Below are positions 1 to 64,000 of a DNA stretch of 64,000 nucleotides, piece by piece. The notes beneath the pieces were generated by a model. That model made no database searches. It saw only the letters and a program-made list of their open reading frames with translations, and was not told the DNA's origin. Source of the DNA: Hydrurus foetidus (lineage: Eukaryota); NCBI GenBank assembly GCA_900617105.1, contig UYFQ01000004.1, forward strand, positions 1 through 64,000. The letters are read 5' to 3'. Position numbers and translations under genes: made by a program. Within the stretch, counting starts at the first letter, position 1. Every line of letters starts with the position of its first letter.

Positions 1-90
1 CGCCGGGATTGCTACTCCCCTAAAGGTGGCCGGATCATGACAGAAAAAATTAAATTCTCGTCATTAGTCTTGCAGACTCAAGGGGCATTA

Positions 91-152
91 GCTATGAAAT
101 TAATAGCTGCTTGCGCTTATTCCATGTGGGCTATAGCCCTATTTCCCTTGAA
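91..152 (+). repeat. Dispersed ~63-bp motif, copy 1
   Basis: gctatgaaattaatagc tgcttgcgc ttattcc atgtgggctat agccctattt. Confidence 0.8.
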
Positions 153-960
153 TGATCGACTGCGCGAAACGCCAGAGGTATACCGCAAGGCTCACACCAG
201 CCACCACCGCGAGCACCATTTGTACGACGTGGTTTTCAGCAAAGTCCAACTCTTCGGTCAGCAGGTGGAAGATGGACAAAGCCACCAAGACTGCGGCAAT
301 GCGCAGCCCCCACGACGCGGGCGCGAATTGTTTTTCCGGCAAACGGATCCAGACTTGATGCCCCAGTAAACCGGAGAGCAGGCCCAGGCTGGCCCCCACC
401 GCCACATCGCCCGGCCAATGGGCGCCCACCGCAATACGGGACAGACCGGTACCAGCCGCCAGCACCAGCAGCCACCAGTGACGCCGACGTTGGGCCACCG
501 TAAGGGCAAAGTAGATGCCTGAGGCGACTGCAAACGCTGTCAAGGTATGGCCGGAGGGCATGGACACGTTGTGCAGCAACTCGCCCACCACGCGCATCTG
601 GGTGTTATCAACGACCGCAGCAGGGCGTGGGCTCTCAATGAAAAATTTGCCGGTACGTGCAAACAGCACCGCAAACGGTGCCGCACACAGCCACGCCACC
701 ATCAAACGGGGAGCGCACACCAGCAAGGGCGCAGTCACCGCCAGCAAGCCCCAGCCATTGCCCAAGAGGGACAAGCCGGTCCAAAACTCGGCGGCAACTG
801 GTGCGCCCCATTGGTTGATAGCGAGAAACATGCCGGGCTCCCACAGATGCAACCAAAACGGCGTGCCTAACACCAGGATCAGCAGGGGCAGCCACCAGAG
901 CCAGCGGGCAAGTGGGCTGGCAAGGGCGTGGGGCGTGGCGGGCGGGGTCAGCATGGTCAT
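139..960 (-). CDS. PAP2-family membrane phosphatase (undecaprenyl-PP / lipid A phosphatase-like)
   Basis: Motifs KxxxxxxRP (KFFIESPRP), SMPSGH and SRIAVGAHWPGDV; multiple TM segments. Start taken at ATG 960 (MTML); the longer ORF extension overlaps the upstream gene. Confidence 0.9.
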   Translation of the reverse strand: MTMLTPPATPHALASPLARWLWWLPLLILVLGTPFWLHLWEPGMFLAINQWGAPVAAEFWTGLSLLGNGWGLLAVTAPLLVCAPRLMVAWLCAAPFAVLFARTGKFFIESPRPAAVVDNTQMRVVGELLHNVSMPSGHTLTAFAVASGIYFALTVAQRRRHWWLLVLAAGTGLSRIAVGAHWPGDVAVGASLGLLSGLLGHQVWIRLPEKQFAPASWGLRIAAVLVALSIFHLLTEELDFAENHVVQMVLAVVAGVSLAVYLWRFAQSIIQGK

Positions 961-994
961 AGGGCGTGGGACGCCAGTGTAGTAGCTTGCGAAC

Positions 995-2491
995 TCAAGG
1001 CTTACGCGGTTCCAGATTCGATTGCAGCGTGCCGGACCAGCCGCGGCAGTCGTAAAAGCGGAAGCTGCCCAGCGGCCGGCCCCAGTGGCTGGTTTGCAGC
1101 GTGTCCAACAGCGTGCAGCTGGCAAACCCGTGGGGCGCCACAGGCACGTCGTAGGCCATGTACGACCAGTCCACCAGCAGGGTGTTACCGCCCACGGCCA
1201 GGTCACCGGCCCACAGGCTGAACTGGGTCAGGCGGTCTTCCAGCACATGCACCGGCAAGGGCTGGGCGTACCAGCCCAGGCGGCTGGCCAAGGTCCAATT
1301 TTGCACCGCCACACTGCCCAACTGCTGCTGCGCGGCCAGGGCCTGCGCGCGCGCGCCGGCAGCCTCCCAGCCATGCAAATCTGCAAACGGGTTGGGCTGC
1401 GGCGCCACGGCTGCCGCGCTGCCCGCCACCAACGGCCAGCCCGCGCTGAGCATCAGCCCCAGCAATGCCACGCAGGCCAGCGCCTGCAGCGCGGCCAAGC
1501 CGCGCACCACCCGGCGGCGGCCTGCCTGCCACAGGGAGGCAATGCCCCAACCCGCGAACGGAGCCAGCGCCACCCAGGCGGGCGCGGTCCAGTGCGGCAG
1601 GCTGGAGCCGCCGCCCGACAGGTACGTAAAGATGGAAAACGGCAGCGCGAAAAACAGCAGCAGCCAGGCAACAGGGCCTTGCGTGCGCCGCCAACCGGCC
1701 CAGCCCAACAACAACAGCGGACCATAGGTCAACAGCTGGGTCAGCACAAAACGCAGCACATGCTGGGCCTGCCAGACACTGCCCTTGCCGTGCGCGGCCT
1801 GGTAGGTGAACGAGATCCAGTTGTTCTGCACATTCCACACGGCCACGGGCACCACCATGAGCACGGCCAGCGCCAGCGCTGCCCACAGCCAAGGCTTGCG
1901 CAGCACGGACACGCCGTGCGCAGCCAACAGGCAGCCGCCCACCGCCACCGCCGTAAACACTGCGGTGTACTTGGACAAACCGGCCAGGCCCAACAAACCG
2001 CCCAGCACCAGCCAGGCTGCGGACGTACCCGCCGTGGGTGATTGCACCAGGGTCCAGGTCTGCCACATCAGCGCCACGGTCAGCGCCATCAACAAGGTGT
2101 CGGGCAAGAGGCCAATGCCCAGGATGTGCAGCAGCGGCGCCAGCGCCAAGGCCAGCACAGCCGCCAACGCGGCCTGGGGCGCCAACGGGCTCGGGGCGAA
2201 GATGCGCAAGCTGAGGCGGTGCACGCCCCCTACCGTGACCAGCCACAGCAGGCCCGGGATCAGCCGCAACACGGCTACCGGCGCATGCAAAGCCACCAGC
2301 GGCCACTGCAGCCAGCCCACCAGTGGCGGGTGGTCAAAGTAACTCAGAGCTGGGTGGGCGGCGTACAGCAGGTAGTGCGCCTCGTCTACCGACAGACCCA
2401 GGGCCGCACCCAGCAGGGCGTGCAGGACAAACACGGTCCACAGCACATGGTTTGCACGGGCACTGGCATGGGGCGGAAACAAAAAGGACAC
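995..2491 (-). CDS. ArnT/PMT-like glycosyltransferase family 39 membrane protein
   Basis: DEAHY, SYFDHPPLVGW and LSKYT motifs; polytopic. GTG start at 2491 is an estimate. Confidence 0.85.
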   Translation of the reverse strand: MSFLFPPHASARANHVLWTVFVLHALLGAALGLSVDEAHYLLYAAHPALSYFDHPPLVGWLQWPLVALHAPVAVLRLIPGLLWLVTVGGVHRLSLRIFAPSPLAPQAALAAVLALALAPLLHILGIGLLPDTLLMALTVALMWQTWTLVQSPTAGTSAAWLVLGGLLGLAGLSKYTAVFTAVAVGGCLLAAHGVSVLRKPWLWAALALAVLMVVPVAVWNVQNNWISFTYQAAHGKGSVWQAQHVLRFVLTQLLTYGPLLLLGWAGWRRTQGPVAWLLLFFALPFSIFTYLSGGGSSLPHWTAPAWVALAPFAGWGIASLWQAGRRRVVRGLAALQALACVALLGLMLSAGWPLVAGSAAAVAPQPNPFADLHGWEAAGARAQALAAQQQLGSVAVQNWTLASRLGWYAQPLPVHVLEDRLTQFSLWAGDLAVGGNTLLVDWSYMAYDVPVAPHGFASCTLLDTLQTSHWGRPLGSFRFYDCRGWSGTLQSNLEPRKP

Positions 2492-2569
2492 GAGGCAAGT
2501 CAGAGGAAAATGGAGACCCCCGCAGTCTAATCTGCGACCATCCTCCCATTGACCCCTGCAAGGAACACC

Positions 2570-2761
2570 ATGCCCACGTACCACGTTGAAATGCTCGAAG
2601 GCCGCACGCTGGAGCAAAAGAAGAAACTGGTTGAAGAAATCACCCGCGTCAGCGTGGAAGTGCTGGGCGGCTCGCCTGATTCGGTAGACATCCTGATCAC
2701 GGATGTGAAGCGCGAGAACTGGGCCACGGGTGGCAAGCTCTGGACTGAGCCGCGCACATAA
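2570..2761 (+). CDS. 4-oxalocrotonate tautomerase family protein
   Basis: N-terminal Pro after Met (MPTYHVEMLEGRTLEQKKKLV...NWATGG), 63 aa, AGGA RBS upstream. Confidence 0.92.
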   Translation: MPTYHVEMLEGRTLEQKKKLVEEITRVSVEVLGGSPDSVDILITDVKRENWATGGKLWTEPRT

Positions 2762-2825
2762 GCGCATCCGTTTTTTTCATAGCGCCGCGGCGCCGGGCCC
2801 AAGACCACAGGGGTAAACTGCTTCG

Positions 2826-3716
2826 ATGTGCCAACTGCTTGGAATGAACAGCCACTTGCCGGCCAGCCTGACGCTGAGCTTCACCGGCTTTTCGCAGCGC
2901 GGCGGCTGCACCGACCACCACGCGGACGGCTGGGGCATTGCCTTCTTCGAAAGCGAAGGTGACCTGCCCGGCAAGGCAGCGCGGCACTTTGTGGACAAGG
3001 AGAGCGCAGCTACCTCGCCGATCGCGAAGATGCTCAAGTCCTACCCGATCAAGAGCCACAACGTGGTGGCTCACGTGCGCAAAGCCACGGTAGGTGCCGT
3101 CACGCTGGAAAACTGCCACCCTTTTACGCGCGAACTTTGGGGCCGCTACTGGGTGTTTGCGCACAACGGCGACCTGAAAGAATTCAACCCGCCGCTGCAC
3201 GGCAGCTTCAAGCCCGTGGGCACCACCGACAGTGAGCTGGCGTTTTGCTGGCTGCTGCAGGAACTCAACAAATCGCATGCCTCGGTGCCTTCGGTTGAAG
3301 AACTGACCCACACCCTGGCCGAACTGGTGCCCAAGATTGCACGGCACGGCACCTTCAATTTCCTGCTGAGCAACGGCCAGGCCTTGTGGGCGCACGCCAG
3401 CACCAAGCTTTGCTACGTGGTACGCCAGCACCCTTTCAGCCATGTACAGCTCAAGGATGAAGATGTGACGGTGGATTTGTCCGAACTCAACGGCCCGGAA
3501 GACCGGCTGGTGATCGTGGTGACCGAGCCACTCACCACCAACGAAACCTGGGTGTCCATGGAGTCCGGCGAATTGCAGGCCTTTGTGGACGGCAGCCCGC
3601 TGAGCCGCGCGGTCTGCAAGACCACGCTGATTGCTGCGGCCGCTGCGGCCGCAGCCCTGCGAGAAGCAGAAGAGGCTGCCAAAGCAGCAGCCCTGGCAGC
3701 CCCTGCTGCGGTGTAG
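2826..3716 (+). CDS. Class II glutamine amidotransferase (YafJ/DUG3-like)
   Basis: N-terminal MCQLLG nucleophile Cys; HADGWG, NCHPF, FAHNG and GTTDSE motifs. Confidence 0.9.
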   Translation: MCQLLGMNSHLPASLTLSFTGFSQRGGCTDHHADGWGIAFFESEGDLPGKAARHFVDKESAATSPIAKMLKSYPIKSHNVVAHVRKATVGAVTLENCHPFTRELWGRYWVFAHNGDLKEFNPPLHGSFKPVGTTDSELAFCWLLQELNKSHASVPSVEELTHTLAELVPKIARHGTFNFLLSNGQALWAHASTKLCYVVRQHPFSHVQLKDEDVTVDLSELNGPEDRLVIVVTEPLTTNETWVSMESGELQAFVDGSPLSRAVCKTTLIAAAAAAAALREAEEAAKAAALAAPAAV

Positions 3717-3746
3717 TGTTTCAGCGGGCCCTTGGCCCGCCAGTCT

Positions 3747-4313
3747 TTAGGGCTTGCAGCCGTACTGACCCTTCTTCACATTCTCAACGTAGCTCAGATC
3801 ACCCTTGCACACGGGCTTTTCGGCGGGCAAGGCGGTTCCGGCTTTAGCGGCACAGGTGAAGGCACCGGTCTTGGCGTTGAGCTTGCCAGACAGCTTCCAG
3901 CCCTTGGCGCAGACTTCAGCGGGCTTAAGCGGCATAGGCTTGGCGGGAGCGACCAGGCCAGCCACGGTGATATCCACGGCCTTTTCTTGGCCAGCGCAGT
4001 TGGGGTGGTTTTGCACGTTTTTGCCACCCAGGGTCACATGGTAGGCACCGGCCTTTGCATAGGTGTGGGTCAGCACCAGCGGTGTGGCGTTGCTGGCATC
4101 GCTCACCGCGTCTTTGAAACTGCTGTCACCAAAATCCACGACGAAACCGCAGTAGTTACCGTTGACAACATCAATGGTGGCGGTGACCGTGACGGGTTCG
4201 CCCAGTTTGGACGCAGTAGGGGTTGCGGTAATGCCGCCCAGCACTTGCGCATGCGCGCTGAGGGCAAAGCACGAAACGGCGGCCAATGTGGCACAGAGAG
4301 TAGACATACGCAT
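3747..4313 (-). CDS. Secreted PKD-domain protein with Cys-containing C-terminal region
   Basis: Signal peptide (…ALSAHA), PKD-like VDFGD…THTYAKAGAYHVT, paired Cys residues. Confidence 0.7.
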   Translation of the reverse strand: MRMSTLCATLAAVSCFALSAHAQVLGGITATPTASKLGEPVTVTATIDVVNGNYCGFVVDFGDSSFKDAVSDASNATPLVLTHTYAKAGAYHVTLGGKNVQNHPNCAGQEKAVDITVAGLVAPAKPMPLKPAEVCAKGWKLSGKLNAKTGAFTCAAKAGTALPAEKPVCKGDLSYVENVKKGQYGCKP

Positions 4314-4404
4314 GGCGAGCTCCTTGAAAAATATTTCGAAGGCTACCACGACGGCATGGAACCGTCCGTACGGCAACACTCACATGGGCACATGCCCGCT
4401 GATG

Positions 4405-5346
4405 TCAGTGTTGCCGCTTCTTCAGCAGCCGCGCCTGGATTACCACCACCACCAGCAGGAACACACCGCGCACCACCGACTGCCAGTACGAGGACAGCGT
4501 GAATTGGCCCAGACCATTCTCAAAATTCAGCAGGTTGAAAATCAATCCCAGCAGAACCACACCGACCATAGTGGCGGCAATGGAGCCCGCACCACCACGC
4601 AGCAGCGTGCCACCCACGACCACCGCGGAGATGGCGAACAGGTCCCAGCCCATACCCTCGTTGGGCTGACCCGACCCCTGGGCCGCCAGAAACACGCCTG
4701 CCAAACCGGCCAAAGTGCCCGACAGCACGTAGACCACGATCAGCTTGCGGTTCACATTCAGGCCCATGAGCTTGGAGGCCTCTTCGCTGCCACCAATAGC
4801 CAGGGTGTGGCGGCCAAATGCGGTGTACACATGTGCAACGCCGGCCAGCACAAAGACCAGCAGCAGCACCCACATGGGCACCGGAATGCCCAACCAGTCG
4901 CCCTGGCCAAAGTCGGTAAAGCCCGTGTCATACGACGGGGACACGGCCTGGTTGTCCGCCAGCAGCAGGGCCATTCCGTGCGCCGCCAGGGTCATGGCCA
5001 GCGTGGCAATAAAGGGCTGGATACGCATGCGAGCAATCACCACCCCGTTGATCAATCCACATGCAGCGCCCGCAAGCGTACCCGCCACAATCGCGCCGAT
5101 GGCGCTGTGCGGCGACAGCAGGGCCGACACGACGGACCCCAAGGCTGCCACGGTGCCCACCGACAAGTCGATGCCACCGGTCATGATGACAAAGGCCATA
5201 CCAATGGAGATCAGCGCGAACATGGAGTTGTAGCGGCCAAACTCCAGCAGGTTGTAGGCACTGAAAAAGTTCTCGTAGCGCAGCGCGCCGAACAGGAACA
5301 GCAGGAGGACAACGACGGATACGCCGATCAGTTCTTTGTTTTTCAT
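4405..5346 (-). CDS. Sugar ABC transporter permease (YjfF-like)
   Basis: GGIDLSVG, FGRHTLAIGGSEEAS and ISAVVVGGT motifs; its start overlaps the upstream permease stop. Confidence 0.9.
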   Translation of the reverse strand: MKNKELIGVSVVVLLLFLFGALRYENFFSAYNLLEFGRYNSMFALISIGMAFVIMTGGIDLSVGTVAALGSVVSALLSPHSAIGAIVAGTLAGAACGLINGVVIARMRIQPFIATLAMTLAAHGMALLLADNQAVSPSYDTGFTDFGQGDWLGIPVPMWVLLLVFVLAGVAHVYTAFGRHTLAIGGSEEASKLMGLNVNRKLIVVYVLSGTLAGLAGVFLAAQGSGQPNEGMGWDLFAISAVVVGGTLLRGGAGSIAATMVGVVLLGLIFNLLNFENGLGQFTLSSYWQSVVRGVFLLVVVVIQARLLKKRQH

Positions 5347-6296
5347 CACTTCTTTTGCACCCACACTGCCACCACAATGATCACGGCCTTGGCCACCATG
5401 GCCGCCGCGTCCGGCACACCGTGCGCCAACAAGGTGTAGCGCATCAGCTGAATGATCAAGGCCCCAATCAGGGTGCCGAAAATACGTGCGCGTCCACCAC
5501 TGAGCAACGTGCCCCCAACCGCCGCAGCGGCAATCGCATCGAGTTCCATTCCCAGGCCATTCTGGTTCGCGTCGGACGAGGAGTTGATGGACACGGTGAT
5601 CAGCCCAGCCAAACCGGCCAGCGCACCACACAGGGCGTACACCATCATCTTGATACGCACCGCCGGAATTCCGGTGAGGCGTGCCGCCCGCTCGTTGCCG
5701 CCGGTGGCCACAATGAAGCGACCAAACACCGTGTGGCGCAGAACCCAGGAGGCCACCACCACAATTACCAGCATCAGCAGCACCTGCACCGGCACACCCA
5801 GAAACTGCCCTTTACCAAGCACGGCGAAGCCTGGGTTATCAAAGCTCTGCAAATTGCCATTGGTCAACACCTGGGCCACACCACGGCCTGCAATGAACAG
5901 CACCAGTGTGGCCACGATGGGCTGAATGCCAAAGCCGGTGACCAGCCAGCCGCTGAAACAGCCGCAGGCAGCAGCTACCGCAATGGGAATCACAATGGCA
6001 GCCACCAGACCGCCGCCACCCGGCATAGCCTGGAAGATCAACGGTGCCAGGGTGCCTGCTATCGCCATCAGCGCGCCCACCGACAAATCAATACCGCCAG
6101 TGGCAATCACCAGCGTCATGCCCACACCGACGATCACGATGGTGGTGACCTGCGTCAGATTGACATTGAGGGTTTGCAGCGACAGAAAACTTTCGGTGAA
6201 GAACAGGTTGAACACCACCAACAGCGCCAGCGCCAACAGCGCCCCGCCTTGAACCAGCCAATGACGCACTTGGGCTCCTGAAGAAACTTTAAACAT
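5346..6296 (-). CDS. Sugar ABC transporter permease (YtfT-like)
   Basis: GGIDLSVG, GGNERAARLTG and ELDAIAAAAVGG motifs. Confidence 0.9.
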   Translation of the reverse strand: MFKVSSGAQVRHWLVQGGALLALALLVVFNLFFTESFLSLQTLNVNLTQVTTIVIVGVGMTLVIATGGIDLSVGALMAIAGTLAPLIFQAMPGGGGLVAAIVIPIAVAAACGCFSGWLVTGFGIQPIVATLVLFIAGRGVAQVLTNGNLQSFDNPGFAVLGKGQFLGVPVQVLLMLVIVVVASWVLRHTVFGRFIVATGGNERAARLTGIPAVRIKMMVYALCGALAGLAGLITVSINSSSDANQNGLGMELDAIAAAAVGGTLLSGGRARIFGTLIGALIIQLMRYTLLAHGVPDAAAMVAKAVIIVVAVWVQKK

Positions 6297-7857
6297 GCGC
6301 CGCGCCCTCCTTCGGGGTGCTTAACGCGGAGTCCGCGCTGCGCCCTTCGGCAATGGCAGACATGATGGCGTGCTCGCTCAGATCGTCTCCGCGCAGCTCG
6401 GCAATGCTGGCACCGTCGCGAATCACCACCACGCGGTCGCTCATGCTCACCAGCTCTTCCAGCTCAGAAGCCGACATGAGAATGCCCACCCCGGTTGCGG
6501 CCAGTCCGCGGATCAGGTTGGCGATGTCTGCCTTGGCACCCACGTCAATCCCACGTGTGGGCTCGTCCAGCAGCAGCAAGCGTGGCGACAAGGCCAGCCA
6601 GCGGGCCAACAGCACCTTTTGCTGGTTGCCGCCCGACAGCTCGCGGATCGGTTGCTCGGGGCCCGACGTCTTGATACCCAGGCGGGCAATGAAGTCATCC
6701 ACGATCTTGAGTTGCGCCGCGCGGTCCACCACGCCCATGCGGGCCAATTGCGGCAGCATGACCATGGTCATGTTTTCGCGCACGGACAGGTCAGGAAAGA
6801 TGCCTTCGATCTTGCGGTCTTCCGACAGGTAGGCAATGCCCTTGGCAATCGCATCGGCCGGGTCTTTGAAGTCCACCGCTTGTTGCTCAAAGCGCAGGCC
6901 GCCGGAATTGGGGCGATCCGCGCCAAAAACGGCGCGCATCGTCTCGGTGCGACCCGAACCCAGCAGACCGGCCAGTCCCACCGTTTCACCCGCACCCACG
7001 TCCAGCGAAATGCCGCGCAGGCGCGGTGCCACATGCAGAGCGTCCACGCCCAACAGCGCAGGTCGGGGGCCAGCATCCGCATGTCCCACCGTCTTGCCAT
7101 GCGCCATGGAAAGCTCCTTGCCCAGCATGGTGGTCACCAGGTCCAGCTTGGAAATATCGGCCATATTGGAGACGTGCACGGTCTGACCGTCACGCATCAC
7201 GGTTACACGGTCACAGATGGCGTAGAGCTCGTCCAGCCGGTGGGAGACGAACACCACGGCTCGGCCGTCCTGCTTGAGCTTGCGGATCACGCCAAACAGC
7301 ACCTCCACCTCGCGGTCGTCCAGGCTGGAGGTGGACTCGTCCATGATGACCAGTTTGGCATCGACCGACACGGCGCGCGCAATGGCCACCATTTGCTGGG
7401 ATGCCGTGGACAGACTGGAGACAGGCTTGCGCACGTCGACGGACAGCCCCACCGAGGCCACCACCTGCTCGGCCTCGCGATGGATGCGGGCCCAGTCGAT
7501 CAGGCCAAAGCGGCGCGGCTCGCGCCCTAAAAATATATTCTCTGCCACAGAGGCAAAAGGCACCAGGTTGATTTCCTGGTAAATGGTGCTGACTCCGCTC
7601 TCGCGAGCCTGCTTGGGAGACTCGAAGCGGACGGCTGCACCATCAAAACGGATGTTCCCGCTATCCTGGGGACCGTCCAGCGCGTAGGCGCCGGTCACGA
7701 CCTTGATCATGGTGGACTTGCCCGCACCGTTCTGCCCAATCAGGGCATGCACTTCCCCGACATACAGCTGCAGGGACGCGTCACACAAGGCCGGTACGCC
7801 GGCAAAATATTTATGGATGCCCTGCATGGACAGCAACGGCTCGCTGGCGGAGTTCAC
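6289..7857 (-). CDS. Sugar ABC transporter ATP-binding protein, tandem ABC domains (YtfR-like)
   Basis: GQNGAGKST Walker A, LSGGNQQK signature, DEPTRGIDVGAK. Start is GTG 7857 or ATG 7827. Confidence 0.92.
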   Translation of the reverse strand: MNSASEPLLSMQGIHKYFAGVPALCDASLQLYVGEVHALIGQNGAGKSTMIKVVTGAYALDGPQDSGNIRFDGAAVRFESPKQARESGVSTIYQEINLVPFASVAENIFLGREPRRFGLIDWARIHREAEQVVASVGLSVDVRKPVSSLSTASQQMVAIARAVSVDAKLVIMDESTSSLDDREVEVLFGVIRKLKQDGRAVVFVSHRLDELYAICDRVTVMRDGQTVHVSNMADISKLDLVTTMLGKELSMAHGKTVGHADAGPRPALLGVDALHVAPRLRGISLDVGAGETVGLAGLLGSGRTETMRAVFGADRPNSGGLRFEQQAVDFKDPADAIAKGIAYLSEDRKIEGIFPDLSVRENMTMVMLPQLARMGVVDRAAQLKIVDDFIARLGIKTSGPEQPIRELSGGNQQKVLLARWLALSPRLLLLDEPTRGIDVGAKADIANLIRGLAATGVGILMSASELEELVSMSDRVVVIRDGASIAELRGDDLSEHAIMSAIAEGRSADSALSTPKEGAAHV

Positions 7858-7905
7858 AGTGGTCGGATTCCTGGATGGGCAACAAATGCCGGAGCAACTA
7901 GTGGA

Positions 7906-7936
7906 CATGGCGGCGCCAGAAACTGGCGCCGCCATG
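7906..7936. terminator. Perfect 14-bp GC-rich hairpin between binding-protein and ATPase genes (mRNA stabiliser/attenuator)
   Basis: CATGGCGGCGCCAG-AAA-CTGGCGCCGCCATG; no U-tract. Confidence 0.6.
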
Positions 7937-7967
7937 CGTCAAACAACCTTAGTACGGAGACAGGAGA

Positions 7968-8933
7968 TCAGAAACCTTCGGCGAGATCCTTGGCAGCATT
8001 GCTGATGTCATAGATCTTGTCTTCCACCTTCACCCAAGTAGGGATTTTCTCGCCCTTGGCAGAAGCCTGGGCAATCTTGCAGCTGATGGGGCCGAAGTAA
8101 GGAGAAGACTGCACGGTGGCAACCATCTTGCCGGCAATGATGGCTTCCAGCGCGTTGCGTTGGCCGTCGATGGACACCACAAAGATATCCTTGCCAGCGA
8201 CCTTGCCTGCGGCTTCGATCGCAGTGATCGCGCCCACAGCCATTTCGTCGTTGTGGCCATAAATCGCATTGGCTTCTGGATGCGCTTGCAGCAGGGTTTG
8301 CGCCAGCTGACGACCCTTATCGCGGTTGAAGTCACCAGACTGCGATGCCACGATCTTCATGCCAGGGTTCTTGGCGATCTCGTCGTCAAAGCCCTTCTTG
8401 CGGTCGGTGGCGGCGGAAGCGCCGGTGCTGCCTTCCAGCTCAATGATGTTGCCCTTGCCGCCCATGGCTTTCACCAGGGCTTGTGCAGCGCGACGACCTT
8501 GGTCGATAAAGTCAGAGCCAATGAAGGTGATGTAGTCCACGCCGGGCTTGGCCAGTTTGTGGTCCACGTCACGGTCGACCAGGATCACAGGGATGCCAGC
8601 CTTCTTGGCCTTCATCACGGCAGGGATCAAAGGCTTGTCTTCGCGGGGAGGGAACACCAACAGGTCCACCTTTTGGGCGATCAGGGAGTCGATGTCGGCC
8701 ACTTGCTTGGCAGCAGAGCCACCCGCGTCGGTGGTGATCACTTGCCAGCCGCATTTGGCGGCGGTGTCCATGAAGCTCTTGGTTTCAGCCAGGCGCCAAG
8801 GGTTGTTGCTTTCAGTTTGGGCAAAGCCAACTTTGTAGGAAGTCTTTTGAGGCACCTTGGGGGCATCTGCCGCAGATGCCGAGAAACTGGCTGCCGCCAG
8901 CGCCATTGCGAGAAGTGTGTAGTTGAAGCGCAT
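7968..8933 (-). CDS. Sugar ABC periplasmic binding protein (YtfQ/RbsB-like)
   Basis: Signal peptide, VGFAQTESNNPWRLAET, AIYGHNDEMAVGA, SIDG. Confidence 0.9.
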   Translation of the reverse strand: MRFNYTLLAMALAAASFSASAADAPKVPQKTSYKVGFAQTESNNPWRLAETKSFMDTAAKCGWQVITTDAGGSAAKQVADIDSLIAQKVDLLVFPPREDKPLIPAVMKAKKAGIPVILVDRDVDHKLAKPGVDYITFIGSDFIDQGRRAAQALVKAMGGKGNIIELEGSTGASAATDRKKGFDDEIAKNPGMKIVASQSGDFNRDKGRQLAQTLLQAHPEANAIYGHNDEMAVGAITAIEAAGKVAGKDIFVVSIDGQRNALEAIIAGKMVATVQSSPYFGPISCKIAQASAKGEKIPTWVKVEDKIYDISNAAKDLAEGF

Positions 8934-9027
8934 GATTCCTCTTTATAGGTAGTTAAACGGAGCCTCCGAACCATTTCGATTGAAGACAAGAGGAATCTTA
9001 TGGCGAATTAATAATTTTTCTATTGGT

Positions 9028-9041
9028 GTTATTACTAATAT
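9028..9041. promoter_or_regulatory. Candidate LacI-family operator upstream of the sugar ABC operon
   Basis: Palindrome TATTA-C-TAATA (9030-9040); near-identical site at 10163-10176. Confidence 0.5.
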
Positions 9042-9044
9042 GAA

Positions 9045-10166
9045 TTAATTTTTTGGCGGGCCAACAGTCGCCCGCTCCACCAACTGAACATCCACCTTGA
9101 TGCGGCGTTTGCGCCGTGGCACACCCGTGATCTCGTCCAACAGCAGCTCCACCGCCAAACGCCCCATCTCGTAGTTGGGCAAGACCAGGGTGGTCAACGG
9201 TGGCCGGGTGTGGCGCGAGATCTCCTGGTCGTCATAGCCAATCACCGACACATCGGCGGGGGCATGCAGTCCCAGCTCCTGCAGAGCTTCCAGGCACCCA
9301 ACGGCCATCAAGTCGTTCGCGCAAAAGATGGCGGTTGGCGGGGTTTCACCTTTCATGAGTGACAGCGTGCACTCAAAGCCCGTGGCCACCTGCCAGTCCC
9401 CCTCGCGCACCAACGCCGCATTGAACGCAATATCGGCACTTGCCAGGGCGCGGCGGTAACCCTTGAAACGGTCTTTGGCCGCATCCATCCAGGGTTCGCC
9501 ATTGATGAACCCAATGCGCTTGTGGCCGGCCTTGATCAGGTACTCGGTGGCGGTGTAGCCCCCTACGACTTCCGAGGGCACCACCGAGGAAAACCGGGGC
9601 TCACCCGCCTCGGAGGCATAGCAGTTCAGCATGACCGTGGGCACATTCGCCAGCTCGGAGGGGGGCACTGCTTGGCGCGTAAAGATGGTGGAGTAGATCA
9701 CCCCCGCCAACATGGGGTTCGCCAGCATAGTCTCCAGCACCGCGGATTCAATGTCCTCATTGGACCTGGTGGCAAACACCGACACCAGGGCACCCTGGCT
9801 CCAGGCCTCGTCCTTCGCACCGTCGACCGAGATCACCGGGTGCGGGCTAGTAGAGATTTCATCCACCAAGTACAACAATAGCTTGCGTCCATCACGCGCC
9901 GCCGTGGCCGCAGCAGGCTGCGTGGCGCGCCCCGAGGCACCCGCAGCAACAGCCTTGCGCCCCTCGGGCAATCGGTAGCCCAGCTCGCCTGCCACGCGAA
10001 ACACTTTCTGCCGAGTTTCTTCGGAGAGCTTGGCCCCCGTCATGGCATTGAGCACCAGGGACACCGTGGACTGCGACACCCCCGCCAGGGTCGCGATATC
10101 GGTCATGGTGGCCCGCTTGGCGGACACCGGGGCCGAGGCCGAAAGTCTCTTTTTTGACGTATTCAT
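9045..10166 (-). CDS. LacI-family transcriptional regulator
   Basis: HTH TMTDIATLAGVSQSTVSLVLN; C-terminal PTAIFCANDLMAVG, SVIGYDD, PPLTT. Confidence 0.95.
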   Translation of the reverse strand: MNTSKKRLSASAPVSAKRATMTDIATLAGVSQSTVSLVLNAMTGAKLSEETRQKVFRVAGELGYRLPEGRKAVAAGASGRATQPAAATAARDGRKLLLYLVDEISTSPHPVISVDGAKDEAWSQGALVSVFATRSNEDIESAVLETMLANPMLAGVIYSTIFTRQAVPPSELANVPTVMLNCYASEAGEPRFSSVVPSEVVGGYTATEYLIKAGHKRIGFINGEPWMDAAKDRFKGYRRALASADIAFNAALVREGDWQVATGFECTLSLMKGETPPTAIFCANDLMAVGCLEALQELGLHAPADVSVIGYDDQEISRHTRPPLTTLVLPNYEMGRLAVELLLDEITGVPRRKRRIKVDVQLVERATVGPPKN

Positions 10167-10176
10167 TACTAATAAC
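10163..10176. promoter_or_regulatory. Candidate LacI-family operator overlapping the regulator start, in the divergent promoter
   Basis: TCATTACTAATAAC (reverse complement GTTATTAGTAATGA) matches GTTATTACTAATAT at 9028. Confidence 0.5.
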
Positions 10177-10282
10177 TTCTGCTGTTACGTTTTTATGATT
10201 AATAATGCGATGGATTCCCACATTCATTCATTAAATCATAAGAGCCGCCCATCCTGCCATTCAGGAGGCGCCTGGAGACACG

Positions 10283-11305
10283 ATGCAGCACAAGGTCGCG
10301 CTGGAACTATCCGGCCAACAACCGCCAACGGGTGCCCCCGCGCTCGCCAATGGCCCCGTAGTCGGAGCTTCGCCCCTGCAGTTACTGCAGTACGGCGACT
10401 TTCGCGCCGAAGTGGCACCGGAGATTGGCGGCTCGCTGGCCAGCCTGTTTTCAGTCCACCCCGCCACCGGCGAGTTCCGCCACTGGCTGCGCCCCGCCAG
10501 CGCTAAAGCGCTGGAGACCACCGATCCGTTGTTGATGTCGAGCTTTCCGTTGGTACCCTGGGCCAACCGCATCCGCAACGGACATTTCTTGTTTGAGGGC
10601 CGCAGCATCCAGTTGCGCGCCCACCAAGGTCTGGGGCCACACGCGATCCACGGCCTGGGCTGGACCACGGCCTGGGACATCGCGGCACGGTCCAATGCCC
10701 ATATCAACCTGCGCATGGCCTACGACGGCTCGGGCGCGTGGCCCTTTGCCTTTGCGGCCACCCAAAGCTACACACTGGACGAACGAGGCCTGCGCATCGA
10801 CATGGCCATCACCAACACCGGCACCGAGCGCATGCCCGCCGACATGGGCCATCACCCCTACCTGCCGCACGACAAGAGCGGGGCGGGCACCCGGGTGCTG
10901 GCCCAGGTAGACGGCATGTGGGAGAGCGATGCCGAGCTGTTGCCCACGCGCGTGGTGCCAAAACACCCGACCGTGCAAGCCCTGCAAAAGGGCATGCTGC
11001 TGCGGGATTTCAATCTGGACAACAACTTCACCGGCTTTGGCCGGCAGGCCGAGGTGCAGTGGCCCAATGGCGACCGCTTGCGCATGGAGTCCACCGCGCC
11101 CATGGACTACTTCGTCCTCTACTGCCCGCAGGACCAGGGTATCTTCTGCATGGAGCCGGTGTCCAACTGCACTGACTGGTTCAATCTGCGCCACAGCGCG
11201 CCAGACACGGCCGAACGGGATGCTGGCGGCAACGTGCTGGAGCCCGGCAAGACCCTGCGCGGCAGTCTGCGACTGCAACCCCTTCCGCTGGAGCCTGCAC
11301 GCTAG
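10283..11305 (+). CDS. Aldose 1-epimerase family protein
   Basis: FPLVPWANRI, HAIHGLGW, GHHPY and FCMEPVS motifs. Confidence 0.9.
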   Translation: MQHKVALELSGQQPPTGAPALANGPVVGASPLQLLQYGDFRAEVAPEIGGSLASLFSVHPATGEFRHWLRPASAKALETTDPLLMSSFPLVPWANRIRNGHFLFEGRSIQLRAHQGLGPHAIHGLGWTTAWDIAARSNAHINLRMAYDGSGAWPFAFAATQSYTLDERGLRIDMAITNTGTERMPADMGHHPYLPHDKSGAGTRVLAQVDGMWESDAELLPTRVVPKHPTVQALQKGMLLRDFNLDNNFTGFGRQAEVQWPNGDRLRMESTAPMDYFVLYCPQDQGIFCMEPVSNCTDWFNLRHSAPDTAERDAGGNVLEPGKTLRGSLRLQPLPLEPAR

Positions 11306-11343
11306 CCCCTCTTTTGTTTCGATAACGATAAGGAGACCGTTGG

Positions 11344-12927
11344 ATGAAAATTGCAACCCGCCTCATGCTGCTGGTCAGCATTGTGTCCGTGGCACTCATA
11401 GGCGTTGGCAGCCTGGGCCTGTATGGGATTAGCAAATCCAACGCCGCGCTACGGTCCGTGTATGAGGGGCGCACCGTGCCCACGGGCCAGTTGGGGTCCA
11501 TTGACTCCATGCTGAACGCCAACCGGCTGGCCATCTCGATTGCCTGGATCATGCCCACCCCGGAGATGATCGCGTCCAGCACCGCTACGGTAGAGAGCAA
11601 CAACGTGGCCATTGCCGCGGTACTCAAAACCTATATGGCCACCGCACTCACGGGTGAGGAAAACAAGCTGGCCCAGACCTTTGTAGAAGACAACCAGAAG
11701 TTTGTGCAGAAGGGCCTGGCCCCCGCGGTAGCGGCCCTGCGCGCCACCGATTTCAACGCGGTCAAACAGATTGTGGTGGAGGTGATCCCGCCGCTCTATG
11801 CCCCGGTCAAACAGGGCATTGACGCACTGAACCTATTGCAGCTACAAGAGGCGCAAAAGGAATACACCGACGAGGTGGCACGCTACGCCACCATTCGCGC
11901 GGTGTCGATTGCAGCCATCGTGGGCGGAATGGTGTTTGCCGCGGTGTTTGGCCTGGCCATGGCGCGATCCATCAGCCGCGAGCTGGGCGCTGAGCCGCAA
12001 GAAGCGGCCGAGGTGGCCCACCGCGTTGGTAGCGGAGATTTGAGCGTGGCCATCCCATTGCAGCCCGGCGACCGCACCAGCCTGATGGCCGAGCTGCAGG
12101 CCATGCAGACCAGCCTGCTGGCGGTCGTCTCCAGCGTGCGCCAAGGCAGCGAATCCGTAGCCACCGCCAGTGCCGAAATCGCCCAAGGCAACCACGACCT
12201 CTCTGCCCGCACAGAACAACAGGCCAGCGCCCTGGAAGAAACCGCTGCCAGCATGGAAGAACTAGGCTCCACCGTCAAACAAAACGCAGACTCCGCCCGC
12301 CAGGCCAATCAATTGGCCATGAATGCTTCAACCGTTGCCATTCAAGGCGGAGAAGTCGTCGGCCAAGTCGTTGAAACCATGAAAGGCATCAACGAGAGCA
12401 GTAGAAAGATCGCTGACATCATCAGCGTCATCGACGGAATCGCCTTCCAGACCAACATCCTGGCTTTGAATGCAGCCGTAGAAGCCGCCCGGGCCGGAGA
12501 ACAAGGAAGAGGCTTTGCCGTCGTTGCCTCAGAAGTCCGATCCCTAGCCGGACGGTCTGCCGAAGCGGCCAAGGAAATCAAATCCCTCATCGGAGCCAGC
12601 GTAGAACGCGTGGAACAGGGAACGGCCCTGGTGGACAAAGCAGGATCCACCATGACCGAGGTGGTCACCAGCATCAAACGGGTGACCGACATCATGGGAG
12701 AAATCTCAGCGGCCAGCAGTGAACAGAGTGCAGGCGTCTCCCAGGTGGGAGAAGCCGTGACCCAGATGGACCAGGCGACGCAGCAGAATGCAGCGCTGGT
12801 GGAGCAGATGGCAGCGGCAGCCAGTAGCCTGAAGGCTCAGGCGCAGGATCTGGTGCAGGTGGTGGCGGTGTTTAAGTTGGGCAACGAAGCATCCGGGCAC
12901 CGTAGGGAGTTGCTGGCCCTGGGCTGA
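11344..12927 (+). CDS. Methyl-accepting chemotaxis protein (Tar-like 4HB sensor)
   Basis: Two TM helices around a periplasmic domain; [30 protein letters not shown]. Confidence 0.95.
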
Positions 12928-12946
12928 ACTGGGTACAGTGCGGACC

Positions 12947-13891
12947 ATGCACTTTCTTGACGCACGACACCCGCAATTCGCCACCCTGCTGGCTGCTGAC
13001 GCCACCGTAGAGCAACTTGCCAGCGGCTGTAAATGGGCCGAAGGCCCGGCCTACCTGGCGGCCCAACGCTGCGTGGTCTGGAGCGATATTCCCAACGACC
13101 GCATGCTGCGCTGGGACGAGGACACGGGCGTGGTCAACACCTACCGCAGCCCGTCGCGCTTCGCCAACGGCCACACACTGGACCACGCAGGCCGGCTGGT
13201 GAGCTGCGAGCATGGTTCGCGCAGCGTCACCCGGCTGGAAGCAGACGGCAGCACCACGGTGCTGGCCAGCCACTGGCAAGGCCAACCGCTGAACAGCCCC
13301 AACGATGTGGTGGTGGCGCGCGACGGTGCTATCTGGTTCACCGACCCCACGTACGGCATCGACAACGACTACGAAGGCCACCGCGCCGACAGTGCGATTG
13401 GCGCCTGCCACGTGTACCGCGTGGACCCCGCGAGTGGCAGCTGCGAGGCGGTGCTGACGGACTTTGTGCGACCCAACGGTCTGGCCTTCAACGCGGACGA
13501 GAGCCGACTCTACGTGGCCGACACCGGACGCACGCATTACGCCGATGGCCCCAAGCACCTCCGCATGTTCAACGTAGGGCCGGGTTATGCCCTGTCAGGC
13601 GGCGCAGTGTTTGCCGATTGCGATGTGGGTCTGTTTGACGGCTTGCGCATCGACGCACTGGGCCGGGTGTGGACCAGTGCGGGCGACGGCGTGCACTGTT
13701 ATGCGCCGAGTGGCGCGCTGCTGGGCAAGCTGCTGCTACCCGAGCCGGCCGCCAATCTGGTGTTTGGTGGCGTCAGTGGCTGCGACCTGTTTATCTGCGC
13801 CACCAGCGCGCTTTACCGCGTGCGGCTGACCTCGGACTGGGCCACTTCTAGCGCGTCGATAAACATGGCCGCCACGTCAAAGCCGGTCTGA
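12947..13891 (+). CDS. SMP-30/gluconolactonase/LRE family protein
   Basis: WAEGP, WSDIPNDR, NSPNDVV, WFTDPTYG, PNGLAF and FDG motifs. Confidence 0.92.
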   Translation: MHFLDARHPQFATLLAADATVEQLASGCKWAEGPAYLAAQRCVVWSDIPNDRMLRWDEDTGVVNTYRSPSRFANGHTLDHAGRLVSCEHGSRSVTRLEADGSTTVLASHWQGQPLNSPNDVVVARDGAIWFTDPTYGIDNDYEGHRADSAIGACHVYRVDPASGSCEAVLTDFVRPNGLAFNADESRLYVADTGRTHYADGPKHLRMFNVGPGYALSGGAVFADCDVGLFDGLRIDALGRVWTSAGDGVHCYAPSGALLGKLLLPEPAANLVFGGVSGCDLFICATSALYRVRLTSDWATSSASINMAATSKPV

Positions 13892-14772
13892 TCGGCAATT
13901 TCCTGAAAGCAGGTCGGGCTGGTGACGTTGATCTCGGTCAGGCTGTCACCAATCACGTCCAGCCCCACGAGCAATAGCCCCCGCGCAGCCAGAATGGGCC
14001 CCAGCGCCTCGGCAATGGCACGGTCAGTCGCACTGAGTGGCTGGGCCACGCCCTTGCCGCCGGCCGCCAGGTTGCCACGCACCTCGCCGCCCTGCGGAAT
14101 GCGCGCCAGGCTGTACGGCACGGGCTTGCCGCCAATCACCAACACGCGCTTGTCGCCTTCGCTGATGGCGGGCAAAAACTTCTGCACCATCAGGGTCTGG
14201 GCGCCGTCCTTGTTCAGCGTCTCGATGATGCCACCTAGGTTCAGGCCATCATCTTTCACGCGGAAGATGCCCATGCCGCCCATGCCGTCCAGCGGCTTCA
14301 AGATGATGTCGCGGTGCTCGGCGTGGAAGGCACGCACGGCTTCTGGATCGCGCGTCACCAACGTGGGGCCGATGAACTGGGGGAACTCCAGAATCGCCAG
14401 CTTCTCGGGATGGTCGCGCAGGGCGCGCGGCTTGTTGAAGACCTTGGCGCCTTCGCGCTCGGCCTGTTCCAGCAGGTGGGTGGCGTAGAAGAACTCGGAG
14501 TCAAACGGCGGATCTTTGCGCATGACCACGGCGTCAAAATCCTTGATCGCCACGGTGTCGGCCACCTCGGTGAACCACGCCTTGGCATCGCCGGTGAGCG
14601 TGATGCGGCGCACCGCCGCCTGCACCACACCGCCGCGCTGCCACACCAGGTGGCGGGGCTCGCAGGCAATGATGCGGTGGCCGCGGCGCTGGGCCTCGCG
14701 CATCATGGCAAAGGTGGTGTCCTTGTAGATCTTGAAGGATTCCAGCGGATCGGCAACAAACAGAATGTCCAT
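13813..14772 (-). CDS. gshB: Glutathione synthetase
   Basis: KDTTFAMM, MRKDPPFD, KPLDGMGG, RGNLAAGG, EINVTSPT. Confidence 0.96.
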   Translation of the reverse strand: MDILFVADPLESFKIYKDTTFAMMREAQRRGHRIIACEPRHLVWQRGGVVQAAVRRITLTGDAKAWFTEVADTVAIKDFDAVVMRKDPPFDSEFFYATHLLEQAEREGAKVFNKPRALRDHPEKLAILEFPQFIGPTLVTRDPEAVRAFHAEHRDIILKPLDGMGGMGIFRVKDDGLNLGGIIETLNKDGAQTLMVQKFLPAISEGDKRVLVIGGKPVPYSLARIPQGGEVRGNLAAGGKGVAQPLSATDRAIAEALGPILAARGLLLVGLDVIGDSLTEINVTSPTCFQEIADQTGFDVAAMFIDALEVAQSEVSRTR

Positions 14773-14813
14773 GGTGACTCTCGGTAAAGGCTGCAAAAAA
14801 CTGACGGCATAGC

Positions 14814-16031
14814 TCAGGCGGTGGTGGCGGGCTTGCGGCCGTAGTGTTGCACCAGCAGCGCCAGCGCGCCCGCCACGACGCCCCAGAACGCCGAGCCCAC
14901 GCCGGCAATGACCACGCCACTGAGCGTGACCAGGAAGGTGATGAGGGCGGCTTCGCGGTTGGCGTCGTCCTTGAGCGCAGCCGTCAGTGCGCCACCGATG
15001 GTGCCCAACAACGCCAGCCCCGCAATGGCGGCGACCAGTTCTTTGGGGAAGGCGGTGAGCACGCCCGTGATGGCGGCACCAAACAGGCCGATCACGATGT
15101 AAATGGCACCGCACGACACAGCGGCGGTGTAGCGACGTGCAGGGTTGCTGTGCGCCTCGGGTCCCATGCAGATGGCGGCGGTGATCGCGCTGAGGTTGAT
15201 GGCAAAAGCACCAAACGGTGCCAGCACCAACGTGGCCAGACCGGTGAGCGTGATGACCTTGGAAATGGGAATGCCTGCGTCGCCGCCTTGCGCGCGACGG
15301 TCCGCATAGCCAGCGGCCTGAATGGCGGCCACACCCGGCAGATTCTGCGAGGCCATGGTCACCACAAACAGGGGCAGCGACAGGCTGATGAAGGCTGCCA
15401 TCGAGAAGTGCGGGCTGATGAAGACTGGCCATGTCAAGCCAAAAGCGATGTCAGCCCGCGTAAAGCCTGCGCCACCAGCTACAAAAACAATAGCAACCAG
15501 CAGCGTAAGCGGCACGGCGTACCGAGGCGCAAAGCGCTTACCCAGCAGGTAGGCAACGACCATGGTGGCCACCAGGGGCAAGGCGGTTTGTGCGGCACCA
15601 AAGCCCGACAGGCCAAAGCGCGCCAGTACACCCGCCAACAGGGCCGAGGCCAGCGCCAGCGGAATCCGGTTCATCACCCGCTCAAACCAGCCGGTGGCGC
15701 CCACCAGGGTGATTAGCAGCGCACACAGGATGAAGGCGCCCACGGCGTCCGCCATGTTGAAGCCACCGGCCAGACCAGCAGACGCCAGCACGGCAGCACC
15801 GGGCGTGCTCCAGGCCACCATGACGGGTTTTTTGAGCCACAGCGAGGGAACCACGGTGCACAAACCCATGCCAATGCTCAGCGCCCACATCCACGAGGCG
15901 ATCATCTCGGGCGTGGCGCCAAAGGCCTGGGCCGCCTGGAAGACGATGGCCACCGAACTGGTAAAGCCCACCAGCACGGCCACAAAGCCAGCCGTGAAGG
16001 CCGAGAGACTCAGGTCTTTGAAAAACTGCAT
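14814..16031 (-). CDS. benE: BenE-family benzoate/H+ symporter
   Basis: AWSTPGAA, VTMASQNLPG, INLSAITAAIC, AFWG. Confidence 0.9.
   Translation of the reverse strand: MQFFKDLSLSAFTAGFVAVLVGFTSSVAIVFQAAQAFGATPEMIASWMWALSIGMGLCTVVPSLWLKKPVMVAWSTPGAAVLASAGLAGGFNMADAVGAFILCALLITLVGATGWFERVMNRIPLALASALLAGVLARFGLSGFGAAQTALPLVATMVVAYLLGKRFAPRYAVPLTLLVAIVFVAGGAGFTRADIAFGLTWPVFISPHFSMAAFISLSLPLFVVTMASQNLPGVAAIQAAGYADRRAQGGDAGIPISKVITLTGLATLVLAPFGAFAINLSAITAAICMGPEAHSNPARRYTAAVSCGAIYIVIGLFGAAITGVLTAFPKELVAAIAGLALLGTIGGALTAALKDDANREAALITFLVTLSGVVIAGVGSAFWGVVAGALALLVQHYGRKPATTA
15432..15494 (-). repeat. Dispersed ~63-bp motif, copy 2 (inside benE)
   Basis: gctattgtttttgtagc tggtggcgc aggcttt acgcgggctga catcgctttt. 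Confidence 0.8.
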
Positions 16032-16080
16032 CAGACTTGATTTGTGCGGGATAGCGCGAAAGAGCCGTCGCGCACGCTTG

Positions 16081-17949
16081 TTAGATTTCGATTTTGGAGC
16101 CCAGCTCCACCACGGAGTTGTTTGGCAGGTTCAGGAAGTCTGCCGCGGCGCTGGCATTGTGGTGCATTTGCGCAAATAGCTTCTCGCGCCACGGTGCCAT
16201 CCCCTCGCCCAGCGTGGGTACCACGGTGTCACGCGACAAAAAGTAGCTGGTGCTCATGACATTCATGTCGCAACCGCGGCCCTTGATTTGCGCCAACGCC
16301 TTGGGCAGATCGGGATCGTTCTTGAAGCCATAGTGCACCACCACCTGCCAGCAGGCGTGGCCCAGCGAGTCGATCTGCAGGCGCTTGTCCAGCCCGATCC
16401 AGGGCACCTCGTGGTTGCACACGGTCACAAACAGGTTGCTCTCGTGCAGCACCTTGTTGTGTTTGAGGTTGTGCAGCAGCGCGTTGGGCACGGTACCTTT
16501 ATCGGCGGTCAGAAACACGGCCGTGCCTTCCACTCGCGCGGGCGGGCTCACGAACACCGCTTCCAGAAAGCTCGGCAGGTCCAGCGCGTCGGCACGCAAC
16601 TTTTCGTTGAGCAGGCGCCGGCCATCCTTCCAGGTCATCATCAGCGTGAAAATAGCGCCACCAATCATCAGCGGGAACCAGCCGCCGTCGAACAGTTTGA
16701 GCAGGTTAGAGGCCCAGAACGCAAAGTCCACAATAAAGAAAAAGCCGGTCGCCGCGATGCAGAGCCAAAGTGGGTACTTCCAGCTGTAGCGGATGACGTA
16801 GAAAGTAAGTACCGTGGTGATGAGCATGTCGGTGCAGACTGCAATGCCGTAGGCGGCGGCCAGGTTGCTTGACGACTTGAACATCACCACCGCCAGCACA
16901 ATAGCGGCGAACAAACCCCAATTCACAAACGGCAGGTAGATTTGGCCGGTTTCTTTGACACTGGTGTGGGTGATCTGCAGGCGCGGCAAATACCCGAGTT
17001 GGATGACCTGCTTGGTAACTGAGAAGGCGCCCGAGATCAGCGCCTGCGAGGCGATGACCGTGGCCATGGTGGCCAGCCCGACCAGGGGCAGCAGCGCCCA
17101 GTCGGGCGCCATCAGAAAGAAGGGATTTTTCACCGCCTCGGGGTTTTGCAGCAGCAGCGCGCCCTGGCCAAAGTAGTTCAGCGTGAGAGAGGGCATAACC
17201 ACCGAGAACCAGGCCAGACGGATCGGCTTTTTGCCAAAGTGGCCCATGTCGGCATAGAGCGCCTCACCACCGGTGACACACAACACCACGGCGCCCAGGA
17301 TGATGAAGGTGGTGCCAGGGTTGTTCCAGATGAAGCTCAATGCATAGACCGGGCTGATGGCCCAGAGGATGGTCGGGTTGTCCATGATGTGGCTCACGCC
17401 CAGCACGGAGATCACCGCAAACCACACCACGGTGATGGGGCCAAAGAACTTGCCAATGCCAGCGGTGCCGCGCTTTTGCACAAAGAACAGACCGAACAAG
17501 ATCACCAGGGTCAGCGGGATGACGTAGCGCTTGAACCCGGGCGAGATGACCTCCAGGCCCTCCACTGCCGACAACACCGAGATGGCCGGGGTGATGACGC
17601 CATCACCATAGAACAGGCAGGTGCCGAAGATGCCCACGATGAGCAGCACGCGGCGCAGCTTTGGCCGGTGTTTGACCGACTGGGATGCCAGCGCCAGCAT
17701 GGCCACCAAGCCGCCTTCGCCATGGTTGTCGGCCCGCAGCACCAGCACCACGTACTTGATGGAGACGATGACCGTGAGGGTCCAGAAGAAAATGGAAAGG
17801 ATGCCGTAGACGTTGTCTGGCGTGAAAGGCACATGGCCGGAGCCAAACACCTCTTTCATGGCGTACAGCACGCTGGTACCGATGTCGCCGTAAACCACGC
17901 CGATGGCGCCCAGCGTAAGTGCTGTGAGAGACGATTTTGATGCTGACAC
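16081..17949 (-). CDS. kup: Potassium transporter Kup
   Basis: [44 protein letters not shown] start is an estimate. Confidence 0.96.
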
Positions 17950-18109
17950 AAATTGACCCGGCCGGCAGGCGCCGCCGGGTTCCATTCCGTTGGGGATCGC
18001 TATTTTGCTCCCGGACCCTGGGGCCGCAAGAAAGCAATCGCCAAATTCAGCGGAAATTCAACGCATGTTGCAGCGCAGCAACTGGCACTCCAAAATGGGT
18101 TGACGTGCC

Positions 18110-19396
18110 TCAGTCGTAGCGCTCTGCATCGGGATCGGTGGCTTCCAGCTCGTAGCTGGCGGCCAGCATGGCCAGGCGGCCAATGACCCCGTACATATAG
18201 AAGCGGTTGGGCGCGCTGGCCCCGGGTTTGACGCCGGGTTGGGGTAAGTGTGTACTCTCAGCAAACGCCAATGGCACGTAGCTGGCGCCTGGCGCGCTGA
18301 GGTTTTCGTCAATGCCGCGCTCGGCGTGCATGCGGTAGAAGCCGCCCACCACGTAGCGGTCCATCATGTAGACCACGGGCTCGGCCACGGCGTCGTTCAC
18401 GCGTTCGTTGGTTTGCACGCCCTCTTGCAAGATCAGCTCCAGCGGGTCGGGCGAGGCATCCAGCCCGGCGCCCAGCTTGCGCAGCTTGGCGTCCAGGTCC
18501 TTGGTGTCGCGCACGGTCAGAATGGCGTTGCCGCTGGTGCGGTTGTCGGCCTTGATGACGAGGAAGGGGCGTTCCTTGATGCCGTATTCCTTGTACTTCT
18601 TCTTCACCTTGGTCAGCATCGCGTCCACGCGCTGGTGCAGCGCCTCCACGCCTTGCGGCGTGCCCAGGTCAGCCACGCCGTATTTGTCAAACATCGGCGT
18701 AATCAGCCAGGAGTCCACACCGATCAGCTTGCCGAAGCGCTTGGCCACCTCTTCGTAGCACTTGAAGTGGGTGCTCTTGCGCCGCGTGGTCCAGCTGGCG
18801 TGCAGCGGGGGCAGCAGGTACTGCTCGTTCAGGTCTTCCAGAATGCCGGGAACGCCGCTGCGCAGGTCGTTGTTCAGCAGGATGGTGCAGGGGTCAAAGT
18901 CCTTCAGCCCCAGGCGGCCCTTGGTGCGGATCACCGGCTCCAGTGTGATGCTCTCACCATTGGGCAGCTCGATGGTGGTACTTTTCTTGATGTCGGGGCT
19001 AATGGAGCCGATGCGCACATTCAGGCCTGCCATGTGGAAAATGCGGCGCAACTGGGCCAGGTTGCTCATCTGGGAGGTGCTGCGGGCGCCGTTCTCCGGC
19101 ACGATGAGCAGGTTGCGCGCCTCGGGGCAGATCTTCTCGATGGCAGCCTGCGCGGCCTGCACGGCCAGCGGCAGCATGGCGGGGGTCAGGTTGGTCCAAC
19201 CACCAGGGAAAAAGTTGGTGTCTACCGGGGCCAGCTTGAAGCCGGCGTTGCGCACATCCACGGCCGTATAGAAAGGCGGAGTGTGCTCCATCCACTCCAG
19301 CCGAAACCAGCGTTCGATGGCGGGCATGGAGTCCAGAACCCGTTGTTCGAGTTCATTGATGGGGCCTGTCAGGGCGGTAACGAGGTGCGGAACCAT
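18110..19396 (-). CDS. gshA: Glutamate--cysteine ligase (betaproteobacterial GshA type)
   Basis: MVPHLVTALTGP, PPFYxxVDVRNAGFKLAPVDTN, NRFYMYGVIGRLA. Confidence 0.9.
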   Translation of the reverse strand: MVPHLVTALTGPINELEQRVLDSMPAIERWFRLEWMEHTPPFYTAVDVRNAGFKLAPVDTNFFPGGWTNLTPAMLPLAVQAAQAAIEKICPEARNLLIVPENGARSTSQMSNLAQLRRIFHMAGLNVRIGSISPDIKKSTTIELPNGESITLEPVIRTKGRLGLKDFDPCTILLNNDLRSGVPGILEDLNEQYLLPPLHASWTTRRKSTHFKCYEEVAKRFGKLIGVDSWLITPMFDKYGVADLGTPQGVEALHQRVDAMLTKVKKKYKEYGIKERPFLVIKADNRTSGNAILTVRDTKDLDAKLRKLGAGLDASPDPLELILQEGVQTNERVNDAVAEPVVYMMDRYVVGGFYRMHAERGIDENLSAPGASYVPLAFAESTHLPQPGVKPGASAPNRFYMYGVIGRLAMLAASYELEATDPDAERYD

Positions 19397-19491
19397 ACGG
19401 CGCTTTCAATAAAAGTCACCCATTCTAGGGGTCGCCCCTAGGTGGTGAAGCTTGGACCGATTTCAAGGCCCGCGCCGCCACACACCCGTAT

Positions 19492-20823
19492 TTAAGTGCG
19501 CACTTCGCCTTCGCCCAGCACCACGTACTTCAGCGAGGTCAGCCCCTCAATGCCCACCGGCCCGCGGGCGTGAAATTTGTCAGTGCTGATGCCGATTTCG
19601 GCACCCAGGCCAAATTCAAAGCCATCGGCAAAGCGCGTGCTGGTATTCACCATCACGCTGGCCGAGTCCACTTCGCGCAGGAAGCGCTGGGCGTGCATGT
19701 GGTCGCGCGTGAGGATGGCGTCGGTGTGGTGGCTGCTGTATTTGTTGATGTGGGCAATGGCTTCGTCCAAGCCGTCCACCACCTTGATGCTGACGATGGG
19801 CGCCAGGTACTCCTCGTACCAGTCGCTCTCCTGGGCAGGCACCAGGGCTCCCGCTCGGGCTGAGCCTGTCGAAGCCCCTGCGAGCCCTTCGACAGGCTCA
19901 GGGCGAACGGAGGTTTGAAGAATCGCCAGCGCCTCGGGGTCACAGCGCATCTCCACACCCTTGGCGGCATAGACCGCGCCGATCAGCGGCAAAAACTGGG
20001 CCGCCGCACCGCGCGCCACCAGCAGGCCTTCAGCGGCGTTGCAGGGGCTGTACTTGTTGGTCTTGGCGTTGTCTGCCACCTTGACGGCCATGGCGATGTC
20101 GCAGGGGTCGTCCACATACACATGGCAGTTGCCGTCCAGGTGCTTGATGACTGGCACCTTGGCGTCGCGGCTGATGCGCTCGATCAGGCCCTTGCCGCCG
20201 CGCGGAATGATCACATCCACATACTGCGGCATGGTGATGAGGTGGCCCACCACCTCGCGGTCGGTGGTCTGCACCAGTTGCACAGCGTCGGCAGGCAGGC
20301 CGGCTTCCTCCAGCGCCTGCTGCACCAGCTTGGCCAGCGCCTTGTTGGACTCAATCGCCTCGGAGCCGCCGCGCAGAATGCAGGCATTGCCGCTCTTGAT
20401 CGACAGGCTGGCCGCCTCAATCGTCACATTCGGGCGGCTCTCGAAAATCATGCCAAACACGCCAATCGGCACGCGCATCTGCCCCACACGGATACCGCTG
20501 GGCTGCTGCTTCATGCCAATGATCTCGCCAATCACATCGGCCATCGCCGCCAGCTGCTCGCAGCCCTGCGCACAGGTTTCCAGCACTTTGGGCGTCAATT
20601 TCAATCGGTCCACCATGGGCGCAGCCAGGCCGTTGGCGATGGCGCGCTCAATGTCTTTGGCGTTGTCCACCTGCAGCGCCGCCGTGTTCTCGCGCAGCAA
20701 GCGCGCCAGGGTGCGGAGCGCTACGTTTTTTGTAGCTGTCGGCGCGCGCGCCATGAGGGCTGAGGCCACTTTTGCCTGCAAACCGAGGGCGTGGGTGTAT
20801 TCGGTGATGTTGGTCGCATTCAT
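19492..20823 (-). CDS. proA: Gamma-glutamyl phosphate reductase, carrying an in-frame 20-codon palindromic insertion
   Basis: [50 protein letters not shown]. Confidence 0.96.
19851..19910. repeat. REP-like palindromic element in frame within proA
   Basis: 24-bp arms CCGCTCGGGCTGAGCCTGTCGAAG / CTTCGACAGGCTCAGGGCGAACGG (15-bp perfect core) around a 12-nt loop. Confidence 0.8.
20720..20782 (+). repeat. Dispersed ~63-bp motif, copy 3 (inside proA, antisense)
   Basis: gctacgttttttgtagc tgtcggcgc gcgcgcc atgagggctga ggccactttt. Confidence 0.8.
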
Positions 20824-20959
20824 GGGGGGATTTTCGCAGATTGTCCGCGTGGCGCCAGACGCACCGTCTCGCCTAAGCGCAGCACGCCAAAATGCAGCCT
20901 CGCCCAGCCCCAGTGGCACCAAAAAACACCAGCGTTTGACCACGGGCCACGGCTTGGCG

Positions 20960-21155
20960 CTCTAGCATCACCACGCTGAGTCCACCGAGCTGCAGCAGGG
21001 CCGTCGCATGCCCGACCCAGGTGAGCTGGGGCGGCGCCAAGGCCGCATCCTGCGCATGGCGTTGGCGGTCGTCGTGCAGCGCGACTAAATCCGGCTCCAT
21101 GCGCGGCGTTGGTGTGGAGGGGGCGTGCGGCAGACCTTTGCGCCAGGCGTTCCAT
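20960..21155 (-). pseudogene. Remnant of an MBL-fold metallohydrolase (NAPE-PLD/RomA-like), N-terminal part
   Basis: One frame reads WNAWRKGLPHAPSTPTPRMEPDL...LTWVGHATALLQLGGLSV, then loses similarity before the TDP / HxHxDH motifs. Confidence 0.65.
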
Positions 21156-21172
21156 TCATCGGCGCAAGCGCA

Positions 21173-21559
21173 TCAAGCCACTGCCAGCGTTTGGCGCTGG
21201 CGCATGGCCCAGAGGGCACATGCCAGGCCAATCCACATCGCGTTGAACATGGGAAACGCCGACAACTGCCACGGCACCACCCCGGCGACTGTGTAAAACA
21301 CACCCACTGCCAAATCGATGGCCTGAATCAGGGCCATCAGCCCCACCCACAGCGCGTGCTGCCCCGCCTGGCGGCTGATGATCCAGAACCCCAGCCCGTA
21401 GGCAATAAAGCGCGCGGCCAACATGCCCAGCGGATAGTACAAATCGGGCGCCGGAACCGTGTGGCCCATACTGGCCAAAATAGCGCCTGGCGCAAACAGG
21501 TAGGCCAAACCCAACACCAGCTGCACCGAACCGACCAACCGCAAAAATACAGAAAACAT
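21173..21559 (-). CDS. Small four-TM membrane protein (DUF4345-like)
   Basis: 128 aa with four hydrophobic segments, GAGGAG RBS, divergent from an HxlR regulator. Confidence 0.7.
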   Translation of the reverse strand: MFSVFLRLVGSVQLVLGLAYLFAPGAILASMGHTVPAPDLYYPLGMLAARFIAYGLGFWIISRQAGQHALWVGLMALIQAIDLAVGVFYTVAGVVPWQLSAFPMFNAMWIGLACALWAMRQRQTLAVA

Positions 21560-21607
21560 GGAAATGACTCCTCAAAAGTTGAACGAAGCGGTATGCTAAA
21601 AAACCCG

Positions 21608-21641
21608 CTTCACTTTGTGAAGTAGTTACCAAAAAGGAAGT
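21608..21641. promoter_or_regulatory. Candidate HxlR-type operator(s)
   Basis: Palindrome CTTCAC-TTT-GTGAAG (21608-21622) plus a degenerate copy GTTACCAAAAAGGAAGT, in the divergent intergenic gap. Confidence 0.45.
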
Positions 21642-21654
21642 GACGGAACAACGC

Positions 21655-22077
21655 ATGGCCACCCAACCCACCCCGAGCTGCGATGCCAGTTGCCCGGTGC
21701 AGCGCGCCGCCCAAGTGCTGGACGGCAAGTGGACGATTTTGGTGTTGCGCGACCTGATGGGCGGCACCAAGCGCTACTCGGAGCTGCAGCGCAGCCTGGT
21801 GGGCATCAGCCCACGCCTGCTGGCCGACCGGCTCAAGGCGCTGGAGGCGCAAGGCCTTTTGACCCGTACCGCATTTGCCACCGTGCCGCCCACCACGGAG
21901 TACAGTCTCACGCCCCAGGGTCAGACCCTGCTGCCAGTGGTGCAGGCACTGGCCGAATTTGGCAGCACGGTGTTGGCGCGGGAGCGCGCCCAGGCGACCA
22001 AAGCGGTAGCTCCGGCCCGCGTCGCCACCGTGCACCAAGTGCGCAGCGGCAAACGGCCTGCCTCGACAGGCGTTTAA
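21655..22077 (+). CDS. HxlR/DUF24 winged-helix transcriptional regulator
   Basis: CPVQRAAQVLDGKWTILVLRDL, KRYSELQRSL, ISPRLLADRLKALE, VPPTTEYSLT. Confidence 0.92.
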   Translation: MATQPTPSCDASCPVQRAAQVLDGKWTILVLRDLMGGTKRYSELQRSLVGISPRLLADRLKALEAQGLLTRTAFATVPPTTEYSLTPQGQTLLPVVQALAEFGSTVLARERAQATKAVAPARVATVHQVRSGKRPASTGV

Positions 22078-22089
22078 CCTCTCAAGATT

Positions 22090-22152
22090 GCTCTTTATTT
22101 CATAGCTGCTCGCGCAGACTCCACGCTGGCTAGCTGCCAATTTGACCTGGAA
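22090..22152 (+). repeat. Dispersed ~63-bp motif, copy 4 (between convergent hxlR and holA)
   Basis: gctctttatttcatagc tgctcgcgc agactcc acgctggctag ctgccaattt. Confidence 0.8.
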
Positions 22153-23256
22153 TTAGCGCCTGAAAGCGCCCGCAGCAGCCGGCCCGGCGGCGCACAACGC
22201 ACACAGCTGCAGCGCCAGCCGATGCAGCGACTGCCAACCCGTGGTGGGCCAGTCGGGTTGCTTGAGGCCTTTGACGATGCCGTCCACCACATGGGCGGAT
22301 TGCAGCAGTTCGGCCAGTTTGGATTCGGAGAGCTTAGGCAGCACGCGCTCGAACAGGCGCTCTTTCGCACCCCAGATGCGGTTCTCGCGCAGGGCCATGG
22401 GCAGGGGGCGGCCCTGGGCCATGGCGTCTTTCACGCGCTTCAAGGCGCGAATGTCTTCAGCCAGCGTGTAGTGCACCAGCACCTCGGCTTCGCCCTCGGC
22501 CTGCAGGCCGTCCAGCATGCGCTGCACGCGCACGGCCTGGCCGGCCAGCACGGCTTCACTCAGCTTGAACACGTCGTAACGGGCCACGTTGAGCACGGCG
22601 CTTTCCACCTGCTCCAGCGTCAAGACGCCGCCCTTTTCTCCTGCTGCAGCATCTGCAGGAAACAGCAGCGCCAATTTTTGAATTTCCTGGTGCGCAGCCA
22701 GCAGATTGCCTTCCACGCGGTCGGCAAAAAACTGCAGGGTGCGCTGGCCTTCTTCGCCCGCTTCCACGCGTTGACCCTGGGCACCCAGGCGCTGGGCAAT
22801 CCACTGCGGCAAGACGCCGCGCTCCACCGGGCTGACTTCCAGCGTGATGCCATTGGCGTCCAGCGCGGCAAACCAGGCGCTGGACTTGGTCATCTTGTCC
22901 AGGCGCGGCAGCATGACGATGGTGAGCGTGGAGTCGTTGCCCTGGGCGCCTTCGGCCAGCTGCTGCAGCGCGACGCTGCCGTCCTTGCCCGGCTTGCCGC
23001 TGGGAATGCGGATTTCGACGATTTGCTTGTCGGCAAACAGGCTCAGCGAGCCGCCTGCGGCCAGCACCTCGCTCCAGTCAAAGTGGGCGCCGGCGACGGT
23101 GTGCGAGGTGCGCTCGGTGTAGCCATTGGCGCGGGCGTTGGCGCGGATCGCGTCCAGCGCCTCTTGCTGCAGCAGCGGCTCGTCCCCGTGCAAGGTGTAC
23201 AGGCTTTTGAGCCCGCGCTGCAGGTGGTTGCTGAGTTGGTTGGCCGCGAGTTGCAT
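22153..23256 (-). CDS. holA: DNA polymerase III subunit delta
   Basis: LYTLHGDEPLL, SLFADKQIVEIRIPSGKPGKDG, VEGNLLAAHQEIQKL. Confidence 0.95.
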   Translation of the reverse strand: MQLAANQLSNHLQRGLKSLYTLHGDEPLLQQEALDAIRANARANGYTERTSHTVAGAHFDWSEVLAAGGSLSLFADKQIVEIRIPSGKPGKDGSVALQQLAEGAQGNDSTLTIVMLPRLDKMTKSSAWFAALDANGITLEVSPVERGVLPQWIAQRLGAQGQRVEAGEEGQRTLQFFADRVEGNLLAAHQEIQKLALLFPADAAAGEKGGVLTLEQVESAVLNVARYDVFKLSEAVLAGQAVRVQRMLDGLQAEGEAEVLVHYTLAEDIRALKRVKDAMAQGRPLPMALRENRIWGAKERLFERVLPKLSESKLAELLQSAHVVDGIVKGLKQPDWPTTGWQSLHRLALQLCALCAAGPAAAGAFRR

Positions 23257-23295
23257 AGGGGCCAAGTTTAAGGCCCCCACGCTGCGCCGCGGCGC

Positions 23296-24204
23296 TCAGG
23301 CCGCGAGTTCCATCACCGTGGCTTCGGGCGCCAGCACCGCACACACCAGGTCGGTCGCGGCCCGGACGGTTTGGCCGCCAAAGTCGCGCAGCGGGTTGTA
23401 TTCGGTGACTTCGAGTGCCACAAACTTTGGGTCGTGGCTGCAGCCGGCCAGCACCTGCAGCGCGTCAGCAAGGCGAATGCCCTGCTCCACCGGCGTGCCC
23501 GTGCCGGGTGCGTCGCGCGGGTCCAGGCCGTCCAGGTCAAAGCTGATGCCCCAACCCGCGGTGCCGGTTTGCACACGGGTACGGGCTTCGTCAAAGCACG
23601 CAGCAAAGCCCCGCTCCAGCACTTCGGGCAAATACATCACGCGCACGCCCAAACTGTCTAGCAAGGCCTTTTCGGCCGGCTCATAGCTGCGCGCGCCAAT
23701 GATGACCAGATGCTCAGGGCGCAGCTTGTGGCGCCAGCCAAAAAGATCCGTCATGCCCACGGAGCCATGGCCCAACAACGCCGCCACGGGCATGCCATGC
23801 GGGGCTTGGCTGTCGGAGGTCTCGGGCGTGTGCGCGTCCAGGTGCGCGTCGATCCAGACCAGGCCCAGCGCACCTTGCGGACGCAGGTGGTCGGCCACCG
23901 CGCTCCAGGTGCCCACGGCGCAGGAGTGGTCACCACCCAGCACCAGCGGCTGCTGGTTCTGGCGCAGCACCTGCGCCACCGTGTCCGCCAAGCGCTCGGA
24001 GAAACCTTCAATCGCGTTCAGCCGACTGGTGGCCAGCATGGGTTGGGCGGTCACCGTGTCGCCCCAAATGACGGAGCGACCCGTGGCAGTCAAAGCGTTG
24101 GCAATGCCGTGTTCGCGCAGCGCAGCCGCACCCCACTTGCAGCCGCCATCGCTGGCGCCCTCGCCCACGGCGGCGCCTACCAGGTGCAATACGGCGTTGC
24201 TCAT
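23296..24204 (-). CDS. rocF: Arginase
   Basis: GGDHS, WIDAHLD, HGMPV, SFDLDGLDP..APGTGTP, EYNP; coupled to ocd. Confidence 0.9.
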   Translation of the reverse strand: MSNAVLHLVGAAVGEGASDGGCKWGAAALREHGIANALTATGRSVIWGDTVTAQPMLATSRLNAIEGFSERLADTVAQVLRQNQQPLVLGGDHSCAVGTWSAVADHLRPQGALGLVWIDAHLDAHTPETSDSQAPHGMPVAALLGHGSVGMTDLFGWRHKLRPEHLVIIGARSYEPAEKALLDSLGVRVMYLPEVLERGFAACFDEARTRVQTGTAGWGISFDLDGLDPRDAPGTGTPVEQGIRLADALQVLAGCSHDPKFVALEVTEYNPLRDFGGQTVRAATDLVCAVLAPEATVMELAA

Positions 24205-25253
24205 GCGGCTTTGCGCAAGGCAGGACGCAAGGCCGTGGCGCAGGCAAACAGATCTTTCGGATCTGGCAAATCGGGCACCAGTTGCACCGTGCTGCCCACG
24301 CCCAGCTTTTGCGACAGCGCATGCACATAGCGCAGGGCCGACAGGTCTTCCAGCGCAAAGCCAACGGAATCAAACAGCGTGACCTGGGCCGCGTTATCAC
24401 GGCCCACGCCGGTACCGGCCAACACCTTCCACAGCGGGTGGGTCACAAAGTCGGCTGGCATTTGCTGCAGTTCTCCTTCGATGCGGGTTTGCGGCTCGAA
24501 CTCCACAAACACTTTGGCGATGTCGAGGATGCTTGCCTGCAGCTCGGTCTTGCCGGGGCAGTCACCGCCCACAGCATTCAGGTGCATGCCGGGCTCCACC
24601 ATGTCGCCCGTCAAGATGGTGGCGTTGGTTTTGTCGGCAGTCACCGTGGTCACGATGTCGGCGCCGCGCACGGCCTCACGGGTGGAGGCGCAGCGCACGA
24701 TGGTGAGACTGCCAGCGTCGGTGTAGGGGCGCAGGTTGGCCACCAGCTTGTCGGTGGCCTTGGGGTCCACGTCAAACACGCGCAGCGCGGTGATGCCCAG
24801 CTGGGTCATGAAGGCAATCGCCTGAAATTCGCTCTGCGAGCCATTACCGATCAGGGCCATGGTCTTGCTCTCGGGCCGGGCCAGCACCTTGGCGGCCATG
24901 GCGGAGGTGGCCGCGGTGCGCAGCGCGGTGGTGATGGTCAGTTCACTGAGCAACTCGGGATATCCGGTGGCCACATCGGCCAGCACGCCAAAGGCCATGA
25001 CGGTGGACAGACCCTGCAGCGGATTCTTGGGGTGGCCGTTGACGTACTTGAAGGCGTAGAGCGCGTTGTCGGACACGGGCATCAGCTCGATCACACCATT
25101 GGTGCTGTGGTTGGCGGTGCGGGGGGATTTGTCAAAGTCCTCCCAGCGCAGAAAGTCTTCGCGGATGGTCTGGGCCATCTCGGACATCATGGGCGCCAGG
25201 CCGTGCTGGCGCACCAGCTCTTGCATGTCGTGGACGTCGATGTAGCGGGTCAT
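24201..25253 (-). CDS. ocd: Ornithine cyclodeaminase
   Basis: GVIELMP, FKYVNGHP, TALRTAATS, NAVGGDCPGKTEL, FDSVGFALED. Confidence 0.93.
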   Translation of the reverse strand: MTRYIDVHDMQELVRQHGLAPMMSEMAQTIREDFLRWEDFDKSPRTANHSTNGVIELMPVSDNALYAFKYVNGHPKNPLQGLSTVMAFGVLADVATGYPELLSELTITTALRTAATSAMAAKVLARPESKTMALIGNGSQSEFQAIAFMTQLGITALRVFDVDPKATDKLVANLRPYTDAGSLTIVRCASTREAVRGADIVTTVTADKTNATILTGDMVEPGMHLNAVGGDCPGKTELQASILDIAKVFVEFEPQTRIEGELQQMPADFVTHPLWKVLAGTGVGRDNAAQVTLFDSVGFALEDLSALRYVHALSQKLGVGSTVQLVPDLPDPKDLFACATALRPALRKAA

Positions 25254-25446
25254 GGTCTTCTCTCCTCAGGTGGCCGGGAGAGGTGCGGAATCCGCAGGCT
25301 TCCATAGGCCCTGATGGCCCACCCGGCATACCAAGAAGTTTAGGCTGGGGATGGGCGCTGTAAGCGCCGAAGCACTAGAGTCAAAGTACGCGAAAACGCT
25401 GAATCGATAGCAAATTACTTCCGTTTCAGAAGCTTTCTAAATGCGC

Positions 25447-25927
25447 CTACCTGTCGTTGCGCACCATGAGCGGAAAGCCCGCGAATTCCTTGACCGTTTG
25501 CAGCTCGGTGCTGGTTACCACCTTGTCGATGCCCAGACCAATGTCGTCGATCCAGGTGTTCGTCAGGTCGCGGTAGTGCGCCAGGTCGCGGCAGGCCAGG
25601 CGCACCAAGTAGTCGTAACGGCCACTCACCAGGTGGCAGGCAATCACCTCGGGGCAGGCCACCATGGCCGCCTCAAAGCGCTGGACCGTGGCCTGGCGCT
25701 GGTCCTTGAGGGCGATTTCAGCGAAGACGGAAATGTGTTCGCCCAGCGCTTGCACGGTTCACCAAGGCACAGTAGCCTTGGATGATGCCAAGCGCTTCGA
25801 GCTGGCGCACGCGGTTCAGCGTGGCGCGGGGCGAGAGGTGGATGGCTTCGGACAGCGCCTGGACGGTGGCGCGGCCATCGGCTTGCAACAGCGCCAGCAG
25901 GTGGAGGTTGGCGCGGTCAAGTTGCAT
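25447..25927 (-). pseudogene. Lrp/AsnC regulator split by a +1 frameshift near 25755 (possible sequence error)
   Basis: HTH half MQLDRANLHLLALLQADGR...GIIQGY and effector half ...CPEVIACHLVSGRYDYLV lie in different frames. Confidence 0.8.
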
Positions 25928-25955
25928 GGTGCGTTGGTGCGTTGGTGCGTTGGTG
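25927..25955. repeat. 8-bp tandem repeat (TGGTGCGT)x3.6 abutting the Lrp start codon
   Basis: tggtgcgt tggtgcgt tggtgcgt tggtg. Confidence 0.85.
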
Positions 25956-25966
25956 AAGGCCTGACC

Positions 25967-26512
25967 TTACAGCGCCTTGACCGCAGACAAGCGGCGCATC
26001 AGCTGCTGCACGATGTCGCTCTGCATGTCGCGGTAGAGCAGGGCTTCTTCGGCCTCTTTGGAGAGCACCACCGATTCGTTGAAACTGATGTCGCGCTGTT
26101 GCACGATGTCAGCATCAGGAATCAGGTCTTTACCATCAGGCGTGCGCAGGCGAAAGCGAAAGCGCATGCGCAGCTGGAATTCGCGCACTTGGCCGGAAGC
26201 GTTCAGGCCCACGACAACCTTTTCGCGGGTTTCACTCAGCACGTCCAAAATAACCTGGGCCTTGTCTTTCTCCGTCATGTCCAGCACCTGAACCGAGGCG
26301 TTGGACGCCATATTGCGCCGCACTTCGTTGCCCAAGGCGGAATTAGGCGCAAAACCCAGAGCGATGCGACTGAAGACGAAATTAGGCGCACCGCGCAGCT
26401 TGAAGCCGCAGCCGGTGAGCGTGCCCACCGCTGCGACCATAGCCGCAGCCCCAGCCCTATGAAGAAGGTGGCGACGCGACAAGGTGTGTGACGGTGATGG
26501 CAACATGGGCAT
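25967..26512 (-). CDS. lptE: LPS-assembly lipoprotein LptE
   Basis: Lipobox LTGC-GFKLRG, QVREFQL, KEAEEALLYRDM; downstream of leuS. Confidence 0.92.
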   Translation of the reverse strand: MPMLPSPSHTLSRRHLLHRAGAAAMVAAVGTLTGCGFKLRGAPNFVFSRIALGFAPNSALGNEVRRNMASNASVQVLDMTEKDKAQVILDVLSETREKVVVGLNASGQVREFQLRMRFRFRLRTPDGKDLIPDADIVQQRDISFNESVVLSKEAEEALLYRDMQSDIVQQLMRRLSAVKAL

Positions 26513-26528
26513 GGCAATCTCTCAAATT

Positions 26529-29320
<2,792 letters not shown>

Positions 29321-29341
29321 TTAGGCGCTGCGCCGCAGCGC

Positions 29342-29785
29342 TCAGTTACCTGCAGGCGCGGGGGTACCGGGCGATTCGGGCTCGGCGACAAAGCCAATGC
29401 GATTTAGCCCCGCCTTTTGCGCCAGCCCCATGACCTCCACCACGCGGCCGTAGGGCACGGTGGTGTCGGCACGCAGCTGCACTTCGGTCAAGGGGTTTTG
29501 GGTAGCTGCCGTTTGAAAGGCCTGGGCCAGAACGCCAGTGGGCGTGGGCTGGTCGGCAAGGAAAATCTGGCCGGTTTTGTCAATCGCGACCGACAGGGTT
29601 TTGGGGGCATCCGCCGCCTGGGTGCCTTCGACCTGCGGCAAATCGACCTTCACCGCACTCACAAGCAGCGGCGCGGTGATGATGAAGATCACCAGCAGCA
29701 CCAGCATCACGTCGATCAACGGCGTCATGTTGATCTCGCTCATTGGCTTCGCACTGGGAGTGCGCTCCAGGCGGCCGAAACTCAT
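29342..29785 (-). CDS. exbD: ExbD/TolR biopolymer transport protein
   Basis: SEINMTPLIDVMLVLLVIFIITAP, LRAD..VPYGRV. Confidence 0.9.
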   Translation of the reverse strand: MSFGRLERTPSAKPMSEINMTPLIDVMLVLLVIFIITAPLLVSAVKVDLPQVEGTQAADAPKTLSVAIDKTGQIFLADQPTPTGVLAQAFQTAATQNPLTEVQLRADTTVPYGRVVEVMGLAQKAGLNRIGFVAEPESPGTPAPAGN

Positions 29786-30417
29786 GGCTGCGACGTCAGC
29801 AGCAATTCGCGCAGGTCGCGTGCAAAGCCTTCCAGGTCGGCCTCGATGCGCCCGATGATGCGGCCCAGGATGTTGTAGCCCAGCACCGCAGGAATAGCCA
29901 CCGCTAGCCCCGCAGCCGTCATGATCAGCGCCTCGCCCACGGGGCCGGAAATCTTGTCGATACTGATCTGGCCAGCGCCGGCAATGCCGATCAGCGCATG
30001 GTAGATGCCCCACACGGTGCCCAGTAGCCCGACAAACGGCGCAATGGAACCCACGGTCGCCAGCAGCACCTGTCCGTACTGGAGTTTGTGCAAGATCTGG
30101 TGCAAGGCATCGCGCAGCACGCGGGTGAGCTGCTGTGATTTGTCTCCGCTGCAGCCAAGGTGCCTTTTGCTCCCAAATTAATCCTGCAATGGCGGTAATA
30201 CGAGCATTTCACGGTCAAATGCTTTGATTTTGGGTTGTGCCCAGATCGGGGGCTTGCCAGAACGCCGCCGTGCTGCGGGCCACATCACCAGCGCACGCTG
30301 CAGCAGCCAAGATTTCCAGAGAATCACGACCCAACTGGCCACCGACATGGCCAACAGCATCAGCGCCACCAAGCGGCTGACGGCATCGCCTTGGGTAAAC
30401 AGTTGCAGCGCGTTCAT
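29782..30417 (-). CDS. exbB: MotA/TolQ/ExbB proton channel protein, frameshifted at ~30120-30290
   Basis: N-terminal QGDAVSR...[12 protein letters not shown] and C-terminal [13 protein letters not shown]...[17 protein letters not shown] are in different frames. Confidence 0.8.
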
Positions 30418-31226
30418 GCGGGGTTTAACCCCAGCACGTCGAACATGTCGTACAGGCCCGGTGCGCGGCCTGCCAAGAAGCGCACGGCACGCAGGCTGCC
30501 CTGAGCGTAGGTGGCGCGGCTGGACGATTTGTGGGTTATCTCGATACGCTCGCCCGTACCGGCAAACAGCACGGTGTGGTCGCCCACGATATCGCCACCA
30601 CGGATGGCGGCAAAGCCGATGGTGGAGGGGTCACGCTCGCCGGTGATGCCTTCACGGCCATAAACCGCACAGTCGGCCAACTTGCGGCCTTGGGCTTGGG
30701 CGATGACTTCGCCCATTTTGAGGGCGGTGCCGGAGGGCGCGTCCACCTTGTGGCGGTGGTGGGCTTCGATGATTTCGATGTCGTAACCCGTTGCCATCGC
30801 CTTGGCGGCCATTTCCAACAACTTCAAGGTCACGTTCACGCCAACGCTGAAATTGGGCGACATCACGATGGCGATGTCTTGAGCGATAGTGGTGATCTCA
30901 GTCTTTTGCGCGTCACTGAAGCCGGTGGTGCCAATCACAGCGTTGACACCCAGCTTGCGGCAGGCGTGCAGGTGCGCGATGGTGCCTTCGGGGCGGGTGA
31001 AGTCGATCAGGGTTTTGGCGTGGTGCAGACCTGCGGCCAAGTCAGCGGTGATCAGCACGCCACCGGATTTGCCCACGCTGGCATCTGTGCCGATACCGGG
31101 GCTGGTGGCGATGTCGAGCGCACCGGCGAGTGTGCAATCGCTAGCGTTATGGACGGCTTCGATCAGCATCTGGCCCATGCGGCCCGATGCGCCAGCGATG
31201 GCAATGGCGTGCGTCATGTTGGTCAT
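30414..31226 (-). CDS. dapB: 4-hydroxy-tetrahydrodipicolinate reductase
   Basis: [32 protein letters not shown]. Confidence 0.96.
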
Positions 31227-31306
31227 GGTTGTCCCTATCCAGCGTTAGCGGTGAGGGCTGTTCAGGGCCCAGCGCAGACACACTCGCGCGGGGCACGGTA
31301 GAGCGA

Positions 31307-31875
31307 TTAAGGCGAAGCGCCTTCGAGCGGCAACGGTCGACACAGCTGCCGGTGCCGCTGGACGAGGCGGCTGGTGTCACTTGCTTGGGGGCAAAGGGCT
31401 TCAGACTGCCGGGATCCACTTGCAGCACGGGGACTTTGCCCAGTTTGCGGTTAGATTCAAGTTGAGCGACGAATTCGGTTTCGCTGGGCATTTCATCGCC
31501 CTCAAAGCGCGTCATCGCATCGCCTTCAAAAAACACGCTCAAGCGGCGCGACTGGGTGTCCACGCCTTGGCGGTGCAAGGTGAACACGTAATCCCAGCGG
31601 TTGCTGTGAAAAATACTGGCCAGCAGCGAGGTGCCCAAAATATCGCGAACTTGGTTGCGAGACATGCCGGGTTTGAGGGCCGCTACCTGCTCTTTCGACA
31701 CGAAATTGCCCTGCACCACCTCAAGGCGGTAGGGGCTGACGGCGGTGAGCAAGCGGTTGGTGCTGGTGTCCACGCTGCCACAGCCGCTCAGCAGCAGGCT
31801 TGCGCCCACGCACGCGGCAAGTGCCATCGACAAACGAAGAGACAAACAAGAGAGCGAAGGGGCGTTGGCAAACAT
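31307..31875 (-). CDS. bamE: Outer membrane protein assembly factor BamE; probable frameshift near 31340
   Basis: Lipobox LSGC, QGN, GMSRNQVRDILG, FHSNRWDY; divergent from fur. The annotated ORF runs into dapB, whereas another frame gives ...PLEGASP* ending at 31307. Confidence 0.85.
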
Positions 31876-31999
31876 GGGGCCGATCAAGCAGTGGGCTGTA
31901 GCGATATGATGATTCCATTGTAGCGACTGCTTATTTGTGGGCCATTGCCCCACCCTCAAGCGGCGTTTTTAAACCGCTCAGTCGCACCGAAAGCATCTC

Positions 32000-32470
32000 A
32001 TGGCCAATATCGACGAACTCAAAAGTACCGGCCTCAAAGCCACCCTGCCCCGCCTGAAAATTTTGGAAATTTTCCAAAAAGGCGAACAACGCCACATGAC
32101 GGCTGAAGACGTGTTTCGCGTGCTGCTGCAAGACCGCTCGGACATTGGCCTGGCCACCGTTTACCGCGTGCTGACGCAGTTTGAGCAGGCCGCCATCCTG
32201 AGCCGCAGCCATTTTGAGAGTGGCAAAGCCGTCTACGAACTGAACGAAGGCCAACACCATGACCATTTGGTGTGCCTGGACTGCGGCCGCGTAGAAGAGT
32301 TTTATGACGCTGAAATCGAGCGCCGCCAAAACGACGTGGCGTTGCGCAAAGGCTTTGTGATTGCCGACCATGCGCTAAGCCTGTATGCCAATTGCACCAA
32401 AGAGGCCTGCCCTAACCGGCCAGCACCGAATCCTCGAGGCGGCTTCAGCACGGGAAATACATCCCTATAG
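32000..32470 (+). CDS. fur: Ferric uptake regulator
   Basis: [33 protein letters not shown]. Confidence 0.97.
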
Positions 32471-32478
32471 GCGCAGGA

Positions 32479-33429
32479 TCAGTCGTCTGACTCCATGAGC
32501 TTGCGTTGGCGGTCGGTGAACTCTTGGTAGGTGTCGATGCCACGCAGTTGCAAAATCGAGTTGCGCACAGCAGCTTCGACCAGCACAGCTATATTGCGCC
32601 CGGCCACCACCTGAATCACCACCTTGCGTACCGGCACGCTCAGAACGTCTTGCGTCAACGGCGTAGCGGGCATACGCTCGTAGTCGCGCTCTAAAACTTC
32701 TTTGCGCACCAAATGCACGATGAGCTTGAGGCGCATTTTGCGGCGCACAGCGGTTTCACCGAAAATGGCTTTGATGTCCAGCAGACCAATGCCACGCACT
32801 TCCAGCAGGTTTTGCAGCAAATCGGGGCAGCGACCTTCAATGGTGGTTTGGTTGATGCGAAAAATATCCACCACATCATCGGCCACCAAGCCGTTGCCAC
32901 GCGAAATCAGCTCCAGCCCCAACTCGCTCTTACCTAAGCCGGATTCGCCGGTAATCAGTACACCCATGCCCAAAATATCCATGAACACACCGTGCATGGA
33001 CGAGCGGTCGGCAAAGTGCTTGGACAAGTAGGCCCGCAGCACGTCAATCACAAAGGCGGAAGACTCCTTGGTGGCGAACATCGGGATTTGGGCACGTTCG
33101 CACATCGACAGCAGCGCATCGGGGGCGGTTTGCCCATCGGCCAAAATCAATACCGGCGGCTCTAAAGTGACGATGCGCGAGATACGCCGCACGCAGTCCT
33201 CAGGCGTGGCACTGGTGATGTAGCGGATTTCCCGCTCGCCCAGAATCTGTACGCGATAGGGGTGGATGTAATTCAGGTACCCAACCAAATCGGCACCGGA
33301 ACGGGCCGCGCTGATGGCCACTTCGTCAAAACGGCGTTCTGAAGCGCCCAGACCCGCCACCCACTCCCAGCGCAAATGGCCGCGAAACTCTTCAAACAGA
33401 GCGTCGGCACTGACTGCGGTGGGTTTCAA
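32479..33429 (-). CDS. hprK: HPr kinase/phosphorylase
   Basis: [28 protein letters not shown]. Confidence 0.95.
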
Positions 33430-33454
33430 GGGCGTAGCCTATTCAGAAAACGGG

Positions 33455-33922
33455 TCAGGCCGCGCGGGCCGACTCCCAGCCGGAAATCAGGCCGTACAGC
33501 AGCGCGCTGTCACTGCAGCTGGTGATTTGCTCACGCAAAACCGCGTCACTCAGCAGCTCGGCGATCTCGGAGAGGATTTCCAGGTGCTTTTGGGTGGCGG
33601 CTTCGGGTACCAGCAAGAAAATCAACAAACTGACCGGGATATCGTCCGGTGCGTCAAACCCAATCGGATTGGCCAGCTGAAACACTGCGGCCATGGGGGC
33701 CTTGAGCCCCTTGATCCGCCCGTGGGGGATGGCCACGCCATGGCCCAGACCGGTGGAACCCAGCCGCTCCCGGGAGAACAGACTGTCAGTGACCAGCGCA
33801 CGGCTGAGGCCATGCAGATTCTCGAAAAGCAGACCGGCCTCTTCGAAAGCCCTTTTTTTGCTGGTGACGTCGACTTGCGCAAGTACTTGCGAAGCGGAGA
33901 GGATGGACGCGAGTCGGTTCAT
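33455..33922 (-). CDS. ptsN: PTS IIA nitrogen-regulatory protein
   Basis: RERLGSTGLGHGVAIPH, FDAPD, HLEILSEIA. Confidence 0.94.
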   Translation of the reverse strand: MNRLASILSASQVLAQVDVTSKKRAFEEAGLLFENLHGLSRALVTDSLFSRERLGSTGLGHGVAIPHGRIKGLKAPMAAVFQLANPIGFDAPDDIPVSLLIFLLVPEAATQKHLEILSEIAELLSDAVLREQITSCSDSALLYGLISGWESARAA

Positions 33923-33945
33923 GGTGTGAGACGAATTATGCACAC

Positions 33946-33975
33946 AAAAAAACCGCCCATGACAGGGCGGTTTTT
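33946..33975 (-). terminator. Rho-independent terminator after hpf (potentially bidirectional)
   Basis: AAAAAAACCGCCC-ATGACA-GGGCGGTTTTT. Confidence 0.8.
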
Positions 33976-34013
33976 GGGTGGCGCTCCCTAGCGCTTAAGG
34001 ACTACATCAGGCT

Positions 34014-34343
34014 CTACATCAAACGCTTGGGGGCGTCATGGTGGTGGTTTTGCAAACGGTCTTTGTGACGAGCCACCTGGCGGTCCAGCTTGTCCACGAG
34101 TTCGTCGACAGCGGCATACAAATCCTCGTGGGCACTTTCCGCGAACATGTCGCTACCCTTGACGTGGATGTTGCATTCCGCACGTTGCCGTCGTTCCTTT
34201 TCCTTTAGTTTCTCAACAGAGAGTAGAACCTTGACATCTACTACTTGATCAAAGTGGCGCATGATGCGATCGAGCTTGGTCGTAACATAACTACGCAGGG
34301 CAGGGGTAACTTCAAGGTGATGACCGCTGATCGTCAAATTCAT
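34014..34343 (-). CDS. hpf: Ribosome hibernation promoting factor (RaiA/HPF)
   Basis: [33 protein letters not shown]. Confidence 0.94.
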
Positions 34344-34502
34344 AAATAGCCTCCAATTGCTCTCAGGGTTGACAAAGCCTTCCATTTGGGATGGTCGGCA
34401 CACGAAAAGCGGAATCTAAAATGCGGTCGTCTTGAGAAAGACTATGCGCCCGAATCAGGTCGAATGCAATGCATTTTTGTAATGCGATGCAACATCAAAA
34501 GG

Positions 34503-35726
34503 TCATTTTCTGACCGATGCCAGAGCGGGCTGCAGATTCAGGCGACTACCCAGTGCAATCGCCAGAATACTGGCCGTTCCGCCCAGCACTGCAGCCATCC
34601 AGTAGTTCTGCACCAGGCCTGCGGCATCGCGACTGATGATGGCGCCGCCGGCCAATGCAGCCAGGCCCATGGCCGCCGATTGCACCGCCGAATTCAGCGT
34701 CATGAAGGTCCCGCGCAGCGCGGGGTTGGCGGCAGACGTGAGCATGGCCATGCCCGGAATCATCCGTCCGCTCATGCAGACAAAAAACAGGGTGGTTACC
34801 GGCAAGGCCCAGAACAGGCCCACGGGTCCGAGCAGAGTGGTGGCTAGTAAGGGAACCACCACGGCCACCGCCAGTACGCGGAAGGTTTCGAACTTGCCAT
34901 AGCTGTCCGTCAGGCGCCCAAACCAGCGCGCAGAGAGAAGGGTTGCCACCCCACCGCAGAGGTAGATATAGGGAACCTGGTCCGCGCGCAGGCCTACATT
35001 GGTCTGCATGTAGATGGTGATGTAGGGAATCACGGTAAAGCCTGCAAACATCAACAACGCTGAAAACAGGAAGGCGCGCTGGTGGTTGGTATCTTCCAAT
35101 GCCTCGCGGATGCGGCTCCACGACGAGCCGGTCGGATGCAGGGCCAAGTGCGCGTTGAGCACGGGCATGGACAGCTGGGCGAACACCATGAGCAACACGC
35201 ACATGGCAGCAATACCGAAAAAGGGCACGTGCCAGCCCAGATGCGCCGCCAGGAATAGCCCCAGGGGCACACCCGCCACGGTGGCCACCGAGAACGAGGT
35301 CATCACAATGCCCATGGCGCGGCCGCGCCGTTCAAAGGGAATCACATCGCCGATGATGGTTTGACTCATGGCGTTCAGCACGCCGCCAAAAATGCCAGCG
35401 CTGATGCGTGCCGCCATCAGGACACCATAGGAAGAAGCCAGGCCACAGGCTAGGGTGGACAGGGCGAACAGGCCGTACAGCACCAGCATCAGGCGCTTGC
35501 GGTCAAAACGGTCGATATAGGTGGAGGCTGCCAGACCGGACACGCCGCCCGCCAGGGTGTAGGCCGAGACCAGCAAGCCAAACTTGGCATCGCTGATGCC
35601 AAACAGCTGAGTCAGCGCGGGGCCCAGCGGCATCATGATCATGAAATCCAGGATGTTGGTGAACTGGATGCCGGCGAGAGTGATCAGAAGCCAGAGTTCT
35701 CGGCGGGGAGTCAGGGTAAGGGGCAT
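34503..35726 (-). CDS. MFS transporter
   Basis: About 12 TM segments; DRFDRK motif A, ILDFMIMMPLGP. Confidence 0.9.
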   Translation of the reverse strand: MPLTLTPRRELWLLITLAGIQFTNILDFMIMMPLGPALTQLFGISDAKFGLLVSAYTLAGGVSGLAASTYIDRFDRKRLMLVLYGLFALSTLACGLASSYGVLMAARISAGIFGGVLNAMSQTIIGDVIPFERRGRAMGIVMTSFSVATVAGVPLGLFLAAHLGWHVPFFGIAAMCVLLMVFAQLSMPVLNAHLALHPTGSSWSRIREALEDTNHQRAFLFSALLMFAGFTVIPYITIYMQTNVGLRADQVPYIYLCGGVATLLSARWFGRLTDSYGKFETFRVLAVAVVVPLLATTLLGPVGLFWALPVTTLFFVCMSGRMIPGMAMLTSAANPALRGTFMTLNSAVQSAAMGLAALAGGAIISRDAAGLVQNYWMAAVLGGTASILAIALGSRLNLQPALASVRK

Positions 35727-35925
35727 GGTGTGTGGGCAGAAAGGACGGCACAAGGCCAGCCAAGCACTCTATCACTGCCACTACAGTGCGATAATTTCGG
35801 CATCGCAACATTTGGAGAGCGCTCCTTGGAAACCTACCCCAGTCGGTAGCTTTCAACTCCCACCACTGCATCGGGGTTGAAAGCACTAAGCCCTTTTGCA
35901 GACACCACCACCTCGGGAGTGAGCC

Positions 35926-36915
35926 ATGCTCAATATCTTTACGCTCGCCAACGGTCGGCTCTTTCAGGAAGAGATCGAATCGCTGGAAGAGCTTTCCAAG
36001 TTCCAGCCTATCTGGGTCGACCTGGAATCCCCCACGATTGAAGAAAAACGCTGGGTCAAACAGTACTACGGCCTGTCCATCCCGGAAGACGCGATGGACG
36101 AGGACATCGAGGAATCCGCCCGTTTTTACGCTGAAGACAATGGCGAAGTTCACATTCGCAGCGACTTCTTAGTCGCAGACGCTGACGAGCCGCGCTCCGT
36201 GCGCGTGGCCTTTATCCTGAACCTGGTGAACGACGACTTGAAGAGCAAGGGCGTCCTGTTCTCGATCCACGACGAAGACGTGCCCGTATTCCGGCTTTTG
36301 CGCATGCGTGCACGCCGGGCACCGGGTTTGATTGAAGACGCCAAAGAAGTTTTGCTCAAGCTGTTCGACGCCGATGCCGAGTATTCCGCCGATACGCTGG
36401 AAGGCATTTACGACGAGCTGGACAAGGTCAGCAAGAAAGTCTTGTCTGGCAATGTCACGGATGCCATCGCCGGTGAGGCGCTGGGCGCCATTGCCCGCCA
36501 CGAAGACCTGAGTGGCCGCATTCGCCGCAATGTGATGGACACGCGCCGGGCCGTGAGCTTCATGATGCGCAGCAAGATGCTCAATGCCGAGCAGTTCGAG
36601 GAAGCGCGGCAGATTCTGCGCGATATCGACTCGTTGGACTCGCACACCGCCTTCCTGTTCGACAAGATCAACTTCTTGATGGACGCCACGGTTGGTTTCA
36701 TCAACATCAACCAGAACAAGATCATCAAGATCTTCTCGGTGGCCAGCGTGGCGCTACTGCCGCCCACCTTGGTGGCCAGTGTCTACGGCATGAACCTGAA
36801 ATTCCCGGAGCTGGAGTTTCTGGGCGGCTGGAGCTACCCCTACACCGTGGCCTTGATGGCGGCCAGCGCCGTGGTACCCATGTGGTACTTCTACAAACGC
36901 GGCTGGCTTCGATAG
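35926..36915 (+). CDS. corA: Magnesium/cobalt transporter CorA
   Basis: EDIEESARF, QNKIIKIFS, PPTLVASVYGMN. Confidence 0.96.
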   Translation: MLNIFTLANGRLFQEEIESLEELSKFQPIWVDLESPTIEEKRWVKQYYGLSIPEDAMDEDIEESARFYAEDNGEVHIRSDFLVADADEPRSVRVAFILNLVNDDLKSKGVLFSIHDEDVPVFRLLRMRARRAPGLIEDAKEVLLKLFDADAEYSADTLEGIYDELDKVSKKVLSGNVTDAIAGEALGAIARHEDLSGRIRRNVMDTRRAVSFMMRSKMLNAEQFEEARQILRDIDSLDSHTAFLFDKINFLMDATVGFININQNKIIKIFSVASVALLPPTLVASVYGMNLKFPELEFLGGWSYPYTVALMAASAVVPMWYFYKRGWLR

Positions 36916-36970
36916 GAAATCGCCTTCTAACCCGCGTATTTATTGCGCAAGCAGCTACTATTTTGATAGT
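36908..36970 (-). repeat. Dispersed ~63-bp motif, copy 5 (spans the corA and mtnN stops)
   Basis: actatcaaaatagtagc tgcttgcgc aataaat acgcgggttag aaggcgattt. Confidence 0.8.
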
Positions 36971-37719
36971 GCCTCAAGCAACGCCCGGATGATTTTCCTG
37001 GCGTACACGCTGGCCACCTCGGCCACAAACTGGCTGAAATCCAGATGCGCGCTGTCGTCGGCCCGGTCCGAGATGGTGCGCACTGCGGCAAACGGCACGC
37101 CGTAGTCCACACACACCTGGGCCACGGCGGCACCTTCCATTTCCACCGCCAACGGCGTGTGACCCGCTGCAGCGAGCTGCCCCACCAGCGTAGCCACCTC
37201 GGCCGCGCCATTGACAAAGCGGTCGCCACTGGCGATTAGGCCGCAGTGCACTGTTGGGGCTCGGCCCTTTTGGTGCATGCCGACCAAAGCGGCTTCTGCG
37301 GCGCGTTGCAAGGCGCCGCACAGCACCGCATCCCCCGCAAACAACGCCTGGCCATACAGCGGAATCTCATACCGTGGAAACAGCGGAGAGGCATCCATGT
37401 CGTGCTGCACGTAGGACGTACCCACCACCACATCCCCCACCTGCACGCCGTCTCCAACGCCACCGGCCACACCGGTGAACACCACGCGGCCCACGCCAAA
37501 GTGGCCAATCAGCGCCGTGGCCGTGGTGGCAGCCGCCACCTTGCCAATGCGCGATAGCGCCAGCACCACCGGTTGGCCCCACAGGCTGCCGCACCAGAAG
37601 ATGCGCCCTGCGTGATCGACCTGTCGCGCGTTCTCCAGAAACTCCAGGAGTCCGGCCTGTTCTTCGGCCAGGGCGCTCAGGATGGCAATGGGGGCAGGGG
37701 TTACAGCAGCAACGGGCAT
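36958..37719 (-). CDS. mtnN: 5'-methylthioadenosine/S-adenosylhomocysteine nucleosidase
   Basis: IGKVAAA, FTGVAGG, ASGDRF, VEMEGAAVAQV, RTISDRAD. Confidence 0.92.
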   Translation of the reverse strand: MPVAAVTPAPIAILSALAEEQAGLLEFLENARQVDHAGRIFWCGSLWGQPVVLALSRIGKVAAATTATALIGHFGVGRVVFTGVAGGVGDGVQVGDVVVGTSYVQHDMDASPLFPRYEIPLYGQALFAGDAVLCGALQRAAEAALVGMHQKGRAPTVHCGLIASGDRFVNGAAEVATLVGQLAAAGHTPLAVEMEGAAVAQVCVDYGVPFAAVRTISDRADDSAHLDFSQFVAEVASVYARKIIRALLEALSK

Positions 37720-37760
37720 AGAAAAGCAAAAAAAGACGACGCGCCTAGCGTAGCAGGCAC

Positions 37761-37788
37761 AAAAAAGCGGCCCGCAGGCCGCCCTTTC
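37761..37788 (-). terminator. Rho-independent terminator after the acyl-CoA ligase gene
   Basis: Plus strand AAAAAA-GCGGCC-CGCA-GGCCGC reads as a hairpin plus U6 on the minus strand. Confidence 0.75.
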
Positions 37789-37807
37789 TACCAACGCAAC
37801 GGCTGGC

Positions 37808-39481
37808 TTATTTGTCGCGCAGCTCGCGACGCAGGATCTTGCCCACGGGCGTTTTGGGTAGCTCGGTGCGGAACTCCACCACCTTGGGTTGCTTGTAGCC
37901 CGTCAGGTTTTCCTTGCAGAAGTTGCGCACATCCTCTTCGCTGAGGTTGGGGTCTTTCTTCACGATCACCAGCTTCACGGCTTCGCCAGTTTTGGCATCG
38001 GCCACGCCCACACACGCGCATTCCATCACGCCGGGCAACTGTGCCACCACGTCTTCGAGTTCGGTGGGAAACACGTTGAAGCCGCTCACCAGAATCATGT
38101 CCTTCTTGCGGTCCACGATCTTGAAGAAGCCCTTCTCGTCCACCACGCCAATGTCGCCTGACTTGAAGAAGCCGTCCGCCGTCATGACCTTGGCAGTTTC
38201 ATCGGGACGCTGCCAGTAGCCCGCCATGACCTGGGGGCCCTTGATGGCGATTTCGCCGCTCTGGCCGGCAGGCACTTCGTTGCCGTCGTCGTCCAGCAAC
38301 TTCATGTAGGTGCTGGGCAGGGGCACGCCGATGGTGCCGGTGTACTCGGTAGACGTCACCGGGTTACAGCTGGCCGAGGGCGAGGTCTCAGACAGACCAT
38401 AGCCTTCGCAAATCGAGCAACCGGTTTTCTCAAACCAGATCTTGGCGACGCCGCTTTGCACCGCCGTGCCACCGCCCACGGACACCTTCAAGTGGCTCCA
38501 GTCCACCGTGTTGAAGTCAGGGTGATTGGCCAGGCCGTTGAACAGCGTGTTCACGGCGGGGAAGCTGTGGATGGTGTGCTTGGTCAGCTCCTTGAGCACG
38601 CCAGGAATATCGCGCGGATTGGGGATCAGGATCAACTTGCCGCCGGTGCGCATGGACAGCATCATGCCGACCGTGAACGCGAAGATGTGGTACAGCGGCA
38701 AAGCACAAACACCCGTAGGCTGCTCACCGGCCGGCACCTTCTTCATGACCGGATCGTTCCAGGCTTCGGACTGCAGCACGTTGGCAATCACGTTGCGGTG
38801 CAACAGCACGGCGCCTTTGGACACACCGGTGGTGCCACCGGTGTATTGCAGTACGGCCACATCGTCGGCCTTGGTGTCGGGTTTCTTGAAAGGGGCCTTG
38901 GTACCGCGGGCAATGGCGTCGTTAAAACGCACCGCACCCATCAGATTGAACGCGGGCACCATCTTCTTGACGTTGCGCACCACGTAGTTCACCAACGCGC
39001 CCTTGAGCAGACCCAGCTGGTCGCCCATGGCGCACAGCACCACATGCTTGACCGGTGTGGCGGCGATGCACTTTTCTAGCGTAGTGGCAAAGTTTTCGAT
39101 GATGACGATGGCCTTGGCGCCGGAGTCCTTGAGCTGGTGCTCCAGTTCGCGCGGGGTGTACAGCGGGTTCACGTTCACCACCACAAAACCGGCACGCAGA
39201 ATGCCCACCACAGCCACAGGGTACTGGGGCACGTTGGGCATCATGATGGCAACGCGATCACCCTTCACCAGACCCAGGCTCTGCAGGTAAGCGGCGAAGG
39301 CCTGGCTCAGGCTGTCGGTCTGGGCGAAGGTAATTTCCTTGCCCATGAAGTTGTAGGCCACGCGGTTGGCGTATTTCTGGAAGCTCTCTTCCATCAAACC
39401 TATCAGCGAGGGGTACAACTCGGCGTTGATGTCTGCTGGCACACCCGCGGGGTAGCTGTTCAGCCAAATGCGATCTGTCAT
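37808..39481 (-). CDS. fadD: Long-chain-fatty-acid--CoA ligase
   Basis: QYTGGTTGVSKGA, EGYGLSETSP, DRKKDMILVSGFNV, PKTPVGKILRR. Confidence 0.93.
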   Translation of the reverse strand: MTDRIWLNSYPAGVPADINAELYPSLIGLMEESFQKYANRVAYNFMGKEITFAQTDSLSQAFAAYLQSLGLVKGDRVAIMMPNVPQYPVAVVGILRAGFVVVNVNPLYTPRELEHQLKDSGAKAIVIIENFATTLEKCIAATPVKHVVLCAMGDQLGLLKGALVNYVVRNVKKMVPAFNLMGAVRFNDAIARGTKAPFKKPDTKADDVAVLQYTGGTTGVSKGAVLLHRNVIANVLQSEAWNDPVMKKVPAGEQPTGVCALPLYHIFAFTVGMMLSMRTGGKLILIPNPRDIPGVLKELTKHTIHSFPAVNTLFNGLANHPDFNTVDWSHLKVSVGGGTAVQSGVAKIWFEKTGCSICEGYGLSETSPSASCNPVTSTEYTGTIGVPLPSTYMKLLDDDGNEVPAGQSGEIAIKGPQVMAGYWQRPDETAKVMTADGFFKSGDIGVVDEKGFFKIVDRKKDMILVSGFNVFPTELEDVVAQLPGVMECACVGVADAKTGEAVKLVIVKKDPNLSEEDVRNFCKENLTGYKQPKVVEFRTELPKTPVGKILRRELRDK

Positions 39482-39581
39482 GTCCTTGTCTCCATCCTAT
39501 TTTTTTAATACCCAGTCAGCCATTTTCACGGACTAGGGACAAGCGCGGGCGTGTGCTTTCCCTAGGTTTTTCCCCTGCCGT

Positions 39582-41000
39582 TCAGTTTTTTAGCGCGCCC
39601 AGCACCTCGTCGAGCATTTTCTTGGCATCGCCAAACAGCATGCGGTTGTTGTCCTTGTAGAACAAGGGGTTGTCTACACCCGCGTAGCCCGAGGCCATGC
39701 TGCGCTTCATGACGATGGAGGTCTTGGCCTTCCACACCTCGAGAACAGGCATGCCAGCAATCGGGCTGGTTGGGTCGTCCTGTGCCGAAGGATTGACGAT
39801 GTCATTGGCGCCAATGACCATCACCACATCGGTGGCAGGAAAATCGTCGTTGATCTCGTCCATTTCAAACACGATGTCGTAGGGCACCTTGGCCTCGGCC
39901 AACAGCACGTTCATGTGACCTGGCATGCGGCCCGCCACAGGGTGAATGCCAAAGCGCACATTGACGCCTTTTTCGCGCAGCGTGCGGGTGATTTCAAACA
40001 CCGTGTGCTGGGCCTGCGCCACCGCCATGCCGTAGCCAGGAACGATCATCACGCTCTTGGCATCGCGCAGCAGTTCAGCAGTCTCTGCCGCATTCACAGC
40101 GATCACCTCACCGGCGGGCTGAGCAGCACCTCCAGCAGGCTTGGGTGCCGCGCTAGGGCTGCCAAAGCCGCCCGCAATCACGCTGATGAAGCTGCGGTTC
40201 ATGGCGTTGCACATGATGTAGGACAGGATGGCTCCGCTGGAGCCGACCAACGCACCGATGACGATCAGCAGATCGTTGGAGAGCATGAAGCCCGTGGCTG
40301 CCGCGGCCCAGCCGGAGTAACTGTTGAGCATGGACACCACCACGGGCATGTCGGCACCGCCAATGGCCATCACCATGTGCACGCCAAACAGCAAGGCCAC
40401 CACGGTCATCACAATCAACGGCGTCATGCCTGCTTCCAGGCTTTCGGCGTGCAGAAACTCCCGGCCAAAGTACAGCACGATCAGCAGGCCCGCCAGATTC
40501 ATCCAATGGCGCCCGGGCAGCAACATGGGGCTGCCGCCAATTCGGCCGGAGAGCTTGCCAAAGGCAATCACGGAGCCGGCAAAGGTCACCGCACCGATGA
40601 AGATGCCAATGTAGATTTCCAGTTCGTGGATGGTCTTGGCGGAGCCCTCAAAGCCCACCGTCGCCGCCGGGTCCACATAGGTCGCAAAACCGACCAGCAT
40701 GGCGGCCAGGCCCACCATGCTGTGCATTAGCGCCACCAGCTCAGGCATCTGGGTCATCTGCACGGTGCGCGCCGCGTACAGGCCCACGCCGCCGCCTACC
40801 ACCATGGCGCCGACGATCCAGGGGATGCCGGCCACCGTCACGCTAGGGCCAAAAATGGTAGCCAACACAGCGAGCGCCATGCCCACCATGCCATACAGGT
40901 TGCCGCGCAGGGCGGTGGACTGGTTGGACAGGCCGCCCAGGCTCAGGATAAAGAGAATGGTCGCGCCAATGTAGGAGACCGTAGCCAAACTTGCAGACAT
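39582..41000 (-). CDS. pntB: NAD(P) transhydrogenase subunit beta
   Basis: [40 protein letters not shown]. Confidence 0.97.
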
Positions 41001-41012
41001 CTTCTGGTCTCC

Positions 41013-42620
41013 TTACTTGCGGAACATGGCCAGCATGCGCTGGGTAACGGCAAAGCCGCCAAACATATTGATGGCGGTCAGCACAATGGCCGCTGCCGCC
41101 AGCCAGGTGATGAGGCTGTCAGGACGCCCCACCGCACCGGCAATCGGTGAAATTTGCACCAGCGCACCGATGGCGATGATGCTGCTGATGGCATTGGTCA
41201 CGCTCATCAGCGGCGTATGCAGGGCGGGCTTGACGTTCCACACCACCATGTAGCCCACAAAACAGGCCAGTACAAACACCGTGAAGTGCCCCAGGAAGGC
41301 GGCCGGTGCGTAGCTGCCAATCAGCCAGAACAACAGCGCCGCCACGGCCATCATGATGACCAGGCTCTTGGCCGACATGGGCTCACTGGCGCCGTGGCCA
41401 TGGGCTGGCTTCTTCGCCACAACAGGAGCGGCCTTGGCCGCAGCGGCGGGAGCGGCCGCAACTTTGGGCGCCGGGGCGGGCCAGGTGATGCTGCCGTCCT
41501 TGACAACAGTCAGGCCTCGGATGGCATCGTCTTCCATATTGACGTTTGCAACACCATCCTTGGCCTTGCACAGCTCTTCGGCCAGGCGGAACAGGTTGGT
41601 GGAGTACAGGGTGGACGATTGCTTGGACAAGCGCGAAGCCAAGTCGGTGTAGCCGACGATGGTCACCCCGTGTTTGACGACAGCCTGGCCCGGTTCGGTC
41701 AGCTCACAGTTGCCGCCCTGCTCGGCGGCCATGTCCACAATCACGCTGCCCGGCTTCATGGAGCGCACCATCTCGGCGGTGATCAGCTTGGGCGCGGGCT
41801 TGCCGGGGATCAGGGCGGTGGTGATGATGATGTCGACTTCCTTGGCCTGCTTGGCGTACATCGCACGCTGCGCTTGCTGGAAACCTTCGCTCATCACCTT
41901 GGCGTAACCGCCGCCACCCGAGCCTTCTTCTACATAGTCGACCTTGACGAACTCACCGCCCAGGGACACGACCTGGTCGGCCACTTCGGCACGGGTGTCA
42001 TTGGCGCGCACGATGGCGCCCAGGCTGGCTGCGGTACCAATAGCGGCCAGACCGGCCACACCGGCGCCGGCGATGAACACCTTGGCCGGAGGCACCTTGC
42101 CCGCCGCCGTAATCTGTCCATTGAAGAAACGTCCAAACGCATTGGCCGCTTCGATCACGGCACGGTAACCGCTGACGCCGGCCATGGAGGTCAAGGCGTC
42201 CATCTTCTGGGCCCGGCTCAGCGTGCGTGGCAGCGCATCGATGGCCAGCACCGTCGCCTTTTTGGCGGCCAGTTGCTGCAACAGTTCGGGATTTTGCGCG
42301 GGCCAGATAAAACTGACCAGGGTGCCGCCTTCGCGCAGCAGGCCCACTTCGTCGCTTGAGGGGCCACGCACCTTGAAGACGATGTCCGACTGGGCCCAGA
42401 GCTCGGCCGCCGTGCCCACTATTTGGGCACCCGCCACGCGGTAGCTGTCGTCGTCACAGTTGGCCGCATCCCCCGCGCCGGACTCCACGCTGACCGCGAA
42501 GCCCAGCTTGATCAGCTTCTCCACGACGTCGGGGACAGTGGCCACCCGCTTTTCTCCCGGAAAAATCTCTCGGGGGACGCCAATACGCTGTCCTTTTTCA
42601 GTGGAAACACTGGTCTGCAT
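41013..42620 (-). CDS. pntA: NAD(P) transhydrogenase subunit alpha (fused alpha1/alpha2)
   Basis: [33 protein letters not shown]. Confidence 0.97.
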
Positions 42621-42800
42621 GAAGCGACTCCTCAATTTGGATAGGGGGTATGGCCTGAGCTTGTTTCGCGGCGGTAAGCTTCGCGAAAGGGTTCTGGGCG
42701 GCAACTTTAACTGAATTTCCCTGCGCAAATGCCCGTCTGGCGCGGCTTGCGCGACGGGCCGCGCAAAACAGCCCAACCTTCCATCCCCATAATCCAGCCC

Positions 42801-43298
42801 ATGGACACACGATGGAAACCCAATGTGACGGTCGCCGCCGTCATTGAGCAACATGGCCGCTTTCTGCTAGTGGAAGAACACACGCCCGAAGGCCTGCGCC
42901 TGAACAACCCGGCAGGGCACCTGGACGCGGCCGAGTCACCGGCTCAGGGTTGTTCCCGAGAGGTATTAGAGGAAACGGCCTATGCCTTCACGCCCAACTA
43001 TCTAGTCGGCCTGTACCTGTCGCGCTTTCAGCGCCAGCGCGCCGACGCACTGGAAGACGTGACCTATTTGCGCTTTGCCTACGCGGGCACCCTGGGTGCC
43101 TTCGACGCTGAGCGCACGCTGGACACCGGCATTGAACGCACCGTCTGGCTGAGCGCCGACGAGCTGCGCGCCAGCCATGCCCGCCACCGCAGCCCGCTGG
43201 TGCTGCAGTGCATGGAGGACTATTTGCGTGGCCAACGCTACCCGCTGGAGCTGGTCTACGCCGCCGCCAGTCTCTGGAATCCTGCCACTCCGCTATAA
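42801..43298 (+). CDS. nudJ: NUDIX hydrolase (NudJ-like)
   Basis: [16 protein letters not shown]...REVLEET, HRSPLV; upstream of mnmA. Confidence 0.85.
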
Positions 43299-43354
43299 AA
43301 AAAGGAGCTGCTAGCGCAATATGGACGGGGGCTAAGGGCTTTTTTGGTGCATAA
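43292..43354 (+). repeat. Dispersed ~63-bp motif, copy 6 (nudJ stop to mnmA upstream)
   Basis: gctataaaaaaaggagc tgctagcgc aatatgg acgggggctaa gggctttttt. Confidence 0.8.
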
Positions 43355-43388
43355 ACCCCGCCTCCACGGCCCCCGGTAAAATGAGGGC

Positions 43389-44507
43389 ATGAGCAAGCAA
43401 CGCATCGTGGTCGGGCTGAGCGGGGGGGTGGATTCCGCCGTCACCGCCCACCTCCTGAAACAACAAGGCCACGAGGTGGTCGGCATCTTCATGAAGAACT
43501 GGGAAGATGACGACGACAGCGAGTACTGCTCGTCCAACATCGACTTTGTGGATGCCGCCGCGGTAGCCGACGTGCTAGGCATCGAGATAGAGCACGTCAA
43601 CTTTGCGGCCGACTACCGCGACCGGGTGTTTTCAGAGTTCCTGCGTGAGTATCAGGCGGGGCGCACGCCCAACCCCGACATCCTTTGCAATGCCGAGATC
43701 AAGTTCAAGGCCTTTTTGGACCACGCCATGCGCCTGGGAGCAGAAAAAATTGCCACCGGCCACTACGCGCGGGTGCACCTGAACGACGCGACCGAACGGT
43801 ATGAACTGCTCAAAGGCCTGGACCCGGCCAAAGACCAAAGTTACTTTTTGCACCGCCTGAACCAGGCGCAGCTGTCCAAGACCCTTTTCCCGGTGGGCGA
43901 GCTGCACAAGACCGAGGTGCGCCGCATTGCCGACGAAATTGGCCTGCCCAATGCGAAGAAGAAAGACTCCACCGGCATCTGCTTCATTGGTGAGCGCCCG
44001 TTCCGCGAATTCCTGAACCGCTATATTTCCAAAGAGCCCGGCCCCGTCAAAAACGCCAAGGGCCACACCATTGGCGAGCACGTAGGTTTGTCGTTCTACA
44101 CCCTGGGTCAGCGCCAGGGTCTGGGCATTGGTGGGCTCAAGGCCAAGGGCGCGCAGCGCGGCGGGGGCGACCATGCGCCCTGGTTTGTCGCGCGCAAGGA
44201 CATGGAAACCAACACCCTGTGGGTGGTGCAGGGCCATGACCACCCCTGGCTGCAGTCTCTGGCCTTGCAGGCGCAAGACGCCAGCTGGGTAACAGGGCAG
44301 CCCCCCTCTGACGCGGACATGGCCGCCAAAACCCGCTACCGGCAAGCCGACGCGCCGTGCCATATGCACGCAAATTCCGACGCCACCTTCCAGTTGAATT
44401 TCTCGCAGGCCCAGTGGGCCGTGACCCCCGGACAGTCCGCCGTGTTGTACGACGGCGAGGTGTGCCTGGGCGGCGGCATCATCACGGCAGCGCCCGCCAC
44501 CGTCTGA
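43389..44507 (+). CDS. mnmA: tRNA-specific 2-thiouridylase
   Basis: [42 protein letters not shown]. Confidence 0.97.
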
Positions 44508-44646
44508 CGCCACGCATCAGGGTCGATTGGAAAAGTGGGCAAACCGTGACTTGGTTGGCGGTGCGCCCTGCAAAGCTGGTGCTAACATCCGGCACAACAA
44601 GCGAATTGCATACAGTTTGCCAGGGACCACCTCACAAACCACTGCC

Positions 44647-44970
44647 ATGTTCCACGTACTACGCAATGCGGATGGGTCCATCGCCTCGCTGTCTCGGCAA
44701 GAACGCGCAGGAGGGGAGTTGCTGGACGACGCCCACCCCGACATCGTGGGCTTCATGGGCGTCCGGTCTAACGAACCAGGATTTGACGCGGCCGATGCCG
44801 ATTTTGTGCGCGTGCTGGAAGACGTGATCGACACCCTGATCATGAAGAACGTGATTCGCCATACCGACCTGCCCGCCGCGGCCCAGCGCAAACTCATGCT
44901 GCGCAAGGGACTGCGCAACCGCATACAAGGCGCCCTGAACCTCTTGGGCGGAGACGACCGTCTGCTGTAA
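44647..44970 (+). CDS. Small conserved hypothetical protein of Lap/T1SS loci
   Basis: 107 aa; DADFVRVLEDVIDTLIxKNVIRHTDLPAAAQRKL resembles the small protein I recall from Pseudomonas lap loci (from memory); stop lies 3 nt before the ABC start. Confidence 0.7.
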   Translation: MFHVLRNADGSIASLSRQERAGGELLDDAHPDIVGFMGVRSNEPGFDAADADFVRVLEDVIDTLIMKNVIRHTDLPAAAQRKLMLRKGLRNRIQGALNLLGGDDRLL

Positions 44971-44973
44971 CCC

Positions 44974-47163
44974 ATGGTTTCCACGCCCCCTCCTCCGACT
45001 CCTCCCCCGCAACCCAAGCCCAGCACCTGGCGCCTGGGTGAACACAGCGTCCATTTCGACCCGCTGCTGGACAGCGTGGTGGCGATTGCGCGCATCTTCG
45101 GCATTTCCACCAGCCAAGAAGCCCTGTCCGCCGGACTGCCACTGGAAAGCAATCTGATCACCCCAGCGCTGCTGCCACGTGCAGCGGCTCGTGCGGGCCT
45201 GACTGCGCGGCTGGCGCGCCGATCACTCGCCGACCTCCGGCCTGGGCTACTGCCCGTGATCCTGATGCTCAAGGAGAAGCAGGCCTGCCTGCTGCTGGAA
45301 TGGACGGACGACGGGCAGGCGCGCGTGCGATTCCCCGAGAGCGGGGAATCGGGCGATGTGCTGCCCAAGGAAGAGCTGGAAGCGCTGTTCGCTGGTGTCG
45401 TGTTTTTTGTGCGGCCCGTGTTCAAGTTCGATCCACGTAGCCCGCAAACCGGACAGATCAAATCGCGCCACTGGTTTTGGAGCGTGGTGTTTCAGAACTG
45501 GCGCCTGTACCGCGACAGTCTGCTGGCTGCCCTGTTGATCAATTTGTTTGCGCTGGCCATGCCTATGTTCTCCATGACGGTGTATGACCGCGTGGTACCG
45601 AACCGGGCGGAAGAAACACTGTGGGTGCTGGCCCTGGGCGTGCTGGTGATGATATGTTTTGATGCGGCACTGCGCGTGCTGCGCGCCTACATCCTGGACA
45701 CCGCGGGCAAGCGCATCGACGTGACCCTGTCGTCACGCATCATGGAGCGGGTATTGGGCCTGCGCATGGCGGACCGCCCAGCCTCAGTAGGCTCGTTTGC
45801 GGCCAATCTGCGGGCATTCGAGTCGGTGCGTGACTTTGTGGCTTCCGCCTCCATCACCACGCTGGTGGACTTGCCTTTCGTGCTGGTGTTTTTTATCGTT
45901 ATCGCATGGATTTCACCTTGGCTGGTGCTACCCCCGCTGGTGTGCATTGGCATGCTGCTGGCAGCGTCACTGGTGGTGCAACAAAAGATGCAGGAGCTGG
46001 TGGACGTCACCCAGCGCGCATCCTCCCAACGCAACGCCACATTGGTGGAGAGCCTGGTGGGCATTGAGACGATCAAGTTCATGGTGGCCGAGAGCGCCTT
46101 CCAGCGCAAATGGGAACAGTCCACCGTGTTTCTGGCACAAAACAGCACCAAGCTCAAGCTGCTGTCCAACGCCACCTTGAACTTCGCACAAATGATGCAG
46201 CAACTGGTGTCGGTCACCACGGTCATTGTGGGCGTCTACCTGCTATTGGCCAACCAGATCAGCATGGGCGCCATCATCGCGGCCTCCATGCTGGCGGGGC
46301 GCGCCATGGCACCGTTTGGTCAGGTGGCGGGGCTGCTCATGCAATACCACAATGCCAAGAGCGGGCTGGCGTCCATTGCCAACCACATGCAGACCCAGCC
46401 CGAACGCGCGGACGACGCGGCATTTCTGCACCGCGCAGGCTTTCAGGGCACCATCGAATTCAAGAACGTCAGTTTCTCCTACCCCGGTCAACAGCAGGCG
46501 GTGCTGAGCCGTGTGTCATTCAAGATCCATGCGGGGGAGAAGGTCGCCTTCATTGGCCGTGTGGGTTCGGGAAAATCCACCATCCAGCGCTTGATCCTGG
46601 GCTTGCACCTGCCCACCGAAGGTGCCATCCTGATTGACGGCATAGACCTGCGACAAATTGATCCCGCCGAGTTGCGCCGGGCTGCGGGTTTTGTCTCACA
46701 AGATGTCAGTTTGTTTTACGGGACGCTGAAAGAAAACATCGCGCTCGGCGCCCCCTACGCCGATGACCAGGATGTGATCGCAGCGGCCGAAATTGCCGGT
46801 GTTACCGAGTTTGCCAATCGCCACCCCCGCGGCTTTGACATGCCCATTGGGGAGCGCGGTGAATCCCTCTCGGGTGGACAACGCCAGGCCGTGGGCATTG
46901 CCCGCGCCGTGCTCAATGACTCGCCCATCCTGTTGCTGGACGAACCTAGCAGCGCCATGGACCACCAGAGTGAAGACCTGCTCAAGGCGCGCCTACGGCG
47001 CTTCACCATCGGCAAGACCGTGGTGCTGGTGACCCACCGCACGTCGCTGCTGGAATTGGTGGACCGCCTGATCGTGATTGACAACGGCCAAATCATGGCC
47101 GACGGCCCCAAGGCCCAGGTGGTGGAAGCGCTGCAAAGCGGCCGCATTGGGAGGGCCGCGTGA
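44974..47163 (+). CDS. Type I secretion permease/ATPase (LapB/LssB-like, C39-like domain)
   Basis: DPLLDS, HWFW, VYDRVVPN, GRVGSGKST, LSGGQRQ, LLLDEP. Confidence 0.95.
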   Translation: MVSTPPPPTPPPQPKPSTWRLGEHSVHFDPLLDSVVAIARIFGISTSQEALSAGLPLESNLITPALLPRAAARAGLTARLARRSLADLRPGLLPVILMLKEKQACLLLEWTDDGQARVRFPESGESGDVLPKEELEALFAGVVFFVRPVFKFDPRSPQTGQIKSRHWFWSVVFQNWRLYRDSLLAALLINLFALAMPMFSMTVYDRVVPNRAEETLWVLALGVLVMICFDAALRVLRAYILDTAGKRIDVTLSSRIMERVLGLRMADRPASVGSFAANLRAFESVRDFVASASITTLVDLPFVLVFFIVIAWISPWLVLPPLVCIGMLLAASLVVQQKMQELVDVTQRASSQRNATLVESLVGIETIKFMVAESAFQRKWEQSTVFLAQNSTKLKLLSNATLNFAQMMQQLVSVTTVIVGVYLLLANQISMGAIIAASMLAGRAMAPFGQVAGLLMQYHNAKSGLASIANHMQTQPERADDAAFLHRAGFQGTIEFKNVSFSYPGQQQAVLSRVSFKIHAGEKVAFIGRVGSGKSTIQRLILGLHLPTEGAILIDGIDLRQIDPAELRRAAGFVSQDVSLFYGTLKENIALGAPYADDQDVIAAAEIAGVTEFANRHPRGFDMPIGERGESLSGGQRQAVGIARAVLNDSPILLLDEPSSAMDHQSEDLLKARLRRFTIGKTVVLVTHRTSLLELVDRLIVIDNGQIMADGPKAQVVEALQSGRIGRAA

Positions 47164-48584
47164 TGGCAACGGCTCCCGCTGATCCGAAATTCCCCAAGCT
47201 CATGGCTTGGTGGGGGCGCTTTTACGGTTGGTGCTCGCGCTGGATAGACCGTGGCCTGCTGGCCATCACGGGGCGGCACAACGACCAGGACAGCGACTTC
47301 GATGCCAACGCCGACTGGGCGATTGCGGAACAGACGCCCAAGGGCGCGCGCATCCTGATCTGGCTCAGCCTGATCGCCGTGCTGGTGCTGCTGCTGTGGT
47401 CCGCATTTGCCGTGCTGGATGAGGTCACGCGCGGTGAAGGCAAGGTAATTCCATCTCGCCAAATCCAGATTTTGCAGAGCCTGGACGGCGGCATTGTGTC
47501 CGAGATCTTGGCGCGCGAAGGCCAGGTCGTGAAAGTCGGTGACTTGCTGCTCAAGGTGGACCCTACGCGCATGGTGTCGTCGCTGCGCGAAAACCAATCG
47601 CAATACCTGTCGCTGCTGGCCAAGGCCGCGCGCCTGCGTGCGCTGGCCGAAGGCTCTCGCTTTGTTCCACCCCAGGAAGTCTCCAAGCAAGCCGCCGAAA
47701 TCGTGGAGCAGGAACGCACGCTTTATGAGTCGCGCAGGGCCGAACTGGATGCCACGATCGGTGTTGCCCGGCAGCAGTCCACCCAACGGTCTCAAGAGCT
47801 GATTTCCATCCGCGCGCGGCGAGAGCAAGCCGCGCAAAGCTACAACCTGACCGCCCGGGAACTGGAGATGACGCGGCCATTGGCAAAAACCGGAGCGGTG
47901 TCGGATGTGGAGCTGTTGCGCCTGGAGCGCGACGTGGCCCGCTACCGGGGTGAGCGAGATAGTGCGAGCTCGGATATCCCGCGCCTGGAGTCGGCCGTTG
48001 CCGAGGCGAACCGCAAGATCCAGGAAGTGGAACTCACCTTTCGCAACATCGCTCGCTCTGAAATGAGCGAGGTAAATGCCAAACTCAGTGCCTTGTCAGA
48101 AAGCAGTGCCGCCCTGGAAGACCGGGTGAAACAGACCGAGATTCGTTCGCCGGTGAATGGGACTGTCAAGCAACTCAAGGTCAACACGGTAGGCGGCGTA
48201 GTGCAACCCGGCAAGGACGTGATTGAACTGGTGCCCTCGGACGATGCCCTGCTGCTGGAGGCCAGGGTGCTGCCGCGGGACATTGCGTTCCTTCGACCAG
48301 GCCAAAAAGCATTGGTTAAATTCACGGCCTATGACTTTGCCGTGTACGGTGGGCTGGAAGCCACATTGGAGCAAATCGGTGCAGACAGCGTGGTCGACGA
48401 GAAGGGTAACGCCTACTTTGTCGTGCGCGTGCGCACACTGTCCAACAGCATTGGGCCGCAGAAATTCCCCATCATTCCCGGCATGGTCGCAGAGGTAGAC
48501 ATCCTCACGGGCAAGAAGTCGGTACTGTCGTATTTGCTGAAACCCATCTTGCGGGCCCGCGCAAAGGCGATGACTGAACGATGA
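47163..48584 (+). CDS. HlyD-family T1SS membrane fusion protein (LapC-like)
   Basis: DEVTRGEGKVIPS, QSLDGGIV, IRSPVNG, AYDFAVYGGL, PGMVAEVDILTG. Confidence 0.95.
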   Translation: MATAPADPKFPKLMAWWGRFYGWCSRWIDRGLLAITGRHNDQDSDFDANADWAIAEQTPKGARILIWLSLIAVLVLLLWSAFAVLDEVTRGEGKVIPSRQIQILQSLDGGIVSEILAREGQVVKVGDLLLKVDPTRMVSSLRENQSQYLSLLAKAARLRALAEGSRFVPPQEVSKQAAEIVEQERTLYESRRAELDATIGVARQQSTQRSQELISIRARREQAAQSYNLTARELEMTRPLAKTGAVSDVELLRLERDVARYRGERDSASSDIPRLESAVAEANRKIQEVELTFRNIARSEMSEVNAKLSALSESSAALEDRVKQTEIRSPVNGTVKQLKVNTVGGVVQPGKDVIELVPSDDALLLEARVLPRDIAFLRPGQKALVKFTAYDFAVYGGLEATLEQIGADSVVDEKGNAYFVVRVRTLSNSIGPQKFPIIPGMVAEVDILTGKKSVLSYLLKPILRARAKAMTER

Positions 48585-49219
48585 ACGGAGCCAAGGCCTG
48601 GGTGTATGCGACGCGCGACGCGGGGTTGCGCTTGCACTGGCAAAAAGCGTTGGGGCACCCGAAAGCGTTTCTGGCGGCGAGCTTTCGAGAACTGGCTGAC
48701 CTCACTTTGCCCGACGGAGCCCAGATCTGGGTCGATTTGTCAGTGCCTGACCTGCCAAGATGGCAGGATCCCGCGTGGAAGGCACTGTGGAGCGAGCGAG
48801 GCCACCGCGTCATTGCGGCCAGCTCTAACCCCAAGGATGATGAGGCCATGGCGGCCCTGGATGCCGGATGTGCCGGGTATTGCCATGCGTATTCAGACGC
48901 GACCACCCTGCGCCAAATCCAACAAGTGATTCAAACAGGACATGTCTGGATTGGCCCCGCATTGATGCAAAGGCTGATCCGTGGCGCCAACCAGGCCGCA
49001 GCCTTGGTTCGCGCACCCGCGCTCGACTGGCGCAACGTGCTGACACACCGGGAAACAGAAATAGCTGTTATGGCAGCCAAAGGGGCGTCCAATCTGAACA
49101 TTGCCACAGCCTGTGGAATTTCCGAGCGCACGGTAAAAGCCCATTTGAGTGCTGCATTTGACAAGCTGGGCGTCTCTGACCGCCTTCAGCTGGCACTGAA
49201 AGTCCACGGAATTCAGTAA
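48581..49219 (+). CDS. LuxR/NarL-family regulator with a degenerate receiver-like N-terminus
   Basis: C-terminal LTHRETEIA...GASNLNIA...ISERTVKAHLSAAFDKLGVSDRLQLAL; ATGA overlap with the MFP stop. Confidence 0.88.
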   Translation: MNGAKAWVYATRDAGLRLHWQKALGHPKAFLAASFRELADLTLPDGAQIWVDLSVPDLPRWQDPAWKALWSERGHRVIAASSNPKDDEAMAALDAGCAGYCHAYSDATTLRQIQQVIQTGHVWIGPALMQRLIRGANQAAALVRAPALDWRNVLTHRETEIAVMAAKGASNLNIATACGISERTVKAHLSAAFDKLGVSDRLQLALKVHGIQ

Positions 49220-49311
49220 AAACACACCAAACCTGTACCCAAGGACAATAGCCGCGCACGCCACCATCCCCTAGAGTCAGCTGATCCAATTAGTTGAATT
49301 CCGGAGTTTTC

Positions 49312-52300
49312 ATGGCTGCCAATCAAGTTTCCGCCCAAGCACGTGGTGTTGTCGTCGTTCTACAAGGCAACGCCTGGATCGTGAACCCGGACGGTAGTCG
49401 CAAAGTACTGCACTTGGGCGATGAGGTACAAGAAGGCCAAGTCATTGCCACAGAAGATGGCACACGGCTCGAACTGGCCATGCCCCATGACCAGCTCATT
49501 ACGGTCGAATCCGGCCGCGAACTGCTGATTGACGCAAACCTGCTGGGAAGCCTCAAGACAGACCCCACAGAAGCCGCGCTCAAAGACCTGAATAGTGGTG
49601 CAGAGGCCGTTGCCAAAGTCCTGGCCAGTGGCACGGGCGACCTATCAGCAGAGTTGGATGCTACCGCCGCTGGCCTCTCCGGTGGAGATGCCAGCGACTC
49701 ACACAGCTTTGTCCGCTTGCTTCGCATCAGCGAAGAATTGACGTCACTTGGCATCCAACGCGATAACAACCAACCAGACTCAGCAGAATTTGACCCCACT
49801 GGTGCTACGAATCCGCCTTCCGGCACCACCGCGTCTGGAACGACAACACCACCTGGCGCCCCCAGCGTCACTATTCCAGATGACAACGGACCGGGTTTTT
49901 CCGGGAACAAGACTGTCGCCGAGACCGATGGCCCCATCCCCGGCAAATTCACGGTCACCGCCCCTGCGGGCTTGGTCAGTATTTCCGTGGGTGGCACCAC
50001 GCTCAGCGCCGCCAACCTCTCCGCACTGGACACGACCCCAGTCACCATCACCACCGCCGATGGTAAGTTGGTGCTCAATGGCTACTCTGCGGCCACCGGC
50101 ACGGTCAGCTATACCTTTGATCCCGTGGTGCACACCTCCAATGCCTCCGTCACGGCGGTCTTGCCGATCACCGCCACCGATTCCCTGGGCACCACCAGCC
50201 CTTCCAACAGTCTGAACATCGTCATCACCGACAGCCAGCCCGTCGCCCTCAATGACTCCGCCTCGGTCACCGAGGACGCCACGCCCAATACGGTCACTGG
50301 CTCCGTGCTCTCCAACGACACCGTGGGCGCCGATTCCAACGCCAACCCCGTCACCGCAGCCAACGTCACCCTGGCACACGGCGCCCTGGTGCTCAATGCC
50401 GATGGCTCTTACACCTATACGCTGGACAACACTAATGCGGCCGTCAACGCCCTGAACAACGGCCAGACGCTCACCGATTCCTATACCTACACGCTGACCG
50501 ATGGCGACGCCTCCACCACTACCGCCTCCCTGTCCATCACCATCAATGGCTCCAACGATGTGCCCACCATCGGCTCCGGTGTGGGCGTGAGCTCCGGCTC
50601 CGCGCTGGAAGCCGGGGGCGTGGCCAACGCCGTCTTGGGCTCCCCCAACACGGGCGGCACCCTCTCCATCAACGATGCCGATTCCGCTCAGTCCAGCTTC
50701 ACCGCTCCCGCCCCTGCCAGCCTCACAGGCACTTACGGCACCTTCACTTTCAACGCCAGCTCCGGCGTGTGGTCCTACGCGCTGGATAACACCAAGCCCG
50801 CCACCCAGGCCCTCAACGCCGCCCAGGTGGTGCATGACACCCTGACGGTCACCAGCCTGGACGGCTCCGCCAGCCGCACCATCGATGTCACCGTCACCGG
50901 GGCCAACGACACCGCCGCCATCACCGGCTCCTCCACCGGCACCATGGCCGAAGACACCAGCGTCACCTCCGGCAACCTCACCACCAGCGGCACCCTCTCC
51001 GTCGCCGATGTCGACTTCGGTCAGGCCGTCTTTGCAACCCCCGCCACGCTGGCAGGTACCTACGGCTCCTTTACGTTTGACACCACCTCCGGTGCCTGGA
51101 CCTACGCCGCCAACAACGCACAAAGCGCCGTGCAGGCCCTGGGTCTGGGTCAGTCCCTCACCGACACCATCACCGTCAAGAGCTTGGATGGCACCGCCTC
51201 CCAAGCCATCACCGTCACCATCAATGGCTCCAACGATGTGCCCACCATCGGCTCCGGTGTGGGCGTGAGCTCCGGCTCCGCGCTGGAAGCCGGGGGCGTG
51301 GCCAACGCCGTCTTGGGCTCCCCCAACACGGGCGGCACCCTCTCCATCAACGATGCCGATTCCGCTCAGTCCAGCTTCACCGCTCCCGCCCCTGCCAGCC
51401 TCACAGGCACTTACGGCACCTTCACTTTCAACGCCAGCTCCGGCGTGTGGTCCTACGCGCTGGATAACACCAAGCCCGCCACCCAGGCCCTCAACGCCGC
51501 CCAGGTGGTGCATGACACCCTGACGGTCACCAGCCTGGACGGCTCCGCCAGCCGCACCATCGATGTCACCGTCACCGGGGCCAACGACACCGCCGCCATC
51601 ACCGGCTCCTCCACCGGCACCATGGCCGAAGACACCAGCGTCACCTCCGGCAACCTCACCACCAGCGGCACCCTCTCCGTCGCCGATGTCGACTTCGGTC
51701 AGGCCGTCTTTGCAACCCCCGCCACGCTGGCAGGTACCTACGGCTCCTTTACGTTTGACACCACCTCCGGTGCCTGGACCTACGCCGCCAACAACGCACA
51801 AAGCGCCGTGCAGGCCCTGGGTCTGGGTCAGTCCCTCACCGACACCATCACCGTCAAGAGCTTGGATGGCACTGCCTCCCAAGCCATCACCGTCACCATC
51901 AATGGCTCCAACGATGTGCCCACCATCGGCTCCGGTGTGGGCGTGAGCTCCGGCTCCGCGCTGGAAGCCGGGGGCGTGGCCAACGCCGTCTTGGGCTCCC
52001 CCAACACGGGCGGCACCCTCTCCATCAACGATGCCGATTCCGCTCAGTCCAGCTTCACCGCTCCCGCCCCTGCCAGCCTCACAGGCACTTACGGCACCTT
52101 CACTTTCAACGCCAGCTCCGGCGTGTGGTCCTACGCGCTGGATAACACCAAGCCCGCCACCCAGGCCCTCAACGCCGCCCAGGTGGTGCATGACACCCTG
52201 ACGGTCACCAGCCTGGACGGCTCCGCCAGCCGCACCATCGATGTCACCGTCACCGGGGCCAACGACACCGCCGCCATCACCGGCTCCTCCACCGGCACCA

Positions 52301-55300
52301 TGGCCGAAGACACCAGCGTCACCTCCGGCAACCTCACCACCAGCGGCACCCTCTCCGTCGCCGATGTCGACTTCGGTCAGGCCGTCTTTGCAACCCCCGC
52401 CACGCTGGCAGGTACCTACGGCTCCTTTACGTTTGACACCACCTCCGGTGCCTGGACCTACGCCGCCAACAACGCACAAAGCGCCGTGCAGGCCCTGGGT
52501 CTGGGTCAGTCCCTCACCGACACCATCACCGTCAAGAGCTTGGATGGCACTGCCTCCCAAGCCATCACCGTCACCATCAATGGCTCCAACGATGTGCCCA
52601 CCATCGGCTCCGGTGTGGGCGTGAGCTCCGGCTCCGCGCTGGAAGCCGGGGGCGTGGCCAACGCCGTCTTGGGCTCCCCCAACACGGGCGGCACCCTCTC
52701 CATCAACGATGCCGATTCCGCTCAGTCCAGCTTCACCGCTCCCGCCCCTGCCAGCCTCACAGGCACTTACGGCACCTTCACTTTCAACGCCAGCTCCGGC
52801 GTGTGGTCCTACGCGCTGGATAACACCAAGCCCGCCACCCAGGCCCTCAACGCCGCCCAGGTGGTGCATGACACCCTGACGGTCACCAGCCTGGACGGCT
52901 CCGCCAGCCGCACCATCGATGTCACCGTCACCGGGGCCAACGACACCGCCGCCATCACCGGCTCCTCCACCGGCACCATGGCCGAAGACACCAGCGTCAC
53001 CTCCGGCAACCTCACCACCAGCGGCACCCTCTCCGTCGCCGATGTCGACTTCGGTCAGGCCGTCTTTGCAACCCCCGCCACGCTGGCAGGTACCTACTGC
53101 TCCTTTACGTTTGACACCACCTCCGGTGCCTGGACCTACGCCGCCAACAACGCACAAAGCGCCGTGCAGGCCCTGGGTCTGGGTCAGTCCCTCACCGACA
53201 CCATCACCGTCAAGAGCTTGGATGGCACCGCCTCCCAAGCCATCACCGTCACCATCAATGGCTCCAACGATGTGCCCACCATCGGCTCCGGTGTGGGCGT
53301 GAGCTCCGGCTCCGCGCTGGAAGCCGGGGGCGTGGCCAACGCCGTCTTGGGCTCCCCCAACACGGGCGGCACCCTCTCCATCAACGATGCCGATTCCGCT
53401 CAGTCCAGCTTCACCGCTCCCGCCCCTGCCAGCCTCACAGGCACTTACGGCACCTTCACTTTCAACGCCAGCTCCGGCGTGTGGTCCTACGCGCTGGATA
53501 ACACCAAGCCCGCCACCCAGGCCCTCAACGCCGCCCAGGTGGTGCATGACACCCTGACGGTCACCAGCCTGGACGGCTCCGCCAGCCGCACCATCGATGT
53601 CACCGTCACCGGGGCCAACGACACCGCCGCCATCACCGGCTCCTCCACCGGCACCATGGCCGAAGACACCAGCGTCACCTCCGGCAACCTCACCACCAGC
53701 GGCACCCTCTCCGTCGCCGATGTCGACTTCGGTCAGGCCGTCTTTGCAACCCCCGCCACGCTGGCAGGTACCTACGGCTCCTTTACGTTTGACACCACCT
53801 CCGGTGCCTGGACCTACGCCGCCAACAACGCACAAAGCGCCGTGCAGGCCCTGGGTCTGGGTCAGTCCCTCACCGACACCATCACCGTCAAGAGCTTGGA
53901 TGGCACTGCCTCCCAAGCCATCACCGTCACCATCAATGGCTCCAACGATGTGCCCACCATCGGCTCCGGTGTGGGCGTGAGCTCCGGCTCCGCGCTGGAA
54001 GCCGGGGGCGTGGCCAACGCCGTCTTGGGCTCCCCCAACACGGGCGGCACCCTCTCCATCAACGATGCCGATTCCGCTCAGTCCAGCTTCACCGCTCCCG
54101 CCCCTGCCAGCCTCACAGGCACTTACGGCACCTTCACTTTCAACGCCAGCTCCGGCGTGTGGTCCTACGCGCTGGATAACACCAAGCCCGCCACCCAGGC
54201 CCTCAACGCCGCCCAGGTGGTGCATGACACCCTGACGGTCACCAGCCTGGACGGCTCCGCCAGCCGCACCATCGATGTCACCGTCACCGGGGCCAACGAC
54301 ACCGCCGCCATCACCGGCTCCTCCACCGGCACCATGGCCGAAGACACCAGCGTCACCTCCGGCAACCTCACCACCAGCGGCACCCTCTCCGTCGCCGATG
54401 TCGACTTCGGTCAGGCCGTCTTTGCAACCCCCGCCACGCTGGCAGGTACCTACGGCTCCTTTACGTTTGACACCACCTCCGGTGCCTGGACCTACGCCGC
54501 CAACAACGCACAAAGCGCCGTGCAGGCCCTGGGTCTGGGTCAGTCCCTCACCGACACCATCACCGTCAAGAGCTTGGATGGCACCGCCTCCCAAGCCATC
54601 ACCGTCACCATCAATGGCTCCAACGATGTGCCCACCATCGGCTCCGGTGTGGGCGTGAGCTCCGGCTCCGCGCTGGAAGCCGGGGGCGTGGCCAACGCCG
54701 TCTTGGGCTCCCCCAACACGGGCGGCACCCTCTCCATCAACGATGCCGATTCCGCTCAGTCCAGCTTCACCGCTCCCGCCCCTGCCAGCCTCACAGGCAC
54801 TTACGGCACCTTCACTTTCAACGCCAGCTCCGGCGTGTGGTCCTACGCGCTGGATAACACCAAGCCCGCCACCCAGGCCCTCAACGCCGCCCAGGTGGTG
54901 CATGACACCCTGACGGTCACCAGCCTGGACGGCTCCGCCAGCCGCACCATCGATGTCACCGTCACCGGGGCCAACGACACCGCCGCCATCACCGGCTCCT
55001 CCACCGGCACCATGGCCGAAGACACCAGCGTCACCTCCGGCAACCTCACCACCAGCGGCACCCTCTCCGTCGCCGATGTCGACTTCGGTCAGGCCGTCTT
55101 TGCAACCCCCGCCACGCTGGCAGGTACCTACGGCTCCTTTACGTTTGACACCACCTCCGGTGCCTGGACCTACGCCGCCAACAACGCACAAAGCGCCGTG
55201 CAGGCCCTGGGTCTGGGTCAGTCCCTCACCGACACCATCACCGTCAAGAGCTTGGATGGCACTGCCTCCCAAGCCATCACCGTCACCATCAATGGCTCCA

Positions 55301-58300
55301 ACGATGTGCCCACCATCGGCTCCGGTGTGGGCGTGAGCTCCGGCTCCGCGCTGGAAGCCGGGGGCGTGGCCAACGCCGTCTTGGGCTCCCCCAACACGGG
55401 CGGCACCCTCTCCATCAACGATGCCGATTCCGCTCAGTCCAGCTTCACCGCTCCCGCCCCTGCCAGCCTCACAGGCACTTACGGCACCTTCACTTTCAAC
55501 GCCAGCTCCGGCGTGTGGTCCTACGCGCTGGATAACACCAAGCCCGCCACCCAGGCCCTCAACGCCGCCCAGGTGGTGCATGACACCCTGACGGTCACCA
55601 GCCTGGACGGCTCCGCCAGCCGCACCATCGATGTCACCGTCACCGGGGCCAACGACACCGCCGCCATCACCGGCTCCTCCACCGGCACCATGGCCGAAGA
55701 CACCAGCGTCACCTCCGGCAACCTCACCACCAGCGGCACCCTCTCCGTCGCCGATGTCGACTTCGGTCAGGCCGTCTTTGCAACCCCCGCCACGCTGGCA
55801 GGTACCTACGGCTCCTTTACGTTTGACACCACCTCCGGTGCCTGGACCTACGCCGCCAACAACGCACAAAGCGCCGTGCAGGCCCTGGGTCTGGGTCAGT
55901 CCCTCACCGACACCATCACCGTCAAGAGCTTGGATGGCACTGCCTCCCAAGCCATCACCGTCACCATCAATGGCTCCAACGATGTGCCCACCATCGGCTC
56001 CGGTGTGGGCGTGAGCTCCGGCTCCGCGCTGGAAGCCGGGGGCGTGGCCAACGCCGTCTTGGGCTCCCCCAACACGGGCGGCACCCTCTCCATCAACGAT
56101 GCCGATTCCGCTCAGTCCAGCTTCACCGCTCCCGCCCCTGCCAGCCTCACAGGCACTTACGGCACCTTCACTTTCAACGCCAGCTCCGGCGTGTGGTCCT
56201 ACGCGCTGGATAACACCAAGCCCGCCACCCAGGCCCTCAACGCCGCCCAGGTGGTGCATGACACCCTGACGGTCACCAGCCTGGACGGCTCCGCCAGCCG
56301 CACCATCGATGTCACCGTCACCGGGGCCAACGACACCGCCGCCATCACCGGCTCCTCCACCGGCACCATGGCCGAAGACACCAGCGTCACCTCCGGCAAC
56401 CTCACCACCAGCGGCACCCTCTCCGTCGCCGATGTCGACTTCGGTCAGGCCGTCTTTGCAACCCCCGCCACGCTGGCAGGTACCTACGGCTCCTTTACGT
56501 TTGACACCACCTCCGGTGCCTGGACCTACGCCGCCAACAACGCACAAAGCGCCGTGCAGGCCCTGGGTCTGGGTCAGTCCCTCACCGACACCATCACCGT
56601 CAAGAGCTTGGATGGCACCGCCTCCCAAGCCATCACCGTCACCATCAATGGCTCCAACGATGTGCCCACCATCGGCTCCGGTGTGGGCGTGAGCTCCGGC
56701 TCCGCGCTGGAAGCCGGGGGCGTGGCCAACGCCGTCTTGGGCTCCCCCAACACGGGCGGCACCCTCTCCATCAACGATGCCGATTCCGCTCAGTCCAGCT
56801 TCACCGCTCCCGCCCCTGCCAGCCTCACAGGCACTTACGGCACCTTCACTTTCAACGCCAGCTCCGGCGTGTGGTCCTACGCGCTGGATAACACCAAGCC
56901 CGCCACCCAGGCCCTCAACGCCGCCCAGGTGGTGCATGACACCCTGACGGTCACCAGCCTGGACGGCTCCGCCAGCCGCACCATCGATGTCACCGTCACC
57001 GGGGCCAACGACACCGCCGCCATCACCGGCTCCTCCACCGGCACCATGGCCGAAGACACCAGCGTCACCTCCGGCAACCTCACCACCAGCGGCACCCTCT
57101 CCGTCGCCGATGTCGACTTCGGTCAGGCCGTCTTTGCAACCCCCGCCACGCTGGCAGGTACCTACGGCTCCTTTACGTTTGACACCACCTCCGGTGCCTG
57201 GACCTACGCCGCCAACAACGCACAAAGCGCCGTGCAGGCCCTGGGTCTGGGTCAGTCCCTCACCGACACCATCACCGTCAAGAGCTTGGATGGCACTGCC
57301 TCCCAAGCCATCACCGTCACCATCAATGGCTCCAACGATGTGCCCACCATCGGCTCCGGTGTGGGCGTGAGCTCCGGCTCCGCGCTGGAAGCCGGGGGCG
57401 TGGCCAACGCCGTCTTGGGCTCCCCCAACACGGGCGGCACCCTCTCCATCAACGATGCCGATTCCGCTCAGTCCAGCTTCACCGCTCCCGCCCCTGCCAG
57501 CCTCACAGGCACTTACGGCACCTTCACTTTCAACGCCAGCTCCGGCGTGTGGTCCTACGCGCTGGATAACACCAAGCCCGCCACCCAGGCCCTCAACGCC
57601 GCCCAGGTGGTGCATGACACCCTGACGGTCACCAGCCTGGACGGCTCCGCCAGCCGCACCATCGATGTCACCGTCACCGGGGCCAACGACACCGCCGCCA
57701 TCACCGGCTCCTCCACCGGCACCATGGCCGAAGACACCAGCGTCACCTCCGGCAACCTCACCACCAGCGGCACCCTCTCCGTCGCCGATGTCGACTTCGG
57801 TCAGGCCGTCTTTGCAACCCCCGCCACGCTGGCAGGTACCTACGGCTCCTTTACGTTTGACACCACCTCCGGTGCCTGGACCTACGCCGCCAACAACGCA
57901 CAAAGCGCCGTGCAGGCCCTGGGTCTGGGTCAGTCCCTCACCGACACCATCACCGTCAAGAGCTTGGATGGCACCGCCTCCCAAGCCATCACCGTCACCA
58001 TCAATGGCTCCAACGATGTGCCCACCATCGGCTCCGGTGTGGGCGTGAGCTCCGGCTCCGCGCTGGAAGCCGGGGGCGTGGCCAACGCCGTCTTGGGCTC
58101 CCCCAACACGGGCGGCACCCTCTCCATCAACGATGCCGATTCCGCTCAGTCCAGCTTCACCGCTCCCGCCCCTGCCAGCCTCACAGGCACTTACGGCACC
58201 TTCACTTTCAACGCCAGCTCCGGCGTGTGGTCCTACGCGCTGGATAACACCAAGCCCGCCACCCAGGCCCTCAACGCCGCCCAGGTGGTGCATGACACCC

Positions 58301-61300
58301 TGACGGTCACCAGCCTGGACGGCTCCGCCAGCCGCACCATCGATGTCACCGTCACCGGGGCCAACGACACCGCCGCCATCACCGGCTCCTCCACCGGCAC
58401 CATGGCCGAAGACACCAGCGTCACCTCCGGCAACCTCACCACCAGCGGCACCCTCTCCGTCGCCGATGTCGACTTCGGTCAGGCCGTCTTTGCAACCCCC
58501 GCCACGCTGGCAGGTACCTACGGCTCCTTTACGTTTGACACCACCTCCGGTGCCTGGACCTACGCCGCCAACAACGCACAAAGCGCCGTGCAGGCCCTGG
58601 GTCTGGGTCAGTCCCTCACCGACACCATCACCGTCAAGAGCTTGGATGGCACTGCCTCCCAAGCCATCACCGTCACCATCAATGGCTCCAACGATGTGCC
58701 CACCATCGGCTCCGGTGTGGGCGTGAGCTCCGGCTCCGCGCTGGAAGCCGGGGGCGTGGCCAACGCCGTCTTGGGCTCCCCCAACACGGGCGGCACCCTC
58801 TCCATCAACGATGCCGATTCCGCTCAGTCCAGCTTCACCGCTCCCGCCCCTGCCAGCCTCACAGGCACTTACGGCACCTTCACTTTCAACGCCAGCTCCG
58901 GCGTGTGGTCCTACGCGCTGGATAACACCAAGCCCGCCACCCAGGCCCTCAACGCCGCCCAGGTGGTGCATGACACCCTGACGGTCACCAGCCTGGACGG
59001 CTCCGCCAGCCGCACCATCGATGTCACCGTCACCGGGGCCAACGACACCGCCGCCATCACCGGCTCCTCCACCGGCACCATGGCCGAAGACACCAGCGTC
59101 ACCTCCGGCAACCTCACCACCAGCGGCACCCTCTCCGTCGCCGATGTCGACTTCGGTCAGGCCGTCTTTGCAACCCCCGCCACGCTGGCAGGTACCTACG
59201 GCTCCTTTACGTTTGACACCACCTCCGGTGCCTGGACCTACGCCGCCAACAACGCACAAAGCGCCGTGCAGGCCCTGGGTCTGGGTCAGTCCCTCACCGA
59301 CACCATCACCGTCAAGAGCTTGGATGGCACCGCCTCCCAAGCCATCACCGTCACCATCAATGGCTCCAACGATGTGCCCACCATCGGCTCCGGTGTGGGC
59401 GTGAGCTCCGGCTCCGCGCTGGAAGCCGGGGGCGTGGCCAACGCCGTCTTGGGCTCCCCCAACACGGGCGGCACCCTCTCCATCAACGATGCCGATTCCG
59501 CTCAGTCCAGCTTCACCGCTCCCGCCCCTGCCAGCCTCACAGGCACTTACGGCACCTTCACTTTCAACGCCAGCTCCGGCGTGTGGTCCTACGCGCTGGA
59601 TAACACCAAGCCCGCCACCCAGGCCCTCAACGCCGCCCAGGTGGTGCATGACACCCTGACGGTCACCAGCCTGGACGGCTCCGCCAGCCGCACCATCGAT
59701 GTCACCGTCACCGGGGCCAACGACACCGCCGCCATCACCGGCTCCTCCACCGGCACCATGGCCGAAGACACCAGCGTCACCTCCGGCAACCTCACCACCA
59801 GCGGCACCCTCTCCGTCGCCGATGTCGACTTCGGTCAGGCCGTCTTTGCAACCCCCGCCACGCTGGCAGGTACCTACGGCTCCTTTACGTTTGACACCAC
59901 CTCCGGTGCCTGGACCTACGCCGCCAACAACGCACAAAGCGCCGTGCAGGCCCTGGGTCTGGGTCAGTCCCTCACCGACACCATCACCGTCAAGAGCTTG
60001 GATGGCACCGCCTCCCAAGCCATCACCGTCACCATCAATGGCTCCAACGATGTGCCCACCATCGGCTCCGGTGTGGGCGTGAGCTCCGGCTCCGCGCTGG
60101 AAGCCGGGGGCGTGGCCAACGCCGTCTTGGGCTCCCCCAACACGGGCGGCACCCTCTCCATCAACGATGCCGATTCCGCTCAGTCCAGCTTCACCGCTCC
60201 CGCCCCTGCCAGCCTCACAGGCACTTACGGCACCTTCACTTTCAACGCCAGCTCCGGCGTGTGGTCCTACGCGCTGGATAACACCAAGCCCGCCACCCAG
60301 GCCCTCAACGCCGCCCAGGTGGTGCATGACACCCTGACGGTCACCAGCCTGGACGGCTCCGCCAGCCGCACCATCGATGTCACCGTCACCGGGGCCAACG
60401 ACACCGCCGCCATCACCGGCTCCTCCACCGGCACCATGGCCGAAGACACCAGCGTCACCTCCGGCAACCTCACCACCAGCGGCACCCTCTCCGTCGCCGA
60501 TGTCGACTTCGGTCAGGCCGTCTTTGCAACCCCCGCCACGCTGGCAGGTACCTACGGCTCCTTTACGTTTGACACCACCTCCGGTGCCTGGACCTACGCC
60601 GCCAACAACGCACAAAGCGCCGTGCAGGCCCTGGGTCTGGGTCAGTCCCTCACCGACACCATCACCGTCAAGAGCTTGGATGGCACTGCCTCCCAAGCCA
60701 TCACCGTCACCATCAATGGCTCCAACGATGTGCCCACCATCGGCTCCGGTGTGGGCGTGAGCTCCGGCTCCGCGCTGGAAGCCGGGGGCGTGGCCAACGC
60801 CGTCTTGGGCTCCCCCAACACGGGCGGCACCCTCTCCATCAACGATGCCGATTCCGCTCAGTCCAGCTTCACCGCTCCCGCCCCTGCCAGCCTCACAGGC
60901 ACTTACGGCACCTTCACTTTCAACGCCAGCTCCGGCGTGTGGTCCTACGCGCTGGATAACACCAAGCCCGCCACCCAGGCCCTCAACGCCGCCCAGGTGG
61001 TGCATGACACCCTGACGGTCACCAGCCTGGACGGCTCCGCCAGCCGCACCATCGATGTCACCGTCACCGGGGCCAACGACACCGCCGCCATCACCGGCTC
61101 CTCCACCGGCACCATGGCCGAAGACACCAGCGTCACCTCCGGCAACCTCACCACCAGCGGCACCCTCTCCGTCGCCGATGTCGACTTCGGTCAGGCCGTC
61201 TTTGCAACCCCCGCCACGCTGGCAGGTACCTACGGCTCCTTTACGTTTGACACCACCTCCGGTGCCTGGACCTACGCCGCCAACAACGCACAAAGCGCCG

Positions 61301-64000
61301 TGCAGGCCCTGGGTCTGGGTCAGTCCCTCACCGACACCATCACCGTCAAGAGCTTGGATGGCACCGCCTCCCAAGCCATCACCGTCACCATCAATGGCTC
61401 CAACGATGTGCCCACCATCGGCTCCGGTGTGGGCGTGAGCTCCGGCTCCGCGCTGGAAGCCGGGGGCGTGGCCAACGCCGTCTTGGGCTCCCCCAACACG
61501 GGCGGCACCCTCTCCATCAACGATGCCGATTCCGCTCAGTCCAGCTTCACCGCTCCCGCCCCTGCCAGCCTCACAGGCACTTACGGCACCTTCACTTTCA
61601 ACGCCAGCTCCGGCGTGTGGTCCTACGCGCTGGATAACACCAAGCCCGCCACCCAGGCCCTCAACGCCGCCCAGGTGGTGCATGACACCCTGACGGTCAC
61701 CAGCCTGGACGGCTCCGCCAGCCGCACCATCGATGTCACCGTCACCGGGGCCAACGACACCGCCGCCATCACCGGCTCCTCCACCGGCACCATGGCCGAA
61801 GACACCAGCGTCACCTCCGGCAACCTCACCACCAGCGGCACCCTCTCCGTCGCCGATGTCGACTTCGGTCAGGCCGTCTTTGCAACCCCCGCCACGCTGG
61901 CAGGTACCTACGGCTCCTTTACGTTTGACACCACCTCCGGTGCCTGGACCTACGCCGCCAACAACGCACAAAGCGCCGTGCAGGCCCTGGGTCTGGGTCA
62001 GTCCCTCACCGACACCATCACCGTCAAGAGCTTGGATGGCACCGCCTCCCAAGCCATCACCGTCACCATCAATGGCTCCAACGATGTGCCCACCATCGGC
62101 TCCGGTGTGGGCGTGAGCTCCGGCTCCGCGCTGGAAGCCGGGGGCGTGGCCAACGCCGTCTTGGGCTCCCCCAACACGGGCGGCACCCTCTCCATCAACG
62201 ATGCCGATTCCGCTCAGTCCAGCTTCACCGCTCCCGCCCCTGCCAGCCTCACAGGCACTTACGGCACCTTCACTTTCAACGCCAGCTCCGGCGTGTGGTC
62301 CTACGCGCTGGATAACACCAAGCCCGCCACCCAGGCCCTCAACGCCGCCCAGGTGGTGCATGACACCCTGACGGTCACCAGCCTGGACGGCTCCGCCAGC
62401 CGCACCATCGATGTCACCGTCACCGGGGCCAACGACACCGCCGCCATCACCGGCTCCTCCACCGGCACCATGGCCGAAGACACCAGCGTCACCTCCGGCA
62501 ACCTCACCACCAGCGGCACCCTCTCCGTCGCCGATGTCGACTTCGGTCAGGCCGTCTTTGCAACCCCCGCCACGCTGGCAGGTACCTACGGCTCCTTTAC
62601 GTTTGACACCACCTCCGGTGCCTGGACCTACGCCGCCAACAACGCACAAAGCGCCGTGCAGGCCCTGGGTCTGGGTCAGTCCCTCACCGACACCATCACC
62701 GTCAAGAGCTTGGATGGCACTGCCTCCCAAGCCATCACCGTCACCATCAATGGCTCCAACGATGTGCCCACCATCGGCTCCGGTGTGGGCGTGAGCTCCG
62801 GCTCCGCGCTGGAAGCCGGGGGCGTGGCCAACGCCGTCTTGGGCTCCCCCAACACGGGCGGCACCCTCTCCATCAACGATGCCGATTCCGCTCAGTCCAG
62901 CTTCACCGCTCCCGCCCCTGCCAGCCTCACAGGCACTTACGGCACCTTCACTTTCAACGCCAGCTCCGGCGTGTGGTCCTACGCGCTGGATAACACCAAG
63001 CCCGCCACCCAGGCCCTCAACGCCGCCCAGGTGGTGCATGACACCCTGACGGTCACCAGCCTGGACGGCTCCGCCAGCCGCACCATCGATGTCACCGTCA
63101 CCGGGGCCAACGACACCGCCGCCATCACCGGCTCCTCCACCGGCACCATGGCCGAAGACACCAGCGTCACCTCCGGCAACCTCACCACCAGCGGCACCCT
63201 CTCCGTCGCCGATGTCGACTTCGGTCAGGCCGTCTTTGCAACCCCCGCCACGCTGGCAGGTACCTACGGCTCCTTTACGTTTGACACCACCTCCGGTGCC
63301 TGGACCTACGCCGCCAACAACGCACAAAGCGCCGTGCAGGCCCTGGGTCTGGGTCAGTCCCTCACCGACACCATCACCGTCAAGAGCTTGGATGGCACTG
63401 CCTCCCAAGCCATCACCGTCACCATCAATGGCTCCAACGATGTGCCCACCATCGGCTCCGGTGTGGGCGTGAGCTCCGGCTCCGCGCTGGAAGCCGGGGG
63501 CGTGGCCAACGCCGTCTTGGGCTCCCCCAACACGGGCGGCACCCTCTCCATCAACGATGCCGATTCCGCTCAGTCCAGCTTCACCGCTCCCGCCCCTGCC
63601 AGCCTCACAGGCACTTACGGCACCTTCACTTTCAACGCCAGCTCCGGCGTGTGGTCCTACGCGCTGGATAACACCAAGCCCGCCACCCAGGCCCTCAACG
63701 CCGCCCAGGTGGTGCATGACACCCTGACGGTCACCAGCCTGGACGGCTCCGCCAGCCGCACCATCGATGTCACCGTCACCGGGGCCAACGACACCGCCGC
63801 CATCACCGGCTCCTCCACCGGCACCATGGCCGAAGACACCAGCGTCACCTCCGGCAACCTCACCACCAGCGGCACCCTCTCCGTCGCCGATGTCGACTTC
63901 GGTCAGGCCGTCTTTGCAACCCCCGCCACGCTGGCAGGTACCTACGGCTCCTTTACGTTTGACACCACCTCCGGTGCCTGGACCTACGCCGCCAACAACG
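49312..64000 (+). CDS. Giant retention-module adhesin with VCBS/Ig-like tandem repeats (LapA/BpfA-like); 3' end beyond the window
   Basis: ATG 49312 after GGAG; MAANQVSAQARGVVVVLQGNAW...LHLGDEV...DLSAELDATAAG...HSFVRLLRISE, then VCBS-type repeats; no stop seen in 4,896 codons. Confidence 0.93.
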   Translation, partial: MAANQVSAQARGVVVVLQGNAWIVNPDGSRKVLHLGDEVQEGQVIATEDGTRLELAMPHDQLITVESGRELLIDANLLGSLKTDPTEAALKDLNSGAEAVAKVLASGTGDLSAELDATAAGLSGGDASDSHSFVRLLRISEELTSLGIQRDNNQPDSAEFDPTGATNPPSGTTASGTTTPPGAPSVTIPDDNGPGFSGNKTVAETDGPIPGKFTVTAPAGLVSISVGGTTLSAANLSALDTTPVTITTADGKLVLNGYSAATGTVSYTFDPVVHTSNASVTAVLPITATDSLGTTSPSNSLNIVITDSQPVALNDSASVTEDATPNTVTGSVLSNDTVGADSNANPVTAANVTLAHGALVLNADGSYTYTLDNTNAAVNALNNGQTLTDSYTYTLTDGDASTTTASLSITINGSNDVPTIGSGVGVSSGSALEAGGVANAVLGSPNTGGTLSINDADSAQSSFTAPAPASLTGTYGTFTFNASSGVWSYALDNTKPATQALNAAQVVHDTLTVTSLDGSASRTIDVTVTGANDTAAITGSSTGTMAEDTSVTSGNLTTSGTLSVADVDFGQAVFATPATLAGTYGSFTFDTTSGAWTYAANNAQSAVQALGLGQSLTDTITVKSLDGTASQAITVTINGSNDVPTIGSGVGVSSGSALEAGGVANAVLGSPNTGGTLSINDADSAQSSFTAPAPASLTGTYGTFTFNASSGVWSYALDNTKPATQALNAAQVVHDTLTVTSLDGSASRTIDVTVTGANDTAAITGSSTGTMAEDTSVTSGNLTTSGTLSVADVDFGQAVFATPATLAGTYGSFTFDTTSGAWTYAANNAQSAVQALGLGQSLTDTITVKSLDGTASQAITVTINGSNDVPTIGSGVGVSSGSALEAGGVANAVLGSPNTGGTLSINDADSAQSSFTAPAPASLTGTYGTFTFNASSGVWSYALDNTKPATQALNAAQVVHDTLTVTSLDGSASRTIDVTVTGANDTAAITGSSTGTMAEDTSVTSGNLTTSGTLSVADVDFGQAVFATPATLAGTYGSFTFDTTSGAWTYAANNAQSAVQALGLGQSLTDTITVKSLDGTASQAITVTINGSNDVPTIGSGVGVSSGSALEAGGVANAVLGSPNTGGTLSINDADSAQSSFTAPAPASLTGTYGTFTFNASSGVWSYALDNTKPATQALNAAQVVHDTLTVTSLDGSASRTIDVTVTGANDTAAITGSSTGTMAEDTSVTSGNLTTSGTLSVADVDFGQAVFATPATLAGTYCSFTFDTTSGAWTYAANNAQSAVQALGLGQSLTDTITVKSLDGTASQAITVTINGSNDVPTIGSGVGVSSGSALEAGGVANAVLGSPNTGGTLSINDADSAQSSFTAPAPASLTGTYGTFTFNASSGVWSYALDNTKPATQALNAAQVVHDTLTVTSLDGSASRTIDVTVTGANDTAAITGSSTGTMAEDTSVTSGNLTTSGTLSVADVDFGQAVFATPATLAGTYGSFTFDTTSGAWTYAANNAQSAVQALGLGQSLTDTITVKSLDGTASQAITVTINGSNDVPTIGSGVGVSSGSALEAGGVANAVLGSPNTGGTLSINDADSAQSSFTAPAPASLTGTYGTFTFNASSGVWSYALDNTKPATQALNAAQVVHDTLTVTSLDGSASRTIDVTVTGANDTAAITGSSTGTMAEDTSVTSGNLTTSGTLSVADVDFGQAVFATPATLAGTYGSFTFDTTSGAWTYAANNAQSAVQALGLGQSLTDTITVKSLDGTASQAITVTINGSNDVPTIGSGVGVSSGSALEAGGVANAVLGSPNTGGTLSINDADSAQSSFTAPAPASLTGTYGTFTFNASSGVWSYALDNTKPATQALNAAQVVHDTLTVTSLDGSASRTIDVTVTGANDTAAITGSSTGTMAEDTSVTSGNLTTSGTLSVADVDFGQAVFATPATLAGTYGSFTFDTTSGAWTYAANNAQSAVQALGLGQSLTDTITVKSLDGTASQAITVTINGSNDVPTIGSGVGVSSGSALEAGGVANAVLGSPNTGGTLSINDADSAQSSFTAPAPASLTGTYGTFTFNASSGVWSYALDNTKPATQALNAAQVVHDTLTVTSLDGSASRTIDVTVTGANDTAAITGSSTGTMAEDTSVTSGNLTTSGTLSVADVDFGQAVFATPATLAGTYGSFTFDTTSGAWTYAANNAQSAVQALGLGQSLTDTITVKSLDGTASQAITVTINGSNDVPTIGSGVGVSSGSALEAGGVANAVLGSPNTGGTLSINDADSAQSSFTAPAPASLTGTYGTFTFNASSGVWSYALDNTKPATQALNAAQVVHDTLTVTSLDGSASRTIDVTVTGANDTAAITGSSTGTMAEDTSVTSGNLTTSGTLSVADVDFGQAVFATPATLAGTYGSFTFDTTSGAWTYAANNAQSAVQALGLGQSLTDTITVKSLDGTASQAITVTINGSNDVPTIGSGVGVSSGSALEAGGVANAVLGSPNTGGTLSINDADSAQSSFTAPAPASLTGTYGTFTFNASSGVWSYALDNTKPATQALNAAQVVHDTLTVTSLDGSASRTIDVTVTGANDTAAITGSSTGTMAEDTSVTSGNLTTSGTLSVADVDFGQAVFATPATLAGTYGSFTFDTTSGAWTYAANNAQSAVQALGLGQSLTDTITVKSLDGTASQAITVTINGSNDVPTIGSGVGVSSGSALEAGGVANAVLGSPNTGGTLSINDADSAQSSFTAPAPASLTGTYGTFTFNASSGVWSYALDNTKPATQALNAAQVVHDTLTVTSLDGSASRTIDVTVTGANDTAAITGSSTGTMAEDTSVTSGNLTTSGTLSVADVDFGQAVFATPATLAGTYGSFTFDTTSGAWTYAANNAQSAVQALGLGQSLTDTITVKSLDGTASQAITVTINGSNDVPTIGSGVGVSSGSALEAGGVANAVLGSPNTGGTLSINDADSAQSSFTAPAPASLTGTYGTFTFNASSGVWSYALDNTKPATQALNAAQVVHDTLTVTSLDGSASRTIDVTVTGANDTAAITGSSTGTMAEDTSVTSGNLTTSGTLSVADVDFGQAVFATPATLAGTYGSFTFDTTSGAWTYAANNAQSAVQALGLGQSLTDTITVKSLDGTASQAITVTINGSNDVPTIGSGVGVSSGSALEAGGVANAVLGSPNTGGTLSINDADSAQSSFTAPAPASLTGTYGTFTFNASSGVWSYALDNTKPATQALNAAQVVHDTLTVTSLDGSASRTIDVTVTGANDTAAITGSSTGTMAEDTSVTSGNLTTSGTLSVADVDFGQAVFATPATLAGTYGSFTFDTTSGAWTYAANNAQSAVQALGLGQSLTDTITVKSLDGTASQAITVTINGSNDVPTIGSGVGVSSGSALEAGGVANAVLGSPNTGGTLSINDADSAQSSFTAPAPASLTGTYGTFTFNASSGVWSYALDNTKPATQALNAAQVVHDTLTVTSLDGSASRTIDVTVTGANDTAAITGSSTGTMAEDTSVTSGNLTTSGTLSVADVDFGQAVFATPATLAGTYGSFTFDTTSGAWTYAANNAQSAVQALGLGQSLTDTITVKSLDGTASQAITVTINGSNDVPTIGSGVGVSSGSALEAGGVANAVLGSPNTGGTLSINDADSAQSSFTAPAPASLTGTYGTFTFNASSGVWSYALDNTKPATQALNAAQVVHDTLTVTSLDGSASRTIDVTVTGANDTAAITGSSTGTMAEDTSVTSGNLTTSGTLSVADVDFGQAVFATPATLAGTYGSFTFDTTSGAWTYAANNAQSAVQALGLGQSLTDTITVKSLDGTASQAITVTINGSNDVPTIGSGVGVSSGSALEAGGVANAVLGSPNTGGTLSINDADSAQSSFTAPAPASLTGTYGTFTFNASSGVWSYALDNTKPATQALNAAQVVHDTLTVTSLDGSASRTIDVTVTGANDTAAITGSSTGTMAEDTSVTSGNLTTSGTLSVADVDFGQAVFATPATLAGTYGSFTFDTTSGAWTYAANNAQSAVQALGLGQSLTDTITVKSLDGTASQAITVTINGSNDVPTIGSGVGVSSGSALEAGGVANAVLGSPNTGGTLSINDADSAQSSFTAPAPASLTGTYGTFTFNASSGVWSYALDNTKPATQALNAAQVVHDTLTVTSLDGSASRTIDVTVTGANDTAAITGSSTGTMAEDTSVTSGNLTTSGTLSVADVDFGQAVFATPATLAGTYGSFTFDTTSGAWTYAANNAQSAVQALGLGQSLTDTITVKSLDGTASQAITVTINGSNDVPTIGSGVGVSSGSALEAGGVANAVLGSPNTGGTLSINDADSAQSSFTAPAPASLTGTYGTFTFNASSGVWSYALDNTKPATQALNAAQVVHDTLTVTSLDGSASRTIDVTVTGANDTAAITGSSTGTMAEDTSVTSGNLTTSGTLSVADVDFGQAVFATPATLAGTYGSFTFDTTSGAWTYAANNAQSAVQALGLGQSLTDTITVKSLDGTASQAITVTINGSNDVPTIGSGVGVSSGSALEAGGVANAVLGSPNTGGTLSINDADSAQSSFTAPAPASLTGTYGTFTFNASSGVWSYALDNTKPATQALNAAQVVHDTLTVTSLDGSASRTIDVTVTGANDTAAITGSSTGTMAEDTSVTSGNLTTSGTLSVADVDFGQAVFATPATLAGTYGSFTFDTTSGAWTYAANNAQSAVQALGLGQSLTDTITVKSLDGTASQAITVTINGSNDVPTIGSGVGVSSGSALEAGGVANAVLGSPNTGGTLSINDADSAQSSFTAPAPASLTGTYGTFTFNASSGVWSYALDNTKPATQALNAAQVVHDTLTVTSLDGSASRTIDVTVTGANDTAAITGSSTGTMAEDTSVTSGNLTTSGTLSVADVDFGQAVFATPATLAGTYGSFTFDTTSGAWTYAANN
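50537..64000 (+). repeat. Tandem array of a 678-bp unit (226 aa, two VCBS-type domains): 19 full copies plus about 0.85
   Basis: ORF-track shadows recur at exactly 678-nt steps (50885, 51563 ... 63089). Units are identical except one synonymous C/T site and one G/T site. Confidence 0.97.

Follow-up and report, generated by a model that had tools for sequence, protein, structure and literature searches.

A full-length copy of a 66-bp DNA motif of Comamonadaceae lies within the codons of proA without an apparent insertion

The proA gene of the window (the whole stretch of 64,000 nucleotides that was analysed) carries, at positions 20719–20784 of the forward strand, a full-length copy of a fixed-length 66-bp motif that lies antisense to codons 14–35. 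The copy occupies these codons without an indel and, judging from sequence comparison, we lean towards its being held there by selection as a site at which a host protein would bind duplex DNA. The DNA signals known so far to overwrite genes are of 8–10 bp, and long repeats in genes are insertions; here 66 bp lie in a helix common to distant ProA enzymes, with the length unchanged and with amino-acid changes that have outlasted the motif. The gene (19492–20823, minus strand) encodes glutamate-5-semialdehyde dehydrogenase of 443 amino acids (above cut-off for both NCBIfam PRK00197, at 585 bits, and TIGR00407), with the ATG start placed by orthologue alignment.

The best-conserved part of the motif, by sequence and by column profile, is the left dyad GCTAY-N7-RTAGC, which is found at 20720–20736 (forward strand, as are the parts that follow) as GCTAC-N7-GTAGC. 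The central box pair GCGC-N11-G(G/C)GCT occupies 20742–20761 (GCGC at 20742–20745, GGGCT at 20757–20761), and its G/C position, 20758, is a lineage "dialect" base that in proA is the silent third position of an alanine codon. A weak third box with a T-tract spans 20764–20784, the T-tract itself (20770–20773) being supplied by the AAA codon of Lys18. The closest named relative of the window is Rhodoferax saidenbachensis (G001), of which 800 kb yielded 116 copies for a scoring matrix. This matrix gave the proA copy 37.4 bits, and a second one, with proA copies left out of the training, gave it 41.7 bits; the control maxima at equal length were −4.8 bits (reversed) and −1.0 bits (Markov-5). The copy is full length yet weaker than most, as 104 of the 116 training copies exceed 40 bits. 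A repeat finder pairs it with the copy at 15437–15494. Synonymous recodings were generated with the protein fixed and the codons drawn from usage in the remainder of proA, and none of 3000 reached the score of the actual sequence (mean −24.6, sd 9.6, z 6.5).

Codons 14–35 are ungapped in all 81 ProA sequences of Comamonadaceae, in all 29 of other Burkholderiales (the outgroup) and against the structures PDB 4GHK and 8ZOK; the alignment with 1O20 begins only at residue 22. The initial annotation had described a complete motif copy, antisense in the 5′ region of proA, on a helix that is a normal part of the enzyme and in which the motif would have arisen through codon and residue choice, not by insertion. 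At proA each of these points is supported by the alignments and the matrix; the annotated peptide, in turn, overruns codons 14–35 by two codons.

The manner in which the copy is written into the gene is visible codon by codon. The residues G14, A17, A20, S21, M24, A25 and N33, invariant or nearly so in the outgroup, survive in motif-rich genomes (those with at least two copies per Mb), and non-coding copies read in the proA frame mostly encode other residues at these seven positions. The retention of seven ancestral residues inside the copy makes a wholesale paste unlikely. Silent changes give most of the match, namely GCA17 (in 23 of the 34 rich genomes), AAA18 (32), GCG27 (31), GCT30 (31) and AAA32 (33), and codon 34 in rich genomes is an A-ending codon for K, R, I or V. 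Two replacements, R18K and R22A, each create a motif box and are both family-wide: R18 (29/29 outgroups) is K, encoded by AAA, in 32 of the 34 rich genomes, and R22 (27/29 outgroups) is A in all 34. Both outlast the motif, with K in 28 and A in 26 of 33 motif-free species. With synonymous codons chosen for the best match, the median score is 16 bits in the outgroups, 42 bits in motif-free and 57 bits in rich Comamonadaceae; the outgroup median falls in the top 1.2% of 170,970 coding windows, with the actual outgroup scores at −24 to −95 bits. The alanine-rich helix of ProA may have been pre-adapted to the motif. Conversion in the ancestor of the family would have been piecemeal, by point changes or by short patches from other copies, and would have been followed by repeated loss on several branches, the codons reverting to G/C. 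We infer this order of ancestral gain and repeated loss from the sequences, its polarity being weakened by the bias of the sample toward close relatives; the absence of half-sites sits uneasily with a gradual origin.

Genome-wide figures were taken from relatives, namely the 80 genomes that supplied the proA loci and the 800 kb of G001; these 80 were picked for their proximity to the query, and many of their assemblies are incomplete. The ungapped matrix of 66 columns settled on the 116 copies in G001, one per 6.9 kb, or about 640 copies per genome if this density is extrapolated. A scan of positions 1–50500 of the window with the matrix gave six copies, the one in proA among them. The others lie at 90–155 (forward, 68 bits), 15430–15495 (reverse), 22089–22154 (forward, 59–65 bits, between two convergent gene ends), 36906–36971 (reverse, 52–60 bits) and 43291–43356 (forward, 61–67 bits). 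The copy at 15430–15495 is in sense, and without an indel, on a membrane transporter gene (14814–16031), which we take to be BenE-like; the site spans 59 amino acids in all 33 orthologues shown and holds the motif in some clades only. A strict pattern found 0 to 364 copies across the 80 genomes (controls 0–2), and none of 400 genomes sampled across the class, one unpublished genome (G119) included, had more than three matches, which equals the control level.

The highest identity between any two of the 116 copies is 83%. Weak or half sites show no excess in masked DNA, where one left-half site was found with a matrix trained on separate sequence; copies of the motif are all-or-none. In G001 their spacing is slightly even (CV 0.84, p 0.035), many adjoin gene 3′ ends and just two lie between divergent genes. 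With our own hexamer ORF caller, 51 of the 116 fall wholly inside called ORFs, 24 in sense and 27 in antisense, mostly in two frames (antisense frame 0 and sense frame 2) and in genes of mixed function. Each genome has a few hundred such genes, proA among them, so that the motif probably has nothing to do with proline. Viral contigs contain at least 122 stretches with the motif, often in Ala/Pro-rich linkers; four of these contigs (L144, L152, L157 and L125) carry very large phage ORFs (about 1100–2000 amino acids) with one or two copies each in flexible linkers. Double-headed sites, in which two opposed copies share a single left dyad, were noticed in G051:C1 (725043–725077, 851538–851572, 3197524–3197558 and 179401–179435).

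The state of proA follows that of the genome. The overlay on proA is significant (p < 0.01) in 32 of 34 motif-rich genomes, compared to 7 of 46 motif-poor ones (Fisher 3.7e-13), and motif density shows no relation to GC3 (rho 0.03). A tree was built from proA DNA without both repeat sites, and independent contrasts over its 79 nodes gave an r of 0.72 for this association. The tree has a weak backbone, with 36 of 78 branches starred, and places 13 changes in the state of the genome and 11 in that of proA. A stricter independent-pairs test was not significant: over 8 starred pairs a mean of 4.1 changed the same way, 0 the opposite way and 3.9 not at all (median p 0.125). Sister pairs behave as predicted (L047/L070 against L054, L057 against L061, L019/L072 against L009/L010); Acidovorax L047 and L070 keep the proA copy, and in their sister L054 the codons at this place are the usual G/C ones, with the other four alignable copies missing as well. 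The exceptions are L058 and L017, which are motif-positive without a proA copy, and seven motif-poor genomes that keep it; two of these seven (L019 and L054) score higher with looser patterns. Within rich genomes the A/T share of four-fold sites is 0.43 in the motif and 0.10 in the remaining proA. The same pattern between rich and free genomes is seen in leuS, and in comEC a copy is present in 13 rich-genome loci and absent from one short rich locus, with one weak match in 16 motif-free loci. A further motif copy makes up the spacer that follows proA in motif-rich Acidovorax (L031 3116, L047 and L070 11283); in motif-free L054 the spacer is about as long but unrelated in sequence.

The upkeep of the motif was examined between G001 and G005, both motif-rich, which share 43/43 and 42/45 alignable motif sites. 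With two-copy genes counted once per copy, four-fold sites are identical at 119 of 139 informative columns (86%), compared to 4616 of 6671 outside the motif (69%, p 1.5e-5); at uninformative columns the figure is 97/151 (64%), which is neutral-like. A/T third positions are kept in 75 of 80 cases versus 227 of 882. The uninformative columns keep site-specific bases (80%, versus 30% between unrelated copies), and protein conservation is lower under the motif (76–78% versus 93%). This pattern is one of position-wise purifying pressure, not of wholesale homogenisation. The initial annotation had proposed a check for excess synonymous conservation at motif positions, in lineages that carry the motif genome-wide. 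The excess is present, and, the seven motif-poor exceptions apart, the rare A/T-ending codons of proA persist only in genomes that have the motif throughout. Its wider claim, selection at the DNA level, stands in so far as silent sites are conserved, whereas on the present data selection on a bound site is indistinguishable from a drive by biased recombination.

The dialect base bears on the same question. Coding copies have C in 24 cases and G in 3 among C-dialect genomes, and C in 5 and G in 58 among G-dialect genomes, thus matching the genome dialect in 82 of 90 G or C cases with a codon default that favours the G state in both groups, and the proA base matches its own genome in 26 of 29 cases; with no more than about four dialect shifts on the tree, these counts are non-independent and their p-values overstated. 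One Acidovorax genome that is otherwise motif-free has five copies of the other (G) dialect within 31 kb (G054:C15:364320–395042), possibly an island from a motif-rich donor.

At the left edge of the motif the replication strand matters. With the leading strand assigned from GC skew, 103 of 114 leading-strand copies have T immediately in front of GCTAY, compared to 55 of 119 on the lagging strand (p 1.6e-13); among 384 tests this was the strongest result, and its direction is the same in G001, G005 and G068. The odds ratio in G001 is about 12, compared to 1.2–1.45 at ordinary four-fold sites, with coding and non-coding copies alike. The proA copy, a member of the lagging class, is free at this base. 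In G051 the GCTAC variant changes strand mid-contig (8:34, then 28:6), the breakpoint near 2.33 Mb being post hoc; a terminus-site pattern had no match in this genome. The replichore-dependent base suggests that a reader or a mutational process meets the motif in a fork-polar manner: either selection varies with the direction of the fork, or one template is hypermutable at this end. Chi, KOPS, matS and SBS are recognised by orientation skew or by exclusion from, or enrichment at, the terminus. The 66-bp motif has neither trait, as leading-strand copies number 52/116 and 39/85, 29 and 28 copies lie within 100 kb of the skew switch, and copies are even along G051 C1 (p 0.29).

Origin differs from site to site. 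Indels were assessed at 11 of 14 G001 sites, the three with fewer than two motif-free orthologues being left out. Four sites differ by at most two codons and five by 4–12, with differences of 0, 0 and 5 in selO and of 3, 3 and −2 in prmB, and none by 22; net in-frame gains are found at five of the 11, and a sixth is mixed. The four indel-free sites keep 19 of 25 ancestral residues, where 1.6 would be expected from a paste. Between genes, G005 and G001 differ at one site by about 58 bp, and this gain, together with the in-frame ones, requires copying and not point mutation. In one hypothetical gene with the motif at the same place, L057 has no indel, L066 has seven extra codons and L068 is weak. 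Substitution in place of insertion, as first proposed for proA, thus describes the first proA site and four others, and does not describe those sites, the second one in proA of relatives among them, at which copies bring net gains of 3–18 codons. A mixture, with copying for some births and selection for upkeep, is plausible.

ProA itself has a second repeat site, in a surface loop at about codons 302–326 (19846–19920, minus strand), where another palindromic repeat with two inverted arms is read in frame and adds 17 residues to the protein. We presume this repeat to be of the CGTC type of REP. In many relatives the same loop holds the 66-bp motif, with a net gain of 14–18 codons. In the contigs of near-identical strains 66–67 nt, of which the length alone is known, replace the 75–76 nt of this site, and the motif-bearing allele of L001 likewise measures 66–67 nt. 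By comparison of lengths and not of letters, a replacement of one repeat by the other may have taken place here. Half of the palindromic repeat is present at the same loop in L019.

We propose that a putative host protein binds the 66-mer as double-stranded DNA and that selection keeps each site. None of four candidate partners (RAYT, ComEC, a ComP-like pilin and C5-methylase) follows the motif across 25 rich and 25 free genomes, which tells against this proposal. Three dyad-like boxes, with A/T tracts about 11 or 22 bp apart, would suit a multimeric reader, the role of which would be chromosome-wide and not in proline synthesis. More tentatively, a 66-bp all-or-none signal of Comamonadaceae, with a fork-polar candidate reader that varies between sisters, may have rewritten a few hundred genes per genome and those of resident phages, as an overprinted code longer than uptake sequences or HIP1. 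Patches of rare codons and odd residues in Comamonadaceae genes may then reflect a DNA signal and not translation or protein function, and the existence of sister species with and without the motif makes the reader findable by subtraction.

The selected-site reading has to be weighed against a drive like that of uptake sequences, in which DNA with a better motif is preferentially taken up and recombined, so that the motif accumulates in tolerant sequence without benefit to any site. We consider such a drive unlikely, despite many resemblances. The overlay on genes, frame preference, lower protein conservation, dialects and even spacing all match the USS of Pasteurellaceae and the DUS of Neisseriaceae, which are described (PMC2817400, in the portion covered) as present in hundreds of copies in both orientations, many in preferred gene frames, fairly evenly spaced, and originating by mutation and recombination rather than insertion. 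All 50 genomes tested have ComEC, Ala/Pro-rich linkers on phage contigs contain copies, and four of ten gaps longer than 14 kb in G001 have a GC3 of 0.69–0.76 compared to 0.79 overall. The cores of USS and DUS are however non-palindromic and of 9–10 bp, in contrast to a 66-bp dyad motif that is all-or-none, shows neither half sites nor an excess of near misses, and has net insertions at some of its copies. The distribution of competence genes does not follow that of the motif, ComEC being present in 25/25 rich and 25/25 free genomes and a ComP-like pilin (ComP_DUS) in 22/25 and 23/25. Finally, uptake outside the cell gives no reason to expect a base that depends on the replichore.

An old mobile element of the REP or RPE kind, which replaced its target and was later domesticated, would make the proA copy an equal-length paste that has partly reverted; this we regard as rather unlikely. 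Such an element would account for the net gains of 3–18 codons and of 58 bp between genes, for near-consensus copies in poorly conserved helices such as that of selO, and for the exchange of 66–67 for 75–76 nt at the second proA site, and a fork-strand effect fits single-strand enzymes. Copies flank the RAYT gene on both sides in two of 13 rich loci inspected, with one copy on each side in G016 (L460, G016:C65) and one strong and one weak copy in G015 (L474, G015:C107), in the same orientation in both cases. Considering all genomes tested, RAYT (Y1_Tnp) does not track the motif (24/25 rich, 23/25 free); most family members have a conserved single RAYT, with terminal repeats of its own, upstream of a conserved gene that is presumably gltB. 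The seven ancestral residues at proA and the 19 of 25 at four other sites, the absence of a full 22-codon insertion at all 11 sites, the lack of near-identical copies and of stem covariation, and the site-specific bases at uninformative columns also argue against a mobile element. A MITE, marked by terminal inverted repeats, target duplication and young identical copies, was rejected on the highest pairwise identity (83% among 116) and on a single empty site without a clean target duplication.

Rickettsia palindromic elements, as summarised in the portion of PMC10969869 covered, are also family-restricted and lie in frame inside unrelated housekeeping genes, but are insertions of about 150 bp; the motif adds 0 codons at the first proA site and at most 14–18 of 22 at the second, and is a full-length insertion at 0 of 11 G001 sites. 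The RAYT-associated REP families GTAG and CGTC (PMC3733652, in part) share with it short dyads near gene 3′ ends, some intragenic, and the word RTAG; the 66-bp motif differs in that no stem covariation, no doublets or arrays and no near-identical copies were seen. The main text of PMC3733652, as far as covered, does not name Acidovorax, Polaromonas, Rhodoferax or Comamonas. The BRE of Bordetella and Comamonadaceae is likewise a betaproteobacterial repeat with some copies in genes, and differs, by its description in the covered part of PMC3110155 and not by sequence, in being about 90 bp, about 69% GC, tandem and at most 29 copies per genome.

That the motif is an RNA or single-strand hairpin (a terminator or stabiliser) tolerated in genes is largely refuted and very improbable. 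The three dyad-like segments, the copies at gene 3′ ends and the two between divergent genes would fit it, a like bias being reported in the covered portion of PMC5217627. Among the 116 copies, stem covariation was absent at 26 of 27 tested pairs, with an excess at one, and the left dyad pairs no better than after shuffling; coding copies lie about as often in sense (24) as in antisense (27), and Rfam gave no match in positions 1–50500. The strongest column couplings are neighbouring AA/TT steps. Loop-flipping, prompted by reverse-complement loop variants in G068, was discarded, both strands of one site having been counted. Chance resemblance from an alanine-rich helix and codon usage, to which the pre-adapted residues of ProA (median best synonymous scores of 16 bits for outgroups and 42 bits for motif-free members of the Comamonadaceae) lend some colour, is refuted by the z of 6.5, the outgroup scores of −24 to −95 bits and the A/T share of 0.43 versus 0.10.

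A parallel for a selected site is the HIP1 of cyanobacteria. It is described (PMC5861425, in part) as conserved by selection within and between ORFs, without a peptide or RNA role and with a proposed function in chromosome structure, but is an 8-bp palindrome with associated methylases, compared to 66 bp, patchy within one family, here. Orthologous sites of the 66-bp motif inside ORFs are likewise conserved beyond the neutral level, and C5-methylases (PF00145) do not track it (8/25 rich, 14/25 free genomes). Sites of LysR-type regulators consist of a T-N11-A dyad plus weaker downstream boxes and are bound upstream of promoters; the left dyad of the motif contains T-N11-A, but its copies avoid divergent spacers.

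Searches of the open-access literature with exact motif strings and by topic found no description of the whole 66-bp element. Tong, Schliekelman and Mrazek 2017 (PMC5217627, in part) list spaced pentamer pairs as potential novel motifs with no known function, among them GCTTAT(N5)AAGCG in Acidovorax ebreus and ATAGCT(N22)CAAAAG in Polaromonas naphthalenivorans, both of which fit columns of the 66-bp motif; the largest number of pairs, 140, was in R. ferrireducens, with an average of 34% in genes. In the portion of that paper covered, the pairs are not joined into a 66-bp unit, nor is there an analysis of orthologues, indels, selection, dialect or strand.

A separate feature of the window lies downstream of the scanned part. 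Positions 50534–64000 consist of twenty 678-bp units reported as 100% identical, a perfect identity that may be real or an effect of assembly. The units form one open frame and encode a Thr/Ser/Gly-rich adhesin-like repeat, which we take to be VCBS-like.
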